A stretch of DNA of 64,000 nt from contig CM075989.1 of NCBI GenBank assembly GCA_038087875.1, forward strand, positions 21,578,001-21,642,000. The letters are read 5' to 3'. The DNA comes from Malacoraja senta (lineage: Eukaryota). Within the stretch, counting starts at the first letter, position 1, and every line of letters begins with the position of its first letter. The notes below the pieces were generated by a model, which made no database searches, was not told the DNA's origin, and was given only the letters and a program-made list of their open reading frames with translations. A program made the translations under genes and the position numbers. Below, in pieces: positions 1 to 64,000 of this stretch.

Positions 1-250
1 AGTCACCTTGCAGTCTCCTAGCATCCTCCTCACAGCTAACACTGCCCCCCAGCTTAGTGTCATCTGCAAACTTGGAGATGTTTCTTTCAATTCCCTCGTC
101 CAGATCATTAATATAAATTGTAAATAGCTGGGGTCCCAGCACTGAGCCTTGCGGTACCCCACTAGTCACTGCCTGCCATTGTGAAAAGGACCCGTTTACT
201 CCTACTTTTTGCTTCCTGTTTGCCAGCCAGTTCTCTATCCACATCAATAC
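1..250 (-). mobile_element. CR1 LINE ORF2 reverse-transcriptase fragment (runs off left edge)
   Basis: Minus strand translates [66 protein letters not shown], with the [10 protein letters not shown] and FADD motifs of CR1 RT. Confidence 0.95.
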
Positions 251-364
251 TGATTTGATCATATTTGATTGTGCACACCAGGTTGATTGCATTCGTCGAA
301 ACAGGACAGACCACGTGAAGGTTGCAATCTTCCACCCCTGGGACAGGCCCTTTCCAGCGAATGC

Positions 365-627
365 TGGTGCTGTCTGTACGGAGTTTGTACGTTCTCTCCC
401 GTGACCTGCGTGGGTTTTCTCCCAGATCTTCGGTTTCCTCCCACACTCCAAAGACGTACAGGTATGAAGGTTAATTGGCTGGGTAAATGTAAAAATTGTC
501 CCTAGTGGGTATAGGACAGTGTTGATGTGCAGGGATCGCTGGTCGGCGCGGACCCGGTGGGCTGAAAGGGCCTGTTTCTGCGCTGTATCTCTAAACTAAA
601 CTAAAACTAAAAACTAAACTCAACTAA
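365..627 (+). mobile_element. V-domain SINE (HE1-like), 5'-truncated
   Basis: V core ggagtttgtacgttctc...ggtttcctcccacactccaaagac; CR1-like 3' end gggcctgtttc; (AAACT)n tail. Confidence 0.9.
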
Positions 628-1004
628 ACCATGCTTTATTGGTATTGCAGATTCGATTCAATCCTTGGTAAGTTGTAAAATTGTTCCTAGTGTGTAGGAT
701 AGTGTTCATTCAGGGTGAGCATTGGTCGCAGCGGGATCAATGGGCCAGGGGGTCTGTTTGCATCCTGTACCGCTAAAGTCTAATGGTTAGGAGGCTTGCA
801 GTACCCTGGGGCTTGCCTGGAATGGGGAGTGCTCATAAGAACTGGGCGATAAGAAAAACATGGCTCCCATTGCATGCGGGATCAGCTGGCTATTTCTGTA
901 CACTTTGCTGAAGTTTGGCAATACGCCACTGACTGTAAGAAATTAATTTCACAGTACGTTTGGAGATAGGAGAGTCTTGGACAAAATAAAAGTGTGACAA
1001 ATCA

Positions 1005-1293
1005 CACCTCCAGATTCAGGGACAGTTACTTCCCAACTGTTAATCATCCTACCACACGCAGAGAGCAGTGCTGAACTACTATCTACCTCTTCGGTGACCC
1101 TCGGACTATTCTTGATCGGACTTGGCAGGTTTTACCTTGCGTGAAACATTATTCCCTTATCATGTATCCATACACTGTAAATGGCTTGATTTGTGATCAT
1201 GCATTGTCTTTCTGCTGACTGGTTAGCGAGCAACAACAGCTTTTCCCTGTACCTCGGTACACGTGACAATAAACTAAACTGAAGTGAAACTGA
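1005..1293 (+). mobile_element. Rex1/Babar-like LINE 3' end
   Basis: Begins SRFRDSYFPTV-like C-terminal coding; 3' UTR shared with 18521, 32808, 44812, 51528; ends gtgacaataaactaaactga. Confidence 0.65.
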
Positions 1294-1755
1294 AAACATT
1301 GTTCTATCAGTGCACTCACAACAAGGACATTGTTTCAGTGTTCATCAATATGAGAATTGCCTGAATTTTCTTTGTCCTGTTTACATCTGGTTAATGGTTC
1401 TGCATACATTGCAGCGAAGGTCTGGTCTGGGTTAGAGTTTCTTCCAATAAATTCTTCCAATCTAATGTTATTACCATTGTACCAAGAGCTCCATGATCAC
1501 TGTTATTAAAGAAACAGCGTTGATGTCTCTCTCTCTCTCTCTCTCTCCCTCACTTCTTTCCTTAACTTCAGCCATTACCTGGTGACCAGTGATGGAAACT
1601 TCGAGGAGTCCGTACGGAGTTTTACATTCCTTCTGTGACCACGTGGGTTTTCCCCGGGTGCTCCAGTTTCCTCCCACACTCCAAAGACGTACAGGTTTGT
1701 AGTTTAATTGGCTTCTGTATATTGTAAATTGTCCCTAGTGTGTAGGATAGTGTTA

Positions 1756-2070
1756 GTTTAGTTTGTTTATTTGCTCAGAGATACAGCACGGAAACAAGCA
1801 CTTCGGCCCACCGAGTCCGCACCGACCAGCGATCCCCGCACATTAACACCATCCTACACACACTAAGGACAATTTACACTTATACCAAGCCAATTAACCT
1901 ACAAACCTGTACGTCTTTCGAGTGTGGGAGGAAACCGAAGATCTCGGAGAAAACCCACGCGGGTCACAGGGAGAACGCACAAACTCCATACAGACAGCAC
2001 ATGTTGTCGGGATCGAACCCGGGTCTCCGGCGCTGCAAGCGCTGTAAGGCACCAACTCTACTGCTGCGCC
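1756..2070 (-). mobile_element. Full-length V-SINE nested inside a plus-strand V-SINE (1605-2160)
   Basis: B box GGTTCGATCC, V core and (AAAC/T)n tail on minus strand; host SINE resumes at ~2082. Confidence 0.9.
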
Positions 2071-3232
2071 AGTATGCCTCTAGCATGCGGGGATCACTGG
2101 TCGGCGCGGACTCAGTGGGCCGAAGGGCCTGTTTCCGCGCTGCATCTCTGAACTAAACTAATACTGTACAGTGCAGCTCGTAAAATATGCCAGTCACAGT
2201 GGCGTAGAATTTATTTCCCCGTTTTAATTGCGTGAAGTTTGTTTCGTGAATTGAATTACCTGGTTCATGCACTCCTGTAAAGACTAAAATGCATTCCAGT
2301 TTTATGTAAACAGAACACCTAAGGAGTGGAAGCAACTAACACATCTGTCATTAATATGCATTTGTAGTGCCACAAGTCCGGGCAAGTGTGCCTCCATTAT
2401 AATATTCCACATAATTATTTACTCTACACCGAACAAATGCGGCTCAGGTTTGCTCGCATTTATTAGTGTTAAACCAGAGAATAATTTAATTAAATACATT
2501 TCTTCTCGAGGCATGCCTTAATTCAATCGTGTCATTACATTTTCCAGTTGCATTGTCATCGTGTGTAGTGTTTCAAACGAGCCTGATCAAATCTGTAAAA
2601 TCCTCATGTTTTTTTTCTGCATTTACTTTATTCGCATGTGGCTACTGCTCTTTGCAAATTACCTGAAGGTACCTTTCGCATGGAGGGTTTGCCGAAAGCT
2701 GACGGAGAACAGAAGAGAGAGGGGGGGGGGGGGCTACGTCCCATTGCACCTTTGCACAGGGCCAGGCATCCATTTGTAATGTTTAAAGACTCTGTGATGC
2801 CCTATGTTATCTAATCAATCAGCCTTCTCTGAGCTGGGATAATGCACCGTGCCACATGTTTTTGTAACAAATTACATTTAGACACTTTAAGACACTTTCA
2901 TTATTTTAACGCAGGTTATAATTAGTCATTGTCAAGGCATAGGCACAGGTTGTGCATATCAGAATAAATTTGGTTTGCTCTATCAGCAGTCACAAATGGA
3001 GCAATAAATTAGGAATAGTGGCTCATGAGGTCTCCGATCAAAATCCTTACCTGAAATCCTGGGCGTTTCTTGCCTTTTAATGGGTAAAATGAAAGTACTG
3101 GGGGAAAAATGGTGACAACTGCAAGGCATTGTTTGTTGCTTTGCCTTTAAGGAAGAAAGATTATTAATAATATTAACTCACCAACATTTCATTGAGTTAA
3201 AACTGCAGTTAGATTATGGAAAACATTATTTT

Positions 3233-3530
3233 TGGCACAGCGGTAGAGTTGCTGCCTTACACCACTTGCAGCGCCAGAGACCTGGGTTCGATCCCGACTA
3301 CGGGTGCTGTCTGTACAGAGTTTGTACGTTCTCCCCGTGACCGCGCTGTTTTACTCTGAGATCTTTAGTTTCCTCCCACACCCCAAAGACGTGCAGGTAC
3401 GTAGGTTAATTGGTTTGGTATAAATGTAAATTATCCGTAGTGTGTGTAAGATAGTGTTAGTGTGCGGGGACGGACTCGGTGGGCCGAAGGGCCTGTTCCC
3501 GTGCTGTAGCTCTAAACCAAACAAAACTAA
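3233..3530 (+). mobile_element. V-SINE
   Basis: tRNA-like head with ggttcgatcc, V core, tail. Confidence 0.9.
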
Positions 3531-3806
3531 ACTCTCAAGTTTCAAGAAAGTTCAAGTTTCTTGAGCTAACGTTCCCCTGTGGAGAGCTGGCTGAAAACTA
3601 ACTGAAGTGAATATTGTTTGGGAGATCAATAACAGAGGAAAGAGTGCAGGCCATTTGGCCCATCAAACCTGGTCCCATTAACTCATAAAGAAACTGCAGA
3701 TGCTGGAATCTTGAGCAAAGCACAAAGTGCTGGAGGAACAGTGGGCTTTGGACAAACTCCGTACAGAGATCACCGGTGGTCAGGATCGCACCTGGGTCTC
3801 TGGCAG

Positions 3807-4117
3807 TTTAGTTAAGTTTAGAAATACAGCGCGGAAACTGGCCCTTCGGCCCACCGAGTCCTCACCGACCAGCGATCCCCGCGGATTAGCACTACCCTAC
3901 ACACACTAGGAACAATTATACAATTATACCAAACCAATTAACCTACAAACCTGTACATCTTTGGTGTGTGGGAGAAAAGTTGAGCACCTGGAGAAAACCC
4001 ACACGGGTCATGGGGAGGAATTACGAACTCCGTACAGACAGCACCCGTAGTCAGGATCGAACCCGGGTCTCTGCCGCTGAGAGGCAGCAACTCTACCGCT
4101 GCGCCACCGTGCAACCC
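3807..4117 (-). mobile_element. V-SINE, full length
   Basis: A box TGGCGCAGCGG, B box GGTTCGATCC, V core, tail. Confidence 0.9.
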
Positions 4118-5068
4118 AGTACAAAGTGAATTTACAGAAAACTCTGCTTTAAGTGTTGAAGAGATCAGGAGGACAAATTATGTGTAACAAGGATGAATAC
4201 AAGATTCTTGTGCCAGCTCCTCACGCCAATGATCACTTTAAAGGATAAATCATGCTAAAATATTTGTGCAACATCAATTGATCAATTTCAGCTTCATCTT
4301 TTTCAACGTGGTGTGTAAAATCTGATCTCAAAATGTACATGATAGTTATATTCATTTCACTTTTCTGGTCAGCGGAGAATTACAGAATCGCACAACAGGC
4401 AAATATCCATGTAACCACTTTTATCACTCCTGCCCTTTTGAAAGCGCACCCCTCTACCTCTGACTTTTATCATTAAATGGAAATACTTTGTGAAAATAAT
4501 TGCACCAATACATCAGAAATACTAAGGGGTCAAATGCGTTCATGGCTATAGAGGTTGAGTGCACAGCTGTGCACTAAGGTGCAGTGCATTTGTTAATTAG
4601 TGTTAACATATTGGGTGCTAACTCTTGTCTGCACCTCTAAATTATTCCTGGGAGAAATGGGTCCAACCTGGTATTAATATATTCTGGTTGGCACCGTGTT
4701 GGTCGACATGACTCATGAACCAACAAATTTGCAGCTCGGCACACTTAAGATTGGCTCCAAAGTTCTCCATACCTGCACTTTCTCCCAACTCAGTTCGATT
4801 TTGTTCTCATTTTACGCAGATCAATTTTCCTTTGTGAATATGTTGTGGATGTTGCCTCCAGCGTGGTTTACCACCACACCAGTCGCTACTTTTTGTAATA
4901 CAATACAACGGTAAGGAGCTGGCAGTTGAATCTCGTATTCAACATTGTGGCCCGTAATTTGGTCCTCCTGACCTATTCGACACTTTAGAGCAGAGTTTTC
5001 TGTAAATTCACTTTGTAGTGGGCGGCACGGTGGCGTAGCGGTAGAATTGCTCTGCCTTACAGCGCCAG
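4070..5068. repeat. Long imperfect inverted repeat (decayed palindrome) with SINE heads at both ends
   Basis: 4118-4224 matches the reverse complement of 4911-5018; perfect palindrome agtgcacagctgtgcact at 4558-4575 lies at the symmetry centre. Confidence 0.75.
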
Positions 5069-5071
5069 ACC

Positions 5072-5172
5072 TGATCTGAAGAAGGGTCTCGACCTGAAAC
5101 GTCACCCATTCCTTCTCTCCAGAGATGCTGCTTGTCCCGCTGAGTTTCTCCAGCATTTTGTATCTGTCTTCG
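5072..5172 (+). mobile_element. Penelope-like pLTR fragment (subfamily A) with hammerhead-like core
   Basis: ctgaagaagggtctcgacctgaaacgtcacc...ccagcattttg. Confidence 0.8.
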
Positions 5173-5862
5173 GAGTGAAAATCTGTCTTTGATCACAAAT
5201 AATAAAGGAATGGCTTCACCTCAGAACTACAGTGCGGAAACAGGCGCTACGAGTCCATGCCAACCAGCAATCACCCCGTACGCTAGGACTATCCTACACA
5301 CTAGGGGCAATTTACAATATACAGAAGCAAATAAACCTACAAACCTGTACGTCTTTGGAGTGTGGGAGGAAACTGGACTGTGGGTTCCCAATATTCCAGA
5401 GAATGTCGAAGAATGAATTAATTAAGCATGTGACAAGTCACGGTGAAATGCTTTGCTTGCTTACCTAGGGTATGCAAACAGTCGCCACATAAAGAGAGTC
5501 CAATAGCATGGAGATTCACTCAAAAATTTGGAGGAGTCTAGAGAAATGAGAGGAGATGCAAGTAACTACAAGGCAGGAACCTTGAACAAAGCACAAAGTG
5601 CTTGAGGAACCATCCTCAGTGGTCAATTAGCATACTAACTTGCATGCCTTTTGATGTGGGAGGGAGAGATAGATCAGCCATGAATGAATGGTGGGGTAGA
5701 CCTAATGGGCCAAATGGCCTAATTCTGCTCCTATCACTGATGACATGATCTAGAAATGCTAAGGATGTTTTCCTGATCTCCCAATGCATCTCATTGCAAC
5801 CCTTCAACTGATTTTATCTCCATTTTCTCTGCAGTTGTAACACTAAACTCTATTTCCGCTGA

Positions 5863-6179
5863 GTTTAGTTTAGTTTAGTTTAGAGATACAGCATGGAAAC
5901 AGTCCCTTTGACCCACCGAGTCCACCCCGACCAGCAATCCCTGCAGACTAACACTATCCCACACACACCAAGGGACAATTTTACAATTATAACAAGCCAA
6001 TTGACCTACAAACCTGCACGTCTTTGGAGAGTGAGAGGAAACCGAAGCTCCCGGAGAAAAGCCATGCGGTTTCTGGGAGAAAGTACAAACTCCGTAGAGA
6101 CAGCACCCGTAGTCAGGATCGAACCCTGGTCTCTGGTGCTGTGAGGCAGCAACTCTACCGCTGCGCCACCGTGCCACCC
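5863..6179 (-). mobile_element. V-SINE, full length
   Basis: A/B boxes, V core, (AAACT)n tail. Confidence 0.9.
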
Positions 6180-7083
6180 GTTCCGCTAGCAATTTGCGGA
6201 AAGCTCAAGATTCTAGTATCTACAGTTTCTTGTGTCTCTATTGAACTTGTGTATGGTTCGACACTTGCTTCGGTGAGATACCCAAGGTGGAACTTACTAA
6301 TTTAACCGGGTCATCCCTAAAACATTGCTGTTCTGAAGCAGTAAAACCGTCAAACTGTTTGCAGAAATAAGCCTGAACTTTCCTCTTCACTGATGCTGAT
6401 GCACATTTAGCTGGTGAATCTGATAATAACTTCAGTGGGGATGTAGAAGTGTGACTCTTCCCCGCTGGCATTGCATCTGCCGACATATTAATATCTCAGC
6501 TACATCCTCCAGTGCAGTTTGCCCACTAAGTTGTCACCTCAGCAATTCCTATGCAGTTGGTGTGTAAACTAGATACTTCTATTTTTCTTAAAATCTGGTA
6601 TTGTTCATAAGTTGATAAGTCAATGGTTTCTGTGTTGTCATGTGTGTCAGATACAGTGAAATGCATAGGAAGGAACTGCAGATGCTGGTTTAAACCGAAG
6701 ATAGACACAAAAATATGTAGTAACGCAGCGGGTCAGGCAGCATCCCTGGAGATCAAGGAGAGGCAACACTTCAGGTCAGACCCCTTCTTCACTTCTTTAT
6801 TCAATTCTTTGAATTGTTAAATTGGTATTGGTTTATTATTGTCAGCTGTACCCGTATGTACTGTAGTTTGTCATATACATTGATAAACTTTGTATTGCGT
6901 GCTGTTCGGGCAGATCTTCACATCCATGCATTGGGGGGTACACAGAATCTCTGTGTAAATGCAGAAGGGACCATCGTAGCTCATAAATTAACTCCCACCC
7001 ACCCTGTCAAGCACTCCTTACTCCATCTATGGAAGTGTCTGCGACAACACATTGGCCTCATCTATCGCCCAGCAAAAGAAGCA

Positions 7084-7402
7084 GTCACAGTGGCGCAGCA
7101 GTAGAGTTGCTGCCTTACAGCGAATGCATCGCCGGAGACCCGGGTTCGATCCCGACTGCGGGTGCTGTCTGTACGGAGTTTGTACGTTCTCCCCGTGACC
7201 TGCGTGGCTTTTCTCCGAGATCTTCCGTTTCCTCCCACACTCCAAAGACGTACAGGTTTGTAGGTTAATTGGCTTGGTAAATGTAAAAATTGTCCCTAGT
7301 GGGTGTAGGATAGTGTTAATGTGCGGGGATCGCTGGTCGGCACGGACCCGGTGGGCCGAAGGGCCTGTTTCCGCGCTGTATCTCTAAAACTAAGAACTAA
7401 AA
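7084..7402 (+). mobile_element. V-SINE, full length
   Basis: tggcgcagcagtagag ... gggttcgatccc ... gggccgaagggcctgtttccgcgctgtatctctaaaac. Confidence 0.92.
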
Positions 7403-7447
7403 CTGAAAGCCAACCCTCTCAATATTCCTGCATAAATAACCTACGTT

Positions 7448-7675
7448 ATAACCATATAACCATATAACCATATAACCATAACAGCACGGAAACAGGCCAT
7501 CTCGGCTCTTCAAGTCCGTGCCGAACATTTTTTTAAATTTTTTTTTTTTTTTAATTAAAAATAAATACTTCCCCTTAGTCCCATCTACCTGCACTCAGAC
7601 CATAACCCTCCATTCCTTTCCTGTCCATATACCCATCCAATCTATTTTTAAAGGATAACATCGAAATTGCACCAT
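7448..7675 (-). mobile_element. CR1 3' end with (TATATGGT)n tail
   Basis: Minus strand FKNRLDGYMDRKGMEGYG C-terminus; ataaccat tandem tail. Confidence 0.8.
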
Positions 7676-7761
7676 CTTCGAACGTGGAATGTACATGGAC
7701 AATATCAAGTGCAAACAGGTTCAGTAAAAAAAACCTGGCCTGTTTTATGGATGGTAAAACG

Positions 7762-8071
7762 TGGCACAATAGCACAATGGTGGTTCCTGCCTTACAGCGG
7801 CAGAGACCCAGGTTCGATCCTGACCTCGAGTGCTGTCTGTACAGAGTTTGTAAGTTCTCCCTGTGATCTGCGTGGGTTTTCTCCGTGACCTCCGGTTTCC
7901 TCCCACACTCCAAAGACGTACAGGTTTGTAGGTGGATTGGCTTCAGTAAAATTGTAAATTGTCCCTAGTGTGTAAGACTGTGTTAGTGTACGGGGTGATC
8001 GCTGGTCAGAGCAGACTCGGTGGGCCGAAGAGACTGTTTCCGCACTATCTCTCTAAAGTCTAAAGTCTAAA
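7762..8071 (+). mobile_element. V-SINE
   Basis: Head, V core, (TAAAGTC)n tail. Confidence 0.88.
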
Positions 8072-8754
8072 ACGAATTAGCCCTTTTTATTACCTTCTAG
8101 CGATAGTTTAAATTTGTCATCAAACACCTCAACGATATTGATCTAGACAATAAACTATAGACAATAGACAATAGGTGCAGGAGGAGGCCATTTGGCCCTT
8201 CGAGCCAGCACCGCCATTCATTGTGATCATGGCTGATCGTCCCACAGATCCATTTGAACCTTGTTTACAACAGTCGAGTGTGTTTAGTGAACAGGCTGCC
8301 TGCAATCACTGCTAATCAATGCACTAAGTACAAACTTGATATTAAATTGCACTCCCAAGCCACTCCTCAATGGTGAAGCCCTGTTTTTAACAAAGTGCTC
8401 TGAGAGCATAAATCTTGACATGAAGTGCGATAAGGAGCAGTACAAACCTCACACTCGAAAACGGTGAAATCCCTTGAAAGCCAGCTAAGTTGCTGGAATT
8501 GCTCAGCTGGTTGTCAAACCTACGTATCACTTCAGGTCAAATCAAGTGTATTGTCACATATCCGGGTACAGTACGGTTTAGGTACAGTGAAAATCTTGCT
8601 TGCAGTAACATCTTAGACATGTGGACTCGTTCACCAGAGGAAAACATACATTGTACTTATATTATGTGTGAATTACATGTAAATTCCACAACAGTGGAAA
8701 GAAAATGAATGTGGGAAGCACAGTAGCATAGCTGGGCGGCAAAGATTATCTGTG

Positions 8755-9034
8755 ATAAAGTTGCTGCCTTTTAGCACCAGAGGCCCGGGATCGATCCTGA
8801 CTAAAATTGCTGTCTGTGCAGAGTTTGTACGTTCTCCACGTGACCGCGTGGGTTTTTCCATGATTTTTACTCCAAGACGTACAGGTTTGTAGGTTAATTG
8901 TTTGCTGTAAAATTGTAAATTGTCCCTAGTGTGTAGACAATAGTCCTAGTATACGGGGTTATCATTGGTTGGCGTGGACTCGGTGGGCCGAAAGGCCTGA
9001 TTCTGCGCTGTGTCTCTAAAGTTTAAAGTAAAGC
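8755..9034 (+). mobile_element. V-SINE
   Basis: V core and CR1-like tail. Confidence 0.85.
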
Positions 9035-9085
9035 CTAAAGACCCACTGTAGCTTGAAGGAGGTGCCTCAACATTTCAGACAAGAT

Positions 9086-9397
9086 TTAGTTTAGTTCAGT
9101 TTAGAGATACAGCGCAGAACCAGGCCCTTCGGCCCACTGGGTCTGCGCCGACCAGCGATCCCCGCACATTAACACTATCCTACACACACTAGGGACAATT
9201 TTTTACATTTACCAAGACAATTAACCTGCAAACCTGTACGTTTTTGGAGTGTGGGAGGAAACCGAAGATCTCGGAGAAAACCCACGCAGGTCACGGGGGA
9301 GAACGTACAAACTCCGTACAGACAGCACCTGTAGTCGGGATCGAACCCGGGTCTCCGGCGCTGCATTCGCTGTAAGGCAGCAACTCTACCGCTGCTC
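9086..9397 (-). mobile_element. V-SINE
   Basis: Closely matches the reverse complement of 7084-7402. Confidence 0.9.
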
Positions 9398-9506
9398 CAT
9401 TTGTTCTCGTGGGATGTGGTAGTTTGCATGGAAATATTTTGATGTATTGAGCAGGAATTTCCCTCATTGCTTCTTTGACATTTGTCTCTCATCCAATACT
9501 TAGGAT

Positions 9507-9820
9507 GGCACCCTGGTGTAGCGGTAGAGCTACTGCCTTACAACGCCAGAGACCCGGGTTCGATCCTGGATACGGGTGCTGTCTGAATGGAGTTTGCACG
9601 TTCTCCCCGTGACCTGCGTGGGTTTTTTTCCCGAGAATTTCGGTTTCCTCCCACACTCCAAAGACGTACGGGTTTGTAGGTGAATTGGCTTGGTGTAAAT
9701 GTTTTAAAAATGTCCCTTGTGTCAGATAATGTTAACGTGCGGGGATCACTGGTCGGTGCGGACATGATGGGCCACAGGGCGTGTTTCCACGCTGTATCTA
9801 TAAACTAAAACTAAACTAAA
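9507..9820 (+). mobile_element. V-SINE
   Basis: Head, V core, (AAACT)n tail. Confidence 0.9.
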
Positions 9821-10214
9821 CATCTGAATAAGGTCTAATGGGAAATAGATGGAACTGTAACCTGACCAAAATATGAAGGGTGGGTGAAACCTTGCTCGCA
9901 AGGAAACTGTTGATGAGATAAGAGCAGCTGAAGCTACAAAGTGCCTGAGGGAAGAGAGACAAACAATCAGCTTGTTGATGGAACATTGTAGACTGGGAAA
10001 ATGTGCCAACAGCTAAACTTCCTGAAGAAAGCTGGCTGCACATCATTACATTAATCCTGTTAATAATAAGACAGCTGACTGTTTAAAGAGAATTATGAGC
10101 TGCATGGTAGTGTGTTTGAAGCCTCTACATCACTGCCTGCAAGGACTGTCTTAGATCAGAGTGGCCGGTGAGGTCTGATCTATCGACTCGGATCTTCTGA
10201 CTATGATGTCCCAG

Positions 10215-10730
10215 AGACACAAGGAACTGCAGATGCTGGAATTGTGAGTGAAACACAAAGTGCTGGAGTAACTCAGCAAGTCTTGCAGCATCTATGGAGG
10301 TATGGGAAGGAACTGCCGATGCTGGTTTATACCGAAGATAGAAACAAAATGCTGGAGTAACTCAGCGGGTCAGGCAGCATAACTGGTGAAAACGGTTAGT
10401 TGACGTATCAGGTCGGGACCCTTCTTCAGACTAATATTATGGATGGGTACAATGGAGGCGTGGAGTAGGCATTTTGGGTCAAGACCCTTCTTCAGACTGG
10501 TTGGGGTAGGAGGGGAGAAAGTTGGGAAAGACATGGGGGTGGGACAAAGCCTGGAAAGCGATTGGGGGATACAGGTGATGAAGAGTTTTATTGGCAGATG
10601 GGTGGACAAAGGCTGGAGATGAAAAGGGTATCAGATGAGGAGAGAGGAGGAGTGAAATGTAAATCTGGAGGGAGGGACATAATTGATAGGGTACTGGGTT
10701 GGGGAGGGGTGCTTTGGGTTGGGTGGGGAA
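10215..10730 (-). mobile_element. Cluster of tandem/nested Penelope-like pLTR fragments
   Basis: Two aaggaactgc(a/c)gatgctgg starts and two cccttcttcagact motifs, plus the purine-rich pLTR body. Confidence 0.75.
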
Positions 10731-10732
10731 GA

Positions 10733-11130
10733 CAATAGACAATAGGTGCAGGAGTAGGCCATTCGGCCCTTCGAGCCACCACCGCCATTCAATGTGATCA
10801 TGGCTGATCATCCCCAATCAGTACCCCGTTCCTGCCTTCTCCCCATATCCCCTGACTCCGGCATCTTTAAGAGCCCTATCTAGCTCTCCCTTGAAAGTAT
10901 CCAGAAAACCGGCCTCCACCGCCCTCTGAGGCAGAGAATTCCACAGACTCACAACTCTCTGTGTGAAAAAGTTTTTCCTCATCTCCGTTATAAATGGCTT
11001 ACCCCTTATTCTTAAACTGTGGCCCCTGGTTCTGGACTCCCCCAACATCGGAAACATGTTTCCTGTCCAAACCCTTAATACTCTTATATTTCAATAAGAT
11101 ACCCTCTCATCCTTCTAAACTCCAGAGTAT
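10733..11130 (-). mobile_element. CR1 3' end, (CTATTGT)n-tail subfamily
   Basis: ORF 10818-11057 RTRGHSLRIRGKPF..RKNFFTQRVVSLWNSLP is the CR1 ORF2 C-terminus. Confidence 0.95.
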
Positions 11131-11894
11131 AAGATATAAGGGAAGGAGGGTGGGGAGGGTTGAAGATATGGGTGTGTGGATCTACCAACATGTAAAATAC
11201 TGAATTGGGAAATGGATTAATAGACCCTCTCACGGAACCCTGCAAAGGAAGCAATTAATGAACTGATTTTAATTATAGTGCTTACACCGCTGAGTTGCCC
11301 ACATATTGGGCATTAAAAACTGGAGCTTTCTGCAGCGCTGAGCAATCTGATAATCTGCTTTGATCACATAGATTTAAGTTGAGCAATTAAGGGATCTCAT
11401 TATCCAATCAAAATGTCGCCAGAAAAACTCAAAGCCAAGATTTTCTTTGCAACAGATGCCAAAAAAATGGGTTCTGGCAAGTTCATTTGGGCAAACATTA
11501 AAGAGGGATGACTTCCTATTTTTATGTGCCACACAATCAAAAGCCTATTCTTATGAAACAGTTTTGATTTTGTTACGGCTAACAGTCACCTCAACCCTAT
11601 GTTTAGCCGCAAGCTTCCACTCATCTTATGGAAGCTACAGATAGACACAAAATGCTGGAGTAACTCAGCGGGGCAGGCAGCATCTCTGGAGAGAAGGAAT
11701 GGATAGAGGACGCACCACACATCTCTGTCCTCCAGTTGCTGCAGACTTCCGCCGCTGGAAGTATACGATTTTGGTGTGTGTGCTCTATCTTCAATTGGTT
11801 ATTTCCGGTTATCTATCCCCATAAATCTTTTTAATCACTTTAAATCTCCAAACTGATCTACAGTATATTCAAGAAAATAGATTGGGTAGATTTG

Positions 11895-12530
11895 GAATAG
11901 ATCGGGTAGACGCACTGAGTCTCTTGTCCGGAGAATGAGGAATAAAAAACCAGAGGACATAGGTTTAATGTCAGGGGGGAAGGATTTAATAGGAACTTGA
12001 GAGGTAACTTTTTCACGGAAAGAGTGATGGGTGTATGGAATGAGCTGCCGGAGGTGATTGTTGAGGCAGGGACTATCGCAATGATAAAGAAACATTTAGA
12101 CAGGTAGACACAAGTGCTGGAGAAACTCAGCGGGTGCAGCAGCATCTATGGAGCGAAGGAAATAGGCAACGTTTCGGGCCGAAACCCTTCTTCAGACTGA
12201 TGTAGGGTGGGGGTGGGGGGGCGGGAAGAAGAAAGGAAGAGGAGGAGCCAGAGGGCTGAGGGAGAACTGAGAAGGAGAGGAGACAGCAAGGGCTACCGGA
12301 AATTGGAGAAGTCAATGTACAAGCCACTGGGGTGCAGACTGCCCAAGTGGAATATGAGGTGCTGCTCCTCCAATGTCCGGTTTTAGACAGCTACATGGAT
12401 TGCTCAGGTTTAGAGCGACATGGGCCAAACGCAGGCAGGTAGGACTAGTGTAGATAGTGCATGTTGGTCGGTGTGGGCAAGTGGGCCAAAGGGCCTGTTT
12501 CCATACTGCAAGACTCTATGACTGTGACTG
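11895..12530 (+). mobile_element. CR1 3' end interrupted by a PLE (12105-12381)
   Basis: RGNFFTERVMGVWNELP-like coding; tttagacag duplicated at ~12095 and ~12382; ends gggcctgtttcc...ctctatgact. Confidence 0.85.
12105..12381 (-). mobile_element. Penelope-like element (subfamily B): GIY-YIG C-terminus plus pLTR
   Basis: Minus strand LEEQHLIFHLGSLHPSGLYIDFSNFR* then ctgaagaagggtttcggcccgaaacgttgcc. Confidence 0.85.
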
Positions 12531-12679
12531 TGAAATAGAGCGCACAATCTGTGATTTCTGAACTACAGTAGTATTGTGGACTAGCAGTGAATCAGCCTCT
12601 TCAGACAGAGGCCTCTGCAGGTACCGGGGAATAGTTTTTACCCATCTCACTGCTTTCCCTCTTTCTCCAACGGGTTTAT

Positions 12680-13246
12680 TGTCCTCCTGATTAAATATTA
12701 CTGATTGTATGCCTCGTTGTCACCTTCCCCTCAGCTAACAATGTACCATTCCAGATGTGTAGGAAGGAACTGCAGATACTGGTTTAATCCGAAGATCTGC
12801 ACAAAAAGCTGGAGTAACTCAGCGGGTCAGACAGCATCTCTGGAGAAAAGGAGTAGGTGACATTTCGGGTCGAGTCCTTCTTCAGACAATTCTACATTTC
12901 CTGGATCATCGTCCCCTTTGACATGCGTTTTCGCACCTTATCCTTCCATGTCTCTATGTCTCCTTCTGCCCCTGAGTCTGAAGGTCTTGACCCTTCTCTG
13001 GATGCTTTCAACAGAGAGATAGATAGAGCTCTTAAAGATAGCGCAGTCAAGGGATATGGGGAGAAGGCAGGAACTGATTGTAGATGATCAGCCATGATCA
13101 CAGTGAATGGCGGAGTTGGCTGGAAGGGCCGAATAGCCTACTCCTGCACCTATTGTCTATTGTCTATTGACCCAAAACGTCACCCATTCCTTCTCTCCAG
13201 AGCTGCTGCCTGTCCCGCTGAGTTACTCCAGCACTTTGTGTCTATC
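12680..13246 (+). mobile_element. Penelope-like pLTR with an internal inverted pLTR piece (12757-12887) and a CR1 tail (12993-13168)
   Basis: PLE core is split at ...tcttgacc|CR1|ttgacccaaaacgtcacc. Confidence 0.75.
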
Positions 13247-13875
13247 AGTGCACATGACCTCTGACAGGGGCAATTCAGTGCAATGAAAAGAAAATCAGAC
13301 TTAAACTCCAGAGAATACAAGCAGGATAACGTGATACGAAATATTAACATCACATCATATACTCAATTCTTCCACTCATTTTGCTTCTACATTGGAATCT
13401 GAAGGTTCCATTGGGAGAGATATTTTTTGGCCACCAGAGGCTTTATCTTTCTAAGAACTTGGTGAGAATAAACATTAGGAACAATGGATGCAATTAAATC
13501 AGTCAACCTTGTCTCTCCATGGTGTATGTGTGAATTCTGAGCCGCATATTGCGACTATACAGAATACTCCTACTGTACATCATCTATTTGTAAATAAATC
13601 TGGAAAGAAGATTAATAGTCGTGAGTAAAACGGTCTCTGATGGAACGGGAGAAATTGGTGGGCATTTATATATCCTATCATAAGCCTCTTACCGTAATAC
13701 AGGGCCAACTATTGTGTCTGGTGTTTATCGAGGAGAAGTTAATGTCAAATGCACCAACAAAGGAATAATTTAAATCTTACTTGATGCAGCATAACATGCC
13801 CATAAAACGCAATAACACACATATAAATATATAATTATTGGAAAATACAATAAATGAATAACCATGAAATGGGAG

Positions 13876-14570
13876 TGGCACTGTGGCGCGGCGGTACAGC
13901 TGCTGCCTTACTGCGCCAGAGACCCAGGTTTGAACTTGATGGGCCGAATGGCCTAATTCTGCTCCTATCACTTATGATCTTACGACTTTATGACCACTAT
14001 GGACTTTGGTTTTTATGATGGGTACCCTGACTATTGGGCCTGTTCCACTTATGCGACTTTTTTGGCGACTGCCGGCACCCGTCATAGATCGTTAAAGGTC
14101 GCCGAAAATTTTCAACATGTTCAAACTCCAACAGCGACCAGAACAAGGTACGACTCTTTGGGCGACTACTCACGACCGTACAGGCTTCACCCCGCGACAT
14201 GTCGCCAGGGTGACGCCTGTATGGTCGTGACTGGTCCCCTCAGTCGCCCAAAGAGTCGTAGTGTCTCTCCGGTCGCAGCTGAATTTTCAACATGTTGAAC
14301 ATTTTCGCTGACCTGCAACGACCTATGACGGGTGGCGGCGGTCGCCAAAAAACTCGCGTAAGTGGGACAGGCCCAAATGGACGCTGCCTGTGCGGAGTTT
14401 GTACGTTCTCCCTGTGACCACGTGGGATTTCTCCGGGTGCTCCAGTTTCCTCCCACATTCCAAAGACCTACAGGTTTGTAGGTTCATTGGCTTCTGTAAA
14501 TTGTCTCTCGTGTGTGTGGGATAGAACTAGTGTGAAGGGGTGATTGTTGGTTGGCGTGGGATTGGTGTCT
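13876..14570 (+). mobile_element. V-SINE interrupted by a templated inversion and a MITE
   Basis: Head 13876-13933; cctgacta at 14026-14033; V core resumes at ~14378. Confidence 0.8.
14035..14375. mobile_element. MITE, PIF/Harbinger-like
   Basis: TIRs tgggcctgttccactta / taagtgggacaggccca; same family as 15323, 41560 and 53251. Confidence 0.8.
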
Positions 14571-14714
14571 GTGGAGCTGTAAGATGCAACTGTGTGTCGC
14601 CCCACATAGATAACGTACAGATAAGGTATAATAATCAAAAATACATTAACATTAATAATCGTAATGCTTGGTACCCATCATAAAAACCAAAGTCCGTAGT
14701 GGTCATAAGGTCGT

Positions 14715-15052
14715 AAGATCATAAGTGATAGGAGCAGAATTAGGCCATTCGGCCCATCAAGTCTACTCTGCCATTCAATCATGGTTGATCAAACTTTCTT
14801 TCCTGACCCCATTCTCCTGCCTTATCCCCATAACCTCTGACACCCATACTAATTAAAAATCTATCTATCTCTGCTTTAAAAATATCCATTGACTTATCCT
14901 CCACAGCCTTCTATGGCAATGAATTCCACAGATTCACCACCCTCTCTCTAAAGAAATTCCTCCTCATCTCTTTCCTAAAGGAACGTCCTTCCATTCTGAG
15001 GCTATGAGCACTGGCCCTAGACTCGCCCACTAGTGGAAACATCCTCCCCCAT
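14715..15052 (-). mobile_element. CR1 3' end
   Basis: ORF 14911-15102 RRNFFRERVVNLWNSLP; acttatga tail. Confidence 0.9.
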
Positions 15053-15322
15053 GTCCAAGCAAAGACAGGGTCCAATATATGAATCGACAGTGAGAAGATC
15101 AAGAAGTGCGAGGAAAAGGCAGGAAAGTGGAGCTGATGTTATTTGTTTAGCCACAATATTGAATAATAGAGTTGTCTTGGTGGGCTGTGTGCGGCTAAAC
15201 AGCCCACACCTGTGTCTATACTTTACTTTAACATCTTAAAGTGGAGCCGACAGCCGGCTAATGGACATTATCTTGGTGCAGTGGTTGAAGTTGAATCAGC
15301 TGGAGTGTCATTGAGTTAGTTA

Positions 15323-15511
15323 AGGGCCTGCCCCATCAAAAGATTTTGAACATTTCAAAATCCAGCGGCGACAAAAAAAAAGTTGCGACACTTGAAAAAA
15401 CACCCCGCGTCTCGTCGCGTCACCTCGCGTCACCGCCGCATCACGCCGCAAATTTTTTGGTGACCTGATCCCGGCAGTCACCGAAAAAAATCGGCAAGTG
15501 AAACAGGCCCT
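15323..15511. mobile_element. MITE, PIF/Harbinger-like, internally deleted
   Basis: tta|agggcctg ... caggccct|tta: TIR plus 3-bp TTA TSD. Confidence 0.8.
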
Positions 15512-16254
15512 TTAAGCAATGTGTTAATACATTGTTGGTTGATTTGTGTTTGCACTTTGCAAAAGTTCATTCAGAAATACGATGGTACCAGGCTGGTTTG
15601 GGTACGCTGTCAATAATAGTCTTTGTTGCAGGTGCCAATTTGAGGATGCAAAGCTGGCACGTGGTAGAAGAAACTCTTCCAGAATGTATCTGTCTCACAT
15701 ACCCCAGTCGTTTTCTCATTACTTGAGAATATGACTTGGATTGTCTTCCATCAGGCGTCAATATAAAATATTTTCCATGTAAATGCCCACAGAAATATAT
15801 TTTAGGAAGCTTTTTTTTAAAATATCATGGATATGTTGGTTCAAGTGTATGGGTTGGCATTGGTTGACTTAGCCGTGTTGGAAATGGTCAAAGAAATATT
15901 AGGACTGGATGAGATTTGGACAAGACCCAGCGATTAGTCAACTTTCTCACTGTTGGAAACTGGATGAGAATTTTATCAACACTTCTAAGGTCCCTGTGGT
16001 TGATCTAACACTCAACCATATGCTATAACATTGCTGATACAATTCTGCAAAAGGAGGTTGAAACACTAGGAGAACTTTTGTTTCTTTTTTGTCAATTACT
16101 TCAATGTATTTTCTCAAGAGTTCAGAGGGGAAAAAAAGTTCATCTTTCCAATCATCGACAGAAGAAAATATATTTTATTCCACAAGGCTCATGAAATATT
16201 TTTGCCCTGTTGGCGATAGTAATTTCTACACACGACGGCATGAAAAGTCATGAT

Positions 16255-16588
16255 GTGTAGGAAGGAACTGGTTTAAACTGAAGATCGACACAAAAAGCTG
16301 GAATAACTCAGCGGGTCAGACGGCATCTCTGGAGAAAAGGAATAGGAGTCCATTCTTCAAACTGTATCTTTATATCTCTCATAAATGCTGGAGTAACTCA
16401 GCGGGACAGGCAGCATGTCTGGAGAGAAGGAATGGGTGACGTTTCGGGTCGAGACCCTTCTTCAGACTCCCATTTTTCTTTCCCCGGACTCTCAGTCTGA
16501 AGAAGGATCTCGACCAGAAAGGTCACTTATTCCTTCTCTCCAGAGATGCTGCCTGACCCGATGAGTTACTCCAAATTTTTGTGTCTAT
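16255..16588. mobile_element. Inverted pair of Penelope-like pLTR ends
   Basis: Minus-strand copies 16255-16468 followed by plus-strand copy 16490-16588; intact core on minus strand at 16435-16468. Confidence 0.85.
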
Positions 16589-16754
16589 AAAAAGACACTA
16601 GTTATTGAAAAGTAGGATCAACAATAAGGACAAGTTGACGCTACCTTTTAATATGCTGCACATTTAGGTAGGGACATTTCTATTTTTTTTTAAAGAAAAG
16701 GTGTCATTGTTAAATGTGCTTTTATAGTACAGATCTTCTTATCGAGTCTACATC

Positions 16755-16948
16755 ACAAGATTAGAAATTGTTCAGCCAGGACTGAACACACTTCTCGGCA
16801 TCTGCATACAATGGCGTCTTGAGCTTGTGCTTCTTGTGCGTGGTGGTGGAAAGATTGGTGGAAACAGGGCCGCGCGCGATGGAAAGATAGTGGTGGAAAG
16901 ATTGGTGGAAACAGGGCCGCGCGCGATGTGAACGCTCTTTCTTTGACT
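16755..16948. repeat. Unclassified dispersed repeat (second copy inverted at 25356-25493) with an internal 39-bp tandem duplication
   Basis: gaacacacttctcggcatctgcatacaat and ggtggaaagattggtggaaacagggc are shared; 16843-16881 is repeated at 16890-16928. Confidence 0.75.
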
Positions 16949-17003
16949 CCATAGTACAGATGCTGAAATAGAATATTTTGTTTAAACATCGAGCTGCACT
17001 CTG

Positions 17004-17298
17004 GAGCAGCGGTAGAGTTGATGCCTTACAGTGCCAGAGACCCGGGTTTGATCCTGACTACGGGTGTTGTCTTTACGGAGTTTGTACTTTCTCCCCGTAA
17101 CCTGCGTGAGTTTTCTCGGGAATCTCCACTTTCCACCAACACTCCAAAGCCGTACAGGTATGTATGTTAATTGGCTTCTGTAAAATTATAAAATGTTCCC
17201 AGTTTGTGTCGGATAGTGTTCGTGTACGGGGATCGCTGGTCAGCGTGGACTCGCTTGGCCAAAGGGATTGTTTCCGCGCTGTATCTCTAAACTAAACA
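17004..17298 (+). mobile_element. V-SINE
   Basis: Head, V core, tail. Confidence 0.88.
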
Positions 17299-17591
17299 AA
17301 TCTAATTTAACAAATTAACATGATTTCTTGACGGAAATCTAGTGATTTCTCCTCTGTTGACGAGGGCTCTAATAGAGCAAATCTCCATGGGTTACTTCCA
17401 CAAAGGGCATTCACAGTGCACTGATAAGGATCAGGTCTGATCTGGTAGACATTAAGCAATTGTGTTGTGGTCCCCATAGACAGCACTTGAAACAGACAGC
17501 ATTTAACAAAAGAGTGGCCTACATCTGTATCCTAATTATAGAGGCATGCACAGATAACACAAACATTCATAAACTAACAGCAATTTAGTTT

Positions 17592-17874
17592 ACAAAAATT
17601 GCTGGAGAAACTCAGCGGGTGAGGCGGCATCTATGGAGAAAAGGAGTAGGCGACGTTTAGGGTCTTCAGACTGATGTCGGAGAGGGGGGGCGGGGCGGGA
17701 AAAGGAAAGGAAGAGGCGGAGACAGTAGGCTCTGTGGGAGAGCTGGGAAGGGGAGGGGGAGGAGGGAGAAAGCAAGGACTACCTGAAATTAGAGGTTTCA
17801 TGTTGATACCGCCGGGGTGTAAACTACCCAAACAAAATATGAGGTGCTGTTCCTCCAATTTGTGCTGGGCCTCA
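17592..17874 (-). mobile_element. Penelope-like element: GIY-YIG C-terminus plus pLTR
   Basis: ORF 17631-17858 begins (L)EEQHLIFCLGSLHPGGINM. Confidence 0.85.
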
Positions 17875-18520
17875 TTTAGTTTAGTTTAGTTTAGTCTTGA
17901 GGTACAGCGCGGAAACAGCCCCTTCAGCCCACCGAGTCCGCACCGACCAGCGATCCCCGCACATTAACACTATCCTACACCAGGGACAATTTTTACATTT
18001 ATACCAACCCTCAGCTGGTCAGGCAGCATCTCTGGAGAAATATGTTGCACCATGTTGATATTCTTCCTATTTCTTCCTTCTTATCTACTGCTGCACAGTG
18101 AGGTGAGATGCGATCTATTTACAACATGACAAAATTAATTTTCGATTTATGCACTCTCCTTTCAAACCTCGTTTCCATCAACAATGCCGATAACTGTTTA
18201 AAACCAACAAAGTATATTGTGGAAATGAATAAATAACCTTGTTCAGGGTGTGTGGCATTTGTTAGGAAGACCCGTTTGTCAGAGTCAGTTCAAGGACATC
18301 CTGTTTCTCAGCTGACCTATCCAATGCATGTTGTTATCATTGTGGGATATACGATCATGTATCCAAACACTTAGTAGCTTCACAAAATGTAAAAGAGGAT
18401 GGAGACAGGAGCTGAAAGTGAAATTAAGAAGTTTAGTTTAGTTTATTGACATGTGTACTGAAGTTGAGTGAAAAGTGTTTGTTGCGATTTAACCAAAGCT
18501 GAGAGCAGTAGGCAGTGGGC

Positions 18521-18897
18521 TAGAGAGCAGTGCTGAACTACCATCTACCTCTTTGGTGACCCTTGGACTATCCTTGATCGGACTTTGCTGGCTTGACCTT
18601 GCACTAAATGTTATTCCCTTATGATGTATCTACACAATGTTAATGGATCGATTGCAACCATGTATAGTCTCTCCGCTGACTGGTTAGCACACAAGCAAAG
18701 CTTTTCACCGTACTTCGGGACACGTGACAATAAACTAAACTGAATGGAACGAACCAATCAGCGGAAATATGATGCATGATTACAATCGAGCCATTACAGT
18801 GTACAGATACATGATAATGGAATGATGTTTAGTGCAAGGTAAAGCCAGCAAAGTCCGATCAAAGATAGTCCGGGGGTCACCAATGAGGTAGGTAGTT
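18521..18897. mobile_element. Two Rex1/Babar-like 3' UTRs in inverted orientation
   Basis: 18521-18745 (+) and 18755-18897 (-), both homologous to 1005-1293. Confidence 0.65.
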
Positions 18898-19311
18898 CAT
18901 TAATCTTAAGCAGCATATTATGTAAACTGGAATTGGTTTTGTGAAGTCTGTGGAGAGCTGAGGAAGATACATTCCATATAAAGGTAGTAAGTCTGAAAAA
19001 TACTGGACCAGTTTAAAATAGAATTGACATTATTCCAATGAAAATTATATATGGGTTATGAAATTATGCATTGATATTGGCAGTGTAGTATGTGTAACAG
19101 AACAAGCCGGAGTCGTGTGCATGTGCCCACAAAAAGTTAAAAACTAGTTTTTCAGATTTTTAGTATTTTTAATATTACAGAATGATTTCTCAGTTTCAAC
19201 AAAAATTATTACTGAAATGAGGCAGCTTAGAGCGCAACAATCCACTACCAGACGATGAACGACAAAGAGAACAATATGTGTACTGGCACCCTTTAGTTAC
19301 TTTTGAGGTAC

Positions 19312-19597
19312 AGATACAGCGTGGAAACAGGCCATTCGGCCCACTGTGTCCGCGCCGACCAGCGACCACACCTTGCATTAACACCATTCTACACACTAGG
19401 GACAATTTACAATTTTACCGAAGCCAATTATCCTGCAGATCTGCACGTCTTTGGAGTGTGGGAGGAAACCGGAGCTCCTGGAGAAAACCCACACAGGTCA
19501 CGGGGAGAATGTACAAACTCTGTACAGATAGAACCCGTAGTCAGGTTTGAAGCCGGGTCTCTGGCGCTGTAAGGCAGCAACTCTACCGCTGCGCTAC
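19312..19597 (-). mobile_element. V-SINE
   Basis: V core and head on minus strand. Confidence 0.88.
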
Positions 19598-19815
19598 TAT
19601 TTACTTAAATTAGGCACGTTACAGGACTACAATTGTCATAGACACCAACATTAAGGAACAATATATGTATTGTCATGTTCATATCTAGAGAAATACAGGA
19701 GATAATGTTGTTGGGTTATAATTGTTATGTGTACCAAGGTACAGTGGAACATTTGATTTATGTGTTATCCAGTCAAATGATACCATAGATGAGTACATCA
19801 ACTCCACATGCAAGT

Positions 19816-19995
19816 AGAGACACAAAGTGCTGGAGTAACTTAGCAGGGCAGGCGGCATCTATGGAGAAAAAGGATGGGTGACGTTTCGGGTTGGGACCCT
19901 TCTTCGTACCTGAACTAACAGGTGCAGACTTGATCCGTCACCAATCCTTTTGCTCCAGAGATGCTGCCTGACCCGCTGAATAACTCCAGCACTCT
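19816..19995. mobile_element. Inverted pair of PLE pLTR ends
   Basis: gacacaaagtgctggagtaac... followed by ...ccagagatgctgcctgacccgctgaataactccagcac. Confidence 0.8.
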
Positions 19996-20381
19996 TGTAA
20001 ATACGCTCTTCTAAAGCTTACCCCCTAGTCTAGTTCAGTAAAAAACACCGACTCAAGCACTGGACCAACTAAACTTTATTTTTAGATTGAACAGCAAGTT
20101 CCCCTATACAATACCTAAACCACTGCGGGTTCGATTCTTGTCTCTGCCTGGCCAAGCCCTTCAGCATCGTGCAAGCAGACACACTCCAAAAGGTCACACA
20201 GTCCCAAGCATCCCTCCGGAAGATCGACATCGATCTAAAATGGGGCTACCTTTTATAGATCCACGTACCTTGAGGGACCGAACTACATATGGGTGGTCTC
20301 TTTACAGTCCAATCAAACACATTAATTACCTCAATTACATTATTGACAGTTCCCCAAACCAATTACAAAGTCTTCTTTACA
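19996..20381 (-). mobile_element. Solo LTR (Gypsy- or ERV-type), 386 bp
   Basis: Termini TGTAAA...TTTACA; on the minus strand a CCAAT site (~20309), TATAAAA (20251-20257) and AATAAA (20075-20080) fall in U3-R-U5 order; TSD not clear. Confidence 0.75.
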
Positions 20382-21037
20382 ATGTTTCTTGCAGAAGCTT
20401 CTGGAAGGCAGCTAACTAACTGAATAATACAACATTTACCCTGGAACTCAAAACAATCCTGCCAGGGCTTAACACTTGGACCAATCAACAAACAGCAGGT
20501 TAACTTTCTTTCAACATTATTGACATTATTTACAATTCCTTTGCAGCAATCCAATCATATCAATGCATTTAAGTTTGTTTGCAGAGTTTTAATACATATT
20601 ATCAATTAAGAGGAAATGAGGAGAACACCTGGATCTTTCACCATCCTGCATATCAATCTGGGGCTCAGACTGGCCGGCGCCATCCACAGCCTGTAATTTT
20701 CTACTGACAAAGGTCAAGAAATTCTGACAAGTACAGGGATTCTCCACTTTATTGTGTCTTTAATTGGATCAATATTAACACTGTGTCTATCTTTGGTATA
20801 AACCATCATCTGCAGCTCTTTGATTCTATGTATACGTACAAGCAGAAGAGACAGTGCAAAGAGAAAAGAACAAGAGTTTAGAATACATTTGAACATAAGC
20901 ACTGAAGCTTCAGTACTTAAGAGATGTGACAAATCTCACAAGTTGCAGGCAGGAATATTAATGAGTGAGTACTTTAGGCTTTTACTAGGACTCTATTCCT
21001 TGGAGCGCAGGAGGATGAGGGGTGATCTTATAGTCAG

Positions 21038-21071
21038 ACTCTGAAGAAGGGTCTCGACCCGAAACGTCACC
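21038..21071 (+). ncRNA. Minimal hammerhead ribozyme motif (PLE subfamily A)
   Basis: CUGAAGA-A-GGGU(CUCG)ACCC-GAAA-CGUC. Confidence 0.6.
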
Positions 21072-21177
21072 CATTCCGAATATCCAGAGATGCTGCCCGT
21101 CCCACTGAGTTACTCCAGCATTGCTACAATTTTTGATCTTCGTTGTGAGATAACACGGAACCATCGTGAGGGGGGGA

Positions 21178-21481
21178 GGGGTGGCGCAACGGTAGAGTTG
21201 CTGCCTCATGGCGCCAGAGACCCGGGTTCGATCCTGACTACGGGTGCTGTCTGTACGGAGTTTGTACGTCCTGCCCGTCACCTGCGCGGGTTTTCCTCGG
21301 GTGCTCCGGTTTCCTCCGTACAGGTTTGTAGGCAAATTGGCTTCGGTCAAATAGTAAAAATTGTCAACAGTGCGTGTGGGATAGTGTTAATGTGCCAGGA
21401 TCGCTGGTCGGTGCGGACTCGGGTGGGCCGAGGGTCCAGTCTCCGCGCTGTGTCTCTAATCTAAACTAAACTAAAATCTAA
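21178..21481 (+). mobile_element. V-SINE
   Basis: Head, V core with a small deletion, tail. Confidence 0.88.
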
Positions 21482-21519
21482 ACATCGATGAGGAGATGAG
21501 AAAGCAACCAGCACAGTGA

Positions 21520-21733
21520 CATGAACATTGACTTCTCCAATTTCAGGTAGTCCTTGCTGTCTCACTCCTTCCCCTCTCCTTCCCAGCTCTCCCACTGTCT
21601 CCGCCTCTTCCTTTCTTCTTCCCGCCCCACACTCCCACATCAGTCTGAAGAAGGGTCTTGACTCGAAACATCACCTGTTCCTTTGCTCCATAGATGCTGC
21701 CTCACCCGCTGAGTTTCTCCAGCATTTTTGTCT
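21520..21733 (+). mobile_element. PLE subfamily B 3' end
   Basis: atgaacattgacttctccaatttcaggtag = MNIDFSNFR*, then a pyrimidine tract and a degenerate hammerhead core. Confidence 0.8.
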
Positions 21734-22812
21734 AGCCACAGTGACATAATAACTCCAAGTGTCCCTGCACCTAACAACACCCGAGTCACCGGAATTAAAT
21801 TCCCTGGGTCTTGATTGAAGAGTGATTAATTGTAATTTGAGAGATACCAGAAAATAGATCCACCCTTCAGGAAAAAAATTTCATTTAGATTGATCACATT
21901 CATTTTGCGCTTTTCTGTTGGAATCAGATAACTTGTCCAGACGTTTGCAGACACCACAATAGCAGTAACGTGGTGCTTCCTGCAACATGTGGTGCACTAA
22001 TACAGGCAGACACTGACTCAGAGAACTTGTTTTCTTTTAAACAAGATTTCGGATCCTGGACATACAACGGCTTTGTTGTCACAAGCGAAACCCGATCAAA
22101 ATTCCACCTTTAATGGCAGAAACGTCAGAGTAAATGGATCTACCGTAACGGAAGTCGCAGTGAAAGAAAATACAGGTGTACAGGATTCCGTGTCAGAGGG
22201 AGAGTTTAATCAGAGTCCCCGGAGAGGGAAAGCAGGGCCAAGGGCTGGGGGTCGGATATGACCCACTCAATAGAGAGCTGTAGGTTTGCAATAGCAAGCT
22301 CTTAATTCCTGCACAGGGAGTTTGAATAACGTGTTATCATCCTCCGAGTTTAATTCACATGACAGCCAGAAACTGTCTCAACAGCTGCTTGTAAGAACTG
22401 AGACATTTGCTGGAGTCGTCCTCGAGGTATTTACGAAGAGTTTTAATGTGGAATTGAATTACATTTTATCGGAAGGCGCTTTTGTTTGCTGCCGCCGTAG
22501 AGATGCGTTATTGAGATGTTGGCCCAGTTTTTATTGTCACTGGCTGAGAAGCACCAGTTACTGTTAACCTTGTATGAGGCAGCAGCCGCCCACCCACCCA
22601 CAGCGATGTCAAGGGAAGTGATCCTCCTCCCCCCCTGTCCCTGTGACTTCTCGTGTCATTTTGAGTGTATCTCAGAGCATTGGTGTCACCAGCCTGGTTG
22701 ACCTCCCAGTCACAACACAAAGTGCTGGAGGAACTCCGTGGGTGGATGGATGATGGTTTGTGCCGTGACCCTTCTTCACACCCTGAAGACCCCTTCCTCA
22801 GACTTACAATTT

Positions 22813-23139
22813 TTAGTTTAGTTTAGAGATACAGCGTGGGAACAGGAGGCCCTTCGGCCCATCGAGTCCGTGCTGACCAGCGATCCCCGCGCATTAACAC
22901 CACCCTACACACACACACACACACACACTCGGGACAATTTACAATTGCACCAAGCCAAACAACCAACAAACCTGTACGTCTTTGGAGTGTGGGAGAAAAC
23001 CGAAGATCCCGGAGAAAACCCACGCAGGTCACGGGGAGAATGTACAGACTCCGTACAGACAAGTACCCAAAGTCTGGATCGAACCCGGGTCCCTGACGCT
23101 GCGAGGCAGCAACTCTACCGCTGCGCCACCGTGCCGCCC
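22813..23139 (-). mobile_element. V-SINE inserted between inverted PLE ends (22713-22803 and 23150-23290)
   Basis: Full head to tail on minus strand; PLE motifs flank both sides. Confidence 0.85.
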
Positions 23140-23663
23140 TTCAGATTTCTTTGACCCGTAACGTCGCCAGTGTGAAGAAGGATCCCAACCCAAAATGTCG
23201 CCTGTCCATTCCCCCCACCGATGCTGCCTGACCTGCTGAGTTCCTCCAGCACTTTGTGTTTTGCTCAATATTCTAGTACCTGCAGTTCCATGGGTATCCT
23301 GAGCACCCAATCAGTTTGATGAATTCTGCTGCTATCAATGTTGAAAATGAAAATTCCAATTCAAATTCAAAAGCCGTAATTAGCACCATTACCTTTACAT
23401 ATAAGGTTTGAGGTCCACTCTCTGTGTCATTCTTTGTTTCCTTTGTTGTTGGCCCATTCCCTTTGTATCTACAGTATATGACCGGCTCTTGAATCAGGTC
23501 ATATACCTTTCAGGTCAGGTCTGGGGGAGTTCCTCCAGCCACGGGTACCGTGTAATCCCGTGCTACCTGCTCCATGGTCGGATAGTCGGCGAATAAACCG
23601 ACTCCCCCACCTGGTTCACCAGGTGAGGTGGGGGCTGGGGACCCCCAGCAGGACCAAAAACAA

Positions 23664-25070
23664 GAAGCAAAGACGTGGAAGCCAAATAACCGAACGGAAA
23701 CAAAGCCGAAACGCCAAATAACCGAAAGCGAATGAAGCTGAAACACCAACTAACTGAAACGGTGGGACGCCTAAGAGCCAACTCACCGAAAGGCCCCTCT
23801 GCCGAAAAGCCAAATAACAGACATTAAGTAGCCGGGGGGGGGGGGGGGGGGACGACTTGTCAGCGATTGGTCCAGACCCCCACATCCATCACATCACTGG
23901 CCGGTGGAGACGGGAGGGTGGGGTTCATTTTCCCACACAAGCCACAGGTGACTGGGCAATCTGAACCCGAGCACCAATTTGTAAGTGGTCGAAGGAGCGC
24001 ATCCCTCGGGACAGCCCCCACTCTCCTACGGCCACGGCCGCCCTCCAGCTCATCTCCCCCGTGTGGCTGCACTGTGACGGGCTGTGTGTCGGTCGGACGA
24101 TGGCGACGGTCGACAGATTGCTGCCGATAGTCGGACCCTCAGATGGCCAGCGGTCTGGATTAATGCGCCGGATCGGCTGCTGAGCCAGGGTCGCCCCCGA
24201 AACACCTCCAGCAATGAGCTGGATATTCCCGCTGTCAAAGAGAAGCAGCGGCGGCGGTGGCTGTCACCGGCCGCCTCTGACCAACTTGCAGCAGCAACAC
24301 CAGCGGCAGATCAAGTCGGTGAAGAGTTCACACAGTGGGTGAGTGCGGCATCGCCTCCGCTATTCCCCTCCCTCCCCCGGTGTCATCGGTCCCGCTACCC
24401 CCCCCCCCTCCAGCCCTGGGGGGCATCGCCATCGCCATCGCCGCCCCCGCTATCCAACCCCCCACTTAATTAACCAGGTTCCTGAATGTAAGAACTATTT
24501 ATACATGCAACATTTTTGTTTTTAACTCAGTAACTCTTATTTGAGTTTTAATGCCGACCCCGTCCTGTGGGAAGGGCTTGCGGCAGCTGGTTTCATTGTG
24601 CCTTCATTGTTTGTAGGTGTTAATCATTCACCTCTGCTCCACCCAACACTGCCGACGCACAGCCCATCACAGTGCGGCCGCACGGGGGAGACGTGGCGGA
24701 GGGCGGCCGTGGCCATGGCAGAGTGGGGGCTGTCCCGAGGGATGCGCTCCTTCGACAACTTACAACTTGGTGCTCGGGTTCAGAGTCCCCACTCACCTAT
24801 GGCTTGTGTGGGAAAATGTCCCCCACCCTCCCGTCTCCACCGGCCAGTGATGTGATGAACGTGGGGGTCCGGACCAATCGCTGACAAGTCCCGCCCCCCT
24901 GGCGACATCATGTCCGTTATTTGACTTTTCGGCAGAGTGGCCTTTCGGTGAGTTTGTTTTTAGGCATCCCACCCTTTCGGTTAGTTGGTGTTTCGGCTTC
25001 GTCCACTTTCGGTTATTTGGCATTTCAGCTTTGTTTCCGTTCGGTTATTTGGCTTCCACTTCTTTGCTTC
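23664..25070. mobile_element. Foldback-like element with ~420-bp inverted arms
   Basis: 23664-24092 is the reverse complement of 24652-25070; outer parts are built from ccaaataaccgaa-type subrepeats; GC/CpG-rich; no transposase. Confidence 0.75.
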
Positions 25071-26036
25071 GGCTTTTCGTCCTTCGGCGCCACGTCCGGG
25101 TACCTAACCCTATAATGATCTCTATCTTGAATATACGGAGCTGCCAAGCCTCCACAGCCTTCGTGGGTAGTGAGCACCAAAGGTCACCCCTGTCTGGGCA
25201 GGCACAACTCTTCCCATGGAACACAAGGAACTGCAGATGCTGGAATCTTGGGCAAAACATAAAGTGTTGTAGAAACTCAGCGGGTCAGGCAGCATCTGCG
25301 GTGGGAGTGGACAGGTGACGTTTTGGGTCAGGACCTTACTCATCTCAGTCCCGGGGTCAAGGAAAGAGCGTCCATGTCACAGCCCTGTTTCCACCAATCT
25401 TTCCACCGCCACGCACAAGAAACACAAGAAGCGCAATTGTATGCAGATGCCGAGAAGTGTGTTCAGCTCTGACTGAACAATTTCTAATCTTGCGAGGTGG
25501 ACTCCATAAGAAGATCTCAGTCCCGAATGGCTGGTCGCTCATTCTGAGACTGTGATCCCCAGTTCCATATAGAGTGATCTCAGCAACTGCTTGCAAAAAA
25601 CTAAACCATTTACTGAATACATCCTCAAGGTATTTACGAAGAATTTTTAAATGGAATTGAATGATGTTTATCTGCAGTCATTTTCATTTGCCATTTCTGT
25701 AAACTGATTAGCTTTTTAATGTTTACAGAAAATAGAAACACATGGGTTTAAATGTGCATTAAAATATAAAACTTTTTTAAAAAATAGAAATATCTATGCA
25801 TTTTTTAGCAAGTGGGGGAGGAAACAATAGTCTGACTATAATTTTTTTTTCTGGGCTAGAGAGGTTGTTGAACAATGATAATGAGTTGGCACGCTGTTAA
25901 ATGGTCATGAATACTTCATTTAGCAAAGCTTAATATCTCTGGGTCTACGTTAAATACATCTGCAATTATTACAAGCTTTCCCTGTGGAGGTAACATTGAT
26001 AATAACTTTAATTTCCAGGTGGAAACAAGGAACAAG

Positions 26037-26350
26037 GGGCGGCACGGTGACGCAGCGTTAGAGTTGCTGCCTTACTGAGCTGGAGACCAGGGTTCCATCC
26101 TGACCGCGGGCGCTGTCTGTACGGAGTTTGTGCGTTCTCCCCGTGACCTGCGTGGGTTTTCTCCGAGATTTCCGATTTCCTCCCACACTCCAAAGACGTG
26201 CAGGCATGCAGGTAAATTAGCTTGGTAAATGTAAATTGTCCCTAGTGTGTGTGTAGGATAGTGTTAATGCGCGGGGATCGCTGGTCGGCGCGGACCCAGT
26301 GGGCTGAAGGGACTGTTTGCGCGCTGTATCTCTGAACTAAAATTTAAACT
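26037..26350 (+). mobile_element. V-SINE, full length
   Basis: Head, V core, tail. Confidence 0.9.
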
Positions 26351-26482
26351 ATACAGCCGAAGCTGATTACACACAAAGGGACACAAACTGCTGAAGAACT
26401 GATTGTCCACCATGTTATGTCCTAGAGTCATGTAGCATAGAAACAGGCTCTTCGGCCCAACTTGCCCATGCTAAGCAATGCA

Positions 26483-26965
26483 AGATTAGGTCCATTCAAG
26501 TCCAATTAAAGATAGTCTGAAGGTCTCCAATAAGGTAGATTGTATAACATGACTGCTCTCTAGTTGGCAACAGAATGGTTACGTTGCCTGATAACAGCTG
26601 GAAAGGAACTGTCCCTGAATCTGGCGTTTTCACACTTCTGTACCTCTTGCCTGATGGGAGAGGGGAGAAGAGGGGTGAGATTCATCCTTGATGATGCTGC
26701 TGGCCTTGCTGTGGCAGCATGAGGTGTAGATGGAGTCAATGGAAGGGAGGTTGGTTTGTGTGATGGTCTGGGCTACGTCCACAACTCTGCAATTTCTTGA
26801 GGTCATGGCTGTTTCCAAACCATGCTGTGATGATTCCTGATGAAATACTTCATACAGAGCATCTGTAGAAGTTGGTGAGAGTTGTTGGGGACCTGCTGAA
26901 CTTCCCAAGCCTTCTAAGGAAGTAGAGGCACTGATGGGCTTTCTTAGCCATTGCTTTGATATGGC
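26483..26965 (-). mobile_element. Rex1/Babar-like LINE ORF C-terminal relic
   Basis: RVVDVAQTITQTNLPSIDSIYTSCCHSKASSIIKDESHP in ORF 26630-27049. Confidence 0.7.
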
Positions 26966-27192
26966 TAGTCCAGTTTGATTGGACTCCTGCATGCTTTGAT
27001 TTGACCAGATAGCACACAAAACATTTTTTGCCCTTATCTCAGTACACATGAAAATAATGAACCAATACTAATTCTAACCTATCCATGCTCTTGTATTGAT
27101 TGAGTTTAAAACTCTTCAAAATTTGATTTTTTTAATTTGAAATAAAAACTATGCATTGTAAATATGAACAGAAATAGACTTGGTAAATTATC

Positions 27193-27432
27193 ATCTTTAG
27201 CCAGAGGGTGGTGAATCTGTGGAATTTATTGCCACAGACGGCTGTGGAGGCCAAGTCAATGGATATGTTTAAGGCAGAGATTGACAGATTCTTGATTAGT
27301 ACGGGTGCCAGGGGTTATGGGGAGAAGGCAGGAGAACGGGGTTAGGAGGGAGAGATAGATCAGCCATGATTGAATGGCTGAGTAGACTCGATGGGCCGAA
27401 TGGCCTGATCCTGCTCCAACAACTTACGAACT
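27193..27432 (+). mobile_element. CR1 3' end
   Basis: cagagggtggtgaatctgtggaat...gggccgaatggcct. Confidence 0.88.
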
Positions 27433-28022
27433 TATCGAGAATGAGATTTGAAGACAGATGTATTCTCATTACATGAGCACCATTGATCTTCAACACACTT
27501 CCTCTCATCAGACCACCAACATCAACTGCATCCCTCGCCACAAAACCACCTGAGACTTCTGAATCCTCCCTTTCTAGACCACCAACAAAACCAAAATCAC
27601 TTCCTCACATTAAATCACCGGCAAAATCAGATGTGTTTCTTAATGTCAGACCACAAAGGAACTCAAACTCTAGACCACCAGTACAACTGATGCAACTATT
27701 TCCAGTTAGGCTGCTAAACAAAAAAACCCAGAGGAGAATAAATGAGAATCCAAGAAAATATGTTTTTATTGCCTGTCCAAAACATGTACTCATGAAAACT
27801 GGGATGGGATGCATCTTGCCAAATCCCTGTATTATGTCCAGATGCAATGTGATAAAACTGTCATTAGCAGCCGGGACCCATCCTGGTTGCTGGGTAATAA
27901 ACGCTTACAGTAGAACGCCTATTGTTTCAATTCCAGCAAGTATGGGAATCAGTCTTTAGATCACACTTCTCTGTTTTTTCTTGCCTTTTTCAAAATTATT
28001 TTGCCTGAGTTTTGAAATATTT

Positions 28023-28612
28023 AGGAGGTCCTACTGCAGTTGTACAGGGCCCTGGTGAGACCGCACCTGGAGTATTGTGTGCAATTTTGGTCTCCTAAGT
28101 TGAGGAAGCACATTCTTGCTGTTGAGGGAGTGCAGCGTAGGTTCACCAGGTTAATTCCCGGGATGGCGGGACTGACATATGATGAAAGAATGGGTCGACT
28201 GGGTTTGTATTCACTGGAATTTAGAAGGTTGAGAGGGGATCTTAGAGAAACATATACAATTCTTGGACAGGTTAGATGCAGGAAAAATGTTCCTGCTGCT
28301 GGGGGAATCCAGAACCAGGGGTAAGAATAATTTAGGACTGAGATGAGGAAAACCTTTTTCACACAGAGAGTTGTCAATCTGTGGAATTCTCTGCCACAGA
28401 AGTCAGTGGAGGCCAATTCACTGGATAGTTTCAAGAGAGAGTTACAGTCGATTTAGCTCTTAGGGCTAATGGAATCAAGGGATATGGGGGGGAAAGCAGG
28501 AACGGGGTACTGATTTTAGATGATGAGCCATGATCATATTGAATGGCGGTGCTGGTTTGAAGGGCTGAATGCCTACTCCTGCACCTATTTTTCTATGTTT
28601 CTATGTTTCTAT
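28023..28612 (+). mobile_element. CR1 3' fragment, (CTATGTTT)n tail
   Basis: LYRALVRPHLEYCVQFWSP...RLGLYSLEFRRLRGDL. Confidence 0.95.
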
Positions 28613-28650
28613 TCCTTACTGCAATTATAATGCTGTTCTGAAATTAAATT

Positions 28651-28933
28651 GGCAGCGGTAGAGTTGCCACCTTACTGCGCCAAGGACCCGGGTTCGTTCC
28701 TGACCACGGGTGTTTGTCTGTACGGAGTTTGAATGTTCTCCCCGTGACCTACGCGGGTTTTTTTTACCCCGGAGCTACGGTTTCCTTCCCGCACTCTATA
28801 GATGTACAGGAGGTTTTGTAGGTTAATTGGTTTGGTAAAATTGTAAAAAATGTTCCTAGTGTGTGTAGGATAGTGTTAGTGTGCGGGGATCGCTGGTTGG
28901 GGAAAGGCCTGTTTCTGTGCTATATCTCTAAAA
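28651..28933 (+). mobile_element. V-SINE
   Basis: Diverged head and V core. Confidence 0.8.
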
Positions 28934-29336
28934 ACTCGAACGGAAATCATCCCCACAACTGATATTGTCCAAGCTCCTCAATCCATGGTTTTAAAACCTC
29001 AGTGTCTATTCTTAGATTTCACATCACCTCCACTTAACACCCCTATTAATTTGTTACCGTCTATTTGGCCTTTAAAAAAGATGGATGTGTTCACACTCTT
29101 TCTCCCCTTGGTGCCCCTTTGTGCCACACCCACTGCACGAGGGAAGTAGCAGTGAGGTTGGAGGTAATATATTACTTTGCCGTGCTTTACGGGATTCCAT
29201 CACAGTGTCAAGTTATTTTTATTGCTTTGGGAACACTGCACACTTTGAATATTAGTTGCACAGCCGGCAGCAACACTCTAGGTAACTCCCTCCCTCCTTC
29301 TGACAACCGATACCCAACGCATCAACGTCACCTCAC

Positions 29337-29632
29337 CGGTGGCGCAGCGGTAGAGTTGCTGCCTTACAGCGCCAGAGACCCGGGTTCGATCCTGACTATG
29401 GGTGCTTGTCGGCAGGGAGTGTACGTTCTCTCCGTGACCTGCGTGGGTTTTCTCTGAGATCTTCAGTTTCCTCCCACACTCCAAAGACGTGCGGGTTTGT
29501 AGGCCCGGTATAAAATGTAAATTGTCCCTCGTGTAGGATAGTATTAGTGTGCGGGATTGCTGGTCGGTGCACACGGTGGGCCGAAGGGCCTGTTTCCATG
29601 CTGTATCTCTAAACTAAACTAAACTAAACTAA
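29337..29632 (+). mobile_element. V-SINE
   Basis: A/B boxes, V core, (AAACT)n tail. Confidence 0.9.
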
Positions 29633-30612
29633 AAAGTTCTGTAGATTATCACTCCAGGTTGCTGGATTATGTATGAACAGCTACCCACAACCCACAGCCC
29701 ACGGCTGGTTGACTACCTGTATTTGCAAATGCTATCTAATTCATTCTCATATTGTAGCCAGTATCAAGTTAGGAACTTGTCTCACTGTTACAATCTTCAT
29801 ATCGTATTGAAACTATTTGATTTGCAAAGTTCCTAGAACATCAAGAAACAACTAGCAAGGAACTGCAGATGCTGGTTTACAACAAAAAAACGACACACAG
29901 TGCTGGAGTAACTCAGTGAGACAGGCAACATCACTGGAGAACATGGATAAGTGGATGGAACATGGACACATGGATAGGACAGGTTTGGAGGGGTATTGGC
30001 AAAACGTAGGCAGGTGGGACGTGTAGCTGGGACATGTTGGCCCGTATGGGCAAGTTGGGCTGAAGGGCCTGTTTCCATGCTGTATCACTCTGTGATGTTT
30101 TGGGTCGGGACCCTTTATCCGACATTAATTTACTTTCATTACCACCACCCTGGCCACGCTCTCATTTCACTCCGACCATTATAAAGAAGGTACAGATGTC
30201 TGAAAGCCATGACTACCAAGTTCACACATTCAGTATAAGAGTAGGGAGGTTATGTTACAGTTGTATAAGACTTTGGTGGGGCCATATTTGGAGTTTTGTG
30301 TTCAGTTTTGGTCACTGAGTTATAGGAAAGATTTTATTAAGATGTAAAGGGTGTAGAAAAGATTTAGTTGAGGCAGGTACCATCACAATGTTTAAAAGAT
30401 ATTTGGACAGGCACATGGTTGAGAAGGGTATGAGCCAAATGCTGGCAAGCAGGACTAATGAGCTCCATCTACACTAGTCCCACCTGTCCATACTTGCCCT
30501 CCATAACCTGTCATATCCATCTAAATCTGTCCTATCCCAAAAAGGAGGGGGTTGAGTTATTACCTAAAATTGGAGCATTCAATGTTCATACTGTCGGGGT
30601 GTAAGCTACCCG

Positions 30613-30646
30613 AGTCTGAAGAAGGGTCTCGACCCGAAACGTCACC
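30613..30646 (+). ncRNA. Minimal hammerhead ribozyme motif (PLE subfamily A), consensus copy
   Basis: agt-CUGAAGA-A-GGGU(CUCG)ACCC-GAAA-CGUC-acc; adjacent to an inverted GIY-YIG end at 30555-30610. Confidence 0.65.
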
Positions 30647-31029
30647 CATTCCTTCTCTCCAAAGATGCTGCCTGTCCCGCTGAGTTACTCCAGCTTTTTT
30701 GTGTCCATGTTCCAGCGAATTAAAGAACAACTTTCTTGCAAAACACCAGCTGGCTCATCAATACCCTTTGGGGAAGGAATGCTGTTATCTTGACTCATTC
30801 TGACTTATTCCCGACCCACAGTTATGTGGTTGCTCTTGGAAAGAAATGATCTAACAAGCCAGTCATTTCAAGAGCAATTGATTCTTGATGAGGCCATTGT
30901 TCTTCATGAAGAACAGGCATTCTTGTTGCCCAGTTTTTTCCCCAACCATCATCTGGAGTTCCCACCAAGCAGAGCTTCCATCCATTGGCGAGCATTAAAG
31001 AACAAAGTGGAAGGTAAGTTTCCAGCTGG

Positions 31030-31365
31030 TCATAGAGTCATACAATGTGGAAACAGGCCCTTCAGCCCAACTTGCCCACACTAGCCAACATGTCCCAGCT
31101 ACACTAGCCTCCCCTGCCCGCGTTTGGCCCATATCCCTCTAAACCTGTCCTATCCATGTACCTGTCTACCTGTTTCCTAAACATTGCAATCGTCCCAGCC
31201 TCAACTACCCACTCTGGCAGCTTGTTCCATACGCCCATCACCCTTTGTGTGAAAAAGTTACCCCTCAGATTCCTATTAAATCTTTCCCCCCTCATCTTAA
31301 ACCTATGTCCTCTGGTCCTCGATTCCCCTACTCTGACTCCATGCGTCTATTCCTCTCATGATTCT
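31030..31365 (-). mobile_element. CR1 3' end
   Basis: ORF 31104-31295 RGNFFTQRVMGVWNKLP; 3' end gggctgaagggcctgtttcc is shared with the SINE tail. Confidence 0.92.
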
Positions 31366-31496
31366 ATACATGATGTTAAAGATTTTTCTTCGACGCGCAG
31401 TTTAGTTCCTTGGATCGTGTCCTTGTTCGTGAAGCAGGACATCACGGGAATTCAATTTTTTTTCATGGACAGGGAATCCCGTAATCATTCAAAATG

Positions 31497-31779
31497 TTTA
31501 GTTTAGTGATACAGCGCGGAAACAGGCCCTTCGGCCCACCGGGTCCATACCGACCGGCGATCACCGCACATAACTGTAACTCTGTCCTACACTAGGGACA
31601 ATATTTACATTTATACCAAGCCATTTAACCTACAAACCGGTACGTCTTTGGAGTGCGGAGTCTCGGAGAAAACCCACGCAGGTCACGTACAAACTCTGTA
31701 TAGAAAAGCCAGGATCGAACCTGGGTCTCTGGTGCAGTGAGCGCTGTACCACTCTACCACTGCGCCACCCGTGCTGCCC
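31497..31779 (-). mobile_element. V-SINE
   Basis: Head and tail present, with deletions. Confidence 0.8.
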
Positions 31780-32082
31780 TGGAAAAGCTAGTTGTGGAAT
31801 GTTGCAGAAAAGCTAAATATACTGTAGCTCTCTTCACAGAATACAGAAAGGCTAGATTCTTTAAAAATAAAATTGCTGATGTCAATATTTACAGCATATC
31901 AGAAAGCCAATCCGGTTTAACAAACTAATGCTGGAAATCTCTTTCAATTGAGGTTATCAGAGTCAAAGCTCTCCAATATTTGAATATTCCATGTGTCACT
32001 TTAACATACATTTCCGATGAACTCAACATGTTCTATAAATGAGGTTAGTCAACAATTCCATTATCCTTAACTTTAGGTTTCC

Positions 32083-32305
32083 AGATGATGAATCTGTGGA
32101 ATTCGTTGCCACAGGCGGCTGTGGAGGACAATGGATTTAAGGCGGACATTGACAGATTCTTGATTAGTACGGGTGTCAGGGGAGAAGGCAGGAGAATGGG
32201 GTTGAGCGGGGAAAATAGATCAGCCACGATTGAATGGTGGAGTAGACCTGATGGGCTGAATGGCCTAATTCTGCTCCTAGAACTTATGAACATATGAACT
32301 TATGA
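32083..32305 (+). mobile_element. CR1 3' end
   Basis: NLWNSLPQ..FKADIDRFL; (ACTTATGA)n tail. Confidence 0.88.
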
Positions 32306-33366
32306 AGTTAGATACTTGCAGCTGGAGATTCCCTTGGCCTCCCTTCAAGGTTAATGTTTTAAAAGATAAAAGATGAATGATAACAATTACTGAATGCTTA
32401 CCCTGAGTGACTAGAAAAAAAATCTCTTCTAAATAAATGGAAAAGAAGCAAAACCAGTTTATTCCCCTCTGAGTACTGAGTGTACGTGCTATTAAGCGGG
32501 CTATTTTTATGCCAAGTTTGACCTGCTCTATATTTCAACAGACTTTTGTTTCTATGATCTACAAGAGTAAACAGGACTGGGATGATGGAGGAGGCTCTGT
32601 ACTGTTTGTGTGCATTGATCGGACATTGCGATGGCTTGCACCATCTCCATTCCAGTGGTGGCCAGCTGACTCTACCTTCCTTTGGCATGTTGGACATGAT
32701 TAAGGGGCTTGTTCCATCAGTCGCAAACATTGCTCTTGAGGCAGAGATCTCAGCAAGGAACCCCAAGGGACTGTGGAGGCCAGCACATGGAGCAAACTGC
32801 AAACAGGGACAGTTTCTTTCCAGCTTTTATCAGGCAACTGAACCGTCCTCTCACCAACTAGAGAGTGGCCATGACCCCCCTATCTACCCCATTAGAAACC
32901 TTTGAACTATCTTTGATTGGACTTTACTGCACTAAATGTTCAGTTTACTTTCATTTAGTTTAGTTTAGTTTATTGTCACATGTACCGAGGTACAGTGAAA
33001 AGCTTTTTGTTGCATGCTATCCAGTCAGTGGAAAGACAATACATGATTACAATCGAGCCATCCACAGTGTGCAGATACAGGATAAAGGGAATAACATTTA
33101 GTGCAAGATAAAGTCCAGTAAAGTCTGATTAAAGATAGTTGGAATGTTCTACCTCAGTACACGTGAGAATAATAACTAAACTAAACTAAACTGCTGGAGT
33201 AACTCACCTGGTCAGGCAGCATCTGTGCAGGTAAAGGGATGGATGATGTTTTGGGTCGAGGACTGAGAATAGTGATCTTAGTGATCTCTAGCTCATTCTT
33301 AACTAGGTTGGTGGAAAACCCTGACAGTATTCTGACATAGATCGCAAACCAGCGTGGAACTGATGA

Positions 33367-33467
33367 TGATGATATGATTCTGTTCCTGATGATATGATTC
33401 TCTTCCTGATGATATGATTCTCTTCCTGATGATATGATTCTCTTCCTGATGATGTGATTCTTCTTCC
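33367..33467 (+). repeat. Minisatellite, 20-bp unit TGATGATATGATTCTCTTCC, about 5 copies
   Basis: Read directly from the sequence. Confidence 0.92.
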
Positions 33468-33914
33468 CTCTATTTGATTGCTTTGGCAGGATGAAATTAG
33501 GCTAGCCTTGGTGTCTTTGGTTGAAGATTCACATGCCTGACCTTTGACAGTTGGTACAAAACAAGACAGCTTACCAATGGTTAAATGGTTCTTTATTCTC
33601 ACAAGTTCTGAGGTACAGTAAAATTCTTTTTTTGCAAACAGTTCAGTAAAAAATTGCTCTCAACAAATACAATCCCAGATGAAGTACAACGTGGATGGAA
33701 ATAGTCCACTGAGACAATATGCAAGAGTTGCCATGTTTTGCCGCCATTTCCAAAGTCCCAGACGCGGCTGGCCATAACGGCCCATTGCAGCAGTCGCCTG
33801 CGACATGATCGGCCCGTGATCCATCTCTTCGCCCGGCCACCATTCAACATCAGGGAGCCTCCCGCAGCTGACCCCACTTCCTCTTACTGCCCTTTTTGTT
33901 ACACTTCAGACCAT

Positions 33915-34378
33915 TAGACTTTAGAGATACAGCGCGGAAACAGGCCATTCAGCCCACCGAGACCGCGCCGACCAGCGATCCCTGCACACTAACACTATCC
34001 CACGCACTTGGGATAATTTAACATTTTTACCAGAACCAATTAACCTACAAACCAGCACGTCTTTGGAGTGTGGGAGGAAACCGGAGCACCCAGAGAAAAC
34101 TCACGCGGTCACAGGGAGAACATCGAGAGAGTTAGATAGAGCTCTAGGGGCTAGTGGAGTCAAGGGATATGGGGAGAAGGCAGGCACGGGTTATTGATAG
34201 GGGACGATCAGCCATGATCACAATGAATGGCAGGGCTGGCTCGAAGGGCCGAATGCCCTCCTCCTGCACCTATTTTCTATGTTTCTATGTAATAAGCAAA
34301 CTGCACACAGACGGCACCCGAGGTCAGGATCGAACCTGGGTCTCTGGTATCTCTCCCAGCTGCGCCACTCTGTGGCCC
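33915..34378 (-). mobile_element. V-SINE containing a plus-strand CR1 tail (34124-34290)
   Basis: SINE split at gggagaac|CR1|gcaaactgcacacagac. Confidence 0.85.
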
Positions 34379-34996
34379 TGTTCTATGCTACATCAGTATT
34401 TGACACAGTATATAACATGAGCTGAACAGTCGTACGGCAGTAGAGGTTGTCTCTCCTTCTCGGGCATTACAATTCCCCGCTGCAAAGTCCCCTCCCCGCA
34501 AACACACGCGAACAGATGGTCATTTTCCCTCCACTCTGCAGACTTCATAATTGTTGCTGCCAAATTAGGTGCGGAATTTGGAAAAGTTTGTGGCTCCAGG
34601 CTTATACTTCCAGAAAGTAAGTCTGATATTGGCAGGGGCTGCCTTGCTTGTAATTCCATAGCCTCCAGCATTTACCTTGGAATAATCCTTGGAACGAGAG
34701 AAGCCTACTGAGATGGAACTGAGTAAGTGGGGGGAAACTGGTACTCGTATCACTTGTGGTTTGTCACTCTCTGTTTTTCTGACACAACACTTATGTTATT
34801 AACTTCAAAGCGGAAAATCTTGGCAGTCAATATATATGTTGAAACTAAGTTGGGAAAAAATGGAAAATTCAACATACCAACTATTGAACAATCCACGAAT
34901 CCTCCAACACTTTGATATTGGAATCAAAGAGATTGATCACGATTAACTGGGGAGGTTAGGGAAAAGCCTCGTTTGAACGTATAAGATTGCACCTGG

Positions 34997-35805
34997 GGTG
35001 GCAAGGTGGCGCAGCGGTAGAGCTGCTGCCTTACAGCACCAGAGACATGGGTTCGATCCTGACTACAGGTGCTTGTCCATATGGAGTTGGTACGTTCTCC
35101 CCGTGATCTGCGTGGGTTTTCTCCGAGATCTTCGGTTTCTTCCCACACTTCCAAAGACATAGATACATAGATACATAGACATTAGATGCAGGAGTAGGCC
35201 AATCGGCCCTTCGAGCCAGCACCGCCATTCAATGTGATCATGGCTGATCATCCACAATCAGTATCCAATTCCTTCCTTCTCCTCATATGCCTTGACTCCG
35301 CTATCTTTAAGAGCTCTATCTAACTCTCTCTTGAAAGCATCCAGAGAATCGGCCTCCAATGCCGAAAATTGGCAGAGAATTCCACAGTTCACAACTCTCT
35401 GGGTGAAAAGGGTTTTCCTCATCTCAGTGCTAAATGGCCTACCCCTTATTGTTAAACTATGGCCCCTGGTTCTGGACTCCCACAACATCAGGAACATGTT
35501 TCCTGCCTCTAGCGTGCCCAATCCCTTAATAATCTTGTATGTTTCAATAAGATACCCTCTCATGCTTCTAAATGCCAGTGTATATAAGCCCAGTCGCACC
35601 ATTCTTTCAACATATGACAGTCCCGCCATCCCGGGAATTAACCAGTTTGTCATTCATACAGCTTTGTAGGTTAATTGGCTTGATGTAAATGTAAAATTGT
35701 CCCTCGTGTGTGTAAAGTAGTGTAAGTGTGCGGGGATTGCTGGTCAGTGCAGACTCGGTGGGCCAAAGGGCCTGTTTCCGTGCTGTATCTCTAAACTAAA
35801 CTAAA
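34997..35805 (+). mobile_element. V-SINE containing a minus-strand CR1 (35160-35645)
   Basis: SINE split at ccaaagacat|...|catacagctttgtagg; ORF 35258-35653 is the CR1 C-terminus. Confidence 0.9.
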
Positions 35806-35916
35806 TTTATCAGTCTATACTGCCCTCCCCCACCATATATAACACTCCATTGGGAATACGGAATTATTGAATGACCTGCATAGGTATCACTTCAACTGTG
35901 TACAAGTGTAAATATG

Positions 35917-36191
35917 TTTAAGAAGGAATTGCAGATGCCAGAAAAATCGAAGGTAGATAAAAATGCTGGAGAAACTCAGCTTGTGAGGCAGCATCTATGG
36001 AGCGAAGGAATAGGTGACGTTTTGGGTCGAGACCCTTCTTCAGACCCGTTTTCTCTGAGATCGAGATACCGCGACTCTTCTAGGACCCGTCTGAAGAAGT
36101 GTCTCAACCCGAAAACGTCACCTATTCCTTCGCTCCATAGTCCCGCTGAGTCTCTCCAGCTGAGTCTCTCCAGCATTTTTGTCCTTCTTAA
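35917..36191. mobile_element. Palindromic PLE insertion with a 15-bp TSD
   Basis: acaagtgtaaatatg (35902-35916) and acaagtgtaagtatg (36192-36206) flank inverted pLTR ends. Confidence 0.85.
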
Positions 36192-36721
36192 ACAAGTGTA
36201 AGTATGAGATTATAAAATTTGATATGTTCTGACGTGCATATGGTGATACTTTTCTGGATCCTTTCAGTAACCCAGCATAGAGGCAAACTTCCAGCAGTTT
36301 TTCAAGGCCAACCTTGTTAATGTTTTGTGGGCATTTCCAAGTTGAACATGGCTTACAATCAATGGGGCCTGGCCAACTCTCTGCAATTGCAGCTCTTAAA
36401 GCCTTGCGGCTCCCAATTTGAATTGTTACCTGATATTTGCAGACTAATGAAATAAGAGCGTGGAAATATCCAGTTCAGGAACAGACCGTTTGGCCCATGA
36501 TGTGAATTTAAACTAATCTTTTCTAATCTCATGGTCTATATCCCACCATTTACAGCCTGGCCTTGTGCCCGCTGAAATGGCTCCTTAAATGTTGCGATTG
36601 AGTCCGTTTCCATCACCTCCCCAGGCAGCATGCACCCTCCACTCTTTGTGTAAAAGAGTGTCACACAAAACTTTCCCCCTCTCACCTTAACGCTTTAGTA
36701 TCTGACATTTCCACGCCACTG

Positions 36722-37388
36722 GGTGGCATAGGACAGTTGCTCCCTTACAGCGCCAGAGACCCGGGTTCGATCCTGGCTACGGGTGCTGTCTGTACGGAGT
36801 TTGTGCGTTCTCCCCGTGACCTGCCTGGGTTTTCCCTAGGTGCTCCAGTTTCCTTCCGCGCTCCAAAGACGTACAGGTTTGTTGGTTAATTGGCTTGGTG
36901 TAATTGTAAATTATCCGTATTATGTGTAAGATAGTGCTGGTGTGCGTGAATCATTGGTCAGCGCGGTCTAAACTAAACATATAAGATTGTTAAGGGCTTG
37001 GACACGCTAGAGGCAGGAAACATGTTCCCGATGTTGGCGAAGTCCAGAACCAGGGGCCACAGTTTAAGAATAACGAGTAAGCCATTTAGAACGGAGACGA
37101 GGAAACACTTTTTCTCACAGAGAGTGGTGAGTCTGTGGAATTCTCAGCCTCAGAGGGCGGTGGAGGCAGGTTCTCTGGATGCTTTCAAGAGAGAGCTAGA
37201 TAGGGCTCTTAAAAATAGCTGTCAGGCAATATGGGGAGGAGGCAGGAACGGGGTACTGATTGGGGATGATCAGCCATGATCATGTTGAATGGCTCGAAGG
37301 GCCGAATGGCCTACTCCTGCACCTATTGTCTATTGTCTCAGTGGGCCAAGGGGCATGTTTCTGCACTGAATCTCTAAACTAAACTAAA
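36722..37388 (+). mobile_element. V-SINE containing a CR1 3' fragment (36978-37337)
   Basis: ORF 36998-37279 RTRGHSLRI..FFSQRVVSLWNS; SINE tail resumes at ctcagtgggcc. Confidence 0.9.
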
Positions 37389-37644
37389 CAAGCTGGGGTT
37401 GGGGGGGGGGGGAATGGCTGACTGTTTACACTATCCATTAGACATAGGAGTAGAATGAGGCCAATTGGCTCATCCAGACTATGAATATCCATATCTCACA
37501 TAGTTTGACATACTTCTACTAGGCTGTCCCTCAGTCTCCAATGCTCCAGACAACAACAAAAAACAAATTTGTCCAAACTTATAGCAAATAGTCTCCAATT
37601 TAAGCAACATTCCGCTGATAGGTGAAAACATTATTTTAAATTCT

Positions 37645-37785
37645 TCCCACATTGACCTTTCCATACAGGGCCTCCTCCATTGCCAGAGTGAGACAACTTG
37701 CAAACTGGAGGAACAGCACCTCATATTCCGCTTGAGCCGCTTGCAACCCAATGGTATGAATGTTGAATTCTCCAATTTTAAGTAA
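37645..37785 (+). pseudogene. Penelope-like GIY-YIG endonuclease C-terminal fragment
   Basis: SHIDLSIQGLLHCQSETTCKLEEQHLIFRLSRLQPNGMNVEFSNFK*, with the E..I..L..L.P.G.N motif of PLE GIY-YIG. Confidence 0.85.
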
Positions 37786-37805
37786 CTAAATAAACACATC
37801 ACTTC

Positions 37806-37841
37806 CAGTCTGAAGAAGGGTTTCGGCCCGAAACGTTGCCT
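37806..37841 (+). ncRNA. Minimal hammerhead ribozyme motif (PLE subfamily B)
   Basis: CUGAAGA-A-GGGU(UUCG)GCCC-GAAA-CGUU; core starts ~25 nt after the GIY-YIG stop. Confidence 0.6.
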
Positions 37842-38474
37842 GTTTCCTTCGCTCCATAGATGCTGCTGCACCCGCTGAGTTTCTCCAGCATTTTTGTGTA
37901 CCTTCGATTTTCCAGCATCTGCAGTTCCTTCTTTAACACTTCCTTTCCTTCCCCCACTTTCTTTACTCCCCCCTCTCCCCTGTGCCCTCACCCCCCCCCC
38001 CTCCCCTGGACTTGCACCTATTTCTCTCCACCCTCTCCCCCTTCCACCTATATTCCTTCCTCTAGTACAAACATAATGGGCCAAAGGGCCTGTCCTATAC
38101 TGTTCCATGGTAGAACAGGTTTAATGGGCTGAATGGACTGCACACTTCCCTATGTTCCCAAAGGTGATACTATTTTAGAGTTTCCTCCTCCCAACAAGGG
38201 AACTGTTTCCTTTGTCAGGATACAGAAGGGAAAGTTTGCAAATGAACAAGGATCCCGACTGAGTTACTCCAGCACTTTATGGATTTTTTCCGTAAACCAG
38301 CATCTGCAGTTTCTCGTGCCGGCACCATATGGGATTGGATGGGAATGTGAGAGTTAACAGTCAACATTCTGGCCAGTATCACAATATCAATTTAATATGT
38401 AGGCAATGATATTCACCACAAATATTTACCTTGACATTTAGCATAAGGCATTAGTATATTGTCACTCATTAGGG

Positions 38475-38730
38475 AGTCTTGCAGCGTGGAAAACAGGCCC
38501 TTCAGCCCAACTTGCTCGCACTCACCAACACGTCCCATCTACACTAGTCCCGCCTGCCTGCGTTTGGCCCATATTCCTCTAATCCTGTCCTATCCATGTA
38601 CCTGTTCAAATGTTTCTTAAACATTACAATAGTACCACCCTCAACTACCTCCTCCGGCAGCTCGTTCCATACGTCCATACGGTGTAAAAATGTTACCACT
38701 GAGGTTAATATTTACTCTTTCCTCCCTCAC
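38475..38730 (-). mobile_element. CR1 3' end
   Basis: Homologous to 31030-31365. Confidence 0.85.
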
Positions 38731-39036
38731 CTTGTAAAGCAGTTCCCAGAGGACACACCTTCTCACCGGATGTTTACAGACAGAGTTTTACTCTCAGGCA
38801 CCATATAGAGTGTCTGCTCATTTAAACCCGTGCAGCAAGGATGCAGGGTGAAGCTATCTAGCCTGCCAGCAACCGGCGTGTTAACAGATGGATAGTGTTG
38901 GCCAGTACGCACATGGTTTCCCACATGGGAGACTTGTGGATGTGGTTCCCAGCCAAGGAGATGATGTTTCCCTGCTTCTCCTCTTGCAAGGCAATTGGGT
39001 GGTGCATAACACAAGCGTACTGCGTTCAAACGCACC

Positions 39037-39313
39037 TGTAGAGTTGCTGCCTTACAGCGCCAGAGACTACGGGTGCTGTCTGTACAGACTTTGTATGTTC
39101 TCCTGCATGGGTTTTCCACGGGTGCTCCAGTACCCCCCCCCCCCCCACACACCAAAGAGGTACAGGTTTGTAGGTTAATTTGGCTTTGGTAAAAATTGTA
39201 AATTGTCCCAAGTGTGTCGGATAGCGCTAGCGTGCGGGGATCACTGGTCGGTGCGGACTCAGTGGGCCGAAGGACCTGTTCCTGTGCTGTATCTCTAAAC
39301 TAAACTAAACTAA
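39037..39313 (+). mobile_element. V-SINE
   Basis: V core and tail. Confidence 0.85.
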
Positions 39314-41559
39314 GCTGGGATCTTAATGTCATTTTATAAAAGCGTAAAATTAAATTTATGGTAGAGTAGATATATGATCATCAGCTATGTATTTGAAAAC
39401 CAAAATATAATTTTTGCTTATTTTAAACTAAACTAAACTAAACTATTATGATGGTTTAATGCCATTTTATGAATGTCATTATGAATGTTCTTTGACCTCA
39501 GCCAACTCTTTGTGTCTGATTAATCCTCAATTGATAAAATAAATATGAAAGAGGAATACCATTGCGAAGATCTAACGTCGTCTCTCTAGGTAAACGTGGA
39601 GGGAATGATTCCACGCCCCCTACAGGAATGACATCCATTAGTCTTGCTTCGAGGGCAAGGACTGTGCTATTCCGCCCATTAAAATTAATGGATGGAAAAT
39701 TGCACTCCGTAGCTTTGCGATACCGCTCCAACTGAGAGTTGGGGCATTAGCTCTCGTTGCTTCTCATCGCAGCTTCCAAGTGTCTTTCAAGTGACTTCCT
39801 GAAATTGGGCCTAAGTATCCCTTTCACCAGTTTTGTGGGATTCAATGTTAATTGAAACATTGTTGATAATCCTCAATGAAATGAAGCACGAAGACTCATT
39901 CAATAAGCCTCGGAAAGCTAAGGCTCAGGGGGTTAGGACAAGGTAATGACTCCCGATAAAAGATATTTCTCAGCTGATTAAGCTTATTCAGAGTCAGACA
40001 TCTGGAACACCAGTGAAGAGAGTACTCTTTCAAGTACTTGCCAGTTTTGCCCTTAACATCTTCATTTTAAATATTATTATAGCTGATTACGTTGTGTGGG
40101 ATACGGCTATGGGCAGGATTACAGATTGTTGTTCATTATATAAGATTGGAGGTAAGAAGATAATATGGTTGTTATTAATTTGAGAGATAAGTTAGACTTG
40201 GGCTAATGTGACATGTTCAGTTTTAATTTTAGGAAGGAATACTTACAGGGAATTGTAAGAGAGTAGATCGAGTTTCAATAAATCTTAGGATGAATTCCAG
40301 ATCCATCACTTGTTCAAAGGGAGTTCAGGTCAAAGTTAGGAATATAACATTCCCATTAAGTGTTGATCCCTACAGGGTGTATGGAATTGGTATTCACCTT
40401 TGCATTTCAATAGGATTACATTTGTAGCTGAGAGTCTGAGCGCATCTTAAAACGTGCGTGCAATTTACTGAATTACTTCACTTGCAATTCACTCTCAAAA
40501 AATGTATAATAATAAATATACAATAATGACTGCAAGCGAATTGGGAGGAAAAAAAATGTGATAATTACTCTGATTTTCTACTTGCAACTCCAATTAAACT
40601 GGGGGCCGTGCCAGAGGTCAAATGCAAACGAGGGTTCGTGAAGGGAAGGAAAAAGAACAATGACCAAGCAACTGGGTCAAGAGGCAATATCACAAATAGT
40701 TCAAGTCTAGACAGTAATGAATAGTCTTATAATTTGCGTTTGATGACTTTATAATGTCTAACCTTTGCTACTGCAATAAAAGCACCTGGTCTGTGCTGGA
40801 CTTCCCATTTCCTCATGAACAGCAGTAGCAACGGCCCCAGCCCATTGTTAAAGTAGGCTGCCCATGTTTGCCATGAAATGGGAGCCAAAATACCGCACAA
40901 TGCTCACACACAAATACTAATCCCCAGGCACCATTTCAAACAAGTGTTATTTTATTTACCCAGATTCATCTCGACAGGAAAGTACTGGTGGCTAATCCAT
41001 ACTCTAACACAACATTGATCTATATGCACACCAGTATTAATCTGACTACAGTTTTATTCATGTAAGACTATCAATAACTGCTTAGGGTCTTTTGGAATCT
41101 AGGAAAAATTGCCTTGGTAAAGTTGTCACACTGGGACGTAAATCTTTTCTTCTACATTCAAGCAAAGCATAATCTCTTGTTGTTGCTTGTCACTCTATTT
41201 TAACCACAGTTCACTTTGAATCAGAATTTAAAATAACAGCTTTTGTGATAGTGTTTACCCATTTAATTTAAATAGATTAAGTGGTTTCACTAATTACTCA
41301 CTTAATTGCCAAAGGAAATGCGATTTAGATGTTTTGTGATTCCAGCTTTGTTTTTTTCAAGTCAATTGATCTTTCATACTTTGCCATATTTGATATGCTT
41401 TCCTCTTTTAAATGAATATTTCAGACAAGCATAGATACAATTATTAGAGACCAGGCTTGCGCGTGACAAATGCAAGCATTCTGTTTAGAGAGGGTCATTC
41501 TGAGCATTCCTTCACATTATTTCACGTTAAAACATGACTAAAGTTAGTTGTGTGGTCAT

Positions 41560-41734
41560 AAGTGCCACATATCGCGAGGTGACTCCTGTATGGTCGTGAG
41601 TAGTCGCCAAAAGAGTCGTACCTCTTTCTGGTCGCCACTGGAATTTCAACATTTAAAAAAATTTCGGCCACCTGCTGCGACTATGACGGGTGCCGGCAAG
41701 TCACCGAAAAAATCACGTAAGTGGGACAGGCCCT
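41560..41734. mobile_element. Partial PIF/Harbinger-like MITE
   Basis: Right TIR aagtgggacaggccct and internal sequence shared with 14035-14375. Confidence 0.7.
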
Positions 41735-41825
41735 ATACACTGCACTCGTGACTTCACACTAATATTTCAATCGGACTACGTTTCATAGTAGAGATGGTGC
41801 ATATTTTATTAAACCGTGAGTGTGA

Positions 41826-42121
41826 TTTAGTTTAGTTTAGAGATACAGCGCGGAAACAGGCCCTTCATCCACCGAGTCCGCACCGACCAGCGATCCCCGC
41901 ACATTAACGCTGTCCAACACACACTAGGCACAATTTACATTAATACCAAGCTAATTAACCTACAAACCCGGTGTGTGGGAGGAAACCGAAGATCTCGGAG
42001 AAAACCCACTCGGTCACGGGGAGAATATACAATCCGTACAGACAGCACTCGTAGTCAGGATCGAACTGAGGTCTCTGGCGCTTTAAGCCCTGTAAGGTAG
42101 CAACTCTACCACTGCACCACT
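41826..42121 (-). mobile_element. V-SINE
   Basis: Tail and head motifs. Confidence 0.88.
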
Positions 42122-42482
42122 GGTAGAGCTAAATTAATGAATTTACGAATTAACGAATACACAAAATTAACAGAATATATTGACTCAATTGGAGATTTAA
42201 TTGTGATTGAGGTGGGTTTCACCTGCATTGGTATCAATGACAATATTTTAGTTCATATTACAGCACGGAAACAGGCCCTTCGGCCCACCATGTCCACACT
42301 AACCATCGAACATCCACTCACACTCATTCTATCTTACCTGTCGGACTGACCCTCACCTTCTGAACCATGTTCGAGGTGCCTCATTACTCCAGTCATGGCG
42401 TAAACAAGGTGGGTCTTCAGAAGCTATACTGGAAGAGGTTCTGAGAAGATTCGGCTTCAGAACAGGTTTGGGCTAGGTGTAA

Positions 42483-42912
42483 TGTGTAGGAAGGAACTGC
42501 AGATGCTAGTTTACACTGAAGATGGACACACAAGGCCAGAGTAACTTTGGCAGCATCTCTGGAGAGAAGGAATGGGTGATGGCATCACCATCTGCTTTGA
42601 TCTGTCACTTTCACACCTTACCCCTCTATTGATCAGCCATGCCTATTTTCCTGTGCTCCATAGATGCTGCTGCACCCGCTGAGTTTCTACCATGCTTTTG
42701 ATCAGCCATGATCACATTGAATAGCGATGCTGGCTCGAAGGGCCGAATGGCCTACTCCTGCACCTATTGTCTATGAATCTATGTATATCTCTAGACTACC
42801 TCTCCCCTGACATTCAGTCTGAAGAAGGGACTCGACCCGAAACGTCACCCATTCCTTCTGTCCAGAGACGCTGCCTGTCCCGCTGAGTTACTCCAGCATT
42901 TTGTGTCTATCG
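42483..42912. mobile_element. Inverted PLE pLTR pair with embedded PLE-B and CR1 scraps
   Basis: Minus copy 42483-42580; plus copy with core ctgaagaagggactcgacccgaaacgtc at 42819. Confidence 0.75.
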
Positions 42913-43547
42913 TCTTGTACTTTATTGCTCCAACAATAAGATAAAAACTGACGTGGAACTCCAACACATTTATCCTGTTTAATATGGCAGTGTCTCAAAC
43001 ATTGGGAGATGGAGGTGGAAGGAAAGGTCAGGCACCAACGCACTGAATTCACTTGCCTTTGATCAAAACGTGATGGCCATTTAGTGATCAGGCACGGGTT
43101 ATTGATTGGGGGACGACCAGCCATGATCACAATGAATGGTGGTGCTGGCTCGAAGGGCCGAATGGACTCCTCCTGCACCTATTGTCCATGTTCGCCCATA
43201 TCCCTCTAAATCTTTCCTTTCCATGTACCTATCGCAGTCTTTTAAATGTTGTTAAAGTACGTGCCTCAAATACCCGCTGTGGCAGCTTGTTCCTTATTCC
43301 CACCATTCTCTTACTGAAAATGTTGCCCTTCAGCTTCCTATTAAAAAAATTAAAAATTACAATGCACGGAAAGGTCAGGAATGAACTTAGCCAACAAGAT
43401 TCAAGATTCAAGATTGAAGAGATTCAAGAGAGTTTATTGTCAGATCCAATACAAGAATAATCTGGTCATACATTATTGACTTTGGTACTTTTAACAATAA
43501 AACAACAACACTTGTTGCATCTGTTAACAATTTTCAATTTGTAATTT

Positions 43548-43865
43548 TGTTTAGTTTAGTTTCGTTTAGAGATACAGGGGCAGAAACAGGCTTTTCGGCC
43601 TACCAATTCCACGCCGACCAGCGATCCCCGCACGCCAACACTATCCTACACACCAGGGACAATTTACAATCTTTACCAAAGCCAATTAACCTACAAACCT
43701 GTACGTGTTTGGGAAGTGGGAGGAAATGGGAGATCCCGGAGAAAACCCTCGCAGGTCACGGGGAACACGTATAAACTCCGTACAGACAGCACCCGTAGTC
43801 AGGATCGAACCCGGGTCACTGGCGCTGTAAGGCAGTAACTCTACCGCTGCACCGCCGTGCCGCCC
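43548..43865 (-). mobile_element. V-SINE, full length
   Basis: B box, V core, tail. Confidence 0.9.
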
Positions 43866-44349
43866 ACATGTAATACGGTTGTGATGTACAACTATAAATT
43901 ATTGGAAAGAATTTTCATGGAAGATAATAAACACCATTCCTAAAATTATTGCTTTTGTTACAAAATATACAATGTATATTGTTCCAGATGTAATCAAACA
44001 ATGATGATTATCTTTCCTCTGTGATATTCTCTCTTTCTATTAAAGATCAGACCAGTTAAAAAGCCTGAATCCTATTGTTTAGTATTTCTAATGTGGAAGA
44101 TTTGTTTGATTTTCCCTGAGAGGGGATGATTTAATTAGGATTTCACCAGATGGCTGATTCTCTGCACTGCCAATGGGTCCTTCTAGTTATTCCCCCTCCT
44201 TTCAGCCGCACTGTATAAATAGGGTTAAATTGCAAAGCCGAGCCAAACTGCAGCCACAGTGGAGGGGGATGAGTGTGGAAGAGTTCATGGGTAATATACC
44301 CTGCATGAAAATGTGATGTGGGAAAATGGAATAACACAGAACTAGTGTG

Positions 44350-44779
44350 ACACCCCCTCTCTAACCGTTATAAAAACTATTTTACCTCTATATGGTGGAA
44401 CGGACTTGACGACAAACAGACTTAAATTGTTGAAATTCTCAGCTCAGATTCTATTTTTCTTTTTTTCTTTTTTTCTTTAGTTTAGGGGGGGTTTTGTTTC
44501 TTCCTTTCTTCCTTTTTCTTTTTTTTCTTTTTATCTTTGTGTTTTTTTTTCTCCATCTATAAGTTGTCTTTTAAACATTTAACTATATTTACATAGAGGT
44601 CTATATTCAATGTGTATTTTGACACTGGACTCATATTTAAGTTATACCTATTATTAATGTAATCCTGATCCCTACGTATCAATATCATTGTTATGTTTAT
44701 TATTATTCGTTTTGCTCTGTTTTGTTTGTTTTTGTTTTTTGGAAAAATAAACTAATAAAAAGATTTAAAAAGAAAGAAA
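44350..44779 (+). mobile_element. 5'-truncated L1/Tx1-type 3' UTR or retrocopy with a 12-bp TSD
   Basis: TSD agaactagtgtg at 44338-44349 and 44780-44791; T-rich UTR, AATAAA, A-rich tail aataaaaagatttaaaaagaaagaaa. Confidence 0.8.
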
Positions 44780-44992
44780 AGAACTAGTGTGTCCCAGTGA
44801 TCGATGAACTGGGTTATTCCCTCATCTTGTATCCGTACACTGTAAACAACTCGATTTCAATCATGTATTGTCTTTCCGCTGACTGGTTAGCATGCAGCAA
44901 AAGTTTTTTTACTGTACCTTAGTACACGTGACAATAAACTAAACTGAAACTGAGGCTGGAACTGGAGGGTGAATGCATCTGTTTTATAACAC

Positions 44993-45002
44993 ATAATAAT
45001 AA

Positions 45003-45050
<48 letters not shown>

Positions 45051-45460
45051 ACTTTATTGATCCTCTCAGGGAAATTCAGATGTCCAGAAGCCCCCAACTA
45101 ACAAACCCAAACATTCAAAACGAACGCAGACAGAAGATACATAAAATACAATATGGACACTACCTGACAGCAATAAATACATTAAAAAGACCATTAATTA
45201 ACAAAAAAAAATTTTAAAAAGCAAAAATGCAAAAATGCACCCCCCTACAGCCTAATTATAAAATCTAATGGCTGCAGGGGTGAAGGATCTCCTGAACCGT
45301 TCCATTCTACAGGGCAGGGAGAGGAGCCGGTTGTTGTTCCGAGTGCTCTTTTGACTCTCCAGAATTACATGGAGGGGATGCCCGGGGTTTTTCAGGATGA
45401 CCTGCACCTTGCGCCTCATACACCTCTCAAGCACATCCATCCCAGAGTCCACTCTCCCCT
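44993..45460 (-). mobile_element. Rex1/Babar-like LINE 3' end with (TTA)n tail
   Basis: ORF 45252-45491 ILKNPGHPLH...RMERFRRSFTPAAIRFYN*. Confidence 0.8.
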
Positions 45461-45484
45461 CCAGCACTGAGTGCAGAGGTGCGG

Positions 45485-46060
45485 AGGTCACACTGCAGTT
45501 GTATCAGACATTGGGGAAGCCGCATTTTGAGTATTGGTTGCCAGTCTTGGGCACCATGTTGTTGGAATGATGTTGTCAAGCTGGAAAGGGTGCAGAGACG
45601 ATTTAAGAGGGCGTTGCCAGGACTAGAGGGTCTGAGCTACAGGGAGAGGTTGAGTAGGCTGGGACTCTATTCCTTGGAGCGCGGGAGGATGAGGGGTGAT
45701 CTTATTGAGGTGTACAACATCATGAGAGGAATAGAAGGGGTAGACACACAGATTCTCTTGCCCAGAGTAGGGGAATCAAGAAACAGAGGACATAGGGTTG
45801 AAGTGAGGGGGGAAAGATCTATTAGGAATCTGAAGGGTAACATTTTCACACAAAGGGTGGTAGGTGTGTGGAAGAAGCTGCCTGAGGAGGTATTTGAGGC
45901 CGGGACTATCACAACATTTAAGAAACATTTAGACAGGTAAATAGATAGGACAGGTGAGAGGGATATGGGCCAAATGCAGGCAGGTGGGATTAGTGTAGAT
46001 GGGACATGTTGGTCGGTGTGGGCAAGTTGGGCCGGTTTCCGCGCTGTATCACTCTATGAC
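45485..46060 (+). mobile_element. CR1 3' fragment
   Basis: KLERVQRRF..LSYRERLSRLGLYSLE..RGDLIEVY..NIFTQRVVGVW. Confidence 0.95.
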
Positions 46061-46304
46061 ATTCTCTCTATTGACAGCACGGCACAGGACTGGCCCTTCA
46101 GCCCACAATGTCCGCACTGAACATGATGTCATAGACCATAGAATAGGCCATTCGGACTACAGTATCTGTGCCAAAACTAACTTTTATCTACCTACACATA
46201 ATCTTGCACAGGGTGGCACAGTGAGCTGAAGGGCCTGTTTCCCTGCTGTCCTCCACTCCTTGCATATCTTTATGTCTATCCAAAAGTCTTTTAAATGTCA
46301 CTAT

Positions 46305-46765
46305 TGTTCATTCTCCCTATGACCCTGTGAGTTTTCACCGGGTTCCTCCCACATTCCAAATACGTGCTGGTTTGTAGGTTAATTGGCTTCTGTAAATTGT
46401 TCCCAGTGTCTTGGATAGAACTAGTGTACGTACGGGCGATCGCTGGTAGGTGCGGACACGGTGGGACAAAGAGCCTGGTTCCCCGCTGTATCTGTGGAAT
46501 TCTCTGCCTCAGAGGGCGGTGGAGGCAGGTTCTCTGGATGCTTTCAAGAGAGAGCTAGATAGGGCTCTTAAAGATAGCGGAGTCAGGGGATATGGGGAGA
46601 AGGCAGGAACGGGGTACTGATTGGGGATGATCAGCCATGATCACATTGAATGGCGGTGCTGGCTCGAAGGGCCGAATGGCCTACTCCTGCACCTATTGTC
46701 TATTGGCTATTGTCTATTGTCTATTATCTTTAAACTAAACTATACTAAACTAAACTAAACTAAAC
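46305..46765 (+). mobile_element. V-SINE 3' half containing a CR1 tail (46490-46725)
   Basis: gctgtatct|gtggaattc...(ctattgt)n|tatctttaaactaaac. Confidence 0.85.
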
Positions 46766-47949
46766 TCAACCTGCCTGAAGAAGGGTTCCTCACCCAGAAC
46801 GTCACCAATCCTTTTTCTCCAGAGATGCTGCCTGACCTGCTGAGTTACTCCAGCGCCTATCTTCGGTATGTACCAGCATCTGCAGTTCCTTTCTACACAC
46901 TAAACTAAGCTGTGTGATGAAACTTCCAGACATTCATACTTTAATATTGCAAAATCTTCATGAAATATTCAAGGCGTGATGATTTGCGTCGCGGTGCATG
47001 CCCTTGTATGCTCTGCATAAGTGCATCAAGCATGCGAATGTACAGGATTCATGCCAGCAAGCACAAATCATGTTTTGTAATCAATTTTATGCCTCAGCTG
47101 AATTGCGCAGCGCATGAAAAAGATTTGCCACACAAGTTAATTCCTCGCAAACTGAGCCTAAATTTGCTGCATGCTCTGCAGGATGGGTTTTGTGATCAGG
47201 ACATCTTGAATGTGCTGGCAGATGTTTGATTCCATTTCCCAGTTCCCTTTTCCAAGGAAAGCACGCGTGTGCAGCTGTGTTCAGATCAAATGGAGCTCTT
47301 GAAATTCGATCTTGTTTCACTGGGGGACCCTTGGATCTCAGCGCTCTCTCCAAGCTGAACTTCATCTTTCGCTGGGCTCCGAGCAGACTCCATCTGACCG
47401 CCCACTGGCCCCATTCCAGCCGAGATTTGCAAAACGATGCAGGCATGTGTAAGAAGGAACTGCAGATGCTGGTTTAAACTGGAGATAGACACAAAATGCT
47501 GGAGCAACTCAGCGGGACAGGCAGCACCTCTGGAGAGAAGGAATGGGTGACGTTTCGGGTTGAGACCCTTCTTCAGATGCAGCATGTGGCTAGACTGCGT
47601 CCACACTTTTGCTACTTTTGTTCGTGTGCTGCCTCTGATCCAAGCAAATGCCCTGCTAATTTTACCCAAACCATCGATAGAAATCTCGCCAAACCTTACC
47701 CCAGGGTTTCAAATGGCCAAGAGAAGGGAAAGATTGCCCACCCAGCCTGCTGCTATTTCACAAAGACAAGTTGTCAGCCATTATTGCCACAACTTTCAAT
47801 CTTGTAGCATGTTTATGGTTGCATATCCAAGCCGAACAACTGATGCGGAAATTAGTGCAGAAATCTCCAAACATTAATACAAACCCATTGTTTCTCTACT
47901 TGCACTTTGCCCCTTCTTTTAACTTTGTCATGCTTCATTGCGGCTGATT

Positions 47950-48269
47950 AGTTTTGTTTAGTTTAAGGTTAGTTTTGTGATACAGCGCGGAAACAGGCCC
48001 TTCAGCCCGCCGAGTCCGCGCCGACCAGCAATCCCCGCACGCTAACACTATCCTACCCACACTGGGAACACTTTACAATGTTTACAAAGCCATTTAACCT
48101 GCATACCTGTACGTCTTTGGAGTGTGGGAAGAAACCGGAGCACCTGGAAAACCCCCACGCGGGTCACAGGGAGAAGGTACAAACTGTACAGACAAGCACC
48201 TGTAGTCAGGATCGAAACAGGTCTCTGGCGCTGTAAGGCAGCAACTCTACCGCTGCGCCACCATGCCGC
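47950..48269 (-). mobile_element. V-SINE
   Basis: Full head to tail. Confidence 0.9.
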
Positions 48270-49095
48270 TACTTAAAAACCTGGGGTGAGCTTAAAGTTT
48301 TTAACTGAGGAGATACATGTGCAGAATAAAAGTCAAAATTATGAGCTTCCAATGTTGTTCTTGGCATCCAAATACTCAACACACATGGCATGAGGTTCCA
48401 CTGCTATTTTAATGAAAGCAGTAACTTATTTGACATCAATATTTAATACTTCTGCTAACAAAAGAATGAACTGCATTATATCACACCTTTCATCTCGTCC
48501 AGTGATCACTGCATGCATAGACACAGAGTGCTGGCGTAACTCAGCGGGACAGGCAGCATCTCTGGAGAGAAGGAATGGGTGACGTTTCGGGACGAGGGCC
48601 CTTCTTCATACTCTTCAGTCTCGACTCGAAAAGTCAGCTGTCCATTCTCTTCCAGGTGTTGCCTGGCCTGCTGACCTCCTCCCGTATTTTTTATTTCTGA
48701 ATGGCCTCGTTGAAGGCATTTTGTGTGTATCTTCAACTTTAACCAGCATTCATCCACTACTTACTGCGATGAATATACAAATGGTTACTTTAATTTAGCT
48801 TACTCATTGTTCATACAAATACCTGTCAGATCTGTGATTGTTTCATTAATGTAGAATAGTTAATAATGATCCGTTGAACCAAAGACTTAAATCTTTCATG
48901 ATTTTACTTATTTACTGCATATCGACTGCTGCTGAAGAAATGTATCACTCTCTTGTATCTGTGGTAGTATTTCACACAAACATATTAAGTAATAACGATT
49001 TGAAACACATTTACATCATAACCCTTCAGTTCCACCACAGCTGCAATTGATATTTCTGATACTAAACCCATATAAAATTGCTAAATATATTTATT

Positions 49096-49403
49096 GCACG
49101 GTGGCTCAGCGGTAGAGTTGCTGCACTTTACAGCGCCAGAGACCTGGGTTCGATCCTGACCACGGGAGCTGTCTGCACGGTGTTTGTACGTTCTCCCCCG
49201 TGACTGCGTGGGTTTTTTCTGAGATCTTCGGTTTCCTCCCACACTCCAAAGACGCGCAGGTTTGCAGGTTAATCGGCTCGCTGCAAATGTAAATTGTCCC
49301 TAGTGTGTGTAGGATAGTGTTAATGTGCGGGGATCGCTGGAGGGCGCGGAATCGGTTGGGGGAAGCGCCTGTTCCCGCGCTGTATCTCTAAAACTATAAC
49401 TAA
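49096..49403 (+). mobile_element. V-SINE
   Basis: A box tggctcagcggt, B box ggttcgatcc. Confidence 0.9.
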
Positions 49404-50207
49404 ATCAAAAAAATATGAAGATAGAATATTTATGTCTTATCGGCAGGATAAATGGGTACAGCAGTAATTCAGCAACAGGATGAAGGGGCATCTGACCATC
49501 TAAAGTTACTGAAAATTCCTAAATATTCATTAAATATTTAATTCAGAGATACGCTGACATTGAAAGTCGTTGCAACAATGAGGTGAATCTTTGTGTATGA
49601 ATCGAGCAGCTTGGCACATGTTTAGCTTAGGTTAATGTAGAGATACAGCAGGCCCTTCAACCCACCAAGTCCACGCCAAGCATCGATCGCCCAGTCAAAC
49701 TAGTTCAGAGTTATCCCACTTTTTTTCATCCACTCCCTATTGAGGCCAAATAACCGACAAAGCCGCACGTCTTTGGGATGTGGGAGGAAACCAGAGCTCC
49801 TGGAGAATGTACAAACGCCACCCACACACAGCCAACACCTGAGGTCAGGATCGAGCTCAGATGTCTGGCGCTGTGAGGATGTGGCTGTACAATCTGCCCC
49901 ACTGTGGTCTCTTTTATTGAGCTCTGCTGAAGCTGCCTTCCTGCAGCAGAGATCTTGGAATAGTGAGGTCCCTGGTGACCAACCCTCCTTAATATCGCTT
50001 GTTACATGTATTTCTCTTGTTTGCTAATCGTGTTACAATTGTGTTTGGGGTTATTAACTGCCCTCTGCTGTGGATAGATCAGAGAGCTTTACTTAAAGCT
50101 GTCCGATACCAGCAATCAATAACCTTGTGATTTATGGCCTTTGGCACCACTCAGCATGGTCCAGTGTCCACTGAAGGTGAATCGGCAATCAACGGTGAAA
50201 ACTGTTT

Positions 50208-50521
50208 TAGTTTATCTTATGTTAGTTTAGAGATACAGCGCGGAAACAGGCCCTTCAGCCCACCCAGTCTGCGCCGACCAGCGATCCCTAACACCATCCT
50301 ACACTATGGACAATTTTGACATTTACCAAGCCAATCAACATACAAACCTGTACGACTTTGGAGTGTGGGGGGAAACCGGAGCACCCGGAGAAAACCCACG
50401 CAGGTCACGGGGAGAACGTACAAACTCCATAAGGACTGCACCCGTCGCCAGGATCGAACCCGGGTCTCTGGCGCTGTGAGCGCTGTAAGGCAGCATCTCT
50501 ACCGCTGCTCCACCGTGCCAC
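50208..50521 (-). mobile_element. V-SINE
   Basis: Full head to tail. Confidence 0.9.
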
Positions 50522-51165
50522 CTTGTGCGTTTTGCGGCGATCATGCCCAACGACTTAGCCCAGGGATCTTTGTTCAGCCCGCAGGTTACAAGCAAGCTTG
50601 TGACTTGATTTGCATGTCTACACTAAACCTTAGAAGGGAAACACAAAACAACTCGTGAATGAATCTGAAACACAATACTGTGGGGCTAGGCTAGACATTA
50701 TACTAAAACAATTAATGCGGAGAAGGTAAGTCATGACTGATGTACACTTTTGTGGTGTAGATCTATTACACTGGAACCTGTCCTTTCAAAAAATGTAAGG
50801 TAATGTACATGGGAAATCCCATGGAGAACAGAAAGTTAAAGCCCTCTCAACTACTATTACTTTCTTGACTTTACATCACAAAATGCCATTCTCATTGCCT
50901 TTGTTCAGTTTGTGCCTCACTTAATTTATCTTGATGGATTGAATAGCAATTTCTCAATCCTGCTTTCTTATGTTCTCCTTGTTCTAAAGAATGGACAGAG
51001 TCTCTGCCCTAGTTGAAGTTTCCTGATACCGACTGACCTAGATATCTTAAAATGGATCATCTGTTTTTAAGGTACTGTTAAAACAGGCCTGATTATACCC
51101 AATTAGAGATATCTATCACAGCCCAACAATCGGAGAGCCCAGAAGGAGGCCATTTAGTTGATTGT

Positions 51166-51339
51166 GTAGGAAGGAACTGCAGATGCTGGTTTACACCGAA
51201 GATAGACACACAATGCTGGAGTAACTCAGCGGGACAGGCAGCATCTCTGGAGAGAAGGGATGGGCGATGTTTCCCATTCCTTCTATCCAGAGATGCTGCC
51301 CATCCCGCTGTTACTCCTGCATTTTGTGTCTATCTTCCC
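51166..51339. mobile_element. Palindromic PLE insertion with a 13-bp TSD
   Basis: tttagttgattgt (51153-51165) and tttaattgattgt (51340-51352). Confidence 0.8.
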
Positions 51340-52143
51340 TTTAATTGATTGTACCTCCACTTGTTCATTGAGAGAGTTATCCAAATATTTTCTCCTGTTC
51401 TTACCCTATAACCCTAGATGCTGGAATCCCGAGCAAAACACAAAGTGCTGGAGTAACTCTGCAGGACAGGCAACATCTCCGGAGGACATGGATGGGCAAC
51501 TTTTCGGGTGGGGACCCTTCTTATCTGCACACTGTAAATGGCTCGATTGTAATCATGTATTGTCTTTCCGCTGACTGGTTAGCATGCAACAAAAGCTTTT
51601 CACTTTACCTTGGTACATGTGACAATAAACTAAACTGAACTGCTCAGGCTAATATAAATATGTTGTGAGCGTAACTCATAAATAAAATAATTCATAAATT
51701 ACTCAAATAACATGGCACAAATAAAACTAATATGTGTCCCACCTGGATGTATTCCCATTCCTTCCATTATCCCACTTCCTTTCCCCCACCCCACCCACAC
51801 TCTTCCACCTAAATCCATTCCTCACTATTCACTATTCACTCCTGTTCCCTCCTTATCTCACACCCTTTTGTCTCTTTTTCACCCCTGGCCTTTGTCCACC
51901 CATCTGCCAGTCAACCCCTCTCACTTGTATCCACCTTCACTTGTGTGTTGGGAAGGAACTGCAGATGCCGGTTTATACCGAAGATGGACGCAAAGTGCTG
52001 GAGTAACTCAACGGGTCAGGCAGCATCTCTGGAGAACAAGGATGGGTGACAATTCAGGTCAGAACCCTTCTTCAGACTGACTGTAGCAGGGAGGGAGAAT
52101 GTTGAAAGAAAGCTGGGGGTGCGACAAAGCTAGGCAAGCGACT

Positions 52144-52467
52144 TAGTTTAGTTTAGTTTAATTTAGTGGTTTAGTTTAATTTAGTTTCGGGATACAGCAT
52201 GGAAACAGGCCCTTCGGTCCACCGAGTCCACGCCAACCTGCGATAAACTGTCCACTACTTCTATCCTAGATACTAGGGGACAATTTACAGAGGCCAATTG
52301 ACCTACAAGGCCTGCACATCCTTGGAATGTGGGAGGGAACCAGAGCACCGGTAGAAAACCCACGCGGTCACGGGGAGAACGCACAAACTCCGTACAGGCA
52401 GCACCCTTAGTCAGGATCGAACCCGGGTCTCTGGCGCTGTGAGGCAGCAGCTCTACCGCTGCTCCAC
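52144..52467 (-). mobile_element. V-SINE
   Basis: Full head to tail. Confidence 0.88.
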
Positions 52468-53250
52468 TCCACCAGTGGATAGTCTATTCAAACCGAAAAT
52501 TAAATATTTTTTATAGGAAGGAACCGCAGATGCTGGTTTACACCGAAGATAGACACAAAATGCTGGAGTAACTCAGCGGGACAGGCAGCATCTCTGGAGA
52601 GAAGGAACGGGTTGATGTTTCAGAACGAGACCCTCCTTCAGATGGAGAGAATATTTTGCATGGCTCTATTTATGTATTAAATCTCTCTTTGAATATCAGC
52701 AATTGGACTTGGTTAATGTTCAATAATATGATCTGCTTCAATTAACATAGTTACGCTAGCGTACATGTATGGACAGGAGCCCAAACAGCAGGTGTTATTT
52801 TAATACTAGCACAGGCCCTACACTCCCTTGTTAGCAAGACTATTACATTTTGCTAGATTAGATTTCTCAATGGTCCAGAATGGGAACATGCAGAACCAGA
52901 GATAATTTGACACATTCCATTAACCTGGGCAGCACTTCAAAACTGACTTCAAAGTCCATATTTGGATTTACCTAACACAACTCAATTTGGTCGGGGTAAT
53001 TTCCAGCCCCATAGCTCAATCTGATCTGAGCAAACATGGTCTCTTTAGTAGAAGGCCAGATTACTGCTAAATGGTTAACATGGGAAATGCCACAGTATGC
53101 AAGTTTTCTCGCTACACATGTAGAAATAGGGAGTTATTTATCTGTGCCCAAAGAGTTGCTTTGCGTACGTGTAAAGATTAAGAAGTCAGCTTCAGAATCT
53201 TCTCAGGGACTTAACACTGTCCCTGTGATACGTGGAAACATAGAGTCTTA

Positions 53251-53567
53251 AGGGCCTGTCCCACTTGGGCGATTTTTTAGGCAACTACAGGCGACTAGTT
53301 TGTTGCCACATGTTCGCCGGGAGTAGTCTCCTCAGTCGCGCAAAAAGTCGTAGCATCTTTCTGGTCGGCGATAAATTTTCAACATGTTGAAAAAAAATTG
53401 CGACAGTGGGGTTGACTCCAAAGAGCATAGCTTGACTTCTCCTGACGTAGGTGCTGTCGTAGGTTGTCGCCAGGATAACGTAGGTTGTCGCCGGTTTTTC
53501 GGTGACCTGCTACGACCACGACAGTCGCCGGCAGTTGCCTGAAAAATCGCCAAGTGGGACAGGCCCA
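53251..53567. mobile_element. MITE, PIF/Harbinger-like
   Basis: tta|agggcctgtcccacttgggcgattttt ... aaaaatcgccaagtgggacaggccca|tta. Confidence 0.85.
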
Positions 53568-53594
53568 TTAGCATCCTAATGGTGCTTGAACCTC

Positions 53595-54260
53595 ATACAA
53601 ATTGGAGGAACAGCACCTCATATTTCACTTGAGTAGCTTACAACCCAACAGTATGAACGCATATAGACACAAAAAGCAGGAGCAACTCAGCGGGTCAGGC
53701 AGCATCTCTGGAGAAAAGGAATAGGTGGCGTTTCGGGTCAAGACACTTCCTCACACTTAGAGTCAGAGGAAGGGGAAACGAGAGATAGAGATGGTGATAT
53801 AGAGAGATATAGAACAAATGAATGAAAGAGGATAGACAAAAGTGTTGGAGAAACTCAGCGGGTGCAGCAGCATCTATGGAGCGAAGGAAATAGGCAACTT
53901 TTCGGGCCAAAACCCTTCGAAGGGTTGCGAAGGGTTTCGAAGTTTCATTGCGAAGGGTTTCATTGGGTTTCATTGCGAAGGGTTTCGGCCCGAAATGTTG
54001 CCTATTTCCTTCGCTCCATAGATGCTGCTGCACCCGCTGAGTTTCTCCAACATTTTTGTCTACCTTCGATTTTTCAGCATCTGCAGTTCCTTCTTAAACA
54101 CAAATGAATGAAAGATGTGCACAAAGTAACAATGAACAAGGAATGGTGAAGCCCGCGATGGTCCATCGTTGGCTGTGGTTTAGGGGTTAACGAGTTAGAC
54201 AGACAGCAAAACTCAACAGGGCGACAGTCAAACTGAACTCTCTCATTTTAAGTAACCTCT
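53595..54260. mobile_element. Nested PLEs: GIY-YIG end (+) containing a pLTR A (-) containing a palindromic pLTR B
   Basis: KLEEQHLIFHLSSLQPNSMN at ~53600-53658 resumes at ~54235; 16-bp TSD acaaatgaatgaaaga at 53814-53829 and 54100-54115. Confidence 0.8.
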
Positions 54261-54332
54261 ACATACACTTCCCTCCCCTCCCCCCTCTCCCCTCGCCCCC
54301 TTCCTCCCTCCAAGTCATTTTAATCTAGATCT

Positions 54333-54700
54333 ATTCAAGAGAGAGTTAGATATAGCTCTAGAGGGCTAATGGAATCAAGGGATATGGGGAGAAAGCAGGA
54401 ACGGGGTACTGACTTTGGATGTGTAAGAAAGAACTGCAGATGCTGGTTTAAATCCAAGGTAGACACAAAATGGTGGAGTAACTCAGCGGGACAGGCATCA
54501 TCTCTGGAGAGAAGGAATGGGTGACTTTTTGGGTCGAGACCCTTCTTCAGACTGATTTTGGATGGTCAGCCATGATCATATTGAATGGCGGTGCTGGTTG
54601 ATAGAAAGATAGAAAACAATGGCAGGAGTAGGCTATTCGGCCCTTCAAGCCACCACCACCATTTCGAAGGGCCGAATGGCCTACTCCTGCACCTATTCTC
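54333..54700 (+). mobile_element. CR1 3' end interrupted by a PLE (54422-54550, 14-bp TSD) and an inverted CR1 tail
   Basis: actgactttggatg (54408-54421) and actgattttggatg (54551-54564). Confidence 0.8.
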
Positions 54701-55552
54701 TATTTTACTATGTTTACCAGTTCCATCAGTTCTCCACATTGCGTCCCTCTTGGGGTCACACCTTCCCTGGCCAACAATGGGCCCAGCAGGACACCACCTG
54801 GCCTGAGGTCTTTTCTTGCCACCAGCTCTTCCCCACCCACTTCCGCCTCTTCTTCCCCCTCCCCCACCCCCTTTACCCACCCCCCCCCACTCTCAGTCTG
54901 AGGAAGGATCACGACCTGAAACGTCACCCATCCTTTTTCTCCAGAATTGCTGCCAGACCTGTCGAATTACTCCAGCATTTTGTGTTTGTCTTTGGTATAA
55001 ACCAGCATCTGCAGTTCCTTGTTACTACATGTCAACTCTTCACTTCTCTACATATTGAGATGTTCCTTATGACCCACCTACTGCATGAAATATCTCTGTG
55101 TGCAGCTTAATGTTTGATCAGGCCCAAGTGAGACATCCAGTGATGTTTCGATGAACCACTAACATCTGTAGTTATTGACAATGCCACAGGACATTGAGTG
55201 GTTATAAGGTAACTAGCCGCTTTATCCAACATATCATCAATAAGTCATCAATGGGAGAGCAAATAAGAAGATCATAGCAGTCCTCCCCTGCTGTGAAAAT
55301 GTAATCTGAAGAAAGGTCTTGAGCCAAAACATCACCCATTCCTGCCCTGCAGAGATGCTGCCTGTCCCGCTGAGTTACTCCAGCATTTTGTGTCTGTCTC
55401 CTTAATCTGGTTCTCTTTGTATTACTTTATCGTTTTGTGTGAGTGACTTGGCTGCAGACTGAGGGCTGTTAAAATTACATCATTGACAATAAAGTCATTC
55501 ATACCGTCCTGAAATGGGATGTGAAAGGTGCTATATTAGTGCAAGTCTTCAG

Positions 55553-55858
55553 ACTTTAGACTTCAGAGGTATGGCGCGGAAACAGACGCTGTGGCCCACC
55601 GTGTCCGCGCCGGCCAGCAATCACCCCGTACACTAACACTATCCTAGGGACAATTTACAATCTTTACCTAATCCAATTAACCCACAAACCAGTACGTCTT
55701 TGGAAGTGTGGGAGGAAACCGGAGCACCCGGGGAAAACCCGGGCGGTCACGGAGGGGGACGTACAAACTCCGTACAGGCAGCACCCATAGTCAGGATGCA
55801 ACCCGGGTCTCTGGCGTTGTGAGGCAGCAACTCTACCGCTGCGCCACCGTGCCGACCC
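55553..55858 (-). mobile_element. V-SINE
   Basis: Full head to tail. Confidence 0.88.
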
Positions 55859-56299
55859 TTCCAGAATCTTTCTTTTTTCTCTCTCACAACAGCCCAGAGG
55901 AATTACTTGGCCTGCTGCCGCACCATTAACACCATCACCTTTAACTTTGAATAAACTTTCAGGGAATAGAGTGTGAGTCATCAACGATATAAAACTGACA
56001 ATATAAATATGTTAAAAGTTGAAAATATGTACTAACGTGAATAAGTCTTGTGAGTGTTTTTAACATTAAAGACATTCCAGTCACCACTATTGTTCTGAAG
56101 GCATTCACTTATATAAAATAAATACCTTATTGCTCCAGTTACACTAGCAGTCAGTATAATGTCAGAGTGCCATATTAAATGCCTATAAGCCCCTATTGCC
56201 CTTTTGACCTTGTCTAAAAGGTTTATTTTCTCACATTGGAAATTAACAGTCATGCATATCATCGTCATTAAAAAATAACTCACGTGCAGGAACTCAAGT

Positions 56300-56607
56300 G
56301 GGGCGGCGCGGTGGCGCAGCGGTAGAGTTGCTGCCTCACAGCGCCAGAGACTCGGGGATCGATGCTGACTACGGGTGCTGTCTGTGCGGAGTTTGTACGT
56401 TCTCCCTGTGAATTCGTGTGTTTTCTCCGGGTGCTCCGGTTTCCTCCCACACCCTGATGACGTGCTGGTTTGTAGATTAATTGGCTTCTGTAAATTGTAA
56501 ATTGTCCCTCGTGTGTGTAGGATATTGCTAGTTTAAGGGGTGATCGCTGGTCTGCGTGGACGTTGGGCCGAAGGGCCTGTTTCCACGCTGCATCTCCAGG
56601 GTCTAAA
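56300..56607 (+). mobile_element. V-SINE
   Basis: Full head to tail. Confidence 0.88.
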
Positions 56608-56681
56608 GTTGAAACATATATACGTGCTGGGTTGTTGATACATCGGAACCCACATTCCAAAGACGTGCAGGTTTGTAGATT

Positions 56682-56823
56682 GTGTCGGAAGGAACTGCAG
56701 ATGCTGATTTACACTGAAGATAGACACTGAAGGAGGGTCTCGACCCGAAACGTCACCCGTTCCTTCTCTCCAGAGATGCTGCCTGTCCCGCTGAGTTACT
56801 CCAGCTTTTTGTGTCTATTTCTT
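56682..56823. mobile_element. Palindromic PLE inserted in a V-SINE 3' half, 14-bp TSD
   Basis: caggtttgtagatt at 56668-56681 and 56824-56837. Confidence 0.85.
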
Positions 56824-57187
56824 CAGGTTTGTAGATTAATTGGCTTCTGTAAATTGTCTCTAGTGTGTAGGATAGAACTAGTGTACGGGTGATCGATGGT
56901 CAGCATGGACTCGATGGGCCGAAGGGCCTGTTTCCGCACTGTATCTCAGAACTTTAAACTACCAAAAGGAGTTGCATTTTGTAATTGTAAATAGGACTGA
57001 CTGCTTTTGACTCCAGATTGCAATCTTATGGATTATTAATGGGACTACTCACATTTCCCTGTTGATATTAACCACTCTGGTACAGATGGGAGAAGGTTTC
57101 CCGTTTGGCAACAAAGGCATCTCCTCAGCAAGCTCATAAGCAGACTGGAAACAGCTTTCAAAGTTGCCAAACATCACTGGACACTGT

Positions 57188-58644
<1,457 letters not shown>

Positions 58645-59606
58645 AAACAAACCAACCATCCACATCACACACTACAACAGCTCAGAGAACAACAACAAGA
58701 ATGTTTCAGTGAATACACTCACATGGTAGATATAGGGCAGGTACACCAGTTTAAACCCAAAACAGTCCTGTTCATCTTTGGTACATCAGTTAAGTGTTAT
58801 TGTCACGTGTACAGTGGTACTGAGGTACAGTGAACAGCTAACCAGTCAGCAGAAAGACAATACTGTCAATCCATTTACCATGTATAGATAGATATATGAT
58901 AAGGGAATAGCATTTAGTGCAAGGTAAAGCCATCAAAGTCCAGTCAAGGATAGTCTGAGGGACATCAAAGAGGTAGATAGTTGTTCAGTTTACTTTGGAG
59001 ATGCAGGGTGGAAACAGGCCCTTCAGCCCATCAAGTCCTCACCTGCATACTACTTCTATCCCACACACACTAGAGACAATTTACAGAAGCCAATTAACAC
59101 AAATTATTGCACTATTTACATTAAAGCTGTGACAGCAACAGTGGATGGAGTCTGGAATTCTGCCGTGCTCACTAGGTGAAAATAATTCCCAGGAGCCTAG
59201 CCCGGAAATGTTCTCATATCCCATGCCAGGTCCTCTTCCTCCAGCTTCTGTGCTCCCCCCCTTCCACCCCCCCTCCCCCCCACCACCATGGGTCTAACCT
59301 CTCATAACTGCATAGTAGACCCCAATAAAATCTTGCAACCCCCCCCCCCCCCCACCCCTCTGCCATGTTCTGAAGGGCTGATAAGTTCCACTACACTGTG
59401 TTGGAAGGAACTGCAGATGCTGGTTTACACCAAAGATAGAAAAGAAAATGCTGGAGTAACATAGTGGGTCAGGCAGCATCGCTGGAGTGAAAAGAATAGG
59501 TGACGTTTTGGGTCGAGGCGACTCTGATTTGCTCTGTACCTTTTCATACCTCTATCTTCAAGAGAGAGTTACGTTTAGCTCTTAGGGCTGAGGGAATCAA
59601 GGTATA

Positions 59607-60960
59607 TCAAGTCAAGTCAAGTCAATTTATTCATCGCAGACACATACGAGATGTGCAGTGAAATGAAAAAGTGGCGATGCTTGTGGATTGTGCAAAAAAC
59701 CTACAAAACAGAATGGAACAGAGTCACATATTCACATATTACAGGAGGAGGAGCTGTCTTGGGGAACGGCTGCTAACTTTTTTTTACTTAGTTTTTAGTT
59801 TTTCCTGTCTATGTCTCTTGGGGAATTTTGACTTTTAATGTGGGGGGGGGGGTAATGGGGAACTATTTTCTAGGTCCCTACCTGGTCGGTGAGGCAGCTT
59901 TTTCTCCGGGCTGCCCCGTCGACCTGTCCTTGCGGCCTACCAGCGGGCGTGGAGCGGCGTGGAGCAGCGTTTCCTGGCGGGAACTGCCAGGCACCTTCAG
60001 CTTCGGTGGCGGCACAGCGCTGGAGCGCTATCGCGGAGCGGAGCGGGCGATGCCTTGCCTGGGTCGCCGCGCTTGATCGACACGCTGGAGCTCCGGTGAG
60101 CTGTGACCGCCGAGCTCAACACCTCCGGGCTGCGGGACTGCGGAGCGGCCAGCCACGGGCTGCGGCACCGACCCTAACATCGGGAGCCTCGGAGCTCCAA
60201 ATGGGCGCGGCCTTGTTGGCTTCAGGTGCCACGGATTCCGGTAGGAAATCGGCCGTTCCAGCCATCCCAGCTGCTGCGAGGACTCTCCCGACGCCGGGAC
60301 AACTGCACCTGGTGAGAACGGCCAGGAACATCGGGCCTCCGTAGAGGCAACTGTGGAGGCCGCAATAGGCCTGACTTTGGGGTTGGGGACTGGACATTGT
60401 GCCTCCCCCCACAGTGGTAATCATTGTGGGAGGATGATTTTGTCTGTAAATGATATTTTATTTTGTGTCCAAGATGGCTGCCGGAGGGGAGAGTGGACGC
60501 TGGCACGCTTTAGCAGCCGCTGCTCTCTCTTCCATATTGTGTTTTTGATTTTTTTGTTTTTGGATTGAATTCTCTCTTTAATTTGTGTACTCGTGATGTC
60601 TTTACTATTTATTTCATTCCGCTTACATGTTTCTACACTTTGTTAAACTTTGTAAGGTGTCCTTGAGACTTTTGAAAGGCGCCCATAAATAAAATGTATT
60701 ATTATTATTATTATTATTATTATATTACATATTTGTGGGAGGAAAAAAACAGCAATTTAAAAAAGACATCACACAACAGTAGTTTGGTACAGTGTTAGTC
60801 CCTGGTGAGATAGGAGTTTACAGTCCTAATGGGCTGTGGGAAGAAACTCCTTCTCATCCTCTCCGTTTTCACAGCGTGGCAACAGAGGCGTTTGCCTGGC
60901 CGTAGCAGCTGGAACAGTCTGTTGCTGGGGTGGAAGGGGTCCCCCATGATCTTGTTGGCG
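59607..60960 (-). mobile_element. Rex1/Babar-like LINE 3' end hosting an insertion
   Basis: Minus strand AVKTERMRRSFFPQPIRTVN at ~60820-60875; (TTGAC)n tail at 59607-59624. Confidence 0.75.
59744..60721 (+). mobile_element. GC-rich non-autonomous retroelement with an L2-type 3' tail, 8-bp TSD
   Basis: TSD atattaca at 59736-59743 and 60722-60729; tail tgtaaggtgtccttgag...gaaaggcgcccataaataaaatg(tat)n. Confidence 0.7.
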
Positions 60961-62099
60961 GATATGGGGATAAAACGCAGGAACGGGGTACTGATATTGA
61001 ATGGCAGTGGCCTACTCCTACTCCTATGTTTCTAGGTTTCTATGTCTCCCTCTCCCCTGACCCTCAGTCTGAAGAAGGGTCTCGACCCGGAACGTCACCT
61101 ATTCCCTTTCTCCAGAGATGCTGCCGGACCCGCCGAGCGGCTCCAGCATGTTGTGCCAAGTTCCACCACACTGTTAAAACAAGTCCTTCCAACTTCCTCC
61201 TTCCAGCCCAATAATGAATATACCTGGCAGTGACGCTGGGAAATTCAATCTACGTGATGTAAGTGGCAGGAAACCGCTGGCAAGGGATATTCATTTCTGT
61301 GCACTGTGCCGTGCCTCGGCTTCTGAATACATAGTATGCCGTTGACCTTTATGAGGAGCACAGAGCCATGGCACTAATTCCTTTCCCCCTCACAATCTCG
61401 CAGAGCCGTTCCTTCACTCCGAGAGTCTCCCAGCGTATCTGAGCGCAATAAAAATAAAATTATTTGTTATCTAACCACTTTAAGCCGACTCCTTTATTTC
61501 CAATGAATTTGAGTTGTCCTTCCAACACTTGCTGCCACAGTGGGATTGCCCATTTTCATCTTGCTGAGCAACCTCTCTCATCTTGGAGCACAGCAGGAGA
61601 TTTGTACAACCAGGTCCCAGAGTGTAAGGCCATGCTGAAATAAAGATTATTGCTATGTTACAAAGCCAGGTTATTGTTGGATGGCTGCAGGCTTGTTGAT
61701 TTGCTGCTAAATTCTCATTGTTCCCCCAGGTCTTGATCATACTCATATTACAAGGTTTTTTTTCATTGACTGCAGCTTTTATCAACTGCTGCGACTGTAG
61801 ACTTCATTTTTTTCTTTTCAACATTTCACACGCACTATTCACGGTTTTCTGGCTACCTGATATACCAAGCACCTTGGACAACGTCGTTTTAATTCTGCAG
61901 ACATCACCTTTATTTCCCAATGTGTTTCCACCCTTAGTAGAAGGATCTGGGCTCTGCAAGTTGTATTACCGCAAATTTTATTTCGGTTTCAGAATCTAAG
62001 ATATCTCAAGAGTGCAATGTTATTTTAGAAAAACCACGTTCACTCTGTAAGAATAAGACAGCAAATGCTGCAAGTCTATTTTGATTAGAAGGCAATTGG

Positions 62100-62399
62100 G
62101 GGCGGCACGGGGGCGCAGCGGTAGAGTTGCTGCCTCACAGCGCCAGAGACCCGGGTTCCATCCTGACCTCGGTGCTGTCTGTACCGAGTTTGTACGTTCT
62201 CCCCGTGACTGCGTGGATTTTCTCCGGTGTGCTCTGATTTCCACCCACATTCCAAAGACGTGCATGTTTGTAGGTTAATTGGCTTCTGTAAATTGTCCCT
62301 GCAGTGTAGGATCGAACTAGTGTATGGGGTGATCGTTGGTTGGCGCAGACACGGTGGGCTGGGGGGCCTGTTTCCACACTGCATCTCTAAACTAAAATA
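62100..62399 (+). mobile_element. V-SINE
   Basis: Head, V core, tail. Confidence 0.88.
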
Positions 62400-63137
62400 C
62401 TAAGACAATTCATATGTAGTTACCGTAAGCGAAGATAATGCATTTGGCACGACAGCGAAGATTATGTTGAAGGTGAAAGAATAAACGCCTCAATACCTGA
62501 CAACGAAATTAATCATGCTTAGTTCACTTACATAATGTTTCGCTATTTTTAATAGGCATTGTATCTTTATGTAATATATGGCCATGTGATGTACCACTGA
62601 TATTTACAGGGTATGATGCATGCATTTCATTATAGAGTCTGTGTCTTCACTGTGTGATACATGTGTCTGGACACTTTGAATTGTACTGCAGTCCCAAGCA
62701 GTTCCCAATGTTGATCTTGCTTGCCAGCCTATTTCCAGCCCTTGTGGATGGATTAGAATGAGTTACGAGGCATGGACCATTTTTTTCTGCACCAGTCAGT
62801 GCTTTGGAAGAGAAAGAACTTTTGAAAATAGCACATTGGGGAAGAACAGCAACTGGCTGGGATGAATTCCCGCCAGGCTTTGAGCAAGAGCGCAGCGCGC
62901 GGACATCCCTGTGACTCCCTGAATGGAGATAAGTCACAGTTGGAAAAACTCTGCAGGAACATTAACTCACAATTGACACAATTACCAAGTCTTTTGCAAA
63001 TTGACTGTGGCGTGCTGGAATCAACATTGAAAGCTTTTGTGGGTGGATGGGGATGGGGATGGGGGGGTGTGTGGGGAACCCTATTTTTTTTTTTTATTGT
63101 GCTGCCGTCTAATATTAGAGTTCGGGGCATTCTGACA

Positions 63138-64000
63138 TAGTTTAGTTTAGTTTTAGAGATACAGCGTAGAAACAGACACTTCGGCTCGCTGAGTCCATGC
63201 CGACCGACGATCACCCGTAAAAAACAGTTCTATCCTACACGCTAAGGACAATTTAACAGAAGCCAGTTGACTTACACACCTGCATGTCTTTGGAATTTTA
63301 GTTTAGCTCAGAGATACAGTGTGGAAACAGGCCCTTCGGCCCACCGCGTCCAGCGATCACCCGTATGCTAGTTCAGGAAGGACATTCTTGCTATTGATGG
63401 AGTGCAGCGTAGGTTTACAAGGTTAATTCCCGGGATGGCGGGACTGTCATATGCTGAGAGAATGGAGCGGCTGGGCTTCTACACTCTGGGGTTTAGAAGG
63501 ATGAGAGGAGATCTCATTGAAACATATAAGATTGTTAAGGGCTTGGACACGCTAGAGGCAGGAAACGTGTTCCCAATGTTGGGGGAGTCCAGAACCAGGG
63601 GCCACAGTTTAAGAATAAGGAGTAAGCCATTTAGAACGGAGACGAGGAAACACTTTTTCTCACAGAGAGTGGTGAGTCTGTGGAATTCTCTGTCTCAGAG
63701 GGCGGTGGAGGCAGGTTCCCTGGATGCTTTCAAGAGAGAGCTGGATAGGGCTCTTAAAAATAGCGGAGTCAGGGGATATGGGGAGAAGGCAGGAACGGGG
63801 TACTGATTGGGGATGATCAGCCATGATCACATTGAATGGCGGTGCTGGCTCGAAGGGCTGAATGGCCTACTCCTGCACCTATTGTTTATTGTCTATTGTC
63901 TATTGTCCTACATGCTAGGGACAATTTACAGAATTAACCTACAAACCTGCACGTTTTGGGAGTGTGGGGGGACCCGGAGCAAACCCATGCAGGCAAAGGG
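63138..64000 (-). mobile_element. Stacked V-SINE 3' halves hosting a CR1
   Basis: SINE tails at 63138 and 63297; the second resumes at 63907. Confidence 0.8.
63375..63906 (+). mobile_element. Young CR1 3' fragment, (CTATTGT)n tail
   Basis: Uninterrupted ORF 63402-63806 VQRRFTRLIPGM..RTRGHSLRIR..FFSQRVVSLWNSL. Confidence 0.97.

What the first reader, a model, noticed from the sequence alone, without database searches (positions are those of the whole stretch)
30613..30646. High-copy minimal hammerhead ribozyme carried by Penelope-like elements
Seen: the motif CUGAAGA-A-[helix II]-GAAA-CGU(C/U) recurs on both strands (e.g. 5076, 12165, 16435, 21041, 30616, 37810, 42819, 47546), always inside the same ~120-300 bp repeat and sometimes shortly after a GIY-YIG stop codon. 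Known: PLE pLTRs carry minimal type-I hammerheads whose palindromic helix III (here ACGU) is thought to act as a dimer. Inference: this genome holds a very large population of candidate self-cleaving motifs that could cut or process host pre-mRNA. Caveat: helix I looks only 2-3 bp (gt/ac), so many copies may be inactive.
Basis: partly seen in the sequence, partly recalled or inferred. Interest (0 to 1): 0.8.

Follow-up and report, generated by a model that had tools for sequence, protein, structure and literature searches.

The report
Short Penelope inserts with minimal hammerheads
The motif is a real minimal hammerhead-ribozyme sequence at the front of very abundant short inserts left by a Penelope-like jumping gene, a known kind of element, and most scattered copies are damaged or unpaired, so they likely do not cut host RNA.

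Summary
Observation confirmed. There are 9 strict motifs against 0 in 50 shuffles, inside a repeat with 53 copies in 64 kb (8% of the window). Four copies follow a GIY-YIG endonuclease C-terminus, whose named relatives are skate and ray Penelope-like (Neptune-type) proteins. The motif fits the published minimal type-I hammerhead of Penelope pLTRs, except that helix I has only 2 bp. The same core pattern in unrelated metagenome contigs shows a strongly covarying helix I, once directly behind a Neptune-type ORF. So the family is genuine and of a known kind; this scan noted it before on other DNA. The host-cutting idea is poorly supported: 7 of 33 core-spanning copies keep the motif, 4 keep helix I, G12 decays as a CpG, no close tandem pair has two intact cores, and a downstream pyrimidine tract is predicted to mask helix II. 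New detail: copies begin 0-4 nt before the core (20 of 36) and end at two tail points. They are therefore likely reverse transcripts of uncleaved RNA, running from a start just before the hammerhead. Activity and genome-wide copy number are untested.

The parts
30614..30645 (+). Minimal type-I hammerhead motif: helix I 5' strand 30614-30615, core 1 30616-30622, extra A 30623, helix II 30624-30635, GAAA 30636-30639, palindromic helix III 30639-30642, C17 30643, helix I 3' strand 30644-30645. Predicted cut between 30643 and 30644.
   Evidence: Sequence; strict match; fits the consensus in supplement Fig. S3 of PMC4209133 except for the 2-bp helix I
30613..30711 (+). Whole short insert (pLTR head): begins 3 nt before the core and ends at the first tail point (+95)
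   Evidence: Boundaries from the 53-copy alignment
30649..30664 (+). Pyrimidine tract ending in AG, followed by ATG at 30665-30667. Predicted to pair with core 1 and helix II (off fold); also resembles a 3' splice site (consensus recalled).
   Evidence: Folds; no covariation support for the hairpin
30551..30611 (-). Inverted, 5'-truncated piece of the GIY-YIG endonuclease C-terminus joined head to head to the hammerhead copy
   Evidence: blastn E 4e-8 and 1e-7 to other endonuclease pieces, tblastn E 0.013
12100..12385 (-). Longer copy: endonuclease C-terminus (12296-12379), stop, 98-nt UTR, intact hammerhead (C3 12195, subfamily with U17/G1.1)
   Evidence: stretch 12090-12400 laid on public runs
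37645..37940 (+). Copy with 46-aa endonuclease C-terminus (37645-37782), stop, intact hammerhead (C3 37810) and full tail
17589..17876 (-). Endonuclease C-terminus, UTR and hammerhead with helix II deleted (C3 17669)
21509..21743 (+). Endonuclease end, UTR and hammerhead with decayed helix III (C3 21645)
16249..16592 (.). Tandem plus head-to-head cluster of three copies; intact hammerhead at C3 16465 (-)
53590..54108 (.). Complex insertion: endonuclease piece (+), two - strand copies and an inverted + strand copy
3687..61212 (.). Range over which the 53 dispersed copies lie. Other core-intact copies (C3 at 5076+, 21041+, 47576-) keep only 1 bp of helix I.

Best explanation
The motif is the minimal type-I hammerhead of the pseudo-LTR of a Penelope-like (likely Neptune-type) retrotransposon, and the dozens of dispersed copies are short inserts, likely dead on arrival and likely made from uncleaved element RNA. 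Inferred steps: transcription starts a few bases before the hammerhead; the element's protein starts reverse transcription at one of two internal sites about 90 and 130 nt downstream, as shown for the anole element; it runs off the RNA 5' end and leaves a 95-135 bp insert, often with an inverted partner. In the source element the ribozyme would cut after position 17 only as a dimer through the ACGU palindrome, and likely only with help from the element's protein. Lone genomic copies then decay neutrally and would rarely cut host RNA.
For: Shown: motif far above chance. Endonuclease C-terminus upstream of 4 of 53 copies. 54 relatives of the 46-aa piece; the longer named ones come from Leucoraja, Hypanus and Rhinoraja, carry a weak GIY-YIG match (P0001, P0163, P0168, below Pfam cut-off) and a CX2-5CxxC linker (P0132, P0163, P0168). 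The core pattern, which fixes no helix I base, finds 101 distinct flanked sites in metagenome contigs: helix I is 3 bp or more in 72 of 101, position 17 is never G, and 27 clusters average 3.07 bp against 0.96 shuffled (0 of 10,000). In L002 the motif lies 130 nt behind an RT + CxxC linker + GIY-YIG ORF. Eight head-to-head pairs within 62 bp against one tail-to-tail pair at 67 bp. 3' ends are bimodal: 19 at +87-97, 5 between, 24 at +120-137, of 53. 5' ends: 20 of 36 at -4..+2, p 6e-9, matched by loose ends with unlike flanks at 12196-12199 in 4 of 4 public runs. Starts at the cut site: 4 of 16, p 0.11, not enriched. Literature: dimer requirement and low activity (PMC4209133); protein-assisted cleavage, uncleaved RNA as main template, two internal RT starts giving the tail (PMC11167929).
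Against: No cleavage or RNA-end data. No full-length element and no Penelope RT in the window, so the clade rests on relatives. Helix I (one G-C plus one U-A or U.G pair) is weaker than the six 2-bp cases among 56 published rows, which are all G-C pairs. No pair changes on both sides among 21 window copies. The active dimer is 15 kcal/mol above the best dimer fold even for the bare 34-mer (the model ignores tertiary contacts). C3 is G in 4 of 31 copies; of three of them in the tree, two fall in one weakly supported older clade, so some source elements may have spread without a working core. The transcription-start reading of the 5' pile-up rests on a recalled initiator consensus; the same CAG is also a possible splice acceptor.
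Confidence: 0.72

Rival explanations
1. The hammerhead is vestigial in this lineage: helix I has shrunk below function and the sequence is kept as promoter, splice or protein-binding signal of the pLTR.
For: Helix I of 2 bp against 3 or more in 72 of 101 relatives. Helix II probability 0.00-0.19 in 7 of 7 window matches against median 0.57 in 95 relatives. C3 to G in 4 of 31 copies. Ribozyme mutants did not impair insertion in vitro (PMC11167929).
Against: The four hammerhead-region changes of the starred subfamily all keep core and pairs. Core cells are better kept than flank cells. 20 of 101 relatives also have 2 bp, and 32 of 95 also have a masked helix II.
Confidence: 0.17
2. The 5' pile-up comes from splicing, not from a start site: the CAG before the core is a 3' splice site, and spliced RNAs were the templates or supply a longer helix I.
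For: Pyrimidine tract plus CAG directly before the core, and donor-like G/GTA at the endonuclease stop in 5 of 5 pieces (consensus recalled). In D. virilis the intron end maps to the 5' end of helix I (PMC4209133).
Against: Upstream flanks are unrelated repeats or inverted copies, not a shared exon. Joining at the stop-codon donor would give the same bases before the core, so helix I would not grow. No joint at the predicted sites among the 15 joints shown of 47 (32 not shown).
Confidence: 0.15
3. One reading: many copies are active and cut or process host pre-mRNA as dimers formed within long introns or between transcripts.
For: Density of one copy per 1.2 kb; 4 copies with a complete minimal motif; a same-strand intact pair 4.3 kb apart (12195, 16465). 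Endonuclease pieces of the family sit inside skate and ray gene models.
Against: Neutral CpG decay of G12. No close intact tandem pair; close neighbours are mostly inverted and would form double-stranded hairpins. Predicted off fold. Published minimal hammerheads cleave weakly even as dimers, and no reads ended at the anole cut site.
Confidence: 0.07

Closest known systems
Minimal hammerheads (min-HHR) in pLTRs of metazoan Penelope-like elements (Cervera and de la Pena 2014, PMC4209133; read: parts 1-2 of 4 of the main text, parts 1-2 of 3 of the supplement)
   Same: Core boxes, extra base between 9 and 10.1, G10.1-C11.1, palindromic ACGU helix III (29 of 56 rows of Fig. S3 by my count), location behind the endonuclease, mostly dispersed single copies
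   Different: No cartilaginous fish among the 56 rows. Helix I is 2 bp with a single G-C pair. Local density far exceeds what the reported 4,000 (coelacanth) and 9,000 (Xenopus) motifs per genome imply.
Poseidon element of Anolis, PAc (Frangieh et al. 2024, PMC11167929; read: parts 1-2 of 4)
   Same: Hammerhead in the pLTR, two 3' end points about 35-40 nt apart (tail), uncleaved RNA as likely template
   Different: Different clade (relatives here carry the Neptune/Nematis linker). ORF start is not located here. The sharp 5' start at the hammerhead is not described in the parts read.
Neptune-type element on metagenome contig loci L001/L002
   Same: Same core pattern 130 nt behind the GIY-YIG stop; inverted upstream copy; endonuclease C-terminus 48% identical over 25 aa
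   Different: 4-bp helix I; downstream sequence unrelated (no blastn hit)
Animal non-LTR retrozymes (bioRxiv 10.64898/2026.07.22.740005; read: parts 1-2 of 5 and found passages)
   Same: Non-coding hammerhead-bearing derivatives of pLTRs; reported in the one chondrichthyan sampled
   Different: Defined by tandem units with complete hammerheads; none found in this window

Membership tests
Minimal type-I hammerhead of Penelope-like elements | Core boxes CUGANGA, GAAA, UH | tested here: met
   Consensus and finding copy intact; core, helix II and palindrome all kept in 7 of 33 spanning copies
Minimal type-I hammerhead of Penelope-like elements | Extra base between 9 and 10.1; G10.1-C11.1 pair | tested here: met
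   A in 34 of 34; G 32 of 34, C 32 of 39 with 6 T at a CpG
Minimal type-I hammerhead of Penelope-like elements | Palindromic helix III for dimer pairing | tested here: met
   ACGU is the consensus; its CG is intact in 23 of 42 copies
Minimal type-I hammerhead of Penelope-like elements | Helix I of about 3 bp or more (published >80% consensus) | tested here: not met
   2 bp in 5 and 1 bp in 2 of 7 window matches; 2-bp cases exist in print (6 of 56 rows, all G-C) and in 20 of 101 relatives
Minimal type-I hammerhead of Penelope-like elements | Covariation of helices | tested here: inconclusive
   None on both sides within 21 window copies; strong across 27 clusters of unrelated relatives
Minimal type-I hammerhead of Penelope-like elements | Self-cleavage as a dimer | not testable with these tools
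   Folding only
Endonuclease-bearing Penelope-like element | Motif in a pLTR behind a C-terminal GIY-YIG domain | tested here: met
   4 of 53 copies; the window pieces alone score no Pfam family, relatives give weak GIY-YIG hits
Endonuclease-bearing Penelope-like element | Inverted 5'-truncated partners and a 30-40 bp optional tail | tested here: met
   8 head-to-head pairs within 62 bp; bimodal 3' ends; features as in PMC8557442 passages
Neptune clade | CX2-5CxxC linker between RT and endonuclease | tested here: inconclusive
   Present in skate and ray relatives and in L002; that part of the ORF is not in the window; Nematis shares the linker
Neptune clade | RT phylogeny | not tested
   No Penelope RT in the window
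Non-LTR retrozyme | Tandem units each with a complete hammerhead | tested here: not met
   No such array; 0 of 12 close tandem pairs with two intact cores
Rfam hammerhead families | Match at gathering score | tested here: not met

The most novel reading that the evidence does not exclude
Skate-type genomes hold the largest known hammerhead population: a SINE-like 95-135 bp mini-element of up to about a million copies, made when the Penelope protein reverse-transcribes only the capped head of its own RNA. Its ribozyme is held off by a downstream pyrimidine tract and switched on by the element's protein, so the 10^5 intact copies could become cleavable in host introns when the element is expressed.
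Probability: 0.12. Interest if true: 0.7.

Novelty: new member of a known kind. Interest (0 to 1): 0.36.

Why it matters
The kind is published; a cartilaginous-fish family of it was not found in my paper searches. Two points could still be useful. First, the sharp start just before the hammerhead, together with two tail ends, gives a genomic footprint of the template RNA and says it was uncleaved. That bears on the open question of what Penelope hammerheads are for. Second, if the window's density is even roughly typical, the genome holds far more minimal hammerheads than the 4,000-9,000 reported for coelacanth and Xenopus, which makes a strand-bias test of harm to host transcripts statistically easy.

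Tried and rejected
Whole-genome count: no genome is held, so copy number is unmeasured. Rfam: nothing. Expression: no RNA holder listed; only contigs were available, so no RNA ends could be read, and summed depth is not copy number. The 'other letters' table was cut (40 shown, 58 not), so it was not used for core conservation. Search with P0001 hit only its LINE-type RT half, because P0001 is a chimeric gene model. Viral contigs: 0 matches. Host gene: 299 stop-to-stop peptides of 66 aa or more gave 1 Pfam hit, an RT fragment at 2-595 that matches LINE-type RTs; short exons would be missed. Competing hairpin as a selected structure: no covariation, and slid controls pair nearly as well (79.7% and 85.2% against 86.4%), so it is only a predicted fold. 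Copies starting at the cut site: 4 of 16, not significant. Longer helix I through splicing: not gained. Tandem retrozyme: rejected. Lunse et al. 2017 on dimer cleavage could not be read; I saw its reference and a review's passages only (PMC6765202). One search returned an unrelated paper. Paper searches listed no paper on hammerheads of skate or ray Penelope elements; subscription papers and Repbase/Dfam were not searched, and the retrozyme preprint's supplement was not available. 'Penelope' does not occur in the main text of the skate genome paper or the Squalomix preprint.

Full report
Observation. The sequence at 30613-30646 is as described. A strict pattern gives 9 matches on both strands, including all 8 listed positions; 50 dinucleotide shuffles give none. 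A profile built from 16 seed copies finds 53 copies, 8.1% of the window, with mean pairwise identity 0.79 among 34 long copies. Rfam sees nothing; that its models need fuller helices is my inference.

Anatomy of the motif. Core 1 is at 30616-30622, then an extra A, a 4-bp helix II with a 4-nt loop, GAAA, the ACGU palindrome and C17 at 30643. The predicted cut lies between 30643 and 30644. This fits the consensus of Cervera and de la Pena (PMC4209133; I read parts 1-2 of 4 of the text and parts 1-2 of 3 of the supplement). There 29 of 56 listed motifs have the same ACGU by my count, and none is from a cartilaginous fish. The exception is helix I: 2 bp here with one G-C pair, while the six 2-bp cases in that table are all G-C pairs.

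Is it a ribozyme family or a look-alike? Among 21 window copies no pair changes on both sides, so the window alone gives no covariation. Non-CpG core cells match consensus in 342 of 359 cases against 2283 of 2608 downstream, but copies are related. The one starred subfamily (99/98) differs from consensus at four hammerhead positions: a loop base, U-A to U.G in helix II, C17 to U and U-A to U.G in helix I; all are tolerated. The stronger test came from outside. Of 108 distinct sites, 101 had full flanks. Helix I was 3 bp or more in 72 and 2 bp in 20, position 17 was never G, and 27 clusters averaged 3.07 bp against 0.96 when flanks were shuffled (0 of 10,000), with A-U/U-A and G-C/C-G swaps (clusters are not phylogenetically independent). 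In L002 the motif lies 130 nt behind an ORF with RT, CxxC linker and GIY-YIG. These contigs come from other organisms: the skate-type downstream sequence has no hit there.

The carrier. Four of 53 copies follow an endonuclease C-terminus and stop at 25-110 nt. The 46-aa piece at 37645-37782 has 54 relatives. Of eight looked up, six are named from Rhinoraja, Hypanus and Leucoraja and two are unnamed. P0132 reads as a Penelope RT-linker-endonuclease ORF with a CX2-5CxxC linker, which marks Neptune and Nematis (PMC8557442, passages). Pfam support is weak: GIY-YIG below cut-off in three relatives, nothing for the window pieces or P0132. Insertion structure is typical of Penelope elements: 8 head-to-head pairs within 62 bp against 1 tail-to-tail pair at 67 bp, and an inverted endonuclease piece against the finding's own copy. 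The host is probably a skate or ray; this is inferred from the relatives.

What the ends say. 3' ends fall at +87-97 (19 copies) or +120-137 (24), with 5 between, of 53. This matches the tail and the two internal RT starts shown for the anole element (PMC11167929, parts 1-2 of 4). For 5' ends I set aside 10 copies that keep native upstream sequence and 7 that start beyond +45; of the remaining 36, 20 start at -4..+2 of C3 (p 6e-9). In 4 of 4 public runs laid on 12090-12400, contigs leave the element at 12196-12199 into unlike flanks (384 contigs at one place in X19, agreement 0.33; 896 rows not shown). Starts at the predicted cut site are not enriched (4 of 16, p 0.11). So the template kept the whole hammerhead. 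The bases around -3 fit an initiator consensus (recalled), and D. virilis Penelope has an internal TATA-less promoter (PMC2377424, passages), so a start site is my preferred reading. It would also explain why helix I cannot be longer. A splice acceptor at the same CAG is the rival; no matching joint was among the 15 shown of 47. In three families of relatives, starts lay within 4 nt in 2 of 27, 3 of 16 and 5 of 11, and one family clustered at 13-19 nt. A pile-up near the hammerhead is therefore not unique to this genome, though its position varies.

Would the copies cut? Of 33 copies that span the core, 7 keep core, helix II and ACGU, and 4 of them keep the 2-bp helix I. The CpG holding G12 is intact in 19 of 40, as expected for neutral decay. 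None of 12 same-strand pairs under 400 bp has two intact cores. Helix II forms in the bare 34-mer (probability 0.98) but drops to about 0 once 19 more downstream bases are added, because the purine run pairs with a pyrimidine tract. The active dimer lies 15 kcal/mol or more above the best fold (tertiary contacts are ignored). The same masking is predicted for 32 of 95 relatives, and the hairpin shows no covariation, so it is a prediction, not a shown switch. Published minimal hammerheads are inactive as monomers and weak as dimers; the anole one needed protein and was dispensable for insertion. Pfam showed no host exon among 299 peptides.

Scale. No genome is held. If the window were typical of a 2.2-Gb skate-sized genome (size from a passage of PMC10115646), it would imply about 1.8 million fragments and 1-2 x 10^5 intact motifs. 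This is an extrapolation from one window and may overshoot. One run gave 67,715 contig pieces on the 311-nt stretch, which shows abundance but is not a copy number.

Verdict. A real, very abundant new member of a published kind.

Noticed in passing
window 30649-30667 and equivalents; loci L001, L042, L089: A pyrimidine tract ends in AG 19 nt after the predicted cut site, with ATG two bases later in the window family. One family of relatives has a tract and AG at or within a base of the same distance. This may be a 3' splice site that places the cut near a branch point.
   Followed up: partly
window 12293-12300, 17779-17786, 21543-21550, 37778-37785, about 30560: The endonuclease stop codon sits inside a donor-like G/GTA sequence in 5 of 5 pieces. 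It may be a pLTR intron donor or a by-product of Arg/Lys followed by stop.
   Followed up: partly
window copies with C3 at 23172, 51520 area, 22780 area, 53754: C3 is G in four copies, mostly of an older-looking type; a source element without an intact core may have spread.
   Followed up: partly
proteins P0001, P0124, P0126, P0163: Skate and ray gene models end in the Penelope endonuclease C-terminus (a neuromedin-U receptor, an ATP synthase c subunit, a DUF4518 protein): exonisation or annotation artefact.
   Followed up: no
L001 1124-2587 and L002 1-1527: Nearly full-length Neptune-type element on one metagenome contig, with a frameshift near the 5' end, a 3' hammerhead and an inverted upstream hammerhead copy.
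   Followed up: partly
window 57190-58643: A 1.45-kb AC-type microsatellite array, which explains the long six-frame ORFs there.
   Followed up: no
window 2-595, 28037-28438, 45527-45925, 63378-63737: LINE-type RT and 3'-end fragments. SINE-like repeats and short CTAAA runs are also frequent by eye.
   Followed up: no
window 33367-33467: Five tandem 20-bp units that each contain CTGATGA but no second core box; not hammerheads.
   Followed up: no
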